Shown: positions 1 through 42,212 of the stretch, one piece after another
Position numbering within the stretch: the stretch's first letter is position 1
Layout: each line of letters starts with the position of its first letter
Source: an uncultured Bacillota bacterium
GTDB taxonomy: Bacteria; Bacillota_I; Bacilli_A; RF39; UBA660
Direction of reading: 5' to 3'
NCBI GenBank assembly: GCA_900313725.1
Contig: OMSK01000099.1
Coordinates: forward strand, 1-42,212
DNA length: 42,212 nucleotides
Notes under the pieces: model-generated
What the model saw: only the letters and a program-made list of their open reading frames with translations
Told to the model about the DNA's origin: nothing
Database searches by the model: none
Position numbers and translations under genes: made by a program

Positions 1-276
1 ATAAACACTAACTTGTTTTTTATCTCTTCCGCGTCTTTCAAATTTAACTATTCCATCAACTTTAGCAAATATAGTATCATCTTTACCGATTCCTACATTT
101 GTTCCTGGATATATTTTAGTTCCACGTTGACGATATATAATAGATCCACCAGATACAAATTCTCCATCTGCAGCTTTTGCACCTAGTCTTTTTGATTCTG
201 AATCACGACCATTTTTAGTTGAACCTTGTCCTTTTTTATGGGCAAATAATTGTATATCTAAAACTAATAATTTCAT
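1..276 (-). CDS. rpmA: 50S ribosomal protein L27, partial (last few C-terminal residues lie beyond the window start)
   Basis: Not in the ORF track. My reverse-strand translation from the ATG at 276-274 gives [92 protein letters not shown], open to position 1. This is the canonical L27 core plus the Firmicutes N-terminal propeptide (..QLF/AHKKG). Position after rplU-prp matches Bacillus. Confidence 0.93.
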
Positions 277-280
277 AAGA

Positions 281-574
281 TTACCTCCTATCAATTTTTA
301 TATTTTCTTTATAATCATTTTCTAATTCTTCTAACATAGATATCATATTATCAATTAATATATCTACTATTTTATCATGTTTTTTAATATCAACTTCAAT
401 GAACCCCTCATCTTGTTTATAAGCTATAGCATTTTCATCTATTCTTATAATTGCATTCAATGAAGTAATTACTATACTACTTACACTTGCACATACAATG
501 TCGTTACCTTTTACACCGTATCCTGCATGACCAGATATTTTTATATTATCTTTATCTATTACTATCTTAATCAT
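281..574 (-). CDS. prp: Ribosomal-processing cysteine protease Prp (YsxB family)
   Basis: 97 aa with a GHAGY...DIVCASVS His/Cys pattern. Sits between rplU and rpmA. Its start overlaps the rplU stop by 1 nt (TAATG). The adjacent L27 carries the propeptide Prp removes. Confidence 0.85.
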
Positions 575-873
575 TATGCACTAATTTTTGTAATTTCAAC
601 TTTAGTATATGGTTGACGATGTCCTTGCATTTTACGGTATTTTTTCTTTTGATTGTATTTAAATACAAGTATCTTTTTTTGTTTACCATGTTTTAAAACT
701 TTACCTGTTACTTTAGCTCCATTTACATATGGACGTCCTGTAACACCATTTGCCATTAAAACGTTATCAAATGTTACATTAGAATCTTTTTCAGCATCTA
801 ATTTTTCAACATAAATAACAGATCCTTCTTCAACATAGTATTGTTTTCCACCAGTTTCAATAATTGCTTTCAT
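574..873 (-). CDS. rplU: 50S ribosomal protein L21
   Basis: 99 aa, [25 protein letters not shown]... is a typical L21 N-terminus. Strong RBS (AAGGAGG) upstream. Confidence 0.93.
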
Positions 874-1016
874 AATTAACCTCCTTGTTTTTATAATCTA
901 AGACTCACCATTAAGGTACTTACGTTTTAAAACCTTTTCTGTGTGGTTGTAGAGTGAGGCCCTACACACTAAGAAATTTTACCACAAAACATACTTAAAG
1001 TCAACGATTTTATAGC
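874..1016 (-). promoter_or_regulatory. Untranslated 5' leader of rplU-prp-rpmA, possibly an L21-leader-type structured RNA
   Basis: Long non-coding gap directly upstream of rplU that is locally GC-richer than its surroundings. Complementary segments on the minus RNA: UGUGU..ACACA and CUCAC..GUGAG. Firmicutes are known to carry an L21 leader here. I cannot verify the covariance model by eye. Confidence 0.35.
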
Positions 1017-1042
1017 AAAAAAGCAGATTATCTAAATAATCT
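1017..1042 (-). terminator. Weak intrinsic terminator after the M50 protease gene
   Basis: Minus RNA AGAUUAU-UUAG-AUAAUCU (7-bp AU-rich stem) followed by GCUUUUUU. Confidence 0.4.
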
Positions 1043-1101
1043 TTTGATTATTATTTTTTCTACCTCTTTTTAGATTGAGTTATAACACAAATTCTCTTTT
1101 A

Positions 1102-1857
1102 TTAGAGTTTAAAATAATCATCTAACACTTCATTTTCTGTATAGTATTTTTTATAATAAAATAGATGTCGATAATCTTTTTTCATTTTTTCTAATTTTAT
1201 TCCTTTTATTCTTTTTATTTTATTAAATTTTAAATTATAACTATATCTTTCATATAAGAATTTATTAAATAAATACTTATGTTCTTTTACCTCTTTTATA
1301 TTTTTTATTAAAATAAATATTATAATAATTAGTAATATTAAACTATTCATTCTAATTGTTCTAATAAATAATAATGATAATGTTATTAATGATATTATTA
1401 TGGTTATAATATGACTATATTTATAGCTAAATACTTTATTTAGAATAATATTAATTAATTTAGATCCATCTAAAGGTATTATTGGAAGTAAATTAAATAA
1501 TAATAAACTATAATGATAATTAGTTATTAAAACATTATTATATTTATAAAAAACAAGTATAAAATAAAAAAGAATTTGAAATAATGGTCCTAGTACTAGT
1601 ATTACAAATTCTTCCTTTAAACTTTTATTAATTAATTCATTAAAAATAGTTATTCCTCCAAATGGTAAAATAACTACTTTTTTTATATTCCATTTATAAT
1701 ATATAGCTCCAACTAAATGACCTACTTCATGAATAAATATAAGTAGTGTTATATAAATAAAATCTTTAAATAATCCTGTAAATATACATATTAAACAAAC
1801 AATATAATAAATTGGATGTATTTTAAATATAGTCTTCATAATTAAGTACTTTACCAT
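1102..1857 (-). CDS. M50 site-2 metalloprotease, SpoIVFB-like
   Basis: Polytopic membrane protein with HEVGH zinc motif and NLLPIIPLDGSKL (NxxPxxxLDG) motif. Same position relative to rplU as spoIVFB in Bacillus. An alternative start at 1839 would reduce the overlap with the upstream gene. Confidence 0.8.
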   Translation of the reverse strand: MVKYLIMKTIFKIHPIYYIVCLICIFTGLFKDFIYITLLIFIHEVGHLVGAIYYKWNIKKVVILPFGGITIFNELINKSLKEEFVILVLGPLFQILFYFILVFYKYNNVLITNYHYSLLLFNLLPIIPLDGSKLINIILNKVFSYKYSHIITIIISLITLSLLFIRTIRMNSLILLIIIIFILIKNIKEVKEHKYLFNKFLYERYSYNLKFNKIKRIKGIKLEKMKKDYRHLFYYKKYYTENEVLDDYFKL

Positions 1858-2419
1858 CTTTTTTATATACTAAATAAATATTATCACTTAATGATTCTCC
1901 TATTAATGATCCTTTTTCTACATAATCATATAATTTTAGTGATGATTTAACATTAGAATACCATATATCTACACCATCAGTTCCTTCTACTATTACGGTA
2001 TCACCATAGTTATCTTTTTTACCTATAAATACTACTATTCCATTTTCTATATTAGGAACTAAATAATTATTATCTACTTTAAGTTTTACTCCATCTAAAT
2101 ATTTTGATTTTTCATTATACTTTAGTTTTTCACTAAATACTTGTTTAGTTTCTTTTTTTTCTATTACATCACTAAAAGGTATAGGTTTACCAAATTTATC
2201 TTTAAATAATTTATTTATACTAGCAAATTTAAAATTTTTTTCAAAAACATTTTTATAAAAATACGTTCTTATATTAGGATTGCTTTTTAATGTTATAAGT
2301 GTTAGTAAAGTAATAATTATTAATACTAAAAATTTAGATAATTTATTATGTTTTGGTTTAGTTACTACTTTATTTCTTTTTTTATTTTTAAATTCTCTTA
2401 CATAATCTTCTATATCCAT
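1823..2419 (-). CDS. Membrane-anchored degenerate M23/LytM-domain protein, SpoIVFA-like
   Basis: N-terminal basic stretch plus one TM. C-terminal GIVVFIGKKDNYGDTVIVEG..IWYSN...VEKGSLIGES resembles a LytM beta-barrel without obvious metal ligands. Precedes the M50 gene as spoIVFA does. Confidence 0.55.
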   Translation of the reverse strand: MDIEDYVREFKNKKRNKVVTKPKHNKLSKFLVLIIITLLTLITLKSNPNIRTYFYKNVFEKNFKFASINKLFKDKFGKPIPFSDVIEKKETKQVFSEKLKYNEKSKYLDGVKLKVDNNYLVPNIENGIVVFIGKKDNYGDTVIVEGTDGVDIWYSNVKSSLKLYDYVEKGSLIGESLSDNIYLVYKKDGKVLNYEDYI

Positions 2420-2442
2420 ATTATCACCAATTAATAATATGA

Positions 2443-2925
2443 TTAATTCTTTATATATATTCTTCTTTTTTTTACTTTATTTGTTATTATATACATTAAT
2501 AATATATATAAAATATTGAATAATAATGAATATATAATACTATTAATAAGAGTATCCATATCAAAATTAAAGTAATCTATAAATATAAGTGTAAAATATG
2601 TAATAATTCTATATAATACAATTATTATTATAGAAATAATTATTATACTTATCCAATTATTTTTAATATATGTATTTAATATAGATACTATATAACCCAA
2701 TAACAAAAATATAAATGCATTTAAAATACCAGTATTAGTATAAGATATATCATATATTAAACCTATTATAAAACAAATAATATAATATTTTTTATTATTA
2801 TACATATATGGATAAATTAAAATTAGTGACATTAAGGTTGTTAGTGGTATAAGATAGCTAATACTAATTAATCTTGATAATATTCCTTCTAAATAAAATG
2901 AAATAATTAATAATATATAAATCAT
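2443..2925 (-). CDS. mreD: Rod shape-determining protein MreD
   Basis: 160-aa polytopic membrane protein. ATGA start/stop overlap with mreC. Canonical position. Confidence 0.7.
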   Translation of the reverse strand: MIYILLIISFYLEGILSRLISISYLIPLTTLMSLILIYPYMYNNKKYYIICFIIGLIYDISYTNTGILNAFIFLLLGYIVSILNTYIKNNWISIIIISIIIIVLYRIITYFTLIFIDYFNFDMDTLINSIIYSLLFNILYILLMYIITNKVKKRRIYIKN

Positions 2926-3746
2926 TTATCTTTTCCTAAAACAGTAACATATTTAATATTATCAAAATTAACATTACTTCTTACAAGTAAAGTTCTAGAT
3001 AAATCAAAATTATCTTTTTTTATTTTTTCAACCTTACCAATCAATATACCACCAGGAATATCATTAAAATTTGTTGTTGTTACAACAGAACCTTTTGGAA
3101 TTTCTTTATTATCTGCGATTCCCTCTACTATAAAGCATTTAGTTTTTTTATCATAACCTACCATTAATCCATATAAATAATCATTATTAACTTTTATTTT
3201 AACTGATATTTTATTATTAATATCATCAGTAGTTAATAGTTTAACCACGCTATTTAAATTAGATACTTTAGAAATAGTACCTATTAACCCATCGCTAGTT
3301 ATGACTGCCATATCTTTTTTTATTTTATGTTTACTTCCCTTATCAATTGTTAATTCATCATAATAATATCCAATATTTCTAATGATTACTGAAGAATTAA
3401 TATATTTAGATTCAAGTGTATTATTTAATTCTAGTACTTTTTGTAACTCTTTTATTTCTTTTTTTAATTCATCATTATCATTATTTACTGATTTTAACTT
3501 TTCATATTTTTTATATAATTTATTATATTTATCATACATTTTATTTGATAATTTAATTTCTTTTATTTTATTATCTATATAATTAATTGGTTTATTAATT
3601 ACTTTATTTACTGTTAAAGTAGAATCTTTTATTATTTTTTCTATATCACTTAATTTTCTTTTATCACTTATAATAAAAGAAAGTATAAATAATAATATAC
3701 ATACTAATAATATTATTACAACAATAAATTTCTTTTTTTTAAACAT
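2922..3746 (-). CDS. mreC: Rod shape-determining protein MreC
   Basis: N-terminal TM, coiled-coil (KKEIKELQKVLELNN), then a beta-rich domain with VITSDGLIGTISKVSNLNSVVKLL typical of MreC. Confidence 0.85.
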   Translation of the reverse strand: MFKKKKFIVVIILLVCILLFILSFIISDKRKLSDIEKIIKDSTLTVNKVINKPINYIDNKIKEIKLSNKMYDKYNKLYKKYEKLKSVNNDNDELKKEIKELQKVLELNNTLESKYINSSVIIRNIGYYYDELTIDKGSKHKIKKDMAVITSDGLIGTISKVSNLNSVVKLLTTDDINNKISVKIKVNNDYLYGLMVGYDKKTKCFIVEGIADNKEIPKGSVVTTTNFNDIPGGILIGKVEKIKKDNFDLSRTLLVRSNVNFDNIKYVTVLGKDK

Positions 3747-3747
3747 A

Positions 3748-4434
3748 TTAATTACCTTTCATTAAATTATTTTCAAAAAAACTAAAGTATTTATTTTTTC
3801 CAATAATAATATGATCATCTATTTTAATACCTAATAAAGTTCCTGATTTAATTAAATTATTAGTTAATTCTATATCATTTTTTGAAGGTGTTATATTACC
3901 AGTTGGATGATTATGAATACATATAATAGAAACTGCTCCAACTAAATATGCTTCTTTAAATATTTCTCTTGGATGAACTGTACTATAATTTAATGTACCT
4001 TTAAATAACATTTTATTTTTTATTACTTTTTTACTACTATCCAAATATATACAATAAAAATATTCTTGTGTTTCATCTTTTAATAAATCATTAAAATAAG
4101 TAAATACTTTATCTGAATTAGTAATTTTTATATTGTTTATTGTATCTATCTTTTTATTCATTCTTTTACCTAATTCTATACAAGCAATTATAGTAGATGC
4201 TTTTACCTTACCTATTCCTTTTATTTTTATAATTTTTTCCATATTTACATTAACTAGTTCATGGATATCATAGTTTTTTAGTATTTCTAATGATAATTCT
4301 TTTACGCTTTTTTCTTTTGTACCAGTTTTTAATATTATTGATAATAACTCTTCATTATTTAGTGTTTCCACTCCATTATTTAATAATCTTTCAATAGGAC
4401 GTTCTAGAAGTGGTAAATCCTTAATCTTTGTCAT
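3748..4434 (-). CDS. radC: RadC-family JAMM-like protein (UPF0758)
   Basis: HhH-like N-terminus (IKGIGKVKAS) and HNHPTGNITPSKNDIELT JAMM motif. Confidence 0.9.
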   Translation of the reverse strand: MTKIKDLPLLERPIERLLNNGVETLNNEELLSIILKTGTKEKSVKELSLEILKNYDIHELVNVNMEKIIKIKGIGKVKASTIIACIELGKRMNKKIDTINNIKITNSDKVFTYFNDLLKDETQEYFYCIYLDSSKKVIKNKMLFKGTLNYSTVHPREIFKEAYLVGAVSIICIHNHPTGNITPSKNDIELTNNLIKSGTLLGIKIDDHIIIGKNKYFSFFENNLMKGN

Positions 4435-4882
4435 TAATCATCAACTCCTCATATTTACTTAGAACTTGATTTTCAATTGACCTTATAACCTTTGTATCAG
4501 TTGTTTCTAATAATAAATTATCATATTGTTCTAATACTGTTAAAAAAGCAACATCTGATATAAAAATTTCCCTTATATATATATCATACCCTATAGACTT
4601 ATAGAAATCCTGCAATGTTTTTAAATTTTTTTTATTTTTAGTTATTCCAATATAAGAATAATACATATTATTTTCTTTAGTATATATATAATATGGAGTA
4701 TTTTTCATTGATTCTTTCATTGATTCTTCACTAGAATATACACCAGCTTGTAAAAAATAAAGATTTTCTCCTGTAAGAGATACTACATCTGTATCAGTTC
4801 TATATTGTTTAAGCATAAAAGTACCCATAAAAAAACCAACTAATATACATAATACTACTGGAAAAATATTTTTTAATTTCAT
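4421..4882 (-). CDS. Membrane-anchored protein with a possible SPOR-like domain
   Basis: N-terminal TM. LQAGVYSSEESMKESM...YSYIGITKNKKNL..L resembles a SPOR beta-alpha-beta repeat. Weak call. Confidence 0.4.
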   Translation of the reverse strand: MKLKNIFPVVLCILVGFFMGTFMLKQYRTDTDVVSLTGENLYFLQAGVYSSEESMKESMKNTPYYIYTKENNMYYSYIGITKNKKNLKTLQDFYKSIGYDIYIREIFISDVAFLTVLEQYDNLLLETTDTKVIRSIENQVLSKYEELMINDKD

Positions 4883-4933
4883 ATTATCACCAGTTTTATT
4901 ATATTGTATTAATTGGTATTATTTTGTCGAATT

Positions 4934-6355
4934 TTAGTATTGAATACCCCAAATTACATGATGTTTAGCATCACTACCACAACATACACATTTACCTGTA
5001 ATTAATGGTTCATCTACTATACATCTTGATTTACATCCCTTTATTTCTTTTATTTTTGTTTCACACTCAGTATTTCCACACCAATCTGCATGTATAAATC
5101 CAGGTTGAGTATTTAAGATTTTTTCCATTTCCGTTAAATCTTTAGCTGTAAATGTTAAACTATCTCTTCTTTCTAATGCTTTATTATACATATCTTTTTG
5201 AATTGTTTCTAATAATTCTTTAACATATTTAACTACATCAATGTTTAAATCTTCAGTATATTTTTCACTTGTATCACGTCTAGCAAATGTGATTTTATTA
5301 TTTTCTAAATCTCTTGGTCCAATTTCAATACGAACTGGAATACCATTTACTTCTGCTTCTGCGAATTTAAATCCTGGAGATTTATCAGTTTTATCAATAT
5401 ATGTTACTACATCATTATTATTTAATTCTGTATTTATTTTTTCACATAATTCAAATACTTTATCATTATTACCGATTGGAATAATTACTACTTGTTTTGG
5501 TGCAATTCTTGGTGGTAATACTAGTCCTTTATCATCTGAATGAACCATAATTAGTCCACCTATCATTCTTGTTGTTGTACCCCATGATGTTTGATATACA
5601 AATTCTTGTTTATTTTCTTTATTTAAAAATTTAACATCATATGCTGTACTAAATTTTTGTCCAAAATAATGAGATGTACCTGCTTGTAGGGCAACACCAT
5701 TATACATTAATGCTTCATTAGTTAATGTATATTCAGCACCCGCAAATTTTTCTTTTTCAGTTTTTAAACCAGTAATTGATGGTATAGCAAGTATTTCATG
5801 ATGGAACCATTTATATACCTCCATCATTTGATCTGTTTCTTTAATTGCTTCTTCTTTTGTAGAATGTGCTGTATGTCCTTCTTGCCATAAGAATTCTCTT
5901 GATCTTAAGAATGGTCTTGTTTCTTTTTCCCATCTGATTACATTGCACCATTGATTATATAATTTTGGTAGATCACGATATGATTTAATATGATCTTTAT
6001 AATAATCACAGAACATTGTTTCACTTGTTGGACGGAATGCTAATCTTTCTTCTAATTCTTTAGAACCACCCATTGTTATCCAAGCAACTTCAGGTGCAAA
6101 TCCTTGTACTAATTCTCCTTCTTTTTTTAATAAATTTTCTGGAATTAATACTGGCATTTGACAATTAACATGTCCTAATTCCTTAAATTTTTTATCTAGT
6201 ATACTTTGCATTTTTTCCCATATAGCATATCCATTTGGTTCAATTGCAATACATCCTTTTACTGAAGTATAATCAGCTAGTTTTGCAGCTTTAACTACAT
6301 CAGTATACCATTTAGCAAAATCCACATCTCTACTTGTTATTGAATCATTTTTCAT
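4934..6355 (-). CDS. proS: Prolyl-tRNA synthetase, archaeal/eukaryote-like type (no INS editing domain, C-terminal zinc domain)
   Basis: 473 aa with class IIa motifs (FRPTSE, RSREFLWQEGHT, GTSH). C-terminal CGNTEC...CVCCG cysteine cluster, ending in Tyr (..WGIQY). Strong RBS AGGAGG. Confidence 0.93.
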   Translation of the reverse strand: MKNDSITSRDVDFAKWYTDVVKAAKLADYTSVKGCIAIEPNGYAIWEKMQSILDKKFKELGHVNCQMPVLIPENLLKKEGELVQGFAPEVAWITMGGSKELEERLAFRPTSETMFCDYYKDHIKSYRDLPKLYNQWCNVIRWEKETRPFLRSREFLWQEGHTAHSTKEEAIKETDQMMEVYKWFHHEILAIPSITGLKTEKEKFAGAEYTLTNEALMYNGVALQAGTSHYFGQKFSTAYDVKFLNKENKQEFVYQTSWGTTTRMIGGLIMVHSDDKGLVLPPRIAPKQVVIIPIGNNDKVFELCEKINTELNNNDVVTYIDKTDKSPGFKFAEAEVNGIPVRIEIGPRDLENNKITFARRDTSEKYTEDLNIDVVKYVKELLETIQKDMYNKALERRDSLTFTAKDLTEMEKILNTQPGFIHADWCGNTECETKIKEIKGCKSRCIVDEPLITGKCVCCGSDAKHHVIWGIQY

Positions 6356-6365
6356 AATATCCTCC

Positions 6366-6560
6366 TATACAAAAAAGGATAGTACATAAGGAGTCATATA
6401 GACGGTACCATCCTTTTATTTACTTATTTTTGATAACGGTATTACCCGGAAATTATTAATTTCTCTCAGAAGTAGGAATTTATATATCATTATATTAGTT
6501 TACACCTTCCACTAACTCTCTTTAATAACTTTATATAAATTATGTCTTCATCAACGATTT
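6366..6560 (-). promoter_or_regulatory. T-box riboswitch leader of proS (candidate CCU Pro specifier)
   Basis: Minus RNA contains an AAAAGGAUGGUACCGUC T-box-like motif. This overlaps a 12-bp terminator, AAAGGAUGGUAC/GUACUAUCCUUU, followed by Us. Stem I base UUAUUAA/UUAAUAA has AGAGAG and UGAGAG elements. CCU followed by A (plus 6474-6476) sits in the putative specifier loop. Confidence 0.8.
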
Positions 6561-6568
6561 CTAAATAC

Positions 6569-6597
6569 ATTCTAACATTTTTAATATTAAAAATCAA
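6569..6597 (-). promoter_or_regulatory. Candidate sigma-A promoter for the proS T-box leader
   Basis: Minus strand TTGATT-17 nt-TAGAAT just upstream of Stem I. AT-rich background makes false positives likely. Confidence 0.45.
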
Positions 6598-6611
6598 TAG
6601 AAAAATAAATT

Positions 6612-7256
6612 CTATTTTTTAGAATTTACTTTATAATTATTTATTATGTAATCTAATTCTGGTGCTAATTCTGATAAATCATCTGTATAATATCTTGATT
6701 TATCTGTTTTTGTATAATAATTTGGTAATATATTTACGTATAATGAACCACCTATATTTTTATATACATCATAGAATTTTAAAAATCTATAATCATATGT
6801 TCCATCATATGTTGCATAATGCATTGGAATAGCTAAATTAAAATTAAATATTTTCGCAAATACTAATCCATATTCTGCACCATGTTCTTTATCACCTTGT
6901 TCTATTATTTCATATAAAGCAATATTCATTATTTCTCTTCTAAAGTCATCATCACTTTTAAATTTATCTTTTATACTATTTGAATTTACTTTTAATAATT
7001 GATATAAATTATTCATATTAAAGAAATCTAATAATCTATTATCACTTTCTAAAGCTAAATCAATAAATTCTTTATCTTGATTTTGATATAATCTATTAGG
7101 AATAAATTTAAATTGATTTTTATGATATATTGCGATAGTATTTACTAATCCATCTAATTGTTGTTTATCAATATTGTTATATTTTTTCATTAAAGCTTTT
7201 TTTAGTCTTTCAATTATTATGCTTAAATTATAAGTCTTTTCTGAATTTCTAAACAT
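6612..7256 (-). CDS. Hypothetical protein (214 aa, no recognisable motif)
   Basis: Long ORF with a good RBS (AGGAGGG). No family recognised. Confidence 0.6.
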   Translation of the reverse strand: MFRNSEKTYNLSIIIERLKKALMKKYNNIDKQQLDGLVNTIAIYHKNQFKFIPNRLYQNQDKEFIDLALESDNRLLDFFNMNNLYQLLKVNSNSIKDKFKSDDDFRREIMNIALYEIIEQGDKEHGAEYGLVFAKIFNFNLAIPMHYATYDGTYDYRFLKFYDVYKNIGGSLYVNILPNYYTKTDKSRYYTDDLSELAPELDYIINNYKVNSKK

Positions 7257-7311
7257 ATTTATCCCTCCTGAATGGTTATATATTATAGCATAAATTCAAA
7301 AAAAGTCAATT

Positions 7312-7342
7312 TAAAATGAGATAAATAATTATCTCATTTTTA
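7312..7342 (-). terminator. Intrinsic (bidirectional-looking) terminator overlapping the stop of the 265-aa gene
   Basis: Perfect 9-bp stem ATGAGATAA/TTATCTCAT (7316-7337) with a 4-nt loop, flanked by A and T runs. Confidence 0.55.
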
Positions 7343-8126
7343 TATTTTCATCAATATTTTTTTCATATACTTTATGAAATTCATTATAGAATTCTATATA
7401 TCTATCAAAATCTATTTTACCAGGTTGTTTATCAATTATTTTAGGTATATCTATTTCATCAATAATCATATCAAATCTCATTGATTCTATTTTATCATCT
7501 AAATCAATATTAGTTATTTTTATAAATCCTTCTTTTAATTCATATTGACCCATAAATGCAATATAATATAATTCATATGATAATTGAGCTAATTTTTCAA
7601 TTGATTCATATTTTTCTTTTTCAAAATCTTTTCCTTGTATATATGAATTATATCTATTAACTATATAATCTAATAAAATAGAATTATTAAAATCTAAATC
7701 TTTTACTTCATTATATCTAATATTATTTATATCATCTATATTTCTAATATATTTTTTAGCATATTCTAATTCTTTTTCATTCATAGGATTTAATAATACT
7801 TCTAATATTTGTTCCTTATTTTTTAAAATAGGATAATTATCTAACAAATATATATCATCTCTTAATTTATTAAAATATTCTTCTTTTTGATTTTCAAATA
7901 TTAATTTTTCTTTTTCTAATTCTATTTTTTTACTTTCTGCTTGTATTATTTCTTCTATTTTATTAACTAATTCATCTAATTCATCCATTGTTTTAATATT
8001 ATCAACAAGTTTTAAACATTCACATTTTGTATATTCAGTTAATAAATGTTCTTCCTTTTTATCATTAATATAATTAATAAGACTATTTTTATAAAAATCA
8101 ATTGTTCCTTGGTGAATACTTGCCAT
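7329..8126 (-). CDS. Hypothetical acidic coiled-coil protein (265 aa from the ATG at 8126)
   Basis: The track ORF begins at a GTG (8165). The ATG at 8126 (MASIHQG..) has an AAGGGAGG RBS. Glu/Lys-rich heptad-like central region. Confidence 0.6.
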   Translation of the reverse strand: MASIHQGTIDFYKNSLINYINDKKEEHLLTEYTKCECLKLVDNIKTMDELDELVNKIEEIIQAESKKIELEKEKLIFENQKEEYFNKLRDDIYLLDNYPILKNKEQILEVLLNPMNEKELEYAKKYIRNIDDINNIRYNEVKDLDFNNSILLDYIVNRYNSYIQGKDFEKEKYESIEKLAQLSYELYYIAFMGQYELKEGFIKITNIDLDDKIESMRFDMIIDEIDIPKIIDKQPGKIDFDRYIEFYNEFHKVYEKNIDENIKMR

Positions 8127-8185
8127 AAAACAACCTCCCTTTTTTATTGCCGTATATACTAACACAAACAGATGTTTTTGTCAAA

Positions 8186-9130
8186 TTAATTTGTTAAAAA
8201 ATTCATTACTAAATCTACTAAAATATTCTTTTCTTTAGGATTAGACTGCGCAATAAGAAGTGTTAATGCGACTAGGGTATTATTGTCAATTATTCTTTTA
8301 TTATCTTTAAATAATATATTATAGAATTCTAGAAAATATATAAATAAAGTAGCCGCAATTCTTTTATTACCATCAATAAATGTATGATTTTTTGTAATTA
8401 AATATAAGAAATTAGCTGCTTTTTCTTCTATTGTAGGATAAACATCCTTACCATCAAATGATTGATATATATTACCTATAATTGCTTGTAATCCTTTGTC
8501 TCTTTCTAAAGCAAATAACTCACTATCACTATTAAATCTTAATAAATCTATTATATTTTTACAATTTTCATATGTTATCTTATCATTAGATTTTGTACCA
8601 AGTGGTTTTATTACTGTTTTATGATCATAATTATCGAGTAAATCTAAGGCAGTAGAATAATTATTTATTACTTTGATTATTTCACTTGCTTCATCACCAT
8701 CTAATTTGTGATCAATTCTTCCAGCTATATTTATTAATTTTACAGTTTTTTCTAAATATTCAAGTCTTTTTTGATTAACAGCATAACCTTTTAATAAATA
8801 ATCTTTTAATACTTTAGTTGCCCACTTTCTAAATAAAATACCCTTTTTAGATTTAACACGATATCCAACACTAATAATCATATCCAGATTATAGTAATCT
8901 AGATTACGAGAAACATTTCTATTTCCCTCTTTTTGAACTGTCGCAAATTTTGCGACAGTTGTATTATCTAATTCTTCTTTTAAAGCATTATTAATATGTT
9001 TATGTATAGTTTTAACATCTCTATCAAATAGTTCAGCCATTTGATTAGCATTTAACCACACAGTTTCATCTTTCATATTCACTTCCAATTTTACATCTTG
9101 GTCTTCAAATATAATTATTTCGTTTTTCAT
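8186..9130 (-). CDS. RhuM-type N-terminal domain fused to a Doc-type Fic domain
   Basis: The N-terminal ~115 aa (VWLNANQMAELFDRDVKTIHKHINN...DMIISVGYRVKSKKGILFRKWATKVLKDYLLKGY) matches the conserved RhuM-family N-terminus. The C-terminus carries HTFIDGNKRIAAT, which is HxFxDGNKR, the Doc variant of the Fic motif. Confidence 0.8.
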   Translation of the reverse strand: MKNEIIIFEDQDVKLEVNMKDETVWLNANQMAELFDRDVKTIHKHINNALKEELDNTTVAKFATVQKEGNRNVSRNLDYYNLDMIISVGYRVKSKKGILFRKWATKVLKDYLLKGYAVNQKRLEYLEKTVKLINIAGRIDHKLDGDEASEIIKVINNYSTALDLLDNYDHKTVIKPLGTKSNDKITYENCKNIIDLLRFNSDSELFALERDKGLQAIIGNIYQSFDGKDVYPTIEEKAANFLYLITKNHTFIDGNKRIAATLFIYFLEFYNILFKDNKRIIDNNTLVALTLLIAQSNPKEKNILVDLVMNFLTN

Positions 9131-9233
9131 TTTTTCCCTCCTTATGTTTTTTAGTCTTCTTTTCTATAACAACATATCATGGGAAATATTTAATGTCAAT
9201 ATTATTTACGAAATTTTGTTTGTTTTTTCTTTT

Positions 9234-9262
9234 TAAAAAAATAATAGGTTTTTCCTATTATT
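9234..9262 (-). terminator. Intrinsic terminator of the hybrid kinase gene
   Basis: AATAATAGG-TTTTT-CCTATTATT 9-bp stem overlapping the stop codon. U-run follows on the minus RNA. Confidence 0.6.
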
Positions 9263-11966
9263 TTCCTAGATATGTTTTAGATATTTTTATTACTTTATTT
9301 AATTCTTTAACTAGATTAGTAAAATCATTTGTAATAAATTCTAATTCTTTATTTTTAGAAGCCATTTCATGTTTATAAGCTGTATCCGCTAAATCATTAA
9401 ATCCTAAGTATCTAGCATCACTCTTTAATGCATGTACTTCAATACTATAATCTTCTAAATTACTTGTATTTTTATATAATTTTAATTTATCAAATCTATC
9501 TTTAATATTGTGTAAAAATTCCATTAGTGTTTCATTATACATTGATTTATCACCAAGTAATTCTAAAGCCTTATCTATATCTACTCCATTATCTTTTAAA
9601 TATTTTATATTATCTTTTGTTTCAGTTACATATACTGGAGAAAATTGAGTAGTTGATTCTATTTTTTTAGAATATGGCTTATCATTAGTAGATTCTTCTT
9701 GTTTTTCATTTTCAAACAAACTTCTAAGTACTCTATCTAATTCTTCTTTATCAATTGGTTTAGATAAATAATCATTGAATCCTTTAGCTAAATATTCTTC
9801 TTTTTGGCCTTCAATAGCATTCGCAGTTAATATTACAACTGGAGTATTAAAATTAGCTTTTTCTTTTAATTTTTCATATGTTTCTACTCCACTCATATTA
9901 GGCATCATATCATCCATAAATATTAAATCATATGTAGAACTATCTACTTTGGATAAACATTCATCACCACTTAATGCTTCATCAATAGTAGGTTTATATT
10001 TTTTTAGAACCATAGAAGCAACTTTAATATTTAATTTATTATCATCAACTACCAAGAATTTTTTATTTGATAAATCTAATTCCTTTTGTTCTATATTTTC
10101 AATAGGTACTTCTTTTTGTTCAACTTTAATATCATTAGTTTTACTATTTTTAAATACTTTAGATAATTCTTCATGTAATTTATCTCTATCTATTGGTTTA
10201 GATAAATATCCATCAAAGCCTTGATCTAAATAATTCTTTTCCATACCTGATATTGCATTAGCTGTTAAAACTACTACTGGTGTATTAAAGTTTTCCATTT
10301 GTTTTAATCTTACTAATGTTTCAGATCCACTCATTCTAGGCATCATATCATCAAGTAATATTAAATCATATTTATTATTTTTTACTTTTTCTAAACAATC
10401 CATACCACTTTCTGATAGTTCTAATGTTGGTTTATATTTTTCTAATACCTTAGTAGCAACTTTTAAGTTTAATTTATTATCATCTACTACTAATATCTTT
10501 TTACCAGTTAAATCTAAATCAACAGTAGTATCAATTACTTTACTTTCTACTACTTCTTTACTTATTTTTTGATCGATTGCTACAGTAAATTTAGAACCTT
10601 TTCCATATGTAGAATGAACTACAATTTTACCACCCATTAAATCAATTAATTGTTTAGTAATAGCAAGACCTAAACCAGTACCTTCTATTGTTGTATTTCT
10701 GTCTTCATCAAGTCTTTGGAATTTAGTAAATAGTTTATTTATATCATCTGCTTTAATTCCTCTACCTGAATCTTCTACGCTTACAATTAGTCTACAAATA
10801 TTATCATTTTTTACACATTTAACACCAAAATCTACATATCCTGTATCTGTATATTTAATAGCATTTGTAAGTAAATTAACAATAATTTTCTTTAAATTAG
10901 CTTGGTCACCTACTAATGTAGAAGGAATATCTTCTGCGATATGTATTCTATAATCTAGTGGTTTTTCACCAAGACGTCCTTTACCAAGTTTTACTATACC
11001 ATCAAGTAATTCATATACATTATATGATGAATTATGAATTTCAATTTTACCTGCTTCAATTTTACTAATATCTAGTATTCCATTTACTATTTCAAGTAAT
11101 GTTTGTGAAGCATTTACTATATCATTAGCATTTTCTTTAGCTTCATCAAGTGAATTAGATGTTTGTATATATTCACTAAATCCTACAATAGCGTTTAGTG
11201 GAGTTCTAATTTCATGAGACATACTAGATAAGAAATCGCTTTTAGCTCTATTTGCTTTATCCGCTTGTTCTCTAGCAATGTTTAGTTGTTCAATCATTTT
11301 AATATCTGGATTTTCAATTGTAAAGTACATTAAGAAAGTTATAAAAGTTTCTGTCGAAGTCATTAATAATAAATCCGGCGATATTTTTTGAATTATCATT
11401 ACAAATGTTGCTAAAAAAACAAAAGCAATTAATGGTAAATACTTCTTAGATTTTAATTTTTTAACATTAACGATCATTGAAGGAACTAAAATAAACACAT
11501 AAATAATTGATAATAAATAAACTAAATCAACACTTAATCCATACGTATATATTCCACGATTATCATTTACATAATTTATTGGTAATATTGATAATGCTAT
11601 TAGTGAAACTATAAACACAATTACTGATAATAATATTATTTTTTTAAATTTTTCATTTTTAATTTTATCACTTTGCTTTTCATCTATATTTAGTATTATT
11701 AAAATATATGCAACCATAAGTAAAAGCCACACAATTAAATAAACCAAGTATGATTTACAAACTATCGTATTTATAATAGGATAATCATTAGCATATTTTA
11801 TACTAAAAAAACAACAAATATGTAATAATTGTCCAATAAAATTAGATATAATCATATATTTATATATTTTATTTTCATAGTTATCTATTCTTTTTTTAGT
11901 AAAATAAACTATTAATAATAAAATTATATCTAATACACCAAATAATTCGAAAAATAATAGTTTCAT
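9258..11966 (-). CDS. Hybrid sensor histidine kinase: ~6-7 TM sensor, HisKA, HATPase_c, two REC domains, C-terminal HPt
   Basis: H-box SHEIRTPLNAI. N/G boxes (LLTNAIKYT, DSGRGI, GTGLGLAI). Two receiver modules (LVVDDNKLNLKV..LLDDMMPRMSG..LTA..K and LVVDDNKLNIKV..FMDDMMPNMSG..LTA..K). HPt histidine in HALKSDARYLGF. The start is set at the ATG at 11966 (RBS AAGAGGGTG) because the track start is a GTG. Confidence 0.9.
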   Translation of the reverse strand: MKLLFFELFGVLDIILLLIVYFTKKRIDNYENKIYKYMIISNFIGQLLHICCFFSIKYANDYPIINTIVCKSYLVYLIVWLLLMVAYILIILNIDEKQSDKIKNEKFKKIILLSVIVFIVSLIALSILPINYVNDNRGIYTYGLSVDLVYLLSIIYVFILVPSMIVNVKKLKSKKYLPLIAFVFLATFVMIIQKISPDLLLMTSTETFITFLMYFTIENPDIKMIEQLNIAREQADKANRAKSDFLSSMSHEIRTPLNAIVGFSEYIQTSNSLDEAKENANDIVNASQTLLEIVNGILDISKIEAGKIEIHNSSYNVYELLDGIVKLGKGRLGEKPLDYRIHIAEDIPSTLVGDQANLKKIIVNLLTNAIKYTDTGYVDFGVKCVKNDNICRLIVSVEDSGRGIKADDINKLFTKFQRLDEDRNTTIEGTGLGLAITKQLIDLMGGKIVVHSTYGKGSKFTVAIDQKISKEVVESKVIDTTVDLDLTGKKILVVDDNKLNLKVATKVLEKYKPTLELSESGMDCLEKVKNNKYDLILLDDMMPRMSGSETLVRLKQMENFNTPVVVLTANAISGMEKNYLDQGFDGYLSKPIDRDKLHEELSKVFKNSKTNDIKVEQKEVPIENIEQKELDLSNKKFLVVDDNKLNIKVASMVLKKYKPTIDEALSGDECLSKVDSSTYDLIFMDDMMPNMSGVETYEKLKEKANFNTPVVILTANAIEGQKEEYLAKGFNDYLSKPIDKEELDRVLRSLFENEKQEESTNDKPYSKKIESTTQFSPVYVTETKDNIKYLKDNGVDIDKALELLGDKSMYNETLMEFLHNIKDRFDKLKLYKNTSNLEDYSIEVHALKSDARYLGFNDLADTAYKHEMASKNKELEFITNDFTNLVKELNKVIKISKTYLGK

Positions 11967-12013
11967 ATTACACCCTCTTATTTTTTTATTCTTACCATAT
12001 ATATATAATATCA

Positions 12014-12045
12014 CAAAAAAAAAAGATAAACAATTGTTTATCTTT
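12014..12045 (-). terminator. Intrinsic terminator of the ANL gene
   Basis: Palindrome AAAGATAAACAATTGTTTATCTTT (12022-12045) overlapping the stop, followed by a U10 run on the minus RNA. Confidence 0.65.
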
Positions 12046-13780
12046 AAATTAAACGTTTTTTTCTATAATAAGCATAATTTTTTTTACCTGCACTTGTTCT
12101 TTGTATTTCGTCTTCAATATTAATTTCAATAGGTTTAGCAAATTCTTCAATCGAATTACACTTTTCATTAACTAGATTAATAATTTTTTCTCTCGATAAA
12201 TTACAATCACTCATTAACGAAATATAAGCAACACTTCTTGGTGTAGCAGATGCATCAGAAGGTACTATAATACAGTCTTCAATATAATCTACAGACGAAA
12301 TTACTTCTTCAACGTTACCTGCATATATTTTAACGAAATTACCTTTTCCATCATCTGTAATAAAATATTCTCTTATTCTTCCACCTAACTTAATAAGTCT
12401 TTTAAACTTTCCATGTACGGAACCATAAGTATCAGAAATAAACCATTTTTTACCATTTTCATCGGTAACGAAACTTTTATTTGTAGCTTCTTCATTATTA
12501 TAATATCCATCAGCTATTGTAGGCCCTGATAAACATAAAATTCCCTCTTTATCATTACCTAAATCTGCATGAGTTTTTGGATCAATTGCCTTTGCTTCAA
12601 TACCATTCATTAACATAAAGTAGTCATTTAATCCAAATTTTAATGCTGTTGCACTACCTAATTCTCCAAATCCAAATCCATCTATAAGTAATGGATCTGC
12701 ATCATGCTCATTTAAAAAATTTAATAATTTTTTCTTTTCTTCTGTTAAATAATGTTCTCCACCAGAAATAACATATTTTAAATATGATAATTTACCAACA
12801 TCTTTTGTATCTTCTATTATTTTATAAAAGTTTGGTATAGCTTGAATACGATCAACTTGATTTTCGTCTAACATATCCATAATTTTCTCATCTTTTGATT
12901 GTAATATTAATGTTTTACCCATTAAAAGAATCATAATTGTACTATTAATTGCGGCATAAGGATATTCATGTGAAACAACACCGACAACTTTTTCAGATTC
13001 ACAACTTTTAACATTAGTGGTTTTTGAAACAATTTTAACCATATTTGTATACACCTTATTTGATATCGAAATAGGTTTAGGTTCTCCACTTGAACCACTT
13101 GTATATAAAATCGAAGCTAAAGCATCTGGATCTTTACATGGTTCATATGAAAGATTACCAATATCACTTTTTTGGATATCATCCCACTCATGAACTTTTA
13201 CCCCTTTATTTTGGATTTTTTCAATTATCGATTTATCACATTTATCCATTAATATTATATCTTTAACTTTTGTATTATCAATAACTCTACTTACAATTTC
13301 AATATTATTTGAATCAGTAAACATTAGTTTTGAGTTAAAATTGTTAATGTTAAATTCCATTTTTTCTTCCTTAGAACCATTAAATATTCTTGAATTAGCT
13401 ATTCCTAACTTATTCATTGAGAAAAACGAAATAATTCCTTCACTACTACTATCTGAACATATAGAAGCTTTATCTCCTTTATTATATTCAATATTTTTAT
13501 AAATATAATCAGCTAATTTATCAACTTCAGTAAGCATTTCCATAAAAGTTATTGCTTTATCCTGTACTAATGCATTTTCATTTTGTATTTTTGGATGACT
13601 TAATACTAAATTTTTAAAGTAAATATATGGTGTTTCACCATTCTTCTTGATTAAAATTTTATGATGATTATTTTCTTTAACAAATTTATAATGTGAACCT
13701 AAATTTTTTAATGTCAATGCATATGTTATTAAATTACTAATTTTTTCATTATTCTTTTTAGATTTAACACTATTTACCAT
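12044..13780 (-). CDS. ANL-superfamily adenylate-forming enzyme (acyl/aryl-CoA ligase-like)
   Basis: AMP-binding core YTSGSSGEPKP, plus GYG/TGD-like downstream motifs and a C-terminal ..AGKKNY Lys. The start at 13780 has RBS AGAGGGG. The upstream ATG at 13816 lies inside the predicted promoter spacer. Confidence 0.85.
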   Translation of the reverse strand: MVNSVKSKKNNEKISNLITYALTLKNLGSHYKFVKENNHHKILIKKNGETPYIYFKNLVLSHPKIQNENALVQDKAITFMEMLTEVDKLADYIYKNIEYNKGDKASICSDSSSEGIISFFSMNKLGIANSRIFNGSKEEKMEFNINNFNSKLMFTDSNNIEIVSRVIDNTKVKDIILMDKCDKSIIEKIQNKGVKVHEWDDIQKSDIGNLSYEPCKDPDALASILYTSGSSGEPKPISISNKVYTNMVKIVSKTTNVKSCESEKVVGVVSHEYPYAAINSTIMILLMGKTLILQSKDEKIMDMLDENQVDRIQAIPNFYKIIEDTKDVGKLSYLKYVISGGEHYLTEEKKKLLNFLNEHDADPLLIDGFGFGELGSATALKFGLNDYFMLMNGIEAKAIDPKTHADLGNDKEGILCLSGPTIADGYYNNEEATNKSFVTDENGKKWFISDTYGSVHGKFKRLIKLGGRIREYFITDDGKGNFVKIYAGNVEEVISSVDYIEDCIIVPSDASATPRSVAYISLMSDCNLSREKIINLVNEKCNSIEEFAKPIEINIEDEIQRTSAGKKNYAYYRKKRLI

Positions 13781-13805
13781 AAATTCCCCTCTTTCAATGC
13801 CGTAT

Positions 13806-13833
13806 ATTATACACATTTTTTGTTATTTGTCAA
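13806..13833 (-). promoter_or_regulatory. Near-consensus sigma-A promoter for the ANL gene
   Basis: Minus strand TTGACA-16 nt-TATAAT, about 25 nt upstream of the 13780 start. Confidence 0.55.
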
Positions 13834-13865
13834 ATTTTTGTTTGCTTTTTATAAAAAAAAGAATT

Positions 13866-14504
13866 TTAGTTCTTCTTTTTTTTCTTTTCTCCTAATTTAT
13901 TATCTAAAAGTTGTACAATGTTTCCATATCCTAAGAAGAATACAAATGTTACTATCATATTTATAGTTACTTTACCTACTCCATAAGCTTCCATATCCAT
14001 AAAAGGATAAGGATAAGTTGCTCCATTTATAAATGTTCCTCCATTAGCTGTATAAATAACTACAAATAATTGATAAGCTATAAGCACAAAACTCCAAATT
14101 AGTGGATATTCTTTCTTTAAATGTCCTTTTTCTCCAAATATTATATAGTCAAATATTACTAAAAGGGGTACTACTATATGTACTATACTGCATTCTAATT
14201 GATGATTTTCAAATACAGAAGCTGCACTACTTGATGATATTAGCAAATTATATACTACCATAGTAAGAGTAATTGATATTGTTACCATACCTTTAATTAT
14301 ATAGTGCATATCACTATTCTTTGTTTTTTTAGTAATCATTAATATTACAAGTACTGTAAAATATATTAAGCATAATAAATTACTTAAATTAGTAAAATAT
14401 AATATTCCTTTTTCAAATGTTAAAAATTTAAAATTTAGATATAATCCTATAGCAGTTACTATAACAATTATAATTCTATATAATAATTTAATCTTTTCCT
14501 TCAT
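13866..14504 (-). CDS. Polytopic membrane protein, FAR-17a/AIG1-like (Pr6Pr-type)
   Basis: About 6 TM. YFTNLSN in TM2 and HIVVPLL in TM4 resemble the conserved Thr/His of the AIG1/ADTRP-like family. Called from memory of the motif only. The start at 14504 has RBS AGGGTG. Confidence 0.4.
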   Translation of the reverse strand: MKEKIKLLYRIIIVIVTAIGLYLNFKFLTFEKGILYFTNLSNLLCLIYFTVLVILMITKKTKNSDMHYIIKGMVTISITLTMVVYNLLISSSSAASVFENHQLECSIVHIVVPLLVIFDYIIFGEKGHLKKEYPLIWSFVLIAYQLFVVIYTANGGTFINGATYPYPFMDMEAYGVGKVTINMIVTFVFFLGYGNIVQLLDNKLGEKKKKKN

Positions 14505-14572
14505 ACTTATACACCCTATTATCATTATAAATCAATATTTTAAAAGGTCAATATTGTTTGTAAAGTGAGTGT

Positions 14573-14603
14573 AAAAAAAAGCTATATTTTTATAACTTTT
14601 TTC
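14573..14603 (-). terminator. Weak AU-rich intrinsic terminator ending cluster A
   Basis: Minus RNA AGUUAUA-AAAA-UAUAGCU (7 bp including one G-U) followed by U8, 13 nt after the NTase-NUDIX stop. Confidence 0.35.
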
Positions 14604-14615
14604 AGCATAAATAAT

Positions 14616-15806
14616 CTAAACCAATAATGAGGCTTTCTTTAAAACATCTTTTTGTTCATTATATGTAAGCATTTCTATTGCTTCTTCTAACAATAACCAC
14701 TTACCATCAACAAAATTTTCTGATATTTGAGGTCTTATTTTTTCCATTTTATCTATTTTAAATAAATATACTTTTATTTTTTTTTCATTTTCTTCAATAT
14801 CTGAAAAGTATCCATATTCACCTATTTTAGTAATAAAACTATGTTTATATAAACTTATATTAGTTTCCTCATATACTTCTCTAATTGCAGCTTCAATAAA
14901 TGTTTCATTCTTCTCTAAATGTCCTTTAGGTAAAACCCAGCAATTATTTATATCTTTTAAAACTGCAACATATTTTTTTCCTTTTAATTCACTTACAACT
15001 ACACCCATACAAGAAATGATTTTTTTGTTTTTTTCTTTTTTATTTTCTATCAATTTAACAATATTTTCAAACACAAATGTATTTATATCTAAAAATTGCT
15101 TAGTCGATTCAGATAATTTATGTTCACTTTTTAATACTTCTCTTATATTAAAATTCAATATTGATTTATCAAACATATTTTTTTCTTCACACAAATTACA
15201 AAAATCGTTAAATACATTTAAATAACCATATGAAAAAATTCCGTTTATATTTAAAATACATTTTAATAATACAACAAATTTTTTTATGTGATTTTTTGAT
15301 AATGAAATCTCATTATTACATAAAGAAATACAATTTCTTCTACAAGTATGAACAATACTAGGTAAATTATTTTTATCATTTTGCTGAATATCCAAATAAC
15401 TTTGTCTTAAAAAATAATTTTTACCATATAATGTTGGATCTAACCCAAGTTGTTCTTTTTCATATATCATTACCTTTGTTTTACTATCAATTAAATTATT
15501 TTTTACTTCATTTAAAGTATATATTGTGACTCCTATATGAATGTCGCAAGATTTATTTTTATTATCAATTATCATAAATTGTTTCACTTGATTAAAATCA
15601 TATTTATCTAAAACAATATATATATCTAAATCAGACCAAAGAGGTATTATTTCTGATTTACCACCAGAACCACCTAAAATAATACTTTTCAGATTTTTAT
15701 TAAATAATCGTTTTGCTAAATCTACTACTTCATCCAGTTTTACTTGATAATTATCAGGTAATCTAAGTGTAGAGTTATCAAAAACATGTTTATTCGATTT
15801 TGACAT
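14616..15806 (-). CDS. Pol-beta-fold nucleotidyltransferase domain fused to a NUDIX hydrolase domain
   Basis: N-terminus ILGGSGGKSEIIPLWSDLDIYIVL matches the G[SG]...DxD pattern of minimal NTases. C-terminus has the NUDIX box GHLEKNETFIEAAIREVYEETNI. RBS GGTGG lies before the ATG at 15806. Confidence 0.8.
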   Translation of the reverse strand: MSKSNKHVFDNSTLRLPDNYQVKLDEVVDLAKRLFNKNLKSIILGGSGGKSEIIPLWSDLDIYIVLDKYDFNQVKQFMIIDNKNKSCDIHIGVTIYTLNEVKNNLIDSKTKVMIYEKEQLGLDPTLYGKNYFLRQSYLDIQQNDKNNLPSIVHTCRRNCISLCNNEISLSKNHIKKFVVLLKCILNINGIFSYGYLNVFNDFCNLCEEKNMFDKSILNFNIREVLKSEHKLSESTKQFLDINTFVFENIVKLIENKKEKNKKIISCMGVVVSELKGKKYVAVLKDINNCWVLPKGHLEKNETFIEAAIREVYEETNISLYKHSFITKIGEYGYFSDIEENEKKIKVYLFKIDKMEKIRPQISENFVDGKWLLLEEAIEMLTYNEQKDVLKKASLLV

Positions 15807-16651
15807 TGTTCCACCACTTTCTTATAATCACTACTATTTTCAATATTTTTTTTGAAATTTTGAAATTTTATATTTAATCTATTAATAAAATAATTATAAT
15901 ATGTTTTTTTATCCTCATCACTAATGTTTTCTTCTGAAATTCTGTTTAATAAAAAAATGAATTGATCAATAAAGTCAGACATTCTAGTTATCTCCTTATT
16001 GAAACTATTTTCTAAGGTTATACTACCACTTCTTTTTATATAATTATATCCTATAAAAGGTATACTCCTAACAGTATGCGCTTTCATTATCAATAATGGA
16101 ATTAGTCCAAAATCCTCATGCGTTTTGTTTTCTAAAAAGAATAAATTATTATCAAAAAAAAGCTTTTTTTTAAAAAGATAACCCCATGGTGTAGCAAAAA
16201 TTTTTTGATGACTGCAAAATTTTCTAAGAACATCATTACCATTTTTTCGAGAAAATAGTTCTGATTCAAATCGTTCAGTACCATTACTACAGAAAAATCG
16301 AAATTTAATGATATCTTCATTATATTTAACTAATTCACTCAGTAAACCTTGATTTATATAATCATCTGAATCCACAAATAATATATATTCGCCAGAACTA
16401 TTTTGTACTCCAATATTTCGAGAAATACTCACTCCTTGATGACTATTTCTAATTATTTTAATTTTAACATCAATTTTAGTTTGAATATTTTCTATAATTA
16501 CTAAAGTATCATCTGTTGATCCATCATCGACAACAATAATCTCAAAATTTTTAAAATCTTGATTAATTATACTATTTAAACATTTTGAAATTGTAAATTG
16601 TGAATTAAATGTTGGAACAATAACTGAAATTTTTATGTTCTTTTTATACAT
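15740..16651 (-). CDS. Family 2 glycosyltransferase (GT-A)
   Basis: ISVIVPTFNS...EIIVVDDGSTDDT and VDSDDY (DxD). Paralogous to the N-terminal half of the 19403-20809 product. Confidence 0.9.
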   Translation of the reverse strand: MYKKNIKISVIVPTFNSQFTISKCLNSIINQDFKNFEIIVVDDGSTDDTLVIIENIQTKIDVKIKIIRNSHQGVSISRNIGVQNSSGEYILFVDSDDYINQGLLSELVKYNEDIIKFRFFCSNGTERFESELFSRKNGNDVLRKFCSHQKIFATPWGYLFKKKLFFDNNLFFLENKTHEDFGLIPLLIMKAHTVRSIPFIGYNYIKRSGSITLENSFNKEITRMSDFIDQFIFLLNRISEENISDEDKKTYYNYFINRLNIKFQNFKKNIENSSDYKKVVEQCQNRINMFLITLHLDYLIIIK

Positions 16652-17886
16652 TTAACTTTCACTTCTTTACTTTTAATATCATCACTGATTTCCGATAATT
16701 GATTTTTAAAATCTCCAACATTTCCATCATTATTTACAATATACGTAAATGGTGTATAAGAAGAATTATCATCAATAACTAATTCATTATTATAAATTGA
16801 TAATTTTTTTAAATTTAGCAAGCCAAATTTTTGTTTATTTCTATCTTTTTTTTCAACCATGTCAGCCACTTCATCTATTGTTATGCTTCGATTCTCTTTT
16901 AATTTCATATATTCACGATATACTCGATTATGATATGATGCTTCAATATAAATTAAATTTACATTATTTTTTAAAATTCTATATATACTCTTTATTGCAT
17001 CTATTCCATACAATGTGTCTAAAACAATAAATTCATTATCATAATGAGAAGAGCTAGTTAACAAAATAAAATCATACCAAAATCTATAAGAATCATTTTT
17101 TTCTTGCTCTTTCATCCACAGATGCTTTTCTAAATTTGAGCCAGAAGATAAATACATCTCATTTAATATATCTCTCATTTTTACATGAACTGAATTTGGT
17201 AAAAGATGTGTCAAATATTCAGAAGCAGTGCTTTTTCCAGATTCGGATACACCAGAAATAAAAATAAATTTTTGATTTTTATTAATGATGCTATCAATTA
17301 TTTTATTAAATACATTATTAATATCATCAACAGCATTTATAATTTGAATATTAGATTTTTTTATCATTTTTTTTGTGACATCATTTAATACTATTTGATA
17401 ATTATGATAATAATCATCATATGAATTAATTTTTGAATCATTTCTTTGTCGTAATCTTTCATTTAGCTTAGTTGTATCATCAATATTAAGAAATAATGAT
17501 AAGTTTTCACTATTTATTCCATATTTCTTCTTTGACATATTTATTTGATTATATATATCAAGATTATTGTATCCTCTCATAAGAAAATTAGCTAAAATAC
17601 GGCAATCAAAAGTAAAAACACCTTTATCATTAATAATTAACTGTTTTTCTTTTTTTATTGCTTCATCATCTCTATATTTTATTCCTCTATAAATTGTGTC
17701 ACAAAATTCTTCAAGTTTACTATCCAAAAACCACCATTTAAAAAAATCATCACCCCTTAAATTTGGAAAAATATTATAATAGCCTATATCATTTGAAAAA
17801 TAACCATAGGGAAAGCGATCCTTCAGTAATTTATATTGCGTTGTTTTGCCACTTCCATCTAAACCATTTAATGATATTTTATACAT
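16633..17886 (-). CDS. Tandem P-loop kinase (thymidylate-kinase-like module plus a second nucleoside/nucleotide-kinase-like module)
   Basis: Walker A 1, LNGLDGSGKTTQ, matches the GxDGxGKTTQ signature of dTMP kinases. Walker A 2, ISGVSESGKSTASEY, lies about 200 aa downstream. RBS AAGGAG. Confidence 0.7.
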   Translation of the reverse strand: MYKISLNGLDGSGKTTQYKLLKDRFPYGYFSNDIGYYNIFPNLRGDDFFKWWFLDSKLEEFCDTIYRGIKYRDDEAIKKEKQLIINDKGVFTFDCRILANFLMRGYNNLDIYNQINMSKKKYGINSENLSLFLNIDDTTKLNERLRQRNDSKINSYDDYYHNYQIVLNDVTKKMIKKSNIQIINAVDDINNVFNKIIDSIINKNQKFIFISGVSESGKSTASEYLTHLLPNSVHVKMRDILNEMYLSSGSNLEKHLWMKEQEKNDSYRFWYDFILLTSSSHYDNEFIVLDTLYGIDAIKSIYRILKNNVNLIYIEASYHNRVYREYMKLKENRSITIDEVADMVEKKDRNKQKFGLLNLKKLSIYNNELVIDDNSSYTPFTYIVNNDGNVGDFKNQLSEISDDIKSKEVKVKCIKRT

Positions 17887-18317
17887 TTTGTTATCTCCTT
17901 ATTATTACCATATTCCATAATAATTTTATCTCTTATTTCATGAGGCACTATATTTAATCCAGACATTTCGTTAATAGGTATTTCAATTGGAATATATAAT
18001 CCTCTATCTTTGTATTCATCAGAACTAAATTCTGGTCCATTTCCGGTTCCAAATGTTCCAGATATCCACTTACATTTGAAAAAATATGTTTTAGTATCTT
18101 TAAAATCTTCAATATATTTCATTTCCTCAACATCTACATTTATTCCTAATTCTTCAAGAACTTCTCTTTTTACTCCTTGTTCTAATATTTCATCTTCTTC
18201 TAAGCCACCACCTGGAAAAACATAATATATATTTTCTTTATTTCCATCAAATCTAACTCTTTTAATCAACAAAACTTTATTATCATGAATTACTATTCCA
18301 CGTACTCTTACATTCAT
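17868..18317 (-). CDS. NUDIX hydrolase
   Basis: NUDIX box GGGLEEDEILEQGVKREVLEELGI. RBS GAGGAGG. Confidence 0.9.
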   Translation of the reverse strand: MNVRVRGIVIHDNKVLLIKRVRFDGNKENIYYVFPGGGLEEDEILEQGVKREVLEELGINVDVEEMKYIEDFKDTKTYFFKCKWISGTFGTGNGPEFSSDEYKDRGLYIPIEIPINEMSGLNIVPHEIRDKIIMEYGNNKEITKCIKYH

Positions 18318-18321
18318 ATTT

Positions 18322-19413
18322 TTACCTCCTCAATTCATCTAAATTATCTATTAAATAATGTAAGTTATTATAATTATTATTTTTTAATTTATTATAAAAA
18401 TAATGAACTAAAAATATAATATAATAATAATCATCTTTATCAAATTTAGATATATTAAATATACACATTAAACGCATTACAATAAAATATATCAAATCAT
18501 CATATATATCAAAATCTTTAATAATTTCCAAAAATTTTAAAATATATTGTTTTCTAATACTAGTTACTTCTAAATAACCGTTAATTTCTATTAAATTACC
18601 ATTTCTATAATTAATTTTAGGTTTATAGTATTTATTTTTTTTACAAATTTCATCATGATTATAAAATGATTTTGGATGATATTTTGGACAAATATACTGA
18701 TCAAATATTAATATGGAAACAAGACATATTGCAAATTCACCTATCGCATAATTATATCCTAATAAACTTATATCAAAAAAATATGGTGTCGTTGAAATGT
18801 TTAAAGAATTATGATCACCTTGAGTTACAAAACATAAATGTTGCTTATTTTTTTGAAAATATTTTTTTGTTTCTTCTAAAATTTCACTTGTCGAAATACT
18901 TTGATAGCCATTAATTACTACTTTCTTGTTGAATTGTTTTTCATTATCATACCAATTAATTAATCTTGAATTTATCCTATCTTTAAAGAATGCATCTATA
19001 GGTGACATATCATTCCAAATTCTTTTTTTAGAGCTTTCATTATAAATAGATAAAATTTTATTCATTTTATTTTCATTATAGTTCATTTTAAAGTCATTCT
19101 TCACAAAATAATCATTTAATAATCCATCATTATTTTTTATTCCTAAATCATATTCATATATGATTAAGTATAAATCATTTTTTATATGATATGAATTCAA
19201 ATGTTTCTTTATTGGAAAAACTTTTGAATACAAATTAATTGCTTTCTCTTCCTTTATCATTTCCTGATTAGAAATAATTTTAAAGAATCTTTTTTTATTT
19301 TTTTCAAATAAAATACCATTAATAGAATTGTTTTGACAATTAATATTTTTTATTATAATATCTGGTGTAATACTATTTATTTCTTCCAATAATTTATTAA
19401 TATTATAATTCAT
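18322..19413 (-). CDS. APH/choline-kinase-fold phosphotransferase-like protein (divergent)
   Basis: FFKII (beta3 Lys) ...EEKAINLY (alphaC Glu). Catalytic-loop-like QGDHNSLN (Dx4N, with His of HxD replaced by Gln). FFDISLLGYNYAIGEFA resembles the metal-binding D...E/D segment. Confidence 0.55.
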   Translation of the reverse strand: MNYNINKLLEEINSITPDIIIKNINCQNNSINGILFEKNKKRFFKIISNQEMIKEEKAINLYSKVFPIKKHLNSYHIKNDLYLIIYEYDLGIKNNDGLLNDYFVKNDFKMNYNENKMNKILSIYNESSKKRIWNDMSPIDAFFKDRINSRLINWYDNEKQFNKKVVINGYQSISTSEILEETKKYFQKNKQHLCFVTQGDHNSLNISTTPYFFDISLLGYNYAIGEFAICLVSILIFDQYICPKYHPKSFYNHDEICKKNKYYKPKINYRNGNLIEINGYLEVTSIRKQYILKFLEIIKDFDIYDDLIYFIVMRLMCIFNISKFDKDDYYYIIFLVHYFYNKLKNNNYNNLHYLIDNLDELRR

Positions 19414-20809
19414 TTTTTATTCTAATCTCATCTATTATTTTAAAAATTTTTTCTGTTCTATCACCAGACATATCATAATAATCTAAATTATTCTTTTTAC
19501 AATATTTTTTTATTTGCTTAGAATTATTTATAACTAATTCACAATAATCCAACAATTCACTATTTGACAAGCTATTTGTCCAATCATTCTCCGTATCATT
19601 AGTTCTTATATCATTATACAATTGTTGCGGAGTGCCATCATAACCCAATATAATAATTATAAATTTATCCTTATTAAATTGTGCTAAAAATCTATCCATA
19701 TCTAAATAACAACCCTCTATAACATAATTTATATCAATAGTACGTTTAGTAATATGATTTAATGATCTTATATAGCTTGTGATAAATCCAGATACTTCAT
19801 CTAATAATTGAGAATTTCTACGATTATGATTAATATTTAATTCTGGCATTCCAAATTGAAATGCTGTAATAATCGAATCCAATGATATCATATTATAATT
19901 AAACTTATGTGAGATTTTTCTAGCCAACGTGCTTTTTCCAGATCTACTACAACCATATATTATTATATTTTTTCTTATTTTCATTTCTTTTTTTATGTCA
20001 TAAATACTGGATAATAATTTAGTAGTATATTTAGAAATTTTTTTTACATAAAACAAATAAAAATCTTTTTTATATTTTGTTTTTTCTCTTATAGCATACT
20101 CCATCAATCTGCGTACTACGTCATAGTAGCAGTAAACATTAAATAGATTTACTGAACCAGTTATTGAATTTTTACGTAATCGATAATTATAATATGGTTT
20201 ATCAATATAATACAAATTTTTTATACTACAAAGAAGTTTAATAACCCACTCTTCGTCCTCATGAACAATACCTTCTATAAAAAACAATTTATTTTTTAAA
20301 ATTATATCTCTTTTTACAATAAAACGCCATACTGTAAAAATAATTTTACTTTGTTTAATATAATTTAGTACTTCATTCATCTTTTTGTTATTTATTCTAG
20401 TATAATCTATTTCTCTATCATATAAATCTCTGGCATCATCTTCTCTTATAGTTTTGAAATTTGAGATATATGTTTCTTTTTTTGTTTTTTCAATTACATG
20501 AAAAATATAATTTAAACTATCTATATCAATATAATCATCACTATCTAAAAATAATATGTATTCCCCGTTAGAATTGTTTATACCTATATTTCTAGCTGCT
20601 GATACACCAACATGTTCTGTGCAGAATACTTTTATGTTATTATATTTCTTACAATATTCATTACATATAGTCCTAGTTTTATCTGTTGATCCATCATCAA
20701 CAACAATTATTTCAAAATCATTATAATCTTGATTTACAAGACTATCTAAACATTCAGAAATATATTTTTCTACATTATAAGCAGGTATAATAATTGAAAA
20801 TTTACTCAT
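19403..20809 (-). CDS. GT2 glycosyltransferase fused to a C-terminal P-loop kinase-like domain
   Basis: FSIIIPAYNV..EIIVVDDGSTDKT, LDSDDY and HEDEEW (GT2). After about 280 aa, Walker A IIIYGCSRSGKSTLARKI with a small adenylate/gluconate-kinase-like alpha/beta region. Confidence 0.85.
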   Translation of the reverse strand: MSKFSIIIPAYNVEKYISECLDSLVNQDYNDFEIIVVDDGSTDKTRTICNEYCKKYNNIKVFCTEHVGVSAARNIGINNSNGEYILFLDSDDYIDIDSLNYIFHVIEKTKKETYISNFKTIREDDARDLYDREIDYTRINNKKMNEVLNYIKQSKIIFTVWRFIVKRDIILKNKLFFIEGIVHEDEEWVIKLLCSIKNLYYIDKPYYNYRLRKNSITGSVNLFNVYCYYDVVRRLMEYAIREKTKYKKDFYLFYVKKISKYTTKLLSSIYDIKKEMKIRKNIIIYGCSRSGKSTLARKISHKFNYNMISLDSIITAFQFGMPELNINHNRRNSQLLDEVSGFITSYIRSLNHITKRTIDINYVIEGCYLDMDRFLAQFNKDKFIIIILGYDGTPQQLYNDIRTNDTENDWTNSLSNSELLDYCELVINNSKQIKKYCKKNNLDYYDMSGDRTEKIFKIIDEIRIKNEL

Positions 20810-20831
20810 ATATATTTCCTCTTTCCTTTAA

Positions 20832-20872
20832 CAAAAAAAGTGCAAAACACCCCTTGGATGTTAATTGCACTT
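20832..20872 (-). terminator. Terminator-like hairpin inside the 5' leader of cluster A (candidate attenuator)
   Basis: Minus RNA AAGUGCAA..(ACAUCC-aag-GGGUGU inner helix)..UUGCACUU followed by U7. It ends only about 22 nt before the cluster A start codon, so cluster A transcription must read through it. Confidence 0.5.
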
Positions 20873-20917
20873 ATTAACTTCAAAAAAAATGCTGGTTTTT
20901 AATAATTTAATAAACAT
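20861..20917 (-). CDS. Candidate leader peptide MFIKLLKTSIFFEVNKCN (18 aa)
   Basis: RBS GGTGA lies 5 nt before the ATG. The last three sense codons and the UAA stop overlap the 5' arm of the 20832-20872 hairpin. Short ORFs arise by chance fairly often, so this is tentative. Confidence 0.3.
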   Translation of the reverse strand: MFIKLLKTSIFFEVNKCN

Positions 20918-20947
20918 ACCTATCACCAAACCCTAAATACAGTATAT

Positions 20948-20975
20948 ATTCTAACATAAAATTATTAATTGTCAA
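20948..20975 (-). promoter_or_regulatory. Candidate sigma-A promoter for the cluster A leader
   Basis: Minus strand TTGACA-16 nt-TAGAAT with TGt immediately upstream (extended -10 pattern), about 140 nt upstream of the GT2-kinase start. Confidence 0.5.
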
Positions 20976-20992
20976 TATAAAAGTTGTACTTT

Positions 20993-21511
20993 TTACAACT
21001 TTATCTCATCTATTATGTTTTTATTTATATCATATAAAGTGAATTTATGATTTTCATATATTAAATAACTGGGTTTACTATTACCTCTAGGAAGTGATAT
21101 TGAACCAACACAAATATAAATCATATCATCGTTCTTTTTGATATATGGTATGTGTTCATGTCCGTATATAAGTATTCCATTATTAAATTTTTTATTTTTA
21201 GAATAACTATATAAATGACCATGAGTTAAATATAGTTTTTTATTATCAACATCTAATTCTACTAAATCTGGTGTTGATGTATTTATTAATTTCACAATAA
21301 AATCTGAATCACAATTACCTCTAGTTATTATTAGTTTATTTAAATATTTATTTAAAAATTCAATAACATCTATACTATCATGATAAGAATAATAACTACA
21401 TAAATCACCTAATACAACTATTCTATCAAAGTTATTTTGTCTTTCTAATTCTTCTATATATTTTAAATTATCAATTTTACCATGTATATCTGAAAAGAAT
21501 AATATTTTCAT
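20993..21511 (-). CDS. YfcE/MJ0936-family metallophosphoesterase
   Basis: Motifs DIHG, GDLC, GNCD, THGH and GHEH in canonical order; 172 aa. Confidence 0.88.
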   Translation of the reverse strand: MKILFFSDIHGKIDNLKYIEELERQNNFDRIVVLGDLCSYYSYHDSIDVIEFLNKYLNKLIITRGNCDSDFIVKLINTSTPDLVELDVDNKKLYLTHGHLYSYSKNKKFNNGILIYGHEHIPYIKKNDDMIYICVGSISLPRGNSKPSYLIYENHKFTLYDINKNIIDEIKL

Positions 21512-21569
21512 ATTATCACCATTTAAATTATATCATTTTACATAATAAAAAGATACAATTATTATAATT

Positions 21570-21597
21570 AAAAGGGGTACAAATTGTACCCCTTTTA
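21570..21597. terminator. Bidirectional intrinsic terminator downstream of trpS
   Basis: AAAAGGGGTACA-A-TGTACCCCTTTT: a GC-anchored perfect stem flanked by A4 and T4 runs. Confidence 0.8.
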
Positions 21598-21617
21598 ATA
21601 TTTTTTCCTAACTAAGT

Positions 21618-21677
21618 TATCGACAAATTGTCGATATCATAATTTTCTTAATTATTTTAGGTTATATACAATTTGTA
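21618..21677. repeat. Two further palindromes sharing the ACAAATTGT core of the terminator stem
   Basis: TATCGACAAATTGTCGATA (21618-21636) and TACAATTTGTA (21667-21677). Together with GTACAAATTGTAC in the terminator, the centres are at about 21583, 21627 and 21672 (44-45 bp apart). Confidence 0.6.
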
Positions 21678-21707
21678 CATACCCTTATGTTTTCATATTT
21701 TTATGTA

Positions 21708-22703
21708 TTAATTATCATATTTTATTCCCATTTTTTCTCTTACTTCAAGTAATTTTTTAGAAGCTACTTTTTCTGCTTCAATAGCTCCATTATGTAGTAT
21801 TTTAATTAATTCATCATTATATCTATATTTTTTATATTTTTCTTGTATAGGTAATATAAATTTTTCTAATAAATCAGCTAAATCTTTCTTAAATGTACCA
21901 TAATTAGAATCTTTATATTTATCTTCTATATCTTTTATACTTTTATTTGTAATTGATGCATAAATAGATATTAAATTAGATATACCCGGCTTTTTTTCTT
22001 CATCAAAATATATTTTATTTTCACTATCTGTTACTGCACTCATTATCTTCTTTTTAGAATTATTAATATCATCTAATATAAATATTGTTCCTTTATCATT
22101 TATCGGAGATGATTTTGACATTTTTTCATTAGGATTTTGTAAATTCATTATTTTATGACCTATCTCTGGCACATAATAATCTGGTAATTTAAACATATCA
22201 CCATATCTTTTATTCATTCTCTCTCCTATATCTCTAGTTATTTCTATATGTTGTTTTTGATCAGATCCAACTGGTACTATTTCAGCATCATATAAAAGTA
22301 TATCAGCTGCCATTAAGGTTGGATAAATAAGTAGCCCTAAATCTATTCCATCTTTACCTTGTTTTTCTTTCTTTGATTTATATTGTGTCATTCTTGATAA
22401 TTCTCCTACTCGGCATTGAAATGCGACTAAAAATCCTAATACACTATGTTCATTAACATCACTTTGTACAAAGAAATTAGTATATTTTGGATCTACTCCA
22501 CAAGCTAAATAAGTTGCGGCTAAATCTAGAATTGTATCATGAATTTTTTTAGGTTCTTGATATGAAGTTAAACCGTGTAAATCCGCTATAAATATAAATG
22601 AATTATGTTCTTTTTGTAATTTAACAAAGTTTTTAATTGCTCCTAAATAATTACCTAATGTAAAATTTCCTGTAGGTTGAACACCAGTAATCATTGTTTT
22701 CAT
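21708..22703 (-). CDS. trpS: Tryptophanyl-tRNA synthetase
   Basis: 331 aa with the class I HIGH-region variant TGNFTLGNYLG, KMSKS present, and a typical TrpRS N-terminus GVQPTG. Confidence 0.95.
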   Translation of the reverse strand: MKTMITGVQPTGNFTLGNYLGAIKNFVKLQKEHNSFIFIADLHGLTSYQEPKKIHDTILDLAATYLACGVDPKYTNFFVQSDVNEHSVLGFLVAFQCRVGELSRMTQYKSKKEKQGKDGIDLGLLIYPTLMAADILLYDAEIVPVGSDQKQHIEITRDIGERMNKRYGDMFKLPDYYVPEIGHKIMNLQNPNEKMSKSSPINDKGTIFILDDINNSKKKIMSAVTDSENKIYFDEEKKPGISNLISIYASITNKSIKDIEDKYKDSNYGTFKKDLADLLEKFILPIQEKYKKYRYNDELIKILHNGAIEAEKVASKKLLEVREKMGIKYDN

Positions 22704-22717
22704 TTTGATCCTTCTTT

Positions 22718-23743
22718 CTAATTATAATATTCCATTATTTTTTTATATAAATCTTTTGTTTTTTCTAATGAATCTATTAATATGTATTCATTTTTTTGAT
22801 GTGATGTATCAGGACCTGGTCCAAGTATTATAAAGTTTTTATCAATAAATGATCCTTCTGTCACATAACATCTTGTTTCTTTTTTTGATGAAATATTCTC
22901 TAAAAAATCTATATTACTATTATTTAGTTTAGGTTTTATATTTACACATATAGTTAATTTAGAATCATATTTTTTTAATATACTTTTTATTTTATTTATA
23001 ATTTCATCTAAATGTTTTTCTTTAACTATTCTAAAATCCATGCTTATTTCACATTTACCCGCAAGAGAATTAATAGTTTCTCCACCCTTAATCATACCAA
23101 TATTCATAGTAGTATAAGGTATTTCAAAGTCTTCTACTTTATCTTTTTTTAATTCTTCATAATAATCTTTTATTTCATTAATAAATTTGATACATTCATC
23201 AATTGCGCTTATACCCTTATCTGGTGTTGAAGAGTGACATTTTATTCCATAGAATTCTATTTGTAATCCTAAAGCTCCTTTTGTTCCATATACAGGTATA
23301 TTATTAGTAGGTTCACATACAATAATATTATTAGATTTTACTCTATCTTTAATTGTTTTTATTCCTTCAAATCCTATTTCTTCATCATTAGTAAAATATA
23401 GTGATATTTTATTCTTAGTTAAATCTACTTCTGATATAGCTTTTAATATAGAAGCTAATCCACCTTTCATATCACAAGCACCTAATCCAATTAACATGTT
23501 ATCTATTTCTACTAATTCAAATGGATTTCCATCCCATGATTCATAATCAACTGTATCAGTGTGTCCCATAAAACCTATATTAGTATTCTTACTATTATAA
23601 GCTATTAGACATTTATCAATTCTTTCTATAGTAAAATTATAATCTTTTAAATATTTTTCAATATAATCCATTATTTCTTTATTTTGTTCATCTTTAATTG
23701 TATTATAACTAACCAATTTTTTTAATATTTCTTTTGTTTCCAT
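22718..23743 (-). CDS. M20-family metallopeptidase/deacylase (ArgE/DapE-like)
   Basis: GHTDTV, ACDMKGG, NDEEIG and EPT motifs; 341 aa. Only 14 nt upstream of trpS, so probably co-transcribed. Confidence 0.85.
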   Translation of the reverse strand: METKEILKKLVSYNTIKDEQNKEIMDYIEKYLKDYNFTIERIDKCLIAYNSKNTNIGFMGHTDTVDYESWDGNPFELVEIDNMLIGLGACDMKGGLASILKAISEVDLTKNKISLYFTNDEEIGFEGIKTIKDRVKSNNIIVCEPTNNIPVYGTKGALGLQIEFYGIKCHSSTPDKGISAIDECIKFINEIKDYYEELKKDKVEDFEIPYTTMNIGMIKGGETINSLAGKCEISMDFRIVKEKHLDEIINKIKSILKKYDSKLTICVNIKPKLNNSNIDFLENISSKKETRCYVTEGSFIDKNFIILGPGPDTSHQKNEYILIDSLEKTKDLYKKIMEYYN

Positions 23744-23776
23744 AATAATCTCCTTTCATCATATAATTTGCTTATA

Positions 23777-23810
23777 CAAAAAAAGAATACAGATTTACCT
23801 GTATTCTTTA
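23777..23810 (-). terminator. Intrinsic terminator inside the leader of the M20-trpS operon (attenuator)
   Basis: Minus RNA AAAGAAUACAG-GUAAAU-CUGUAUUCUUU followed by Us. It ends about 35 nt before the M20 start codon. Confidence 0.7.
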
Positions 23811-23872
23811 TATTTATATTTTATTCATACAGGTATAAGCAATACTAAAACCACTTATACCCATAACGATTT

Positions 23873-23932
23873 TTATCGCTTTGTATAAGTGTTACCTATA
23901 TGACGCCAAGTTCTAATAATTAAATTTTTCAT
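23873..23932 (-). CDS. Candidate Trp-containing leader peptide MKNLIIRTWRHIGNTYTKR (19 aa)
   Basis: RBS AAAGGAAG lies 8 nt before the ATG. There is one UGG codon (codon 9). Codons 15-17 form the first segment of a chain of mutually exclusive hairpins leading to the terminator. Confidence 0.4.
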   Translation of the reverse strand: MKNLIIRTWRHIGNTYTKR

Positions 23933-23978
23933 ATAAATAACTTCCTTTCTTATCTAAATATTAACATAAATATTTATA

Positions 23979-24404
23979 TTAGTCAATTTTTTTATTTATT
24001 TTCTTATTTACAATATCAAAATATAATTTAAATGAATCTGGGAAAGTTAACTCTTCAGGTGAAGGTAAAGTATCTGATAACCTAATTTGTTCCATTTCAT
24101 ATTCTTTAGGTAACTGTCCCATTTCTTCTATTTCACAATAGCAAAGTAATCCATATGTACTAATTTTATATATAGAAACAGGTATAACTTTTATTTTAGT
24201 TGCTCCAGTTTCTTCATACATTTCTCTTTTAGCTGCTTCTTGCCATGTTTCTCCTTCTTCTATATGTCCGCCTGGAATTTCCCAACCTTTTCTTTTTTTA
24301 TTATAAGCAAACACAAATTTATCTTTATATTTACTTACGCATACAACTCTAGTAAATTCTTTTTCATCAACAGTTCCTAAATCATAAAAATTAATTTCAA
24401 ACAT
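23979..24404 (-). CDS. NUDIX hydrolase
   Basis: NUDIX box GGHIEEGETWQEAAKREMYEETGA. Confidence 0.9.
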   Translation of the reverse strand: MFEINFYDLGTVDEKEFTRVVCVSKYKDKFVFAYNKKRKGWEIPGGHIEEGETWQEAAKREMYEETGATKIKVIPVSIYKISTYGLLCYCEIEEMGQLPKEYEMEQIRLSDTLPSPEELTFPDSFKLYFDIVNKKINKKID

Positions 24405-24421
24405 AATTTTTCCTCCACTTA

Positions 24422-24979
24422 TTAGTCAATTGTTTTTAAATATTCCGCTAACTTCTTATACATGTCTACACTCCAGAAATTCCATCTTTCTTCATCAGGA
24501 AAATTTCCTAGCGTTTTAGTTTCTCCATCTGGTATAAAGATAAAATCCCAACTCCATCCATAAGTACCTGATTTTTCTGTTGCGATTGTACCTCTAGTTA
24601 TTCCTTCAAATACTACTGGTTCTTTTCCTGGTTCAGCATATGCGATAGATTCTTTAAAATATGCTTTTCTATTTTCCATACCTTCCATTAATTTTAAAAG
24701 TCCATCTTCTCCTATTGTATCATCTGCATAATGTGTATATACTCCAGGAAATCCTTTTAGTCCTTCTACAAATAACCCTGAATCATTTTTAAGTACTGGT
24801 TTATTTAATTTTTCACAAGCCCATTTAGCTGAATAAATTGCAACTTCATTTACATCATCAGCTTGTATTTCTGGTGTTTCCATTTTAACATTATCTATTT
24901 CAAAACCAAGTGGTTCTAAAGCTTGTTTAGCACTGGCAATTTTAGCCCAGTTTCCTGTTACATATGTTATTTTTTTCAT
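24422..24979 (-). CDS. HAM1/ITPA-family non-canonical purine NTP pyrophosphatase
   Basis: TGN..K at the N-terminus, then PEIQ, NDSGL, GFPGVYT and WDFIFIP in ITPase order. The C-terminus is divergent. Confidence 0.8.
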   Translation of the reverse strand: MKKITYVTGNWAKIASAKQALEPLGFEIDNVKMETPEIQADDVNEVAIYSAKWACEKLNKPVLKNDSGLFVEGLKGFPGVYTHYADDTIGEDGLLKLMEGMENRKAYFKESIAYAEPGKEPVVFEGITRGTIATEKSGTYGWSWDFIFIPDGETKTLGNFPDEERWNFWSVDMYKKLAEYLKTID

Positions 24980-24991
24980 TGTTTCACCTCA

Positions 24992-25480
24992 TTAATTTTC
25001 TTCGCTATAATACCATTTATCAATTATTTTTTTGATATTTTTTATTTTATGTCCACTGTTTTTATATTCATTTAAATCATTTAAATATAGTATATTTTGT
25101 GATAAATGTATTGCATTTTTATAATGAAAAACTATATTATTTTTTATTTTTGAAATAGAATCTATTCTAAATTTATTAAATAAATTCTGAGTTTTTGGAA
25201 AACTATTATCTAATAATTTTATTTTTTGTTTATTACCGCTTTCATCATAATATACTACATTTATTACTGGATTATCCTTATCAAATGAAATATATTCATA
25301 ATCATCTAATTCAGATAATGAATCATTAAATTCATCTTTATATTTTTTTAATTCTGAAATTATTTTTCTTTTTAGATCTGCTTTCTTTATATTTTGAATA
25401 ATAATTGGTCCAAAAAGAAAGGTTGTTATAACAAATATAATCATAAATAATGGTACTAATAAATATTTTAAATTTTTCAT
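24992..25480 (-). CDS. Hypothetical membrane-anchored protein
   Basis: Single N-terminal TM (LLVPLFMIIFVITTFLFGPIII). No known motif. Confidence 0.55.
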   Translation of the reverse strand: MKNLKYLLVPLFMIIFVITTFLFGPIIIQNIKKADLKRKIISELKKYKDEFNDSLSELDDYEYISFDKDNPVINVVYYDESGNKQKIKLLDNSFPKTQNLFNKFRIDSISKIKNNIVFHYKNAIHLSQNILYLNDLNEYKNSGHKIKNIKKIIDKWYYSEEN

Positions 25481-25482
25481 AA

Positions 25483-25926
25483 TTATACCTCTAATTCATT
25501 ATAAACCTTATCCACTTCTTCTTTTTCTCCTTCAATAGCTACTACATTATAAACTTCTGGAGATTCATATTCATCTATTTCAAATTTAACATTATCTTTT
25601 TCATATATCTTTCTATTTCTAATTAAAGTAATATCTTTTTTATATTCTAGAAAATCTAATATAGAATTTATACTTTTTATATCATTAAATTCTAAAGGTA
25701 ATGATTCTTTTCTAATTTTTAAAATATCTTCTGTTAGATTATCTTCTTTAAAATCTAGAAACATTTTATTATCATTAATAGTTATTCTAGCCATAGTTTT
25801 ATTACTATTTCTATAAAGAGTTCTTGTTTGTTTTACTTTATCAATTAATTCATAGCCATTATTATTACAATAATCAATATATCTTTCTATACTTTCTACT
25901 TTAAAACTATATTCATATTCATTCAT
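25483..25926 (-). CDS. CYTH-domain protein (CyaB/ThTPase-like)
   Basis: N-terminal acidic beta strand EYEYSFKV and C-terminal VKFEIDEYESP..VVAIEGE resemble the CYTH ExExK ... LDxV..G.F.EIE pattern. The start is set at the ATG at 25926 (RBS AGGTGA) because the track start is a GTG. Confidence 0.5.
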   Translation of the reverse strand: MNEYEYSFKVESIERYIDYCNNNGYELIDKVKQTRTLYRNSNKTMARITINDNKMFLDFKEDNLTEDILKIRKESLPLEFNDIKSINSILDFLEYKKDITLIRNRKIYEKDNVKFEIDEYESPEVYNVVAIEGEKEEVDKVYNELEV

Positions 25927-25967
25927 AAATATCACCTATATATATTTTAACATATATAAGAAAAGTA

Positions 25968-28151
25968 TTAAACTTTCTTTAACACTTTTTCTTTATCAAC
26001 AAATTTTTGTAATGGTTCACATATTTTATCTGTATATATTACATCCAATTTATGAAGTGCTCTTGTTAAGGCTACATAAAGAAGTTTTAAATCTGCTGGA
26101 TTTTCTGAACTATATACTTTCTCATCTACATTATGTAAAATAACTGCATCAAATTCTAGACCTTTTGCTAAGGAATTAGAAATAGTTACTATTTCATTTC
26201 CTTTTTCAGTTATATCTGTATTTTCATCAATATTTGAAATAAATAATCCCTCAAATGATAAATCATCATTTAAATAGCTAGCTTGTAATGGATATTTACT
26301 TATAATACCAATAGTCTTATAACCTAATTCTTTATATTCTTCAATTCTATCTTTTATAGTAGTTACTAATGCTTCTTCGTTTACTTGTTCAAAAGAAACA
26401 TCTTCTCCACTTCTTACAGTTAATTCTGCAGGATTAACATCTAATTTTTTAGATATTTCATTAGCTACATTCATTATTTCACTAGTAGTACGATATGATT
26501 TATTAAACTCTAATACCTCACAATCACCTATTATATTTGATACACTATCCCATGAATTAATACCACGATAATCATATATTGATTGAGCAATATCTCCAAA
26601 AATACTAAATGAAGCATTTGGTAAGCATGCCTTTATAGTATAAAAATTAAATTCTCCTAAATCTTGAGCTTCATCAATAACTACATGACGATAATCATTT
26701 TCATATCCATCTAAACCTAATTTATATTTAATAAATAATAATGGTGTTAAATCTTCAAAATCAAATTCATTATTTTTATAATTATCAAGTGTTTCTTTTT
26801 TAAGTTGTTTCATATCTTCATAATTATATATATTATAACTATCAATATTATTAATAAATTTTTTATATAATTTAATTGGTTCAGTTTTGTATTTATTAAT
26901 ATATTTTCTTAAACTAGATTGGCAATTTTTACGTAATTCATCTCTAGCAATTTTAATCTCATCTCTACATTTTTCTACTGTATTAGTAAGTTTACTTTGT
27001 TCAAACGCCTTTTTAGTTTGTTCATTAAAACTAAAACTTATTTCTTGCATATGATTTTCAATATATGCTGATGAAATTAAAACAAAACGATCAATTGCTT
27101 TATCAAAGTTATTAGTATCATCTATTGCAGTTTCTAATAATACTCTTATTTTTGATTTATCTAATATTTTAAATCCATTTATTACTAAATCATCATTAGC
27201 AATATTCATTATATAATCATCAACATATTTATCAATCATATCTTTAAATTTTAATGAACTTTTGAATTTAGATATACCACTATTTGCTTTACCACTTATA
27301 ATTTGAATTTGTTTTTTTATAGAATTTTTAATATTTAATTTAGGTTCACCAATCATATTTTTTACAAATGTTTCATAAGTTGTTTCTTCTATTTTATCAA
27401 CATCCAAATCAGGTAATACACCTTTAACATATTTTAAGAAAACATCATTTGGTCCTATTACTAAGTATTGACTGTTTTTTACTTTAATTCTATATTGATA
27501 TGCTAAATAAGCTATTCTATGTAATGCAATTGTTGTCTTTCCTGAACCAGCTACTCCTTGTACAATTATATTCTTATTAATTGGTTGTCTAATTGCAGCA
27601 TTTTGTTCAGATTGAATTGTTGCAACAATATTAGTTAATCTAGCATCATTATTTTCATTTAAATATTTTTGAAGTAAAACATCATTACTTACTAAATCAA
27701 CGTCATAATAATCTTTAAGCTTACCATTTTCAATATCAAATTGTCTTTTTAATAATAATTCTACATCAACTTGACCTTTTGGACTGTTATAAGATGTTTC
27801 ACCTAAATCAGAATCATAATATAAATTTGAAACAGGTGCTCTCCAATCTGTAACAAGCATGTTTAAATCATCATCCATCATAGTATATTTACCAATATAA
27901 TGTGTTTGAATGTTTCCCTCTTCATCTTTATAATCTATACGAGCAAAATAAGGTTTTTCAACACCATTTTCTAATGGTTTCATTTTATGACAAATTGCAT
28001 CATAAGCTGTACGAAAGTGTTCTGGATGATGTTTATAATGCCCTAATATATCATAGTATTCATCCATCATCGCATCAAGATGTTCTTTTGAATAACTTGT
28101 CAAGCAATCAAAATGTTCTTGTTCCTTTTTTAATTCTATTTCTTTTTCCAT
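25968..28151 (-). CDS. helD: HelD-type UvrD-like helicase (RNA polymerase recycling ATPase / helicase IV-like)
   Basis: N-terminal YFARIDY..YIGK..WRAPVSNLYY typical of HelD. Walker A VQGVAGSGKTTIALHRIAYL. DEAQD motif (VVIDEAQD). C-terminal 2A-domain motifs (KGLEFD, YVALTRA). Confidence 0.85.
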   Translation of the reverse strand: MEKEIELKKEQEHFDCLTSYSKEHLDAMMDEYYDILGHYKHHPEHFRTAYDAICHKMKPLENGVEKPYFARIDYKDEEGNIQTHYIGKYTMMDDDLNMLVTDWRAPVSNLYYDSDLGETSYNSPKGQVDVELLLKRQFDIENGKLKDYYDVDLVSNDVLLQKYLNENNDARLTNIVATIQSEQNAAIRQPINKNIIVQGVAGSGKTTIALHRIAYLAYQYRIKVKNSQYLVIGPNDVFLKYVKGVLPDLDVDKIEETTYETFVKNMIGEPKLNIKNSIKKQIQIISGKANSGISKFKSSLKFKDMIDKYVDDYIMNIANDDLVINGFKILDKSKIRVLLETAIDDTNNFDKAIDRFVLISSAYIENHMQEISFSFNEQTKKAFEQSKLTNTVEKCRDEIKIARDELRKNCQSSLRKYINKYKTEPIKLYKKFINNIDSYNIYNYEDMKQLKKETLDNYKNNEFDFEDLTPLLFIKYKLGLDGYENDYRHVVIDEAQDLGEFNFYTIKACLPNASFSIFGDIAQSIYDYRGINSWDSVSNIIGDCEVLEFNKSYRTTSEIMNVANEISKKLDVNPAELTVRSGEDVSFEQVNEEALVTTIKDRIEEYKELGYKTIGIISKYPLQASYLNDDLSFEGLFISNIDENTDITEKGNEIVTISNSLAKGLEFDAVILHNVDEKVYSSENPADLKLLYVALTRALHKLDVIYTDKICEPLQKFVDKEKVLKKV

Positions 28152-28176
28152 AAATCCTCCCCTAAAATTAGTATGT

Positions 28177-28205
28177 ATAATAACATATATTTTTCAATAA
28201 ATCAA
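28177..28205 (-). promoter_or_regulatory. Candidate sigma-A promoter for helD
   Basis: Minus strand TTGATT-17 nt-TATTAT in the 66-nt gap upstream of helD. Confidence 0.35.
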
Positions 28206-28217
28206 ATATATTATCTA

Positions 28218-29315
28218 TCATGTTTCCCTTTCAAATTTTTTACTTTTTATTAACGACTTGTTATATAATTTTCTATATATTAAACCATGTATATTTTGAC
28301 AATATCCATTATAAATTATATCACACGACGTAAATTCATCATATTCAATTTCTTGATTACAATTTAAAAATGAATAATCTATTTTAGATAATTTAACATA
28401 TGGTACTCTTTTTTCTTTAATTGCTTGTGTGTGTAATTCTGCTAGTGACATATTGTATAATTTTTTTAAATATAAATTTATCAAAAATGAAGATGATTGA
28501 AAACGTGGATTAATTTCCATAAAATATACTTTGTTATTAGCTAAAACATAATCAATACCCATTATTCCTAAATATCCTTCATTTTTTAATTTTTTTGCTA
28601 TTTTTAAACTATATTTTTCAATTTCTTTTACAATTGTTTTATCTAAATATTGTGGATAAATAAAATCACCACCAACATATTTAAATCTATTATCAACAAT
28701 CTCTATTAGTTGTGCTGATATAGGAAATAAATCTATATCTTGTTTTCCAATAATCATAGTTACATTTAATGGTGTATTTGACAAATATTTTGATATAGAA
28801 AATTCACCAAATAAATTTAGTTTTTTAAATAGTTTTTTATCTTTTATTAAGTATGTATTTTCTCCACCAGAACCACTTCTACCTTGTATTACAAGATTTT
28901 CACTATAATCATTAAATATTTGTTCATAATTATCTTCAGTTATTTCGCATATTTTATAATCTAAAAGATTAACATCATTCTTTAAGAATTCTCTAATTAA
29001 AAACTTATTGTTAATAAAATCTAATAGTTCACTGTTATCATTATAAACAATGTTACAATTAGGAATATTTTTACATAAATCATAAATTTTCTTATTAAAT
29101 ATTACAAACTCAGCATCTTTATGTTGAGAAATATTTTTAGTTAAATAGTCTTTGTAATTATTCATAAATATTTCACTACTTATATCATCTAATTGTGTTG
29201 ATGAATAAAAAATATTTCCAGGTTCTCCAGTTGGATAAAGAGTAATTGAACCATCAAAATAATTTTCATTACAAATTGCATTATTAGATTTAAGCCCTAC
29301 ATAATACTTTTTCAT
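28218..29315 (-). CDS. ATP-grasp domain protein
   Basis: GSGGEN glycine-rich loop, then GIMGIDYVLANNKVYFMEINPRFQSS, the typical ATP-grasp Mg/ATP-binding C-terminal motif (E.NPR). Confidence 0.8.
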   Translation of the reverse strand: MKKYYVGLKSNNAICNENYFDGSITLYPTGEPGNIFYSSTQLDDISSEIFMNNYKDYLTKNISQHKDAEFVIFNKKIYDLCKNIPNCNIVYNDNSELLDFINNKFLIREFLKNDVNLLDYKICEITEDNYEQIFNDYSENLVIQGRSGSGGENTYLIKDKKLFKKLNLFGEFSISKYLSNTPLNVTMIIGKQDIDLFPISAQLIEIVDNRFKYVGGDFIYPQYLDKTIVKEIEKYSLKIAKKLKNEGYLGIMGIDYVLANNKVYFMEINPRFQSSSFLINLYLKKLYNMSLAELHTQAIKEKRVPYVKLSKIDYSFLNCNQEIEYDEFTSCDIIYNGYCQNIHGLIYRKLYNKSLIKSKKFERET

Positions 29316-29928
29316 TTAATACACCCTCTATACAATCAGTTTCTTGTAATCTATTTCGAACTATTCTAAACATTTCAGGTAAATCAACTTCATCCGTATA
29401 AATAGTCATTGTAGCAAATTGTTCAACAATATTTCCATACTCTTTTTCAAGTTTTATTGCATTAGCAACTCTATTAATTATTTGTTCATAAGTATGATTT
29501 CGGCTATTTGAACTTATTCTTGATATAATACCACCTTTAATATTTCTATATTTCAAATTTATTAATATAATGTTGAAACTTTTATTTAACTCCATAATTC
29601 TTTCAATATCTCTATATGAAACAAACAAAACAATATTATTATCAATATAATTTTTTTCAAAATCATCTTTAAGTATTCCATAAAAATTACCATGATCTTT
29701 ATCTATAATATCTCCATCACCACTGGAAATTAAAAACTTATTATTATCATATAATTCAGCATATTCATCATGTAACAAATATCTATAAAATCCATCTTGA
29801 TCATCACTTCGTCTACCTCTTGTTGTACAATGCATAGGAATAACATAACCTAAATTTTTTTTCAAATAATCTCCTAATGTTGTTTTTCCAGCACCACTTG
29901 GTCCCGTAATCATAACAATATTATTCAT
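29290..29928 (-). CDS. Guanylate-kinase-like P-loop kinase
   Basis: ITGPSGAGKTTL Walker A followed by TTRGRRSDDQDGFYRYL (GK signature TTRxxRxxExxGxxYxF, slightly divergent). Confidence 0.8.
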   Translation of the reverse strand: MNNIVMITGPSGAGKTTLGDYLKKNLGYVIPMHCTTRGRRSDDQDGFYRYLLHDEYAELYDNNKFLISSGDGDIIDKDHGNFYGILKDDFEKNYIDNNIVLFVSYRDIERIMELNKSFNIILINLKYRNIKGGIISRISSNSRNHTYEQIINRVANAIKLEKEYGNIVEQFATMTIYTDEVDLPEMFRIVRNRLQETDCIEGVLNEKVLCRA

Positions 29929-31960
29929 AATTCATCTCGCAAAAATTTTTTAATATAATATAATATCTTTTATAATAATCTTTCTTTTGACGTCTAGAAA
30001 ATAAATCAATCGTTCCAATATTATGTAAATAAAATTTTTCCAATAATATTTTGCATAAATAAAATTTTATCATAACATCAAAATCATCTTTGCTATAAGT
30101 TTTATCATATTTTAGATATTCATCACGTAATTGTTGATACTTAGTCTTACAAATATAATTATTATTTACAAAAAATTTTACTACCACTACTGCAAAGTCA
30201 TATATCTTAGCACACATAGTAGTTTGATCAAAATCAATTATATATTTATTTTTACCGTCATCAATTAAATTTTCTTTTGATATATCACCATGATTTATAT
30301 ATTTTTGTCTTAAGATATTATTATTTTTTAAAGAATCAAAAACATTTAAAACATAATCTAATTCTTTTGAAAAGTATTTTTTAATTTTATCGGATGAATA
30401 TATATTTTCATAATATTTATAACAATCATTTATTAAATAATCTGTACCATCATATTTTCTATCACATAACAATAGATTTAATATGTATTTATACATTCCC
30501 TTATCTTCTTTTGTATTTTCTATATATTCAAAAATATTATATATCATTCCATTTATTTTCAAAGGGCAATTATTTATTGGTTTTGAAACTTTAATGTTAT
30601 TTGTCAAAAACATATTGTATAGTTTTTCTGATAATTCAAAATTTGGTATATTTACATATTTCTTAATAATATAATTTTTATTAACAGTTTCAACTTTATA
30701 AACATAATTGGCTACTCCACCGATTTCACGTTTATATTTTTTTATTTTATAATTATCTGTAACATTACTTAAAACATCTTCTAATTCTTTTTTACTTATT
30801 TTTTTTAATTTATAATTGATTATCGTTTTATCATATAATGATAACATATCATTACATACTTTTGTTGGATTATACAATTCATTTACTCTCTTAATATTTC
30901 TTTTATTAATTGGTTCTTTTTTAAACAATTCAAGTTTATTAATTATTTTGTTTGCCAAATCATCACTATCACCAGATATATACAATGAACTATCATCATC
31001 CAACATTTCTTTCATACCAGAATTTTCGCTACCAACTATTTGTAAACCCGTAATCATTGATTCTAAAACAACATATGGAAAATTATCAAATAAAGATGGA
31101 AATACACCAACCTTTGCTTCATTTAAATATTTATTAATTTTATAATTTTCTATTTGACCCAAAAATTCTATATTATCTAAAAATCTTTTATCTACTATTT
31201 CTTTAACATATTTAATAGTAGAAATATTCTTATTATTTCTAATAGTATCTTTTCCTATAAACTGTATTTTTAAATTAGGATATTTAACAAAAATTGTATT
31301 CAATGACTCTGCTAATGTAATTACACCTTTTCTTTCTTCCAAACTACCTACAAATACTATTTTATTTTGTTTTTTTATTTTTTTATCAAAATAAAAATTT
31401 GTAATATTTGCAGGATTAGGTGTTACCATAATTTCTGATTCTTTGATATCAAAATTCTGAACAATTAATCTTTTTAATGCTTCTGAACAACATGTAACAA
31501 AATCAGCTTTCATTATCATTTCATTTTCCCATTTTAACATAAGATCTTTTACCTTACCAAAATCATTATTGTTATATCTTAACCATACTTTTAACGGAGT
31601 ATGTAGTCTTACTACTAATGGTACTTTTCTATATTTTTCAAAAAATACTGTTTCAGCACCCCAATCAGGTACTTCAAGAATGTCAAATTGTTTTTCCTTT
31701 TGTAATTTTCTTAGTAAATCACATACTCTTTCTCTATATTCAATATAATTTTGTACTTTATCTTCTGTTTCTTTAACATAAATTCGAAAAATTTTAACAC
31801 CATTTTCAATATACTCTTTATCTTCATATAGTCCTCTACATATAACTGTAACCTGATTTCCAAGTTTAACATATTCTTCAGCACAATTCTTTTGGTATGT
31901 TGCTATTCCACCAAAATTTGTTTCCTCTGGATATTCCTCATGAACTAAACATATTTTCAT
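29921..31960 (-). CDS. GT4 (GT-B) glycosyltransferase fused to a C-terminal APH/choline-kinase-fold kinase
   Basis: N-terminal half: FGGIATYQ and a GT4 E-x7-E-like segment (FPSLFDNFPYVVLESMITG). C-terminal half: GGVANYVYKV glycine loop, IIKKY Lys, Brenner motif HGDISKENLI, then IIDFDQ and IYDFA. The start is set at the ATG at 31960 (RBS GGTGGTGA) because the track start is a TTG. Confidence 0.85.
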   Translation of the reverse strand: MKICLVHEEYPEETNFGGIATYQKNCAEEYVKLGNQVTVICRGLYEDKEYIENGVKIFRIYVKETEDKVQNYIEYRERVCDLLRKLQKEKQFDILEVPDWGAETVFFEKYRKVPLVVRLHTPLKVWLRYNNNDFGKVKDLMLKWENEMIMKADFVTCCSEALKRLIVQNFDIKESEIMVTPNPANITNFYFDKKIKKQNKIVFVGSLEERKGVITLAESLNTIFVKYPNLKIQFIGKDTIRNNKNISTIKYVKEIVDKRFLDNIEFLGQIENYKINKYLNEAKVGVFPSLFDNFPYVVLESMITGLQIVGSENSGMKEMLDDDSSLYISGDSDDLANKIINKLELFKKEPINKRNIKRVNELYNPTKVCNDMLSLYDKTIINYKLKKISKKELEDVLSNVTDNYKIKKYKREIGGVANYVYKVETVNKNYIIKKYVNIPNFELSEKLYNMFLTNNIKVSKPINNCPLKINGMIYNIFEYIENTKEDKGMYKYILNLLLCDRKYDGTDYLINDCYKYYENIYSSDKIKKYFSKELDYVLNVFDSLKNNNILRQKYINHGDISKENLIDDGKNKYIIDFDQTTMCAKIYDFAVVVVKFFVNNNYICKTKYQQLRDEYLKYDKTYSKDDFDVMIKFYLCKILLEKFYLHNIGTIDLFSRRQKKDYYKRYYIILKNFCEMNYE

Positions 31961-31980
31961 TTTATCACCACCTAATAATT

Positions 31981-32014
31981 CACATCTAACTATATAATAT
32001 AAGACACATCTAAC
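31981..32014. repeat. Perfect 10-nt direct repeat CACATCTAAC x2 (24-nt period) just upstream of the GT4-kinase start
   Basis: Copies at 31981-31990 and 32005-32014. They account for the repeated IVRC in the spurious N-terminal extension of the track ORF. Confidence 0.7.
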
Positions 32015-32113
32015 AATTTCAAATATAAATAATTTATACAATTATAACTAAAAGTTATAACGCACTTGCATTTTTTTTAAAATATTGTATAATACTCAAA
32101 AGGACGTGAGTAT

Positions 32114-33595
32114 ATGAATGATAATATATTAATTGATATTATTAACATTAAAACTTTACCTGAAATGATAATAAACTATTTAAAAAATAATAATATTGAT
32201 TCTAATTTAAATAGCATTAGAAATATTTATTCATTAATATTAAGCGAAATATCAATTGATATCAAAGATTCTTATCTAAATAAAATTCAAAAATACTTAT
32301 CATCAAATGAAGCCTGTCAAATCTTAGTATTTGATGATATAACTGATGGTATTTATGATAAAGAATTAATAAATGCTTGTAATATAATTGTATCTGAAAT
32401 TAATAAGTCAATTGATAATGTAACATTTTATCAAGAATTATTGAATAAATGTTATTTCATACATTTTGAAGATGATGAATTAGATATCATTACTAAATAT
32501 TTTAATAATTGTGATTATAATAATTATATGTTCAATTTATTTAAACATGCCATTAAAAATTATAAGATTAGTACTCCAAAAATATTAGCACAAAGATTAC
32601 TTGGAGATGCAACTACATTAACAAATGATATTCCAATCAAAAAATTTCTATTTAAAATGTCTGCTGATTTAGGTAATCCATTTGCGGCTTTTAGATACGC
32701 TAATTGTGTTACAGATCAAGATGAAAGAATAGAATATTTTGTTAAAGGAAAAGAGTTAGAAATATGTTTATGGCAAATTGGATACTTAATTGAACATTTT
32801 AGACTAAGTGAATCAACTCTTGAAACAGTAAAGAAAGAATTAAAAGAAATAATTAATTATTCCAATGATTTTGAAGAATGTAAGAATTTATATACTCCAA
32901 AAACCAAAAAAAATTATGAAAAAGAATGTATAATAACTTCATTTAAAATATTCTTTTATCTAGCAGCAAAGAAAAACTTTTCAAAAGGATATAATAGTAT
33001 TGGTAAATTTCTAATTAATAATAAAATTGCTTATATAGATAAAAATAATAATATAGATGACGAAAAAACAAAATCTAAAGGAATTGAATATCTAAAAAAA
33101 GCCGTTACTTTAAGTAATATTCCAGCAATGGAAAACTTGGCAATGTATTATAAAAAGAATAATATAAATATAGACTTAATTAAACCACTTCTTTTAATAG
33201 GAGCTGAAAGTGAAGATTTAATTTCTTGTGTTGAATTATCTAAAGTATTAATGAGTGAGGATAAATTAGATGAAGCAATTGATTATTTAAAATATGCTTC
33301 TTCTCAAAAAAGTGCATATGCACAACATAATTTAGCAAAAGTATATGAAAATAAATTTGATTATGATAATGCTAAATATTGGTATAAAGAAGCTATTAAA
33401 AATGGAAGTAAAGCTTCAGCAATTAATCTTGCTCAAATATATTTTAAAGAATTTGTTGATAATAACACGACAATGAAAAATTCATATTTACTGTATGCAA
33501 TCAATATACTAAACAATAATCTAAATACATTAGATAATAAACATAAAGAAATTGCCAATAAACTATTAATTGAATGGAAAAAACTTCTTGATTAA
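32114..33595 (+). CDS. Sel1-like repeat (SLR/TPR-type) protein
   Basis: The C-terminal half has several SLR units, e.g. AQHNLAKVYENKFDYDNAKYWYKEAIKNGSKASAINLAQIYF and AMENLAMYYKKN. The N-terminal ~170 aa are unassigned. RBS AAAGGA. Confidence 0.8.
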   Translation: MNDNILIDIINIKTLPEMIINYLKNNNIDSNLNSIRNIYSLILSEISIDIKDSYLNKIQKYLSSNEACQILVFDDITDGIYDKELINACNIIVSEINKSIDNVTFYQELLNKCYFIHFEDDELDIITKYFNNCDYNNYMFNLFKHAIKNYKISTPKILAQRLLGDATTLTNDIPIKKFLFKMSADLGNPFAAFRYANCVTDQDERIEYFVKGKELEICLWQIGYLIEHFRLSESTLETVKKELKEIINYSNDFEECKNLYTPKTKKNYEKECIITSFKIFFYLAAKKNFSKGYNSIGKFLINNKIAYIDKNNNIDDEKTKSKGIEYLKKAVTLSNIPAMENLAMYYKKNNINIDLIKPLLLIGAESEDLISCVELSKVLMSEDKLDEAIDYLKYASSQKSAYAQHNLAKVYENKFDYDNAKYWYKEAIKNGSKASAINLAQIYFKEFVDNNTTMKNSYLLYAINILNNNLNTLDNKHKEIANKLLIEWKKLLD

Positions 33596-33621
33596 TATTA
33601 ATAAACAAATTTTCAAAGAAC

Positions 33622-33648
33622 AAATTTATAAATTAGATTTATAAATTT
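33622..33648. promoter_or_regulatory. Perfect 12-3-12 palindrome (possible LTTR box and/or terminator)
   Basis: AAATTTATAAAT-TAG-ATTTATAAATTT. The core ATAAAT-N3-ATTTAT fits the T-N11-A LysR-box form. It lies 27 nt after the Sel1 stop and about 130 nt before the lysR-family start. Confidence 0.4.
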
Positions 33649-33776
33649 AACAATATTATATAATCTATTACAAGTTATCAATAGGAGAAAAAAAAATAAT
33701 TTTTCTACTATAATTCCCAGAATTATCCAATTAATTCTAAAAAAATAGTATAATATAATTAATATGAGGTGATAAC

Positions 33777-34667
33777 ATGAACATAAATTTAGAGCTATAT
33801 AAAATTTTCTATTTTGTTGCCCAACAAGGTAGTATTACAAAAGCAGCACAACATTTAAATGTATCACAACCAGCAGTTACAAAACAAATAAAAAATTTAG
33901 AAAACTTATTAGAGGTTACTTTGATTTCTAAAAATTCAAAAGGAATATCATTAACAGAAGATGGAAATCATTTATATGAAATGTTAAATGAATCTATATC
34001 AACACTTTTAAATGTTGAACCAAATTATAAAGAAAAAGAAAAAAATAAAACTCATAATTTAAAAATAGTTGCTAGTAATTCGGTAATGCAAGTATTTTTA
34101 GGTAAAAAAATTATTGAATATAATAAAAAATATCCTAATGTCAAGTTTATTATTTACTCTGATAGACATCCAGAAGCAGTTCAAAAATTACGAAATGGTG
34201 AAGTTGATTTAATTTTTTTAAATAAAAAAAGATATGTTAAACAATACTCAGATATCATAGTTACAGATTGTTTTCAAACTAATGATATATTAGTAGTAAA
34301 TTATGATGATAGAAATGATTATCCTTCAAAAATACAAATTAAAGACATTAATAAATATCCTTTGATTTGTATTGATGTAGAAACAGCAGCTAAAGAAAAA
34401 ATAGAAGAAATATTAAAACAAAATGGAGAATCCTTTAATCCAAAATATGAAGTAAATCAAGAAATACTAACACTTGCATATACAAAAAACAATTTAGGTA
34501 TAGGTTTAATTACAAAAGAATGTGTTCAAAATGAATTAGAGAATCATATGTTATCTGAAATTAAAGTGGATGTAGAATTTCCTAAAAGAGAAATTTGTTA
34601 TGCAATAAGAAAGAATAGTGTTGGATATAAATTTTTACAGGATTTTATACAAGAAATAAAAAAATAA
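33777..34667 (+). CDS. LysR-family transcriptional regulator
   Basis: N-terminal wHTH FYFVAQQGSITKAAQHLNVSQPAVTKQIKNLE, 296 aa, with a typical LTTR substrate-binding length. RBS GAGGTGA. Confidence 0.92.
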   Translation: MNINLELYKIFYFVAQQGSITKAAQHLNVSQPAVTKQIKNLENLLEVTLISKNSKGISLTEDGNHLYEMLNESISTLLNVEPNYKEKEKNKTHNLKIVASNSVMQVFLGKKIIEYNKKYPNVKFIIYSDRHPEAVQKLRNGEVDLIFLNKKRYVKQYSDIIVTDCFQTNDILVVNYDDRNDYPSKIQIKDINKYPLICIDVETAAKEKIEEILKQNGESFNPKYEVNQEILTLAYTKNNLGIGLITKECVQNELENHMLSEIKVDVEFPKREICYAIRKNSVGYKFLQDFIQEIKK

Positions 34668-34688
34668 CAATTAAATGTTATTTTTTTT
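34657..34688. terminator. Bidirectional AU-rich hairpin between the convergent lysR-family and PHP genes
   Basis: AATAACA-ATTAAA-TGTTATT flanked by A6 and T8 runs. It spans both stop codons, which are only 3 nt apart. Confidence 0.5.
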
Positions 34689-35573
34689 AATATTATCATA
34701 AATATTTTTAATACATTCTTCAGAAATATTTATATTCCAATTAATAAATCCAATTTCTGGTCGAATATTATCTTTTTTATGAAAGTCTGATCCAATTGTT
34801 ACAATTAAATTATTTTTCTTAGCAAATTTATTCCATTTTTCACATTCATCAAATCTATTATTATTTCTATCAACATATAAATAATTTGCTTCAATTCCAT
34901 CAGGTTTAATTTCATTAATTATTTCAAGTAATTCATCATCTGACATATTATCTTCATGAGCATATGCTACAGGATGAGCTATTATAGCTTTACCACCAGC
35001 TTGTTTAATTATATTAATTGCATCCTTAGCACTTATTGATTCACGTTTAACATATGCAGGACATTCTTCATTCATAATTAATTCAATAAATTCTCCTCGA
35101 TTTGGAATATGATTAAAAGTTTTTATTAATAAATCTTCATTTTCTTTATTATGAATTATATCATCTGATATATGTGCTTTTGTAATTGCATTTACTTGTT
35201 TTAATTTTTCAATATTAACTATATATCCTAATTTATTTAAATTCTTTACAACTTCATAAAGATAATTTAATCTTACTTTTTTAAGATTTACAAAACATTC
35301 ATGTAATAATTTATTATTTAAATCAAAATTATATCCAAGTACATGTATTTCACATCTTTTTGCATTTGCAGTTATTTCAACACCTGGTATTAAAATGATA
35401 CCCTTATTTCTAGCATATTCTATCAAGTCTTCAGTATAACTATCAATATTATCATGATCAGTTATTGAAATAATTTTTACATTATTTTTAATGGCTTCAT
35501 CTATAAGTTCTTTTGGTGATAATGCTCCATCTGATTTATTGGTATGCATATGCAAATCTATAATTGTTCCCAT
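34671..35573 (-). CDS. PHP-domain phosphoesterase (TrpH/YciV-like)
   Basis: IDLHMHTNKSDG, ITDHD, HVLG, IAHP and GSDFH metal-binding motifs in PHP order. Confidence 0.88.
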   Translation of the reverse strand: MGTIIDLHMHTNKSDGALSPKELIDEAIKNNVKIISITDHDNIDSYTEDLIEYARNKGIILIPGVEITANAKRCEIHVLGYNFDLNNKLLHECFVNLKKVRLNYLYEVVKNLNKLGYIVNIEKLKQVNAITKAHISDDIIHNKENEDLLIKTFNHIPNRGEFIELIMNEECPAYVKRESISAKDAINIIKQAGGKAIIAHPVAYAHEDNMSDDELLEIINEIKPDGIEANYLYVDRNNNRFDECEKWNKFAKKNNLIVTIGSDFHKKDNIRPEIGFINWNINISEECIKNIYDNIKKNNI

Positions 35574-36502
35574 AAATCCATCCTTTCTTTAAAATTTTTT
35601 TGTAAATCTATATTTTCTTGTCTTCTGGCTACTAGTGGTTTACCTGATTTTAATACAATATTGTATAATACATCTTTATTATATAGTTTAATAAGTTCTT
35701 TACGAGATTTAATTAAAGCATCCATAAGTTTATCATCAAAATCATATTCAGTAAGTGAATATATAAAATCATGTATAAAATCTATCGCTTCTTCATCATA
35801 TTGCCATTTTTTTCTTAATGCTTCTGTTGATACTGGCATATAAGGAATTCTATTTTTGTCTAAAAAATCAGCAACTGTTGGAGCAATGTTTGTAATACAA
35901 TTATATAATTTATTATATCCAATTATATGAACATCTATAGGTAGATATTTTTGAGGCATTTTATCATTTTGTATATCCATAACTATTTCATAAAAATCAT
36001 TTATAGTTTTTATTGGATCCACATCAGATGTAAATACATTATTGGCTTTAAATAATTCAATTAATTCCTTTTTAGCTATAGAAATATCTTTATCTTCAAT
36101 AACAATCCACAAATCCATATCTGGTATCATTGTAACTATTTTTCTTGGCTTTAAATCCGGATGCATATTTTGACATCTTTTACATATTAGTTTTAAATCT
36201 GGCATCATCTTATTATTGTTTTTTAAACATGTTTGACAATACCATGAATCATTTAATTCGTTATACTTGTCTAATAATTCATTATTATACCTTATTTGCT
36301 CTTCAATAATTGGTAATCCATCAGAATTTTTTATAAAAGCATAAAAAGGATATCCTACGCCAAAAAATCCTTTGTACCCGGACACCTTTCTTGCTATATC
36401 ATTAAAAACATAAATATTCTTAAGCAAATACTCTTTTTTAATTTTAGTATTATTTTTTTCAAATATAGTAGACGATTCTACAACCCTTTTTATAATATCC
36501 AT
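35558..36502 (-). CDS. Hypothetical protein with a CxxC-x14-CxxC zinc ribbon; possible nucleotidyltransferase-like fold
   Basis: CQTC...CKRC zinc-ribbon motif. Downstream acidic strands IPDMDLWIVIED and LPIDVHIIG are reminiscent of the DxD plus third carboxylate of Pol-beta NTases, but no properly spaced G[SG] motif is present. The start is set at the ATG at 36502 (RBS AGGTGA). It overlaps the PHP gene by 16 nt. Confidence refers to the CDS call; the fold assignment is speculative. Confidence 0.6.
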   Translation of the reverse strand: MDIIKRVVESSTIFEKNNTKIKKEYLLKNIYVFNDIARKVSGYKGFFGVGYPFYAFIKNSDGLPIIEEQIRYNNELLDKYNELNDSWYCQTCLKNNNKMMPDLKLICKRCQNMHPDLKPRKIVTMIPDMDLWIVIEDKDISIAKKELIELFKANNVFTSDVDPIKTINDFYEIVMDIQNDKMPQKYLPIDVHIIGYNKLYNCITNIAPTVADFLDKNRIPYMPVSTEALRKKWQYDEEAIDFIHDFIYSLTEYDFDDKLMDALIKSRKELIKLYNKDVLYNIVLKSGKPLVARRQENIDLQKNFKERMDLWEQL

Positions 36503-36599
36503 ATATTTCACCTAGACTATGTTTAGTATAACATAATATAGTTTTTTAGTAAATAATATTATATTTTAAATATCCTTATTTATAAAGCAAGTTTAATAA

Positions 36600-38222
36600 C
36601 TACTTTTTCTTTTCTTTATAATTAGTATAATTACCTAAATACTTAGTCATTTTATGATTATCTATTTCATAGATAGATTTGGCTACCTTATCTATAAAAT
36701 ATCTATCATGTGATATAAATAGTACTGTTCCATCATATTCTTTTAAAGCTTCTTCTAACATCTCTCTTGTATCAATATCTATATGGTTGGTAGGTTCATC
36801 TAGTATTAAGAAATTATTTTTTTGTTCTATTAATTCAAGTAGTTTTAATCTAACTTTTTCTCCACCTGATAGTGTTCCTACTCTCTTATAAATATCATCT
36901 TCAAAGAAGAAGAATTTAGTAAGAAGTGCCCTTAACTTATATTCTTCACCTACATAGTATTTTCTTACTGTATCAAATATAGTTAGTGATTCATCATCAA
37001 ATTTAATCTCTTGTGGTAGATAACCTATTTTAACATTACTACCTATTTTAATATCACCACTATAATCAATATCACTAATATTTAGTATTTCTTTTATTAA
37101 TGTAGATTTACCCGTACCATTCTTACCCATTAAACAAGTTTTATCTTGATAGTTAAGTACCATATCTGCATTATCTAATAATATTTTATCTTTAATACTA
37201 ATTGATATATTATTTATTTTAAGTACATCATTACCAGATCTATCTTCTATTTTAAATTTTAAAGGTAATTCTTTTTTTTCATCTGGTTTATCTAATTCTT
37301 CTATTTTATCCAATCTTTTTTGAATACTTGCTGCTCTTTTAAAGAACATTCCTCCTTCAGGAGCAGCTCTTCTACCAAATTCTTGTAGTTGTTTTATTTT
37401 TTCTTTCATAGCTTTTATTAATTTTTGTTGATCTTTATATGCTTCAAATTCTGCAAGTAGTCTTCTTTCATTTTCTTTCATATAGTATGAATAATTACCA
37501 TGAAATACTTCTGCTTTTCCTTTATTAATTAATATTGTTTTATTAGTTACTCTATCTAAAAAATATCTATCATGTGAACTTATTAATATAGATCCTCTAT
37601 AATTTTTTAAATAATCTTCTAGCCATTCTAATGTATCGATATCTAAATGGTTAGTAGGTTCATCTAGTAAAAGTATTGTTGGTTCAATTAATATTAAAGC
37701 TGCAAAATTAACAATGGTTTTTTCTCCACCTGATAAAGTATTATATATTCTATCAAGTAAACCTGTTATCTTAAATCCATCACATACTTTTAAAATATCT
37801 GTTTCTACTTTATATCCACCAATATTTTCAAATTCTTCCTGTAGATTACATAATTTTTTTATTAATTTTTCTAATTCATTTTCTTTACATTTAGTTAACT
37901 TTTCCTCTACACTTTTAATTCTTTTTTCCAATTCATAAACATGTTTTTTAGAATCTTTTATAATATCTATTACTTTGGTATCATCACTATATACCATAGG
38001 CATTTGTGATAATGTTCCTATAGTTGCATCTTTTCTAATAGATACAGTACCACTATTAATACTTTCCTCTCCAGTTATTATTTTAAATAAAGTGGTTTTA
38101 CCTGATCCATTAGGTCCAATTAAAGCAACTCTTTCTCTAGTTTTAAGTTCTAAATCAAATTCATTTAGTACATTCTTAAAACCATAGTTTTTAACTACTT
38201 TATTTATATTTAATTCTATCAT
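36600..38222 (-). CDS. ABC-F family ATPase (two NBDs, no TMD)
   Basis: Walker A GPNGSGKTT and GKNGTGKST. Two LSGGEK signatures. Walker B LLLDEPTNHLD and LILDEPTNHID. The inter-NBD linker ..QLQEFGRRAAPEGGMFFKRAASIQKRL lacks the housekeeping-type ..AKQAQSR.. pattern I remember. Confidence 0.92.
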   Translation of the reverse strand: MIELNINKVVKNYGFKNVLNEFDLELKTRERVALIGPNGSGKTTLFKIITGEESINSGTVSIRKDATIGTLSQMPMVYSDDTKVIDIIKDSKKHVYELEKRIKSVEEKLTKCKENELEKLIKKLCNLQEEFENIGGYKVETDILKVCDGFKITGLLDRIYNTLSGGEKTIVNFAALILIEPTILLLDEPTNHLDIDTLEWLEDYLKNYRGSILISSHDRYFLDRVTNKTILINKGKAEVFHGNYSYYMKENERRLLAEFEAYKDQQKLIKAMKEKIKQLQEFGRRAAPEGGMFFKRAASIQKRLDKIEELDKPDEKKELPLKFKIEDRSGNDVLKINNISISIKDKILLDNADMVLNYQDKTCLMGKNGTGKSTLIKEILNISDIDYSGDIKIGSNVKIGYLPQEIKFDDESLTIFDTVRKYYVGEEYKLRALLTKFFFFEDDIYKRVGTLSGGEKVRLKLLELIEQKNNFLILDEPTNHIDIDTREMLEEALKEYDGTVLFISHDRYFIDKVAKSIYEIDNHKMTKYLGNYTNYKEKKK

Positions 38223-38248
38223 GTTGTCACCCCTATTCTTATGTTTAA

Positions 38249-38740
38249 TTATTTATTTAAATATTTTTTACATTTTATAAAGAAAGCCATTTGGTTTTCA
38301 TTTAATTCCTTTTTATTAACCATATCTTCTAATTCTTCCATAGAAAACCATCTTACTTCTGTTAGTTCTTCTTTTTGAATATTTAATTTATCTATATCTA
38401 AATCTAATTTAGTATAGTACATTCTATAACAATCTACTAAATCACATCCAGAGTCAAATAGAATTATTTCATTATTAGAAATATCTATTCCTAATTCTTC
38501 TTTTACTTCTGTAATTATTCCTTCATCTGGTGTTTCACCTGATTTTGGATGACCACCAGTTACTCCCCAGTCTCCTCCTTTAGAAGGGACTCTTTTTTGC
38601 ATTAGAAATTCACCTTTACTATTTTCAATAGCAATCATAACTACCATTGGATAATAACCATCTGGTATTTTATCACCTTTATAGTAAGTTAAATCAGTTT
38701 TATTACTATCTTTATCATATAAGTCTCTTAATTCTCTCAT
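38249..38740 (-). CDS. NUDIX hydrolase
   Basis: NUDIX box GGHPKSGETPDEGIITEVKEELGI. ATGA overlap with the upstream GNAT-ASCH gene. Confidence 0.9.
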   Translation of the reverse strand: MRELRDLYDKDSNKTDLTYYKGDKIPDGYYPMVVMIAIENSKGEFLMQKRVPSKGGDWGVTGGHPKSGETPDEGIITEVKEELGIDISNNEIILFDSGCDLVDCYRMYYTKLDLDIDKLNIQKEELTEVRWFSMEELEDMVNKKELNENQMAFFIKCKKYLNK

Positions 38741-39567
38741 ATTATCACCTCAAATATTTCAAATATTACTTTAGTATTATCATTAAAATTAGGATCAATT
38801 TGTTTAAAAAATTCATTATGTACTTTTTTATAATATTCTAAACTTCTATTTTCTTCTCCTTCTAAGTAAGCTAAATCTTTATTTATATTTTTAAATTCAG
38901 TTACTATTACATCAGTAGTTCTAATCATACAAGCATCAGTATTATCATCATACATAATAATTGATTCATCACCTATTTTAGAAATATTATCACTTAGTAG
39001 TGATGTAGTAGCAGTTTTTTTACCAGACAATATTAATTCTATTAATTTATTATTATCCATACCAAACTTCCATCTTTCAATATCTTTAACATATACTGAT
39101 ATTATTTCTTTATTACCTATTGTATCATTACCTTCATAATCATATAGTTTTTTAAATCCACATTTAGTATAACATCTAATAGCTCTTTCATTTCTTTTAA
39201 ATGGTCTAAGTACTATTAAATCTGCATGCAATTCAAAGAATATTTTTCTATTTATTAGATTAATTACTTCACTACCTATTCCTTTATTTAATAGATTTTC
39301 TCCTATAAATAAATCATATTCATAAATATTTTTGTAATTATCTATCTTGCCATCATATTTATATATTTGAATTAATCCAATAGGAATATTTTCATATTCA
39401 ATAATTAATACTTCTTGTTTACCTATTTTATTTTTATATTTATTAACGATTTCATCATAAGATAATATTCTTTGTTCAAACCATTCATATACTTGTCTTT
39501 TACTACACCAATTATATATTAATTTATAATCTTCTTCACTATCAATTAAATTTCTAAAACTTATCAT
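38737..39567 (-). CDS. AAC(6')-Ie-like GNAT acetyltransferase fused to an ASCH domain
   Basis: LIIEYENIPIGLIQIYK, FIGENLLNKGIGSEVINL and VLRPFKRNERAIRCYTKCGF parallel the IIEYNNVPIGYGQIYK / FIGEPNYWSKGIGTRYI / [20 protein letters not shown] segments of AAC(6')-Ie as I recall them. The C-terminal ~110 aa begin LILSGKKTATTS, typical of ASCH. Confidence 0.75.
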   Translation of the reverse strand: MISFRNLIDSEEDYKLIYNWCSKRQVYEWFEQRILSYDEIVNKYKNKIGKQEVLIIEYENIPIGLIQIYKYDGKIDNYKNIYEYDLFIGENLLNKGIGSEVINLINRKIFFELHADLIVLRPFKRNERAIRCYTKCGFKKLYDYEGNDTIGNKEIISVYVKDIERWKFGMDNNKLIELILSGKKTATTSLLSDNISKIGDESIIMYDDNTDACMIRTTDVIVTEFKNINKDLAYLEGEENRSLEYYKKVHNEFFKQIDPNFNDNTKVIFEIFEVII

Positions 39568-39568
39568 A

Positions 39569-40081
39569 TTAACCTCTCGTTTTTATTCTAACTACTACTC
39601 CATCAACTTGCTTTTCAAATTTATTCCATGTTTTTTCTTCAATAATTTCAAATCCTACAGATAGAAATAAATCTAATGTTCCTTCTCTATATTTTTCAAA
39701 AGTATCATATAAATATTCTATATTATTTTTATAAGCTTCTTTAACTAGTAAATTTAAGGCTTCTTTAGAATATCCAAGACCTCTATATTTTGCTTCTATT
39801 AGTATTCCACAATCATATCTATCTTCAGATTTATCATATTGATAATTAACATATCCAACGTATTTATCATTCACTTTTATATAAGCAAAATATCTATTTT
39901 CACTTATTCTTTTTTGATATGTCTTTTCCCATTTAGATTCTGGAAAATCAATACAACCTGTATCATAATGGTATCCCTCATATGATACATCATATCCAGC
40001 ATTATAACTCATTGTATTTGGATCTTCTTCTAACTGTTTTTCATAATAATACTCTTCTAATTTAGGTACTACTAATTCCAT
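39569..40081 (-). CDS. GNAT-family N-acetyltransferase
   Basis: GILIEAKYRGLGYSKEALNLLVKEA (acetyl-CoA motif A, R/QxxGxG/A pattern). The start at 40081 has RBS AAGAAGGTG. Confidence 0.8.
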   Translation of the reverse strand: MELVVPKLEEYYYEKQLEEDPNTMSYNAGYDVSYEGYHYDTGCIDFPESKWEKTYQKRISENRYFAYIKVNDKYVGYVNYQYDKSEDRYDCGILIEAKYRGLGYSKEALNLLVKEAYKNNIEYLYDTFEKYREGTLDLFLSVGFEIIEEKTWNKFEKQVDGVVVRIKTRG

Positions 40082-40083
40082 AT

Positions 40084-40566
40084 TTACACCTTCTTTATCA
40101 TATCTATACATCTAGAGTGATAATTACCCTTTGTATAGAAATCTATTGCATGTTTATTATAAGCAAATACTTCTATATTTATATATTCACATCCAATATT
40201 TTTTAAATATTCCTCCATTATAATCAAAAGATTTTTTCCAACTCCTTTTGATCTAGTATTTTTAGTTACTATTAATTCAGTTATTCTTCCTTTTCTAGGA
40301 CATTTATAATCTAAATAATCTTCTTCTTCATATTTAACTACTAATCCCATTATTAAACCTATAGCTTTATCATTTTCAATTGCTATATAACATTTACCTT
40401 CATTTTCTTCTACTTCTTTTAAATCAATATCTAACATTAATTCTCTATAATCTTTACCTACTTGGTCTAAATGATCTTCATCTATTGATACAATATATTC
40501 TTCTAGTTCTACAAGTAAGTCTTTACAATCTTCTTTATATTTTTCATTATATTCTATTATTTCCAT
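40084..40566 (-). CDS. GNAT-family N-acetyltransferase
   Basis: ELIVTKNTRSKGVGKNLL motif A and VFAYNKHAIDFYTKGNY motif B. Confidence 0.85.
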   Translation of the reverse strand: MEIIEYNEKYKEDCKDLLVELEEYIVSIDEDHLDQVGKDYRELMLDIDLKEVEENEGKCYIAIENDKAIGLIMGLVVKYEEEDYLDYKCPRKGRITELIVTKNTRSKGVGKNLLIIMEEYLKNIGCEYINIEVFAYNKHAIDFYTKGNYHSRCIDMIKKV

Positions 40567-41096
40567 TTAATCTCCTCTAAGTTATTTATATAATTATTAA
40601 ATTCTTTAAATGATATATTAGGTTCCACTTCATAAAATTCCGTTACTGGTCTAGGTGTTCCACCGGATAATTCTACATAATAATTATTTATTTTATTTAT
40701 AGCTTCTTCTAACGTTTTAAACTCATATATACCTATTCTATCTGGATTTGGATGTTCTATTTGATATACTTTATCATTTAAATAATATAGTACAAAACAA
40801 TGCATATGTTCTTCGTCTTCTACATCATTAAAATCATTTGGTTCATATATTCTTGTACAAAACATTTTATTTTCTATATTTAATTTATCAAGTAAATAAT
40901 GCATTAAATATACTTGTTCTATACATGTACCTATTTTATGTTCTAATGTTTGTTCTATTGAAGAAGTTCTATATAATTTTCTAAAGTTTTTTAATTCATT
41001 AATATGTTCATTATTATCTATATCCAACCATCCATATTTTATATTATCCATGAATAATAAGATATCTTTTGGAGTTTTAATATCTTCTATTTTCAT
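40557..41096 (-). CDS. Hypothetical protein, possibly a transglutaminase-like cysteine peptidase fold
   Basis: The GTCIEQVYLMHYLL ... HMHCFVLYY ... QIEH spacing resembles the Cys-His-Asp/Glu core of the transglutaminase-like superfamily. Weak call. Confidence 0.4.
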   Translation of the reverse strand: MKIEDIKTPKDILLFMDNIKYGWLDIDNNEHINELKNFRKLYRTSSIEQTLEHKIGTCIEQVYLMHYLLDKLNIENKMFCTRIYEPNDFNDVEDEEHMHCFVLYYLNDKVYQIEHPNPDRIGIYEFKTLEEAINKINNYYVELSGGTPRPVTEFYEVEPNISFKEFNNYINNLEEIKWK

Positions 41097-41098
41097 AA

Positions 41099-41569
41099 TT
41101 ACCTCTCAAATACAAACACATCTTCCAAATCTGTAAATGTGTATGTTTTATAATTATTATTTGTATATTCTTTTATAATATTTCTCCAAAAATTATATGC
41201 TATATTATTATTATCCATAGGTTGTACTTCCCAATTTTTATGAAGATTAAAAGCTTTATAAGCTGCTTCTTTTCCTATATGATTTCTTCTATATTGTGGT
41301 AATACTAAAAATTCAGCTATACAGTATCCTTCTTTTAATACTTTTAGATGTTGATTTATCATTACAAATCCCGCTATTTTATTATCATATTTTATAAAAT
41401 AAACTTCTCTTGTTTTATCCGTAAAATAATTATTAAACCATTTATAATCAAATAGACATTCATCATTTATAATATTATCAATGTAAAAACTTCCATCATA
41501 TAGAGCAAATTGTAATAAATTGTATAACTTATCTTTATCTTCTATTTTTACTTTTTCTAATTTTATCAT
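41099..41569 (-). CDS. GNAT-family N-acetyltransferase
   Basis: EFLVLPQYRRNHIGKEAAYKAF motif A; 156 aa. RBS AGGAGG. Confidence 0.75.
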   Translation of the reverse strand: MIKLEKVKIEDKDKLYNLLQFALYDGSFYIDNIINDECLFDYKWFNNYFTDKTREVYFIKYDNKIAGFVMINQHLKVLKEGYCIAEFLVLPQYRRNHIGKEAAYKAFNLHKNWEVQPMDNNNIAYNFWRNIIKEYTNNNYKTYTFTDLEDVFVFER

Positions 41570-41591
41570 ATTATTCCTCCTATTTATTCTA

Positions 41592-41620
41592 CAAAAAAAG
41601 CTCTCAATATATAGAGAGCT
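41592..41620 (-). terminator. Intrinsic terminator between a small ORF and the first GNAT gene (candidate attenuator)
   Basis: Minus RNA AGCUCUC-UAUAUAUU-GAGAGCU followed by U7. It ends about 22 nt before the GNAT start. Confidence 0.6.
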
Positions 41621-41639
41621 ATCTTAAAAATTTCAAAAA

Positions 41640-41705
41640 CTAGTTTGAAGGCGTGATGAACTTTCTATATATTTTTTGTAAATTATTTAATTGTCTCATA
41701 TTCAT
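41640..41705 (-). CDS. Candidate leader peptide MNMRQLNNLQKIYRKFITPSN (21 aa, or 19 aa from the second ATG at 41699)
   Basis: RBS AAAGGAG lies 4 nt before the first ATG and 10 nt before the second. It sits between a near-consensus promoter and the terminator. GUGAUGAA at the start codon is complementary to UUCAUCAC at codons 16-18. Confidence 0.35.
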   Translation of the reverse strand: MNMRQLNNLQKIYRKFITPSN

Positions 41706-41728
41706 CACACTCCTTTCTTTCTAATAGG

Positions 41729-41758
41729 AGTATATCATTTTATAAATTATTTTGTCAA
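41729..41758 (-). promoter_or_regulatory. Candidate sigma-A promoter for the leader ORF / GNAT operon
   Basis: Minus strand TTGACA-18 nt-TATACT with TGa immediately upstream (extended -10). Confidence 0.5.
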
Positions 41759-41765
41759 TAATTTT

Positions 41766-42212
41766 TTAATATTTAGATAAATCACCTACTGTATCAAGTA
41801 GTAATATTATTTCTTTTGCGACTGCAGTAGATAATTCTTCATACTTAGAATGTAACTTATTATATTCAGAACTATCTATAATAGTTTGTCTTAGTTCATC
41901 TACTTTAATATATCTTAAATCAAAATCACCTATTACCTCATCATCTGTATAATTAGTATTATCTCTATTAGGTAATTCATTTGTATGAATAACATAATAA
42001 TATATTAATAATTTTTTAGATTCTTCTTTTTTATATTTAGTATATAAAGAAATTGGTTCTATATCTTTTAATTCCATTTCTATTCCTGCTTCTTCTTTTA
42101 TTTCTCTAGAAAGGGTTACTAAAAGATCTTCATTATTTTCAACATGACCACCAATAAATTGATATGTATCATATGAATGACCCATTAATATTTCATTATT
42201 ATCATTTATAAG
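41766..42212 (-). CDS. NUDIX hydrolase, 5'-partial (reading frame stays open to the window end)
   Basis: NUDIX box GGHVENNEDLLVTLSREIKEEAGI. Only 11 aa precede it from the track's Met, and the frame upstream (LINDNNEIL) has no stop before position 42212, so the true start is probably outside the window. Confidence 0.85.
   Translation of the reverse strand, partial: LINDNNEILMGHSYDTYQFIGGHVENNEDLLVTLSREIKEEAGIEMELKDIEPISLYTKYKKEESKKLLIYYYVIHTNELPNRDNTNYTDDEVIGDFDLRYIKVDELRQTIIDSSEYNKLHSKYEELSTAVAKEIILLLDTVGDLSKY

Follow-up and report, generated by a model that had tools for sequence, protein, structure and literature searches.

A conserved, undescribed six-gene enzyme cassette in uncultured gut Bacillota, with a possible role in sugar activation and transfer

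What might be accomplished by six tightly packed genes, in an uncultured and very AT-rich gut bacterium, that encode two GT2 glycosyltransferases, four kinase domains, two NUDIX hydrolases and a Pol-beta nucleotidyltransferase (NTase)? We analysed these genes, designated A to F in transcription order, within a window comprising the whole 42-kb stretch of DNA examined (Table 1). No description of this gene combination was found in PADLOC, NCBIfam or the literature, as the original prediction had supposed.

Table 1. Positions of genes, domains and flanking signals in the window.
Feature	Position	Strand	Length	Basis
Gene A	19403-20809	-	468 aa	
Gene A, N-terminal GT2, residues 1-270	20000-20809	-		PF00535 E 6e-37; DSD at residue 89
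Gene A, C-terminal P-loop NMP-kinase-like domain, residues 271-468	19403-19999	-		Walker A GCSRSGKS, residue 286
Gene B, APH-fold small-molecule kinase, unnamed family, module marker	18322-19413	-	363 aa	AlphaFold model and Foldseek
Gene C, stand-alone NUDIX hydrolase	17868-18317	-	149 aa	PF00293 E 4e-14; intact Nudix box GGLEEDEILEQGVKREVLEE
Gene D	16633-17886	-	417 aa	
Gene D, N-terminal thymidylate-kinase-like P-loop, residues 1-200	17287-17886	-		GLDGSGKTTQ at residues 8-17
Gene D, C-terminal AdkA/UPF0200-like P-loop kinase, residues 201-417, core component	16633-17286	-		AAA_18
Gene E, second GT2	15740-16651	-	303 aa	PF00535 E 1e-32; DSD at residue 94
Gene F	14616-15806	-	396 aa	
Gene F, N-terminal Pol-beta NTase and helical domain, residues 1-262, ANT(9)-like	15021-15806	-		Profile and model
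Gene F, C-terminal NUDIX, residues 263-396, Ap4A-hydrolase-like	14616-15020	-		PF00293 E 5e-14; Nudix box intact
Promoter-like site TTGACA-16-TAGAAT with TG extension, upstream of operon	20948-20975	-		Consensus match only (scan, 11/12 matches), of a kind common in AT-rich DNA here
Leader hairpin then U7, terminator/attenuator-like, about 25 nt before start codon	20833-20870	-		RNA fold
Hairpin and U8 past gene F, A/U-only stem, possible terminator	14573-14603	-		Fold, z = -1.3
Promoter-like site of the gene following F	14524-14551			

A coupled operon and its relatives

The ORF listing reproduced the predicted coordinates and junctions exactly, with successive minus-strand genes joined by an 11-nt overlap, a 4-nt gap, and overlaps of 19, 19 and 67 nt. 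Junctions of -11, -19, -19 and -64/-67 recur in two relatives (L008 and L009) at a protein identity of about 55-65%. The operon had also been described as bracketed by a leader hairpin and a weak terminator. The leader hairpin exists (z = -2.2 when a 140-nt leader is folded) and the terminator is indeed weak, failing a scan for G+C-rich terminators, but none of the four nearest relatives (L002, L007, L008 and L009) keeps the leader hairpin ahead of its orthologous operon, and the leader matches no Rfam family.

The module was found in some 35 loci, every one of them from uncultured Bacillota of the gut. Its parts belong together, because gene order and overlaps are conserved among related loci and because domains are fused in pairs across them (GT2-NTase, GT2-kinase, NTase-NUDIX, TMPK-NTase, kinase-NUDIX and HAD-kinase), in agreement with the prediction of a single unit. 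The constant core consists of a kinase, a nucleotidyltransferase, a NUDIX hydrolase and a nucleotide-kinase-like protein. Both predicted GT2s are present in the window, but architectures II, V and VI lack a GT2, placing glycosyl transfer outside the invariant core. The module travels as a unit between different genomic contexts, and near-identical elements exchange sub-cassettes. Large serine recombinases lie close by in eight of 30 loci, and in four of these an XRE regulator and a TnpV-like protein are also encoded upstream; one locus (L010) bears GNAT and methyltransferase cargo, and genes for a HelD-like helicase and an ABC-F protein recur nearby.

Enzyme families encoded by the cassette

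All nine predicted domain assignments hold at superfamily level, the GT2s and NUDIX hydrolases passing Pfam thresholds, and the catalytic motifs are intact. The two GT2s share 39% identity over 217 aa and are therefore paralogues, as proposed, and both look active from their retained DxD motifs. The nearest solved structures are GalT1 (5hea), 3bcv, K4CP and TarS for the gene A domain, which also matches NCBIfam PRK10073 (E 1e-38, under that model's cutoff), and TarS and GalT1 for gene E. The gene E type always lies directly upstream of the NTase (as adjacent genes in L039/L040) or is fused to it (L006, L011, L012 and L014), and the GT2-P-loop fusion of gene A recurs in L002-L004 and L007-L009. 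The ENA annotation of the source contig has no gene call for E.

Three P-loop domains, all NMP-kinase-like and one of them thymidylate-kinase-like, are encoded by genes A and D. The C-terminal domains of both proteins keep an intact Walker A motif and have adenylate-kinase-like matches, which for gene A comprise weak AAA_18 and cytidylate-kinase matches together with adenylate-kinase-like 'DNA topology modulation protein' models. The gene D C-terminus (Walker A GVSESGKS) scores 40.3 bits against AAA_18, above the cutoff of 29.4, matches 3lw7 and 3h0k in the PDB, and occurs in types I, II and IV, either by itself or as part of a fusion. At the gene D N-terminus the predicted dTMP-kinase signature is present, alongside a conserved WWF insertion, and the family profile matches thymidylate kinases in the PDB over the full length (E 3e-6). 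However, dTMP specificity is not implied, since the TIGR00041 score of 36.9 bits falls far under the cutoff of 83, and the domain is thus TMPK-like and not a dTMP kinase equivalog. A TMPK-like-NTase fusion is found in L028 and L029.

Gene C has orthologues in nearly all related loci. The NUDIX domain of gene F is nearest in structure to the Aquifex Ap4A hydrolase 3i7u (32% identity, TM 0.80), followed by C. elegans and human Ap4A hydrolases and MutT1.

Gene B has no sequence match in Pfam, NCBIfam or the PDB. Its AF2 model (pLDDT 86) matches APH(3'), amicoumacin kinase (AmiN), APH(4), MTR kinase (MtnK) and NahK at a Foldseek probability of 1.0, with residues K45, E55, D200, N205 and D214 invariant or nearly so across a family of 299 representatives (E <= 1e-3), in agreement with the predicted APH/ChoK fold. 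Judged from this model, B looks like a sugar kinase, its fold being common to the anomeric and sugar kinases NahK and MtnK and to the APHs; APH(3') enzymes rank equal to sugar kinases in structural score. Among viral proteins, Bacillus phage G gp311 matches it best in structure (E 3.6e-7, TM 0.57), a likeness without sequence similarity. B is fused to NUDIX in P0090 and P0110 and to an HAD domain of the pyrimidine-5'-nucleotidase (UMPH-1) family in P0163, P0184 and L031, and a distant homologue adjoins an NDP-sugar-epimerase-type SDR and a GT.

The predicted NTase-NUDIX fusion in gene F also stood. The NTase of the window has no Pfam match; its family profile matches minimal (MNT-type) nucleotidyltransferases (E 6e-4), and its model matches the spectinomycin adenylyltransferase ANT(9) 6sxj (E 1.6e-7, 269 columns). 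Invariant residues are G46, S47, S58, D59, D61, E100, K109, T110, H153, R157, K175 and K182, which include the classical GS/DxD motif (GS-x10-SDxD).

Five of the six proteins have no transmembrane segment (Kyte-Doolittle, 19-residue window), and the single short hydrophobic stretch in kinase B (maximum 1.77) falls within a core helix of the modelled kinase fold, in line with the prediction of six proteins without membrane spans. The further proposal of a soluble substrate does not follow from this or from the lack of an exporter. TarS, TarP, GalT1 and chondroitin synthase, the closest solved relatives of the cassette GT2s, are cytoplasmic enzymes that lack transmembrane segments and decorate polymers or proteins. 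The nearness of the GT2s to TarS, TarP and GalT1 suggests that the acceptor is as likely a cell-envelope polymer or protein as a soluble molecule.

Sugar activation and transfer weighed against other readings

The evidence favours, at slightly less than even odds (about 0.45), a self-contained cassette of the cytoplasm in which a sugar, or a sugar-like alcohol, is activated with a nucleotide and then transferred to an acceptor, which corresponds to the kinase, NTase and GT route with NUDIX control in the original prediction. From the observed folds, conserved catalytic motifs, co-conservation, fusions and mobility, we infer all substrates and the step order as follows. Kinase B would phosphorylate the sugar, with the anomeric position as the most likely site, and the ANT-like NTase of gene F would join the sugar phosphate with NMP from an NTP to give an NDP-sugar, from which the GT2s of genes E and A would pass the sugar to the acceptor. 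The three NMP-kinase-like domains may re-phosphorylate the released NMP and NDP to NTP, and the two NUDIX hydrolases may cut NDP-X or nucleoside polyphosphate that is in surplus or aberrant.

The GT2-NTase fusion, together with the constant placement of the GT2 directly before the NTase, argues that the GT2 takes up what the NTase makes. HldE/GmhB, NahK/GalT and phage AfhE/AfhF are known examples of the same kinase, nucleotidyltransferase and transferase logic. HldE/GmhB proceeds from sugar-P through sugar-1,x-bisP to sugar-1-P, a route matched by the HAD-B fusions and by the histidine phosphatases of types II and IV. Phage AfhE/AfhF uses this route as well (PMC13326640). The phage G operon of gp311, which B resembles in structure, has a kinase-HAD-RmlA-like-glucosyltransferase composition, gp311 being followed by an HAD phosphatase and an RmlA-type sugar-1-P nucleotidyltransferase, with two DNA alpha-glucosyltransferases flanking. 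The accessory genes of variants (SDR, lactonase, xylose-isomerase-like TIM barrel and PfkB-SIS) are sugar-chemistry enzymes. A 246-aa protein of types III and VI weakly matches the mannose-6-phosphate isomerase C-terminal model, and because this match is sub-threshold its cupin assignment is a lead only.

Several observations count against this reading. We know of no Pol-beta/ANT-fold enzyme that makes NDP-sugars; the sugar-1-P nucleotidyltransferases known to us all have the RmlA/GlmU-type fold, of which the six-gene cassette contains none. The missing GT2 of three architectures, the likeness of the fused NUDIX to Ap4A hydrolases and MutT1 instead of NDP-sugar hydrolases, the UMPH-1 type of the HAD on B, the lack of sequence support for gp311 and the equal APH(3') scores weigh in the same direction. 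Most bacteria, moreover, need no dedicated NMP/NDP kinases for canonical carriers.

In phages, dedicated NMP/NDP kinases mark non-canonical nucleotides, and the main rival reading, which is unlikely, has the cassette acting on a nucleoside or nucleotide of a non-canonical kind. An unusual nucleoside would be raised to its triphosphate by B (or HAD-B) together with the TMPK-like and AdkA-like kinases, and the NTase would consume this triphosphate by adding it to RNA, a small molecule or a protein; sanitising would fall to NUDIX and histidine phosphatase, and tailoring to GT2 and SDR. This could yield an antiviral or antibiotic nucleotide analogue, a signal or a nucleic-acid modification, or detoxify such a compound. 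This would fit an invariant core in which GT2 is dispensable, the nucleotide-directed kinases, NUDIX and 5'-nucleotidase, the pairing of NUDIX with histidine phosphatase as in MutT1, and the mobility and sub-cassette swapping typical of conflict systems. Pathways for base hypermodification in phages rely on much the same set of enzymes (PMC13326640). A protein of ~200 aa bearing NDK-like motifs (IIKPD...NxxH) sits at the place of the P-loop kinases in types III and VI, and type II has a 379-aa protein with a HIT-like motif, but both calls are motif-based and hhalign comparisons were not significant. Also against this reading, the accessory enzymes are sugar-phosphate enzymes, and no variant whose genes were examined encodes a base-making enzyme, a base-attaching one (phosphoribosyltransferase or nucleoside phosphorylase) or a thymidylate-synthase-like base modifier. 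The effectors, nucleases and sensors typical of defence systems are lacking, PADLOC gave no meaningful match, and no relatives turned up in IMG/VR or among phage and plasmid records. The evidence speaks neither for nor against phage defence, which the original prediction also raised.

LicA/LicD- or fukutin-style phospho-alcohol decoration, also raised in the original prediction, appears improbable. Here B, with its ChoK/APH fold, would phosphorylate an alcohol or polyol, perhaps one made by the variant SDRs, for activation as a CDP- or NDP-alcohol, and the NTase-fold protein would act as phosphotransferase onto a glycan built by GT2s that resemble teichoic-acid glycosyltransferases. LicD, fukutin and FKRP are indeed NTase-fold phosphotransferases. 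However, there is no LicD (PF04991) match and no LicC-type cytidylyltransferase, the NTase keeps its classical motif and an ANT(9)-like two-domain architecture, and the nucleotide-kinase-like and NUDIX core is left unexplained.

We consider it distinctly improbable that the cassette is an antibiotic- or toxin-inactivation island on transposon-like elements, modifying an incoming aminoglycoside- or nucleoside-type compound by APH-like phosphorylation, ANT-like nucleotidylation and GT2 glycosylation. The best solved matches of B and the F N-terminus (APH(3'), AmiN, APH(4) and ANT(9)), the recombinases, the cargo of L010 and the HelD-like and ABC-F neighbours are consistent with it. Resistance determinants, though, are normally single enzymes, whereas translational coupling of six to eight genes, some of them fused, points to a pathway; inactivation has no use for the NUDIXes or for three NMP-kinase-like domains, and no resistance family shows detectable sequence similarity.

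It is very improbable that the operon is one piece of an ordinary capsule, teichoic-acid or EPS locus whose primer and exporter genes lie elsewhere, despite GT2s of polysaccharide/teichoic-acid type and a GT4, P-loop and ATP-grasp trio 8 kb from the operon, given that the module moves as a unit and that no priming transferase, Wzx, Wzy, polymerase, ABC exporter pair or ligase was found in the window, in the surrounding contig or beside the module in other loci with flanks examined; no characterised capsule, teichoic-acid or lipoglycan locus was found as a home for the operon.

The six genes are thus a real, conserved and undescribed enzyme cassette. Under the favoured reading of sugar activation and transfer, these steps would be carried out by enzyme families never shown to perform them.

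Gene layout and enzyme domains

The six genes, here called A to F in order of transcription, appeared in an ORF listing of the window with exactly the coordinates and overlaps that the original prediction had claimed. Genes A and B overlap by 11 nt, B and C lie 4 nt apart, and the remaining three junctions are overlaps of 19, 19 and 67 nt. The same junctions occur in the orthologous operons of two related loci (L008 and L009), whose proteins are about 55-65% identical, indicating that the overlaps have been conserved rather than produced by ORF calling. G+C content is about 22% across the window, and the cluster shows no compositional break. The ENA annotation of the source contig lacks gene E, and the exact sequence of this gene is on record in only 3 Logan contigs, while its neighbours are on 32-36; gene callers probably skip it owing to the overlaps at both of its ends, and its Pfam match and orthologues identify it as a real gene. 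None of the six proteins has a name in the source records.

A promoter-like sequence (TTGACA-16-TAGAAT) and a leader hairpin followed by U7 accompany the operon, an A/U-only hairpin followed by U8 lies 3' of F, and the next two genes beyond the operon have promoter-like sites of their own. A riboswitch in the leader was rejected after an Rfam scan at E <= 10 returned only noise, and the idea of a conserved regulatory leader was abandoned because the element is absent from the four nearest relatives. The L21 ribosomal-protein leader (RF00559, 51 bits), upstream of L21/Prp/L27, was the sole Rfam family above threshold in the window, where no tRNA genes were found.

Positions of the operon genes, flanking signals and other features discussed in the text
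Locus	Feature	Position	Strand
Window	Gene A, GT2-kinase	19403-20809	minus
Window	Gene B, APH-fold kinase	18322-19413	minus
Window	Gene C, NUDIX	17868-18317	minus
Window	Gene D, TMPK-like and AdkA-like	16633-17886	minus
Window	Gene E, second GT2	15740-16651	minus
Window	Gene F, NTase-NUDIX	14616-15806	minus
Window	Promoter-like sequence	20948-20975	minus
Window	Leader hairpin and U7	20833-20870	minus
Window	A/U-only hairpin and U8	14573-14603	minus
Window	L21 leader	891-958	minus
Window	Fic/RhuM-domain protein	8186-9130	minus
Window	Hybrid histidine kinase	9258-12014	minus
Window	AMP-binding ligase	12044-13816	
Window	NUDIX and Ham1	23979-24979	
Window	HelD-type helicase	25968-28151	minus
Window	Overlapping trio	28218-32041	minus
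Window	ABC-F protein	36600-38222	
Window	GNAT/NUDIX array	38249-42185	minus
L036	GNAT/NUDIX array, past the window	2295-9974	
L005	379-aa protein	3319-4458	
L006	~200-aa protein	1961-2563	
L011	~200-aa protein	11038-11673	
L031	~200-aa protein	9393-9992	
L033	~200-aa protein	9676-10296	
L039	~200-aa protein	8998-9597	
L011	HelD-type helicase	13765-15957	
L039	HelD-type helicase	11757-13955	
L020	Transposon-like element	2676-6536	
L022	Transposon-like element	11022-14347	
L032	Kinase B-NUDIX fusion	1088-2656	
L041	Phage G operon region	18188-25141	

Domain calls bore out, at superfamily level, the predicted inventory of two GT2, four kinase, two NUDIX and one Pol-beta NTase domains. The GT2 domains matched PF00535 with 127.6 bits in A (residues 5-149) and 113.4 bits in E (residues 9-113; cutoff 23.3), both have a DSD motif (at residue 89 of A and 94 of E) preceded by DDGSTD, and their 39% identity marks them as paralogues. 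We accepted NUDIX domains on a Nudix box (GX5EX7REUXEEXGU) together with a PF00293 match above the cutoff of 21.1 bits; C and F scored 53.1 and 52.9 bits (F at residues 281-384), with an intact box in C (GGLEEDEILEQGVKREVLEELGI) and one in F (GHLEKNETFIEAAIREVYEETNI) that is intact with its final G replaced by N. The F domain shares 32% of its residues with the Ap4A hydrolase of Aquifex (TM 0.80); Ap4A hydrolases of C. elegans and human and the mycobacterial MutT1 come next among its matches. A hydropathy scan found no transmembrane segment in five of the six proteins, and the one short hydrophobic stretch of B (maximum 1.77) falls within a modelled core helix of its kinase fold.

Residues 1-200 of D carry GLDGSGKTTQ, and the family profile (A7) aligned with thymidylate kinases over their full length and in both halves (E 3e-6), whereas against the dTMP kinase equivalog Tmk (TIGR00041) D scored 36.9 bits, below the cutoff of 83.25, with the P-loop alone aligned. 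As regards the DR[YFH] motif, two residues of the D family are invariant: D87, within DKG, and R96, within F-[DE]-x-R, a stretch that aligns with the TMPK DRF region at a one-residue offset. Residues 201-417 of D match AAA_18 above cutoff and are nearest to archaeal AdkA-like/UPF0200 proteins, and residues 271-468 of A have a Walker A motif and weak adenylate/cytidylate-kinase-like matches.

For the nucleotidyltransferase we used the Pol-beta criterion of G[GS]-x9-13-[DE]h[DE]h with a third carboxylate. Residues 1-262 of F contain an invariant GS-x10-SDxD (G46, S47 ... S58, D59, x, D61), with E100 (invariant) and D107 (nearly invariant) as candidates for the third acid, and also keep K109, T110, H153, R157, K175 and K182. 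F itself has no match to Pfam NTP_transf_2; a relative in L031 (261 aa) scores 21.3 bits against the cutoff of 21, and another relative, P0036, carries a precomputed PF01909 assignment. The NTase profile found MNT-type nucleotidyltransferases in the PDB (E 6e-4). Structures were predicted for two proteins, F and B. The F model (pLDDT 81) has helices at 137-253 after the NTase core and matched the ANT(9) spectinomycin adenylyltransferase 6sxj over 269 columns (Foldseek E 1.6e-7, TM 0.52 by target, 15% identity).

Kinase B had no match at E <= 0.1 in Pfam, where it falls outside APH (PF01636) and Choline_kinase, or in NCBIfam, nor any in PADLOC or PDB sequences, even when a 13-member profile was compared with the PDB, and on the lack of Pfam, NCBIfam and PDB matches we treat it as a separate, unnamed family. 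Its AlphaFold (AF2) model (pLDDT 86, pTM 0.84) shows a bilobal kinase fold, for which Foldseek returned APH(3')-IIIa/Ia, the amicoumacin kinase AmiN, APH(4), the methylthioribose kinase MtnK and the N-acetylhexosamine 1-kinase NahK at probability 1.0 with TM scores of only 0.35-0.5. K45, E55, QGD200xNxxN205 and FFD214 are invariant or nearly so across the 13 aligned members and are the full catalytic set of the APH/ChoK fold, with putative residue roles (D-x4-N catalytic loop, metal-binding D, beta3 Lys and alphaC Glu pair) assigned by analogy. A full HMMER scan with the B profile gave 299 representatives at E <= 1e-3. One contig (L032) carries a 522-aa kinase B-NUDIX fusion with a sulfotransferase and a TFIIS-type zinc-ribbon protein, which hints that the B family may extend beyond Bacillota, into archaeal, eukaryotic or giant-virus DNA.

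Module architectures and mobility

We found that the operon is one version of a module recurring around kinase B. A word-indexed search of 5.8 billion proteins returned few relatives: B had 13 clusters, F about 27 and D 7. A scan of one genome per species gave 24 loci, all in MAGs of uncultured Bacilli or Clostridia that came from chicken, rabbit and human guts. One of these bearers, Candidatus Coprosoma, belongs to the GTDB order RF39 (PMC8035907). The window has its own match in a gut-metagenome contig of 157 kb. ORFs of 30 loci were labelled by BLAST against the window domains and unknowns were scanned with Pfam, revealing a constant core of B, a Pol-beta NTase, a NUDIX and a nucleotide-kinase-like protein, with GT2 outside this invariant core.

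Gene order in the six module architectures
Type	Loci	Genes
I	Window, L002-L004, L007-L009	GT2-kinase, B, (SDR), NUDIX, TMPK-like-AdkA-like, GT2, NTase-NUDIX
II	11 loci	(SDR), B, NTase, unknown 379 aa, unknown 270 aa fused to AdkA-like, (His-phosphatase), NUDIX
III	L006, L011, L012, L014; unfused in L039/L040	SDR, B, ~200-aa protein, GT2-NTase, NUDIX
IV	5 loci	(SDR), B, NUDIX, TMPK-like, NUDIX, AdkA-like, NTase, GT2
V	L028, L029	Extended B, TMPK-like-NTase, TMPK, NTP_transf_5, CMK-like, PPDK-like
VI	L031, L033	SDR, HAD(UMPH-1)-B, ~200-aa protein, NTase, NUDIX; TIM-barrel isomerase or PfkB-SIS nearby

Other loci add B-NUDIX and HAD-B fusions, and the pairwise fusions are strong evidence that the module proteins act in one pathway. 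Besides B, the NTase, D and several variant-specific proteins belong to unnamed families. The 379-aa protein of type II, aligned with nine orthologues (alignment A4), has an invariant HCxxC and an invariant NQISKSQLCIHGHIE, which resemble the GalT/HIT zinc site and HxH nucleotide-transfer motif; it had no Pfam or PDB match, and hhalign against E. coli GalT was not significant (probability 0.07%). The 270-aa unknown of type II showed no relation to the B family by hhalign. In types III and VI a protein of about 200 aa stands in place of the P-loop kinases; its N-terminal IIKPD and C-terminal FNxxH recall nucleoside diphosphate kinase, it has no Pfam match, and hhalign against E. coli Ndk aligned the IIKPD motif alone (E 0.044). 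We regard the NDK-like and HIT-like assignments as sequence-based, motif-level leads and not as findings.

Flanking genes differ among most loci. Genes for a YfcE-like phosphodiesterase, a Pr6Pr membrane protein, an AMP-binding ligase and a hybrid histidine kinase mark one chromosomal neighbourhood in which the module is of type I in the window but of type II in L005, L026 and L027. Large serine recombinases lie within about 7 kb of the module in eight loci, with a TnpV-like protein and an XRE regulator also upstream in L010, L020, L022 and L023. The transposon-like elements of L020 and L022 share DNA that is 96-98% identical on both sides, including TnpV, the regulator, the whole of gene B, the last NUDIX and both serine recombinases, and between the shared stretches carry non-homologous module genes, type IV versus type II. 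This replacement indicates that the module is mobile and that its sub-cassettes are exchanged. A phage or plasmid origin was rejected, as searches of IMG/VR, GenBank phages and PLSDB plasmids turned up no relative of either B or the NTase.

The AMP-binding ligase, Pr6Pr membrane protein and hybrid histidine kinase were considered as module parts, as they recur near the module in five loci, and were set aside as syntenic neighbours because their positions shift, they have promoter-like sites of their own and they flank different module types. The histidine kinase (902-918 aa, two receiver domains) lies downstream of the cluster, as does a Fic/RhuM-domain protein, and it and the ligase recur in varying order near the module in L026, L027 and L033. 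A HelD-type UvrD-like helicase directly follows the last module NUDIX in L006, L011, L012, L014, L039 and L040, with an ABC-F gene next in L039 and L040; the window homologue, 39% identical to that of L011, lies 5 kb upstream of the module. Upstream of this helicase, a second set of overlapping genes encodes a GT4-type glycosyltransferase of 679/706 aa (Glyco_transf_4 and Glycos_transf_1), an AAA_18 P-loop kinase-like protein of 212 aa and an ATP-grasp_3 protein of 365 aa, another glycosyltransferase and P-loop kinase unit without an exporter. Farther along, an array of four small GNAT, three NUDIX and two GATase/Peptidase_C26 genes runs on past the window and ends at an ABC-F protein; together with the NUDIX and Ham1 genes elsewhere in the window, this makes enzymes of house-cleaning or small-molecule modification unusually numerous in the region.

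Proposed function

We infer, with a probability of about 0.45, that the operon activates a sugar with a nucleotide and then transfers the glycosyl group. Kinase B would phosphorylate the sugar, the NTase would nucleotidylate it and a GT2 would transfer it. The NUDIX proteins would keep the pool of activated sugar in check, a role that WcaH plays in colanic-acid loci. The NMP-kinase-like domains, one of them fused to a GT2, would recycle the NMP and NDP released by GT2 and NUDIX, a benefit where a mobile cassette resides in a reduced genome. This reading is favoured by the fold of B, which is that of anomeric sugar kinases and has its best viral match in gp311, the first gene of a phage G operon with a sugar-1-phosphate NTase (see below), and by the NTase and E-type GT2, which are always adjacent, overlapping or fused, as expected if the product of one is the substrate of the other. 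It is also favoured by the accessory genes of the variants (SDR, lactonase, TIM-barrel isomerase and PfkB-SIS), which encode enzymes of sugar chemistry; a possible cupin among them is a sub-threshold match only. No base-attaching or base-modifying enzyme was found in any variant examined. The nearest solved structures of the GT2s are TarS, TarP, GalT1 and chondroitin synthase, suggesting that the acceptor may be an envelope polymer or a protein; the soluble substrate originally predicted from the absence of transmembrane segments does not follow from that absence.

The weakest points of the sugar-activation reading are the missing precedent for its NTase step, the place of GT2 outside the core and the nucleotide-handling parts, which look like more than recycling. 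Neither the operon nor its variants contain an RmlA/GlmU-fold sugar-1-phosphate nucleotidyltransferase (PF00483), the Pol-beta-fold NTase being the only one present, and we know of no Pol-beta-fold enzyme that makes NDP-sugars. The missing precedent and the dispensable GT2 instead suit synthesis of a non-canonical nucleotide, built up to the triphosphate for use by the NTase and kept in check by NUDIX, possibly as an antiviral or antibiotic agent or for nucleic-acid modification. The TMPK-like kinase, the Ap4A-hydrolase/MutT1-like NUDIX, the UMPH-1-type HAD and the motif-level NDK-like and HIT-like proteins also speak for this alternative, the main rival, which we consider unlikely. LicD-style phospho-alcohol transfer is quite improbable, since neither F nor any NTase homologue scanned matched LicD (PF04991).

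Known systems and significance

The ADP-heptose route (GmhA/HldE/GmhB/HldD) reaches an NDP-sugar through a bisphosphate. In the phage UDP-arabinose route (AfhE/AfhF; DLP3 gp81-83, RB69 gp51-55), an APH-like kinase, HAD phosphatase, NTase, glycosyltransferases and TMPK-like kinase occur together (PMC13326640). The module and these bisphosphate routes have in common the logic of anomeric kinase, phosphatase, nucleotidyltransferase, epimerase/SDR and glycosyltransferases: module variants add a HAD or histidine phosphatase, an SDR and an isomerase-type TIM barrel, and both the HAD-B fusions and the histidine phosphatases fit a bisphosphate route. However, the module NTase has a Pol-beta/ANT fold in place of the RmlA/MurU/HldE fold, its glycosyltransferases are GT2 (GT-A) and not GT-B, and it has integral NUDIX and up to three NMP-kinase-like domains with no base-modifying enzyme. 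Its setting is bacterial, chromosomal or transposon-like, in contrast to a phage genome, and the window version lacks a phosphatase.

Among viral models the best match of B was gp311 of Bacillus phage G (JN638751; E 3.6e-7, TM 0.57), a structural match in the kinase fold, although hhalign found no sequence similarity between gp311 and the B family. Unannotated and with no Pfam domain, gp311 forms an operon with the HAD phosphatase gp310 and the RmlA-like sugar-1-phosphate NTase gp309, flanked by the AGT-family DNA alpha-glucosyltransferases gp306 and gp313. The phage operon thus differs from the module in its RmlA-type NTase and AGT-family glycosyltransferases, and the function of gp311 is only predicted. 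The structure match and gene context of the phage operon suggest an unreported sugar-activation pathway for DNA glycosylation.

In the NahK-GalT-GalE (LNB/GNB) and AmgK-MurU pathways an APH-fold kinase makes a sugar 1-phosphate, the substrate of a subsequent nucleotidylation. The structural matches of B include NahK, but these pathways use GalT- or MurU-type transferases, feed central metabolism and lack dedicated GT2, NUDIX and NMP kinases. An antibiotic-inactivation island would account for APH(3')/APH(4) and ANT(9)/ANT(3'') being the best solved matches of B and the F N-terminus, with catalytic motifs in common; we consider it very unlikely, as the likeness is at fold level only (7-14% identity, TM 0.35-0.5), no window protein matches Pfam APH or NTP_transf_2, and the operon is a multi-step pathway.

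Colanic-acid-type loci have a NUDIX, WcaH/Gmm (GDP-mannose mannosyl hydrolase), amid GT2s that controls the NDP-sugar pool, and carry ManB/ManC, Gmd/Fcl, WcaJ and Wzx/Wzy/Wza-c. The module likewise has a NUDIX inside a glycosyltransferase cluster; unlike these loci, it lacks the other genes, and its NUDIXes are nearer to Ap4A hydrolases. Pfam assignments along the source contig, covering about 20 kb to either side, include no priming phosphotransferase, flippase/ABC exporter or polymerase/ligase, and none of these genes adjoins the module in those related loci for which flanking genes were inspected. That the operon is a fragment of an ordinary polysaccharide locus is therefore barely credible, there being no exporter, primer or polymerase in the window or the surrounding contig.

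PADLOC-DB 2.0 gave no system-defining match, with hits only to a generic NUDIX (PDC-S07, 1e-12) and to P-loop/NTase-core models at E 1e-4 to 1e-5. For a CBASS CD-NTase, the PADLOC cyclase model matched over 60 residues only (E 1.4e-4), CdnD in the PDB gave E 0.11, and no effector gene was found. The prediction that the gene combination is undescribed stands: we found no defence model, curated family or published description matching the module.

The module is thus real, conserved and undescribed, with unprecedented enzyme families, dense fusions and mobile cassette-swapping. It works like known kinase/phosphatase/NTase/GT pathways, but the NTase fold sets it apart, and the NUDIX and NMP-kinase modules are additions that those pathways lack. 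Every domain comes from a known superfamily, making a variant of familiar logic the most economical reading, and we give a modest but genuine probability to a new chemistry or biological role. Tentatively, and against the odds, the Pol-beta/ANT-fold NTase and unnamed APH-fold kinase could constitute a new way of making a nucleotide-activated sugar or a glycosylated nucleotide, encoded by mobile elements of gut Bacillota that swap cassettes, with a product that serves conflict, either as surface variation against phages or as antiviral/antibiotic glyco-nucleotide or nucleic-acid modification.

If the kinase-NTase-GT2 reading is true, sugar-1-phosphate nucleotidylation was invented a second time, on the Pol-beta fold, and an unnamed kinase family of about 300 members gains a function. 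The fused GT2-kinase, GT2-NTase and NTase-NUDIX proteins could serve as one-pot glycosylation biocatalysts with nucleotide recycling. Mobility and sub-cassette swapping between near-identical elements suggest diversifying selection, which makes the module a candidate for a role in phage-host or microbe-microbe conflict. In the guts of animals and humans, uncultured Bacillota of the RF39 type may owe a surface glycan or a secreted glyco-nucleotide to the module.

Follow-up and report, generated by a model that had tools for sequence, protein, structure and literature searches.

A probable leader-peptide attenuator preceding an M20 deacylase-trpS operon in an uncultured member of the Bacilli

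From sequence comparison and modelled folding, we consider it probable that a ribosome-mediated (leader-peptide) transcription attenuator gates an operon composed of an M20 metallohydrolase gene and trpS. The window, by which we mean the whole 42,212-nucleotide stretch of DNA that was analyzed (contig OMSK01000099.1 of assembly GCA_900313725.1), comes from an uncultured low-GC gut bacterium. We base this proposal on the anatomy and conservation of the leader, the in-frame evolution of its open reading frame (ORF), the mutually exclusive complementarity of its segments, and minimum-energy folds that depend on the position of a ribosome footprint. Attenuation had been proposed previously from the window alone, and that proposal is supported here with corrections by the conservation of the ORF, by the footprint-constrained folds modelled for the leader, and by a paralogous leader with two adjacent Trp codons (WW) in front of trpS.

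Anatomy and modelled folding of the leader

The original prediction described an ORF of 19 codons with an RBS and UGG as codon 9, the segments R1 to R4, and a terminator with an 11-bp stem and a U run, and all of these are present on the minus strand where it had located them (Table 1). Three of the pairings that it proposed correspond to exact inverted repeats of 9 nt for R1:R2, 8 nt for R2:R3, and 9 nt for R3:R4. The terminator stem is 11 bp (11 to 12 bp; 23809-23799 with 23792-23782), is followed by seven U residues, and lies 32 nt ahead of the M20 AUG; a terminator scan returned 4 terminator-like sites versus 0.4 expected. Three conserved parts of the relay had been overlooked, namely the P0 helix over the AUG, the P2 hairpin over the stop codon, and the R6 segment after the terminator, which is complementary to both R3 (10/10) and R1 (10/10). 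Upstream of the leader, the -35 hexamer of a promoter-like site overlaps the stop codon of a NUDIX gene, and orthologous leaders contain TTGACT or TTGACA together with a TATTAT-like hexamer at an equal distance. Judged by its sequence, this sigma-70-like promoter should place the predicted transcription start about 8 to 10 nt ahead of the leader RBS.

Table 1. Features of the leader and of the genes behind it, in window coordinates
Feature	Position	Strand	Sequence or content	Remarks
Promoter-like site	23958..23986	-	TTGACT-17-TAATAT	TG before -10 hexamer; consensus match only
Leader RBS	23943..23948	-	AAAGGA	10 nt upstream of AUG
P0 5' arm	23930..23941	-	GUUAUUUAUAUG	leader AUG inside; pairs with 23891-23902
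Leader ORF	23873..23932	-	MKNLIIRTWRHIGNTYTKR + UAA stop	19 codons
Sensor window	23903..23908	-	UGG (Trp, codon 9; 23908-23906) + CGU (Arg, codon 10)	
P0 3' arm	23891..23902	-	CAUAUAGGUAAC	codons His-Ile-Gly-Asn
R1	23883..23890	-	ACUUAUAC	codons 15-17; partner R2
P2 hairpin	23865..23880	-	AGCGAU-AAAA-AUCGUU	over UAA stop; nested within R1:R2
R2	23853..23861	-	GGUAUAAGU	partner R1 or R3
R3	23827..23840	-	GCUUAUACCUGUAU	partner R2 (5' part) or R4 (3' part; antiterminator)
R4	23796..23804	-	AUACAGGUA	overlaps terminator 5' arm
Intrinsic terminator	23778..23809	-	AAAGAAUACAG / loop / CUGUAUUCUUU + U run	
R6	23768..23780	-	UUUGUAUAAGCAA	post-terminator copy of R2 motif; directly before M20 RBS
M20 metallohydrolase gene	22718..23743	-		ArgE/DapE deacylase family; first regulated gene
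trpS (tryptophan-tRNA ligase)	21708..22703	-		TIGR00233, 336 bits vs cutoff 176.75

The mechanism outlined next, from the stalling of a ribosome that is coupled to RNA polymerase to the sign and extent of the response and the role of Trp as the physiological signal, is our inference. In it, transcription would begin about 10 nt before the leader RBS and a ribosome would translate the 19-codon ORF behind the advancing RNA polymerase. Scarcity of charged tRNA-Trp would stall this ribosome when its A site holds UGG (codon 9) or the codon that follows, and scarcity of tRNA-Arg at the neighbouring CGU may stall it likewise. The edge of the stalled ribosome would then lie about 5 nt short of R1, permitting R1:R2 to form once R2 is made, with P2 aiding this pairing. 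R3, left free, would capture R4, the 5' arm of the terminator, so that no terminator would form and RNA polymerase would read through into M20 and trpS. Translation as far as the UAA would instead bring the ribosome over R1 and P2, upon which R2 would pair with R3, R4 would join the 3' arm of the terminator, and transcription would stop. Pairing of the AUG region with codons 11 to 14 in P0 probably limits initiation to the first cotranscriptional ribosome or serves as a pause hairpin, and the likely role of R6 is to pair with R3 again once a transcript has passed the terminator.

The 207-nt leader folds at -53.2 kcal/mol compared to -29.8 kcal/mol for shuffled sequences (z = -6.7), with none of 200 shuffles equally good. 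To place ribosomes on the leader, we assumed a footprint of -15 to +13 nt about the A site. When the A site was set on the UGG position or one codon further, the model predicted R1:R2 in 32 of 36 minimum-energy folds, and 24 of the 36 leaders formed an antiterminator with 7 bp or more; a ribosome at the stop codon gave R2:R3 in 35/36. The contrast between masking the UGG position and masking the stop codon had been proposed as a check with the original prediction and came out in its favor in these models, and the window leader taken alone is predicted to switch likewise. UGG and CGU are the last codons at which a modelled stalled ribosome keeps R1 free. For ribosome-free leaders, the ON and OFF states were nearly isoenergetic (21 of the 36 had the antiterminator fold as their minimum), so that read-through may occur when the leader is not translated. 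The unconstrained minimum of the window leader is a three-way junction of R1:GUAUGA, P2, and R2:R3, which in this model is possibly the OFF or resting state; among orthologues, the junction pairing past GUAUG is not conserved. A long-range pairing between codons 10 to 13 and the region before the M20 RBS, found in the full-length fold, was rejected, as L093, the closest relative, already lacks it.

Conservation of the ORF and the pairing segments

We compared the leader across two samples, one of 8 M20 orthologues chosen irrespective of leader sequence and one of 40 metagenome contigs found with a DNA pattern that fixed R2 and R3. The leader is present in 8/8 of the orthologues and in the 40 pattern-found contigs, and its recurrence in orthologues is more than chance. 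The original prediction had expected orthologues to keep both the ORF and its Trp codon. For the ORF, this expectation held, with no in-frame stop in any of 36 unique leaders, compared to stop-free leaders in 7/36 and 15/36 for the other two frames. The variable part of the ORF measures 24, 27, 30, or 33 nt, so that its length changes by multiples of three only, and the leader RBS is nearly invariant in the alignment of the 40 leaders. By this pattern of sequence change, the leader ORF is under coding constraint. Gene annotations probably do not list it as a leader peptide; an M20-type leader occurred in two of eight gene-call tables, being uncalled in L129 and giving way to an overlapping 34-aa ORF in L124.

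Across the 40 leaders, P0 (12 bp) is paired in 99% of cells with every change wobble compatible, R1:R2 (8 bp) in 100%, R2:R3 (11 bp) in 99.8%, and the R3:R4 antiterminator core (8 bp) in 100%, compared to 28 to 58% in controls with helix partners slid by 1 to 3 columns. The core relay helices are invariant within the M20 family, partly since the search pattern fixed R2 and R3, and the pair counts of this family represent conservation and not covariation; the ON structure does not exceed the shuffle control. The terminator stem is paired in 89% of cells and includes four pairs with compensatory changes between AU and GC. Its outer pairs compensate, and its core UACAGG, which is also the partner of R3, is fixed. 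The P2 stem varies by leader (AUCGA/UCGAU, AUCAG/CUGAU, AUCGG/CUGAU, CUCGAG/UUCGAA, or AUCGAC/GUUGAU) and was judged per sequence, its register in the MAFFT alignment being unreliable (41.7% paired). RNAfold gave no stable P2 hairpin in 6/36 leaders, and in several others the hairpin was very weak, at -0.5 to -2 kcal/mol. The R6 position reads GGUAUAAGC or AAGCAAUG(C) in most orthologues, and in L099 a change in the loop on the R3 side (GCGUUG) is mirrored by AACGC in R6.

Leaders of the M20 family hardly differ in the C-terminal half of the peptide. Arrest peptides such as TnaC and SpeFL sense free Trp and ornithine, respectively, and the conserved peptide (W-R/H-H-I-G-N-T-Y-T) might likewise sense a ligand and halt translation at the stop codon or close to it, with the hairpins reading the stall. 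With the ribosome halted at the stop codon, R1 would be masked and termination favored, which would be a sensible direction at high Trp. However, the invariant codons, which lack synonymous changes, all lie inside P0 or R1, and RNA pairing therefore explains their conservation. Furthermore, the peptide of L126 is altered to QNIN (SWQNINNTYAYR) and P0 pairing is retained, which indicates an RNA-level constraint on the P0 3' arm. Paralogues of the same architecture carry unrelated peptides (MSNSKKWWQVRS; ...IHHNSLHLLIRH), the last residues and the spacing from W to the stop codon vary, no Pro or Asp is conserved, and the terminator is intrinsic rather than Rho dependent. A search of the leader for the hallmarks of TnaC (peptide conservation independent of RNA, fixed spacing of W to a Pro-stop, and Rho-dependent termination) found none of them. 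We thus regard an arrest peptide as highly improbable and return to attenuation by ribosome stalling at the sensor codons.

Paralogous leaders provided a separate view of the helices. In L132 (2318-2500), a leader encoding MSNSKKWWQVRS directly precedes a trpS that is 75% identical to that of the window. This leader contains tandem UGG UGG codons and the architecture of the window leader with different helix sequences (R1 CACUUAC, R2 GGGUAAGUG, R3 CGCUUGCCC-AUGUG, and terminator arm CAUAUGGG), and its footprint-constrained folds are predicted to switch in the same way. We also found a leader with His codons ahead of hisG in L113 (11862-12036) and a His-run leader before another operon in L132, both of which share the architecture of the window leader. 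The repeated motif is changed in the paralogues (to GUAAGUG or ACAAGUG) and complementarity is kept, so that, at the level of sequence, the paralogues supply whole-helix covariation.

These paralogues also bear on whether the GUAUAAG/CUUAUAC repeats might serve a trans-acting regulator that binds RNA or DNA (a repressor, or a protein like TRAP or PyrR), with the ORF incidental. The repeats would suit such a regulator in that four copies of a 7- to 8-nt motif occur in alternating orientation and are invariant across orthologues. Even so, we give this explanation the least credence of those considered, marginally below an arrest peptide: the ORF evolves as a coding sequence behind a conserved RBS, the motifs span 120 nt of transcribed leader away from the promoter, and the differing paralogue motifs with retained complementarity fit RNA-RNA pairing rather than a protein site. 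The same behavior of the paralogues led us to discard the palindromic GTATAAG/CTTATAC as a DNA operator. TRAP-type attenuation uses 9 to 11 (G/U)AG triplets spaced by 2 to 3 nt that overlap the antiterminator; the 207-nt leader has no (G/U)AG repeat array, and we found 4 scattered GAG/UAG triplets in it and no run of at least 5 spaced repeats.

Sensor codons and operon partners

The Trp codon did not share the constancy of the ORF, with UGG kept in only 29/40 distinct leaders and replaced in the remaining 11 by codons for His, Arg, Lys, or Tyr, including runs of HHH, RRR, and YYYY at the sensor position. Among the three codons before an invariant CAU (108 positions in 36 leaders), W occurred 28 times, R 30 times, H 19 times, and K 14 times, and neither W nor H occurred at any of the other 236 variable positions of these leaders. 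W is present in 7/7 M20-type leaders with trpS in the operon, and WW occurs in the L004 leader as well as in the trpS leader of L132. The leaders lacking W still keep the whole RNA architecture, indicating that upkeep of the device does not need Trp codons, and the replacement of UGG by HHH, RRR, or YYYY at the same place suggests that the sensor codons are swappable. Because UGG is not universal, Trp specificity would apply to the window leader and is not a family-wide property. Textbook attenuators have two or more regulatory codons, and the dynamic range of the window leader, with one UGG only, may thus be small.

The same attenuator might instead sense translation speed or starvation for any of Arg, His, Lys, or Trp, with UGG one slow codon among several. 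Such a reading would accommodate the 11 leaders with R, H, K, or Y codons in place of W, the AGA two codons before the window UGG and the CGU and CAU after it, the ArgE/DapE-like nature of the M20 enzyme, and the finding that modelled stalls anywhere upstream of the conserved His codon free R1. We nevertheless consider it unlikely, since W, the rarest amino acid, fills the position in 72% of leaders and no other place in the variable part, is found in all leaders with an operonic trpS, and is doubled where the leader directly precedes trpS. A tRNA-Trp gene is part of three operons, and the homopolymeric HHH (before hisG), YYYY, and RRR resemble amino acid-specific sensors rather than generic slow sites. 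For the window, we therefore retain a Trp-responsive attenuator as the preferred reading.

The product of the first regulated gene matches the Pfam families Peptidase_M20 and M20_dimer, scores 210.6 bits with the NCBIfam ArgE model (under its cutoff of 297.7), and has E. coli ArgE (7rsf) as the closest solved structure. M20 and trpS are separated by a terminator-free gap of 14 nt. The original prediction was correct in placing the leader before an M20-trpS operon but not in tying it to trpS: the leader goes with M20, and trpS is absent behind most orthologous M20 genes. As judged from gene order, the leader belongs to the M20 gene, and trpS is a recurrent passenger that is sometimes joined by a tRNA-Trp gene. 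Three operons have the order leader-M20-trpS-tRNA-Trp(CCA) followed by a terminator, and M20 is linked to two types of TrpRS with a mutual identity of 32%. Neither hisS nor argS was found among genes downstream of M20 behind W-less leaders. For distant M20 homologues from Clostridia and Proteobacteria (25 to 48% identical; L005-L080), nhmmer found no related leader, and Rfam scans of 16 of them (L005-L017 and L020-L022) found no T-box.

We tentatively propose, at somewhat less than even confidence, that these leaders are a modular attenuator cassette spread across a lineage of uncultured, very AT-rich Bacilli. The cassette would combine a helix that covers the leader AUG with a relay of five segments and a repeat behind the terminator, would be retargeted by swapping two or three codons before a fixed stem (W/WW, HHH, RRR, or YYYY), and would alternate with T-boxes at trpS among close relatives. 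Its partners (two TrpRS types, tRNA-Trp, and a His-racemase-like gene) would mark the ArgE/DapE-family deacylase as a starvation-induced amino acid (Trp) salvage enzyme. The repeated link to TrpRS and tRNA-Trp offers a functional lead for this unannotated ArgE/DapE-like deacylase, and sensor-codon swaps on a fixed RNA scaffold would be a convenient test system for change of attenuator specificity.

Relation to known attenuators and to T-boxes

Classical attenuation is already known as a mechanism, and by its sequence the window leader is a probable additional case that is missing from Rfam. E. coli trpL and the his, phe, thr, leu, and ilv leaders share with it a translated ORF, cognate codons, alternative hairpins, and an intrinsic terminator, and in both, the position of the ribosome would pick between antiterminator and terminator. 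The window leader has no sequence or Rfam-model similarity to these leaders and differs in its single UGG, an extra helix that hides the AUG, and an extra repeat after the terminator. Its relay runs through five segments (R1, R2, R3, and both arms of the terminator) in place of four, and the parity would therefore be opposite to that of trpL, with segment 1 free upon stalling and covered upon termination. Its target is a deacylase and an aminoacyl-tRNA synthetase rather than a biosynthetic operon.

Leader-peptide attenuation is rare in Firmicutes and Bacilli, in which T-boxes dominate control of aminoacyl-tRNA synthetases, and a T-box is the usual control of trpS in Firmicutes. To our knowledge, only a His-codon leader before hisS paralogues of bacilli and several leaders of biosynthetic operons have been reported after 2005. 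A Trp-codon leader of M20/trpS was not found described in the literature that we searched. Classical attenuators have been predicted for trpS/trpS2 and leuS in Streptomyces, and pheST in E. coli has one (pheM); according to the same 2005 survey, no aminoacyl-tRNA synthetase gene in Firmicutes was then known to be under classical attenuation (PMC1262725). Like the window leader, these Streptomyces and pheST attenuators control a synthetase gene through a leader peptide with cognate codons. Relative to these attenuators, the window leader is in another phylum, is unrelated in sequence, and has trpS second behind an M20 deacylase gene. His leader peptides are described for the hisS paralogue/hisZ of the B. 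cereus group (PMC2965389) and for his operons of Erysipelotrichales, Peptostreptococcaceae, and B. cereus (PMC9413887). These are attenuators that replace T-boxes in low-GC Gram-positive bacteria, and our paralogues with His codons, the one before hisG in L113 and the one with a His run in L132, are of this kind. The published ones control histidine genes via runs of 3 to 5 His codons, and their likeness to the window family is judged from their description.

A T-box (RF00230) at trpS would serve the same gene, respond to the charging of tRNA-Trp, and have the same terminator/antiterminator output as the window leader, but in a T-box the tRNA binds the RNA directly without translation, whereas the window leader would sense charging through translation. 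The original prediction had noted that the leader lacks a T-box and that proS in the same window has one, and both observations were upheld. Searches of the leader with cmscan, at gathering scores and at E <= 10, returned no relevant match to any Rfam family, the best matches being meaningless and far below gathering scores. RF00230 had no match in 23650-24100 even at E <= 10, and the same search found the proS T-box and the trpS T-boxes of relatives. The proS T-box (6386-6563, minus strand) is real, scoring 63.6 bits (E = 1e-13) over the full model length, under the gathering score of 93, with a proS gene of 558 bits downstream. The T-box motif GGTGGTACCGCG, allowing up to 2 mismatches, is absent across the whole window; this pattern was overly strict, given that the corresponding sequence of the proS T-box is GGAUGGUACCG, and the covariance-model search is the valid test. 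We also discarded a UGGN of T-box type in the R2-R3 loop, as this loop varies among leaders (UGGU, UGGA, UGAU, UGUA, and others).

Relatives with the same TrpRS type (73 to 82% identical) have a T-box of 84 to 105 bits upstream of trpS. Among close relatives, one type of trpS thus has a T-box, has a WW leader directly upstream, or, in the window, shares a W leader with M20, which makes three controls. The trpS case would be a clean natural example of one means of sensing tRNA charging being exchanged for another.

Leader anatomy and translation

The original prediction placed a Trp-codon leader peptide and four relay segments, R1 to R4, 5′ of the M20 gene (encoding an ArgE/DapE-family deacylase) and trpS (encoding the tryptophanyl-tRNA synthetase, TrpRS). 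We found these elements at their minus-strand coordinates, and a repeat search of the leader returned the inverted repeats exactly as named. The leader folds far more stably than shuffled sequence (z = -6.7). Promoter-like matches in the AT-rich window (G+C of ~22-24%) were not above chance, with 33 observed versus 28.9 expected. One such weak match (9 of 12; 22724-22751, minus strand) lies within the M20 3′ end and could, judged by its sequence, supply basal trpS expression. Following trpS, a palindromic GC-cored hairpin between A and T runs (21567-21599, minus strand) is probably a bidirectional terminator of the M20-trpS operon.

Coordinates of leader elements, genes, and related leaders (L numbers denote related genome records and metagenome contigs)
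Feature	Sequence	Position	Strand	Remark
NUDIX gene	window	23979-24404	-	upstream neighbor of leader
Promoter-like TTGACT-17-TAATAT, TG upstream	window	23986-23958	-	consensus-like match
Leader ribosome-binding site AAAGGA	window	23948-23943	-	
Leader ORF MKNLIIRTWRHIGNTYTKR	window	23932-23873	-	UGG at 23908-23906
R1 ACUUAUAC	window	23890-23883	-	
P2, small hairpin over leader stop codon	window	23880-23865	-	
R2	window	23861-23853	-	
R3	window	23840-23827	-	AU-rich spacer next, then terminator
Terminator	window	23809-23778	-	R4 within its 5′ arm
R6 GGUAUAAGC, repeat after terminator	window	23768-23780	-	immediately 5′ of M20 ribosome-binding site
M20 gene	window	23743-22718	-	
trpS	window	22703-21708	-	14 nt beyond M20
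proS T-box	window	6386-6563	-	63.6 bits, E = 1e-13, full model length
proS	window	4934-6355	-	TIGR00408, 558 bits
Leader-M20-TrpRS (second type)-tRNA-Trp(CCA) operon	e.g. L113	9358-11827		
Leader MYKRFIIQFIHHNSLHLLIRH	L113	11862-12036	+	5′ of hisG
Leader MSNSKKWWQVRS	L132	2318-2500	+	directly 5′ of trpS, 75% identical to window's
Leader ...RQHHHNNRHLLIRH (full form MSRQNSINRQHHHNNRHLLIRH)	L132	about 573-745	+	5′ of another operon
W-containing ORF	L130	about 2420-2470		
W-containing ORF	L131	about 2430-2480		
W-containing ORF	L133	about 2445-2490		
W-containing ORF	L134	about 1270-1330		

Many proteins are 66-75% identical to the window M20 protein; the four relatives taken from genome records belong to MAGs that carry the label uncultured Bacilli, Bacillales or Mycoplasmatota. 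All eight M20 orthologues that we sampled irrespective of leader sequence possess the leader (L001-L004, L124, L126, L127, and L129, the window's own contig). A search of metagenome contigs for GTATAAG-N8-20-CTTATACCTGTATG retrieved 43, 40 with the leader and three that were unrelated GC-rich chance matches, and the distinct leader peptides totalled 40. Distant M20 homologues (25-48% identical) had no such leader, and we detected no T-box in those scanned.

Orthologous leaders retained the predicted ORF: in all 36 unique leaders analysed, an AUG follows a ribosome-binding site and opens a reading frame of 17-22 codons. The variable part from the AUG to an invariant CAU spanned 24, 27, 30 or 33 nt, a multiple of 3 throughout, and was stop-free in frame in all 36 leaders but in only 7 and 15 of the 36 in the other two frames. 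The leader stop codon was always 4-13 nt past R1 and 8-16 nt ahead of R2. These frame data are the signature of a translated leader and not of a chance ORF within structured RNA.

Ribosome position and conservation of the relay

We folded each leader up to just before the terminator 3′ arm, keeping unpaired a ribosome footprint of assumed size, from -15 to +13 nt relative to the codon placed in the A site. In the window, an A site on UGG or CGU gave R1:R2 (enclosing P2) and a 9-bp antiterminator, whereas an A site on the stop codon gave P0, a helix hiding the leader AUG, together with a 12-bp R2:R3 and an antiterminator reduced to a 5-bp remnant. With the stall placed at the UGG position or one codon later, 32/36 leaders formed R1:R2 and 24/36 an antiterminator of ≥7 bp; R2:R3 formed in 33/36 leaders when the conserved His codon occupied the A site and in 35/36 when the stop codon did. 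The WW trpS leader of L132 showed the same footprint-dependent switch. The predicted ribosome-stall switch, with R1:R2 and the R3:R4 antiterminator as the ON state and R2:R3, leaving the terminator free to form, as the OFF state, was thus reproduced in these constrained folds. As the folds indicate, a stalled ribosome leaves R1 free no later than at the two codons preceding the conserved His, and the unusual codons are found there. Without a ribosome, the two states were near-equal in energy, with the antiterminator fold as the minimum in 21/36 leaders.

Helix counts on a 40-sequence alignment (A2) showed pairing in 99% of cells for P0 (12 bp, the AUG region with codons His-Ile-Gly-Asn), 100% for R1:R2 (8 bp), 99.8% for R2:R3 (11 bp), 100% for the antiterminator core ACCUGUAU:AUACAGGU (8 bp) and 89% for the terminator (11 bp). 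Sliding the 3′ partners by 1-3 columns as a control left just 28-58% of cells paired. Four terminator pairs carried compensatory AU<->GC changes: the outer pairs drift by compensation, and the core UACAGG, which has to pair with R3 as well as with the terminator 3′ arm, is fixed, a pattern known as the “complementary triple” from work on classical attenuators (PMC1262725). The relay helices are invariant within the M20 family, and their pair counts represent conservation, not covariation, partly because the search pattern fixed R2 and R3.

Covariation comes from three paralogues of the same architecture, in all of which every segment differs and the complementarities are kept. The trpS leader of L132 has R1 CACUUAC, R2 GGGUAAGUG, R3 CGCUUGCCC-AUGUG and terminator arm CAUAUGGG. 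The leader 5′ of hisG in L113 (hisG model, 139.7 bits versus a cutoff of 75.75) has R1 GCACUUGU, R2 GGUACAAGUGC, R3 GUGCUUGUAUC and a terminator, along with its own AUG-hiding helix and stop-codon hairpin, whose helix sequences differ from the M20 type. L132 carries a second attenuator of the family, 5′ of genes for an 89-aa protein, a protein with a putative phosphoribosyltransferase-like motif and an LDcluster4 protein. The evidence, which is comparative and thermodynamic throughout, supports the leader as a real feature that the original prediction read correctly.

R6 is complementary to R3 and the R3 loop side; its site is kept in orthologues, with AAGCAAUGC replacing GGUAUAAGC in another clade, and an R3-side change in L099 is matched in R6. 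As a guess, R6 might re-pair with R3 in the read-through mRNA; equally speculatively, P0 might restrict loading to one ribosome or act as a pause hairpin.

Sensor codons and regulated genes

The three codons immediately ahead of the invariant CAU (108 positions in 36 leaders) include 28 W, 30 R, 19 H and 14 K, and W and H were absent from the other 236 variable positions. The Trp codon proved conserved in 29 of the 40 distinct leaders; the other 11 carry HHH, RHH, RRHH, KHKHH, RRR, KRK, YYYY or RYYH, and the leader family overall is not Trp-specific. Single-residue runs at a fixed relay distance, together with the His runs before hisG, have the look of regulatory codons. M20 is followed by trpS of one type in the window and L093 (94% identical) and of a second type in L081, L099, L101 and L113 (32% identical to the window's; trpS model passed at 216.8 bits), and in L119 the leader is directly 5′ of trpS. 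W occurred in all seven of these leaders, and a tRNA-Trp(CCA) gene follows trpS in L081, L099 and L113, with a terminator after the tRNA in L081 and L099. The tryptophan link of W-type leaders is therefore strong, and Trp-tRNA limitation is in our view the likeliest signal for the window leader, with the CGU (Arg) next to UGG as a possible co-sensor. The L099 and L113 contigs also have a second near-identical tRNA-Trp gene upstream (70/74 nt in L113).

trpS is missing downstream of most orthologous M20 genes, and many of these genes seem monocistronic. The leader therefore goes with M20 as the regulator of that gene, with trpS as a recurrent addition. The M20 protein scored below equivalog cutoffs (ArgE model, 210.6 versus 297.7), and its closest solved structure is E. 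coli ArgE. Its partners, TrpRS, tRNA-Trp, a weakly GNAT-like protein and a His-racemase-like protein, hint that it may release or salvage amino acids, including Trp.

The racemase-like gene (L109 4130-4894, plus strand; HisR/CntK models 84-86 bits, under cutoffs) overlaps the preceding M20 gene by 2 nt, behind a leader with W and three His codons. Two leaders have Tyr runs at the sensor position, …NNYYYYMGNTY… in L100 (265-447, minus strand) and …CRYYHMGNTY… in L103 (275-452, plus strand). Each precedes a gene for a weakly GNAT-like product, which in L103 is followed by an M20 gene at 60% identity. In L002, L004, L112 and L124, a similar GNAT-like gene is downstream of M20. L101 (2536-2950, plus strand) has tandem leaders 5′ of M20-trpS, the second with a degenerate P0 and an ORF, MKNFKINLNWRRYQ, ending just ahead of R1. 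The divergent leader MRNFRLTSWQNINNTYAYR of L126 (2828-3003, plus strand) keeps P0, R1-R3 and an R6-like segment without a terminator, and its AUCUCUUCU is able to pair with the M20 ribosome-binding site AGAGGAGAU; on this basis, the attenuator of L126 may act on translation instead.

T-box exchange and known attenuators

An Rfam covariance-model scan matched no T-box or other family in the leader, even at E ≤ 10, and Rfam is without this leader element. The T-box predicted upstream of proS was present; a default scan misses it because its score is under the gathering score of 93. The sole match above gathering score in the window was a ribosomal protein L21 leader (RF00559; 891-958, minus strand; 51.2 bits). 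Among five relatives sampled via window-type TrpRS (73-82% identical), four have a T-box (84-105 bits) 5′ of trpS, that of L134 being 5′ of a PALP-family gene overlapping trpS, and the fifth, L132, has the WW leader peptide in its place. Among close relatives, the predicted “instead of a T-box” thus holds literally.

The window leader is very probably a new case of a known control, classical attenuation, as in E. coli trpL, pheST and hisL. Unlike trpL, it has five segments of opposite parity, so that a terminating ribosome has to cover segment 1. Three further elements set it apart from trpL: the AUG-hiding helix P0, the stop-codon hairpin and the post-terminator repeat R6, complementary to R3. 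Classical attenuation was predicted 5′ of trpS and leuS in Streptomyces (PMC1262725), and reports from Firmicutes concern bacilli, at hisS paralogues and hisZ (PMC2965389), his operons of the B. cereus group, Peptostreptococcaceae and Erysipelotrichales (PMC9413887), and ilvBNC of S. aureus (PMC5794164). In the literature searched, no Firmicutes trpS or M20 gene is described with a Trp-codon leader. Three aspects make the leader of interest: T-box and leader peptide exchange at one gene, the sensor codons can be swapped while the scaffold stays fixed, and the M20 deacylase gains a functional lead.

Downstream of the T-box terminator in L130, L131, L133 and L134, and ahead of the gene under T-box control, is a short W-containing ORF preceded by a ribosome-binding site of its own; the encoded peptides are MNNILLTKRWCINLY, MYILVKRWWCLND, MRIKRWCFNF and MDNWDWNWNN..., respectively. 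From their sequences, these ORFs may add to the T-box a second Trp sensor that works through translation. The trpS T-box specifier position reads GAA-UGG-A (specifier UGG) in L131, L133 and L134. The same position in L130 (about 2240-2260) reads GAA-UGA-G, which may reflect an alignment shift or hint at UGA decoded as Trp in that genome.

Follow-up and report, generated by a model that had tools for sequence, protein, structure and literature searches.

In Bacillus, a GT4 glycosyltransferase gene followed by a gene for a kinase of the CAK (APH/choline-kinase) fold is known from the spore-coat genes cotSA-cotS and ytcC-ytaA. There, the CotS and YtaA kinases are inherited strictly together with their GT4 enzymes (CotSA and YtcC) and lie in clusters with them and with genes for nucleotide sugars, one of which is a GalU homologue (Scheeff et al. 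2010, PMC2860764). In actinomycetes, the HelD-like protein HelR is co-regulated with enzymes for the glycosylation and phosphorylation of rifamycin, and HelD clusters associated with the RAE were reported to be absent from Firmicutes (bioRxiv 10.1101/2021.05.10.443488). Rifampin phosphotransferase is reported to have an ATP-grasp domain (PMC4844700). Here we describe a locus from an uncultured, very AT-rich gut bacterium, in which a GT4 glycosyltransferase and a predicted CAK-fold kinase are joined in one polypeptide. Together with its partners this fusion represents a conserved, hitherto undescribed group of soluble enzymes adjoining helD, whose probable role is the synthesis or remodelling of a phosphorylated compound related to a sugar or a nucleotide.

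The window, i.e. the whole stretch of DNA that was analysed, spans 42,212 nt. Its genes for the fusion, a guanylate-kinase-like (GK-like) protein and an ATP-grasp protein are here called cluster B (Table 1). The GK-like gene overlaps the fusion gene by 8 nt and the ATP-grasp gene by 26 nt, and a previous sequence-only reading of this DNA had placed the open reading frames and their overlaps exactly to the base. The motifs quoted in that reading were all present, and all of them fall on family-invariant columns, namely A417/N418, H557-G-D559...N564 and D576-F-D578 in the fusion, GPSGxGK and TTRxxR in the GK-like protein, and E267-x-N269-P-R271-x-Q273 in the ATP-grasp protein. Its gene list was right for these three genes and overlooked two more, a separate Nudix gene displaced about 6 kb upstream and helD. 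The latter is separated from cluster B by a 66-nt gap with no terminator-like site, and the HelD protein matched the NCBIfam model HelD_BACSU (NF041464) over residues 53-716 with 375 bits (E 4e-112; cut-off 419). The fusion starts with the ATG at 31960, for which a ribosome-binding site (AGGTGGTGA) is located at 31973-31965. This start was preferred over an upstream TTG, which would yield 706 aa, because an identical 679-aa product (P0001) is already on record. A candidate -35/-10 pair at 32022-31994 lies just inside the divergent intergenic region; the promoter scan as such was at the level of shuffled sequence (77 found versus 72 expected), and an Rfam search of this region gave no match. 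As had been stated previously for membrane segments, no TM-like or signal-like stretch was found in any cluster B protein, the maximum hydropathy over 19 residues being 1.47. GNAT, Nudix and kinase genes are abundant in the window.

Table 1. Positions of the locus features in the window
Feature	Position	Strand	Size	Evidence
Predicted GT4-CAK kinase fusion	29921..31960	-	679 aa	ORF, Pfam, invariant catalytic residues, P0001
GT4 half (GT-B, retaining type)	30806..31960	-	residues 1-385	Pfam, motifs, solved relatives
Kinase half	29924..30778	-	residues about 395-679	AlphaFold2 model, Foldseek, invariant residues
GK-like P-loop kinase without guanine-recognition residues	29290..29928	-	212 aa	profile versus PDB, family alignment, linkage
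ATP-grasp protein, PurK/PurT/PurD/biotin-carboxylase structural class	28218..29315	-	365 aa	Pfam, model, Foldseek
Nudix hydrolase	38249..38740	-	163 aa	Pfam, clustering, identity, linkage
HelD-type RNA-polymerase recycling ATPase	25968..28151	-	727 aa	NCBIfam, adjacency
Divergent intergenic region with RBS and candidate -35/-10 pair	31961..32113	.		sequence

Conservation of catalytic residues was judged across 23 diverse fusion homologues, and both halves retain these residues invariantly. The GT half matched the Pfam families Glyco_transf_4 (67.6 bits; gathering threshold 28.5) and Glycos_transf_1 (69.5 bits; 26.4). Its motifs GGIATY, RLHTPL and EERKG were invariant, as were the Arg/Lys phosphate-binding pair (R210/K211 in EERKG) and the E-x7-E motif, which is present as the variant D292-x7-E300. 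The best solved relative was sucrose-phosphate synthase (SPS; 6KIH, E 1.6e-19), and others were BshA, GlgA, PglA and MshA. GlgM (TIGR02149) was the NCBIfam model that covered the GT half most fully, with a score of 53 bits versus a cut-off of 302; the MshA model reached 30 versus 462. For the kinase half, the Pfam APH score of 22.1 bits was slightly below the cut-off of 23.2, which relatives in the fusion family exceed (e.g. P0266 with 47.9 and P0271 with 53.8 bits). Its AlphaFold2 model (pLDDT 92.6) predicted a kinase fold of two lobes, with a helical subdomain for small-molecule substrates, and Foldseek matched it to LicA, type-II homoserine kinase (HSK-II), APH(9), NahK and YtaA (probability 1.0, TM 0.57-0.73), with APH(2''), APH(4), AmiN and FN3K as further neighbours. 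The catalytic loop, the Mg-binding D576-F-D578 and the beta-3 lysine K433 were all invariant, so that the kinase is not dead on alignment, a possibility that the sequence-only reading had raised against itself. Judged by sequence and model, the kinase half is predicted to be a CAK-fold small-molecule kinase. Its assignment as a bacterial spore kinase (CotS/YtaA/YutH) was rejected on the models TIGR02906 and TIGR02905 and on hhalign. Membership of the TreS-Pep2 or GlgE pathway was likewise rejected, since maltokinase was absent among the top 50 structural matches of the kinase half and no TreS/GlgE (GH13) gene was found among the recurrent neighbours of cluster B loci.

The fusion family is narrow, with >120 clusters in about 40 species, and its range consists solely of uncultured low-GC gut Bacilli. 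In all loci examined the kinase is either fused to the GT4 gene or overlaps it, a linkage to a COG0438-class glycosyltransferase that also characterises bacterial spore kinases. The halves are separate overlapping genes in six genomes, which supports a functional coupling of GT and kinase, and distant relatives show a GT4-kinase-kinase arrangement or a GT4 followed by a tandem kinase. The pairing of GT and kinase that had been noted from the sequence thus represents a genuine functional unit, as indicated by the invariant residues, the split genes and the distant architectures. The two intact, coupled halves may, as that reading also proposed, act on the same acceptor.

The GK-like protein scored 23.4 bits against Pfam Guanylate_kin, below the threshold of 25.2. 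Its family profile nevertheless retrieved solved guanylate kinases from the PDB (E 5e-15), and its residues were mapped onto 1GKY. The GPSGxGK P-loop is invariant, and so are the phosphate-gripping residues R37/R40/Y48-50/Y83, which correspond to R38/R41/Y50/Y78 of 1GKY. All three guanine-recognition residues (E69, S80 and D100 of yeast guanylate kinase) are replaced, the first two by hydrophobic residues and the third by Ser, and the alignment to 1GKY revealed a 7-residue insertion. NCBIfam scores were 45.9 bits for TIGR03263 (cut-off 160) and 17.7 for PhnN (cut-off 156). We rejected an assignment as guanylate kinase (EC 2.7.4.8) on the missing guanine-recognition residues and the missed TIGR03263 cut-off, and the protein is predicted to be unable to recognise guanine. 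The ATP-grasp protein matched Pfam ATP-grasp_3 with 64.9 bits (versus 23.2), and its model (pLDDT 92.4) was closest in Foldseek to PurK (E 8e-17), PurT and PurD, which have phosphoribosyl substrates; a weak match to the sugar-transfer-associated ATPgrasp_ST was also seen. PurK, PurT and biotin carboxylase were rejected as identities (purK 16.9 versus 318 bits, purT 19.2 versus 502, PRK06524 50.9 versus 684). About half of the 137 proteins in the ATP-grasp family carry a fused N-terminal Nudix domain. The Nudix protein of the window (Pfam NUDIX, 59 bits) groups with these Nudix-ATP-grasp proteins, has 40% identity to the Nudix of locus L048, and is an orthologue of the Nudix module which, in related loci, lies next to the ATP-grasp protein or forms one polypeptide with it. 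The family consensus GSALKGEtSLEAAvREvKEELGI contains the canonical Nudix box (GX5EX7REUXEEXGU).

Linkage was counted in 27 fully flanked loci and in a wider set of 42 related loci. The GK-like gene was present in 22 and the ATP-grasp gene in 12 of the 27 loci, so that both partners named from the sequence are real; a Nudix gene was located <6 kb from the fusion in 20 of the 27, and in the wider set the GK-like gene was located at most 4 kb from the fusion in 32 loci. Directly downstream, helD was found in 14/27 fully flanked loci with fusion identities as low as 32%, and this adjacency was kept while all other flanking genes varied. The fusion locus is single-copy and shows synteny with a housekeeping gene across the whole clade. 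In sub-clade L022-L030 the fusion has no GK-like or Nudix genes nearby, so that it either can function without them or has them encoded at a distance, like the Nudix gene of the window. GalU is encoded 2-3 genes upstream of the fusion in a variant sub-clade, and near the fusion in four loci. The sequence-only reading had also described a cluster A, consisting of a GT-kinase fusion and a nucleotide-kinase-like protein, which we recovered as a GT2 fused to a P-loop (AAA_18) domain plus a double P-loop kinase, with a membrane-protein neighbour (Pr6Pr protein, 13866-14525). A single pathway served by both clusters, as that reading had suggested, found no support: the cluster A fusion is roughly tenfold rarer (about 10 full-length relatives versus >120), no cluster A genes occurred in the flanks of the 42 related cluster B loci, and no cluster B was found within 10 kb of the recurrent cluster A loci, which lie beside uppS/cdsA/rseP. 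Cluster A is an independent module, unlinked to cluster B in other genomes.

As a tentative proposal, to which we give somewhat less than even chances, these enzymes may form a clade-specific cytoplasmic small-molecule pathway, in which the bifunctional fusion glycosylates and phosphorylates the same soluble substrate. What the analysis shows is how the proteins fold, that their catalytic residues are intact, that guanine recognition is lost, that the genes are linked and that the proteins are soluble; the substrates, the order of steps and the product are inferred. The kinase half would phosphorylate a hydroxyl on a sugar-like small molecule with ATP, and the GT4 half would then move a hexose, probably glucose from UDP-glucose, onto this molecule, much as SPS, MshA and GlgM glycosylate phosphorylated acceptors. 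The GK-fold protein would put a second phosphate on a non-GMP phosphomonoester to give a diphosphate, a type of reaction that PhnN and MfnE perform on non-nucleotide substrates, and the Nudix hydrolase would cut a diphosphate linkage, which could be one of the pathway reactions or serve editing. The PurK/PurT-like ATP-grasp enzyme, which about half of the genomes have and which is mostly fused to the Nudix domain, would ligate a carboxylate to the amine of an intermediate of phosphoribosyl or nucleotide type. The pathway may thus yield a glycoside that is phosphorylated, or else a sugar derivative linked to a nucleotide. We favour such a pathway because the proteins of solved structure to which the GT half is most closely related (SPS, BshA, MshA) use small anionic acceptors, because the kinase fold resembles LicA, HSK-II, APH, NahK, AmiN and FN3K, and because the fusion halves are intact, conserved and coupled. 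Also in its favour are the GK-like protein with its phosphate clamp and without guanine residues, the canonical Nudix box, the proximity of the ATP-grasp protein to PurK/PurT/PurD and the Nudix fusion in about half of its family, the lack of TM segments in cluster B proteins, the upstream GalU in the variant sub-clade, and the linkage counts. Against it, the structural matches are all at superfamily level (TM 0.6-0.73, 10-19% identity), and the GT half resembles SPS mainly in the C-terminal domain, which binds the donor. Moreover, lipids, proteins and polymers are acceptors of GT4 enzymes as well, GK-like and Nudix genes are missing from the vicinity of the fusion in sub-clade L022-L030, and a plain metabolic pathway does not account for the conserved helD adjacency.

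Conceivably, though we consider it unlikely, the locus serves the maturation of a surface or spore-surface glycan like cotSA-cotS of Bacillus, where the GT4 would build and the kinase phosphorylate a glycan on a protein or polymer, and the ATP-grasp enzyme would add an amino acid to it; no exporter would be needed, because the glycan carrier would be assembled intracellularly. The co-inheritance and clustering of CotS/YtaA with GT4 and GalU-homologue genes (PMC2860764) is in agreement with this idea. The best matches of the GT half on Bacillus plasmids were CotSA-class GT4s, followed by cotS and a P-loop ATPase; they align with the GT half from end to end (24% identity, E 1e-14), and their two best NCBIfam models coincide with those of the GT half. 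YtaA and HSK-II belong to the top structural matches of the kinase half, the weak ATPgrasp_ST match and the GalU genes of four loci fit as well, and the leader order mreCD-M23-M50-L21 resembles mreCD-spoIVFA-spoIVFB-rplU. The fusion, however, had no match to the CotS models TIGR02906/TIGR02905 at E <= 0.01, a stand-alone kinase orthologue scored 30 bits versus the CotS cut-off of 172.7 (a genuine CotS control reached 298 bits), and hhalign gave a probability of 0.2% for the kinase half versus CotS. Moreover, the P-loop ATPase of the cotS cluster is unrelated to the P-loop protein described here, the cluster lacks Nudix, GK-like kinase and helD genes, the SpoIVFB/SpoIVFA models were matched by neither the M50 nor the M23 protein, and no sporulation hallmark (SASP, Spo0A motif) was found in 0.85 Mb of clade sequence, which is a small sample.

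The adjacency of helD in 14/27 loci, conserved down to 32% fusion identity while other flanks vary, could have a meaning of its own. It is distinctly improbable that the linkage is functional in the sense that the enzymes synthesise or degrade a nucleotide-like ligand of RNA polymerase that is both glycosylated and phosphorylated. This ligand could be an endogenous signal, a non-canonical initiating nucleotide or a natural product aimed at RNA polymerase, which the enzymes would inactivate as HelD clears the stalled polymerase. If true, this would be the first metabolite or resistance operon centred on HelD in Firmicutes. To an outright resistance or detoxification operon, in which the fusion and its partners inactivate an RNA polymerase-targeting or nucleoside-like natural product and HelD frees the polymerase, we likewise assign a low probability. 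Besides the helD adjacency, the actinomycete HelR, the ATP-grasp domain of rifampin phosphotransferase, the antibiotic kinases APH(9), APH(2''), APH(4) and AmiN among the top structural neighbours, and the many GNAT, Nudix and kinase genes of the window would suit such a role. Conversely, RAE-associated HelD clusters were reported absent from Firmicutes, where HelD is a housekeeping factor, the GK-like kinase and Nudix hydrolase have no evident part in drug inactivation, and the locus shows no sign of mobility, without plasmid or viral relatives. The known drug-modifying glycosyltransferases are GT1 rather than GT4 enzymes. Nucleotide kinases and Nudix enzymes are also common in phage-host conflict, and the fusion showed a faint match to Pfam GT4-conflict (19 versus 26 bits), and relatives showed faint matches to TCAD9. 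An anti-phage or conflict system, whose GT and kinases would modify nucleotides or nucleic acids, is nonetheless very improbable. No defence, phage or plasmid signal was obtained: in PADLOC neither the fusion nor the ATP-grasp protein had a match, and the GK-like protein gave nothing beyond weak P-loop noise, 2.9 million viral contigs contained no relatives, PHROG matches were generic, and no plasmid relatives were found. In addition, the single-copy locus with its clade-wide synteny is not patchy like defence islands.

Among known systems, the locus has several partial counterparts. SPS, MshA and GlgM are GT4 enzymes with phosphorylated small acceptors, and SPS in many cases carries an additional fused domain acting on the phosphate of the acceptor; the fusion scores far under the cut-offs of these families, and a kinase takes the place of a phosphatase-like domain as its fused partner. 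The GK-like protein has the P-loop, the TTRxxR clamp, the lid arginines and the fold in common with the guanylate kinase family, including the non-GMP enzyme PhnN (ribose 1,5-bisphosphate phosphokinase), and differs in its substituted E69/S80/D100 positions, its insertion and its low scores. In the RAE regulon of actinomycetes (HelR, the rifamycin glycosyltransferase Rgt and the phosphotransferase Rph), a HelD-like protein is likewise associated with glycosylating and phosphorylating enzymes, one of them with an ATP-grasp domain. Its enzymes are a GT1 and a PEP-synthase-like kinase, in contrast to the GT4 and CAK kinase described here, and its members are linked by a shared regulatory element, whereas our locus is held together by gene linkage. 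TreS-Pep2 and NahK/AmgK also combine a carbohydrate-active enzyme with an APH-fold sugar kinase, and NahK is a top structural match, whereas the partner in TreS-Pep2 is a GH13 isomerase. Such precedents, which the sequence-only reading had cited together with WaaG/WaaP, are analogies only, and cotSA-cotS, with its GT4 and BSK kinase, provides the closest documented parallel (PMC2860764). It is the closest known analogue, sharing with our locus the nearby nucleotide-sugar genes (GalU homologue) and P-loop ATPase, the absence of an exporter, and a GT alignable over its entire length. What sets the present locus apart is a single fused polypeptide, a kinase outside the CotS/BSK group, and the GK-like, Nudix, ATP-grasp and HelD proteins as partners.

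The three minus-strand genes of cluster B proved to lie exactly where the sequence-only reading had placed them, overlaps included, and the recorded protein P0001 is identical to the fusion encoded in the window. Pfam searches returned strong GT4 matches for the fusion and an ATP-grasp_3 match of 64.9 bits for the ATP-grasp protein, while the APH match of the fusion (22.1 versus 23.2 bits) and the Guanylate_kin match of the guanylate-kinase-like (GK-like) protein (23.4 versus 25.2 bits) remained below threshold. Both sub-threshold calls held up in stronger tests, a structure model and a family profile. The kinase half was modelled as an APH/choline-kinase fold (pLDDT 92.6), with structural matches to LicA, type-II homoserine kinase, APH(9), NahK and YtaA (probability 1.0, TM 0.57-0.73, 10-19% identity); a PDB search with the sequence of this half gave no meaningful match, and one with the kinase family profile matched the catalytic loop only. 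For the GT half, the best solved relatives were sucrose-phosphate synthase 6KIH (E 1.6e-19), followed by BshA, GlgA, PglA and MshA, and no NCBIfam model came near its cut-off. Several enzymes of this set glycosylate small acceptors that are phosphorylated or carboxylated. A TM-like segment was found in none of the three cluster B proteins. The ORF antisense to the fusion gene is a shadow ORF; its recurrence in five loci simply reflects conservation of the sense gene.

Features of the window and of the comparison loci (L-numbers)
Feature	Sequence	Position	Strand	Remarks
GT4-kinase fusion	window	29921-31960	-	679 aa; ATG start after RBS AGGTGGTGA
GK-like gene	window	29290-29928	-	8-nt overlap with fusion gene
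ATP-grasp gene	window	28218-29315	-	26-nt overlap with GK-like gene
helD	window	25968-28151		NF041464, E 4e-112
Gene directly downstream of helD	window	25483-25935		150 aa
Nudix orthologue	window	38249-38740		163 aa; displaced from cluster B
Shadow ORF	window	30816-31145	+	109 aa
ORF of ~70 aa	L002	12669-12875		
ORF of ~70 aa	L018	12674-12892		
Cluster A block	window	14616-20809		
Cluster A block	L049	3415-9694		
Regions with strain differences	L045	656-2747; 13393-15501		
GNAT gene run	window	38737-41569		
GNAT-ASCH fusion	window	38737-39567		
Nudix gene after GNAT run	window	41766-42185		
RhuM/Fic-domain protein	window	8186-9130		
Hybrid histidine kinase	window	9258-12014		918 aa; two receiver domains
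L21 leader	window	891-958	-	Rfam RF00559, 51 bits
radC-mreC-mreD-M23-M50	window	1102-4434	-	
cotSA-cotS cluster	L051	1726-10127		B. cereus plasmid NZ_CP053953

Full-length relatives of the fusion number more than 120 after clustering at 90% (44-58% identical, ~675 aa); nearly all are unnamed or have generic names such as 'glycosyltransferase' and 'ATP-grasp domain-containing protein'. Its distribution in GTDB covers ~40 species, represented without exception by uncultured low-GC 'Bacilli/Mollicutes/Tenericutes/Clostridiales' MAGs of animal and human gut origin, and the family is confined to reduced-genome gut Bacilli of humans, rabbits, ruminants and chickens. The window itself (GC ~22%) encodes MreC and MreD, indicating that its host is a walled rod. 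The order radC-mreC-mreD-M23 peptidase-M50 peptidase-L21 leader mirrors mreCD-spoIVFA-spoIVFB-rplU of Bacillus; the M23 and M50 proteins matched no SpoIVFA/SpoIVFB model.

In 23 diverse members of the family, the GT-half motifs GGIATY, RLHTPL, EERKG and D292-x7-E300 are invariant, as are K433, H557-G-D559...N564 and D576-F-D578 of the kinase half. The latter is therefore not a pseudokinase, the outcome that would have spoken against the sequence-only reading. When 1.84 billion cluster representatives were searched exhaustively with the family profile, only 64 proteins reached E ≤ 1e-10, among them stand-alone ~300-aa kinases, tandem kinase-kinase proteins and one GT4-kinase-kinase protein. Furthermore, six genomes carry the GT (~393 aa) and the kinase (~298 aa) as separate genes that overlap by 17-38 nt. 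A genetic-code artefact was rejected, since each half is read in its own frame from its own ATG and stops at TAA, TAG or TGA. That some genomes encode the halves as one protein and others as neighbouring genes is good evidence for cooperation between the two activities.

The GK-like family profile matched solved guanylate kinases with E 5e-15, and the phosphate clamp is kept, R37/R40/Y48-50/Y83 corresponding to R38/R41/Y50/Y78 of yeast guanylate kinase 1GKY. However, the guanine-recognition residues E69, S80 and D100 of 1GKY are all replaced and a loop of 7 residues is inserted. This alignment rules out a true guanylate kinase, and the sequence fits a kinase that would act on a phosphorylated substrate other than GMP. 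The Nudix module has a canonical Nudix box. The ATP-grasp protein has a family of only 137 members, around half of which carry a fused Nudix domain, and the model of the protein (pLDDT 92.4) is nearest to PurK, biotin carboxylase, PurD and PurT, a branch of the fold whose substrates are largely phosphoribosyl compounds.

ORFs were called in all fetched loci and clustered, and neighbours were counted in the 27 loci whose flanks were long enough. The GK-like gene occurred near the fusion in 22 of these, Nudix in 20, helD in 14 and ATP-grasp in 12; GK-like and Nudix were found together in 18 loci, all four partners in nine and none in three. The commonest order was fusion, GK-like, Nudix-ATP-grasp (fused, ~540 aa, or as two genes) and helD. 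Seven loci have an ORF of ~70 aa without a family match between GK-like and Nudix, which is absent from the window, where the genes at that place overlap. The sequence-only reading had overlooked both helD and the Nudix partner, the latter because it is displaced in the window. Downstream of the ATP-grasp gene, a gap of 66 nt without a terminator-like site leads to helD, and the adjacency of helD is kept among loci whose fusions share identities down to 32% (median 45%) and in which every other flanking gene differs. The product of the gene following helD weakly matches class IV adenylate cyclase/CYTH (TIGR00318, 27 bits versus a cut-off of 58) and may be another nucleotide-triphosphate-handling protein of the same gene string. 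More distant relatives show GT4, tandem kinase, Nudix and P-loop kinase in succession (L048) or GT4-kinase-kinase followed by Nudix (L047). In a variant sub-clade the fusion has neither GK-like nor Nudix nearby, and GalU lies 2-3 genes upstream. No riboswitch or leader was detected upstream of the fusion (Rfam gathering scores for the whole window, E ≤ 1 for the 5′ region), and at 22% GC a promoter/terminator scan was uninformative (77 promoter-like sites versus 72 expected).

The suggestion that clusters A and B act on one pathway was not borne out. The GT2-P-loop fusion of cluster A has only ~10 full-length relatives in 5.8 billion proteins, and no cluster A gene appears in the sequence flanking cluster B loci. 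As a block, cluster A recurs next to uppS/cdsA/rseP, as in L049, and nothing of cluster B lies within 10 kb of it. The block consists of the GT2-P-loop fusion, an uncharacterised ~360-aa protein, Nudix, P-loop kinases (one 417-aa double kinase in the window, two genes in L049) and a GT2; in another genome, a relative of the fusion is found among typical glycopolymer genes. On distribution and synteny, a single unit was rejected: the clusters have a design theme in common (GT, kinase and Nudix), not a distribution, and although this theme recurs in the window organism, a joint A/B pathway is not supported. The near-identical strain L045 has a third GT-kinase pair, a GT61 with an APH-family kinase, located upstream. 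Its ATP-grasp protein is identical to that of the window, and fusion, GK-like and helD have the same order and product lengths; between helD and Ham1 it carries three extra genes missing in the window, for a protein of 183 aa, a pyrophosphatase fragment of 109 aa and a PNP_UDP_1 protein of 256 aa. Additional GT-plus-kinase and nucleoside genes vary between strains in this way.

The window is unusually dense in small modifying and house-cleaning enzymes, with six Nudix genes, Ham1, several P-loop kinases and four or five GNAT acetyltransferase genes in a row. The RhuM/Fic-domain protein and the adjoining hybrid histidine kinase have no relation to cluster B.

Building on the observed folds, intact catalytic residues, lost guanine recognition, gene linkage and protein solubility, we tentatively propose a soluble small-molecule pathway, whose substrate, order of steps and product we infer. 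The enzymes would glycosylate and phosphorylate one small molecule, a diphosphate would be formed and then cleaved, and in half the genomes a carboxylate-amine ligation would be added. The sequence-only interpretation is partly supported: it stands as to a fused GT-kinase with an intact kinase, and finds no support as to the joining of clusters A and B.

A glycan maturation system resembling cotSA-cotS seems unlikely. Its precedent is the finding of Scheeff et al. (PMC2860764) that CotS/YtaA kinases are obligately linked to GT4 enzymes and nucleotide-sugar genes, and the best Bacillus plasmid match of the GT half is indeed a cotSA gene, behind which lie cotS and a P-loop ATPase gene. Nevertheless, CotS membership of the kinase is ruled out by its best score of 30 bits against the CotS model (cut-off 172.7; genuine CotS 298 bits) and by hhalign, which found no relationship, and no sporulation hallmarks were found in what is a small sequence sample. 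By analogy with the HelR/RAE regulon (bioRxiv 10.1101/2021.05.10.443488), the locus might instead combine drug modification with RNA polymerase protection, which would account for helD; we consider this improbable, since other enzyme families are involved here and Firmicutes offer no known case. A defence system is very improbable and was set aside: PADLOC gave no hits, the position of the locus is stable across the clade, and there is no phage link, with no relatives in IMG/VR and only generic PHROG matches, so that a phage origin was also discarded. The same applies to a plasmid origin, as plasmid records cover at most 57% of the fusion and the GT half alone matches.

Returning to the small-molecule pathway, all folds are known and GT4-CAK kinase linkage has precedent. 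In the literature we found no description of the fusion or the operon, and could not find described the combination of a fused enzyme, a non-GMP GK-fold partner, a Nudix-ATP-grasp fusion and a conserved helD link. If a distinct phosphorylated glycoside or nucleotide derivative is made, it would be a lineage-specific metabolite of a common, unstudied gut group, and a functional helD linkage would tie small-molecule chemistry to RNA-polymerase recycling. The pathway, if true, would also offer a model of GT4/CAK-kinase coupling that is soluble, fused and catalytically intact; such coupling was first seen in spore-coat clusters and has long been unexplained. In the cotSA-cotS cluster of L051, the second gene after cotS codes for a 246-aa 'AAA family ATPase'; although this protein is unrelated in sequence to the cluster B GK-like protein, the spore-coat cluster likewise combines a P-loop protein with a GT4 and a kinase.
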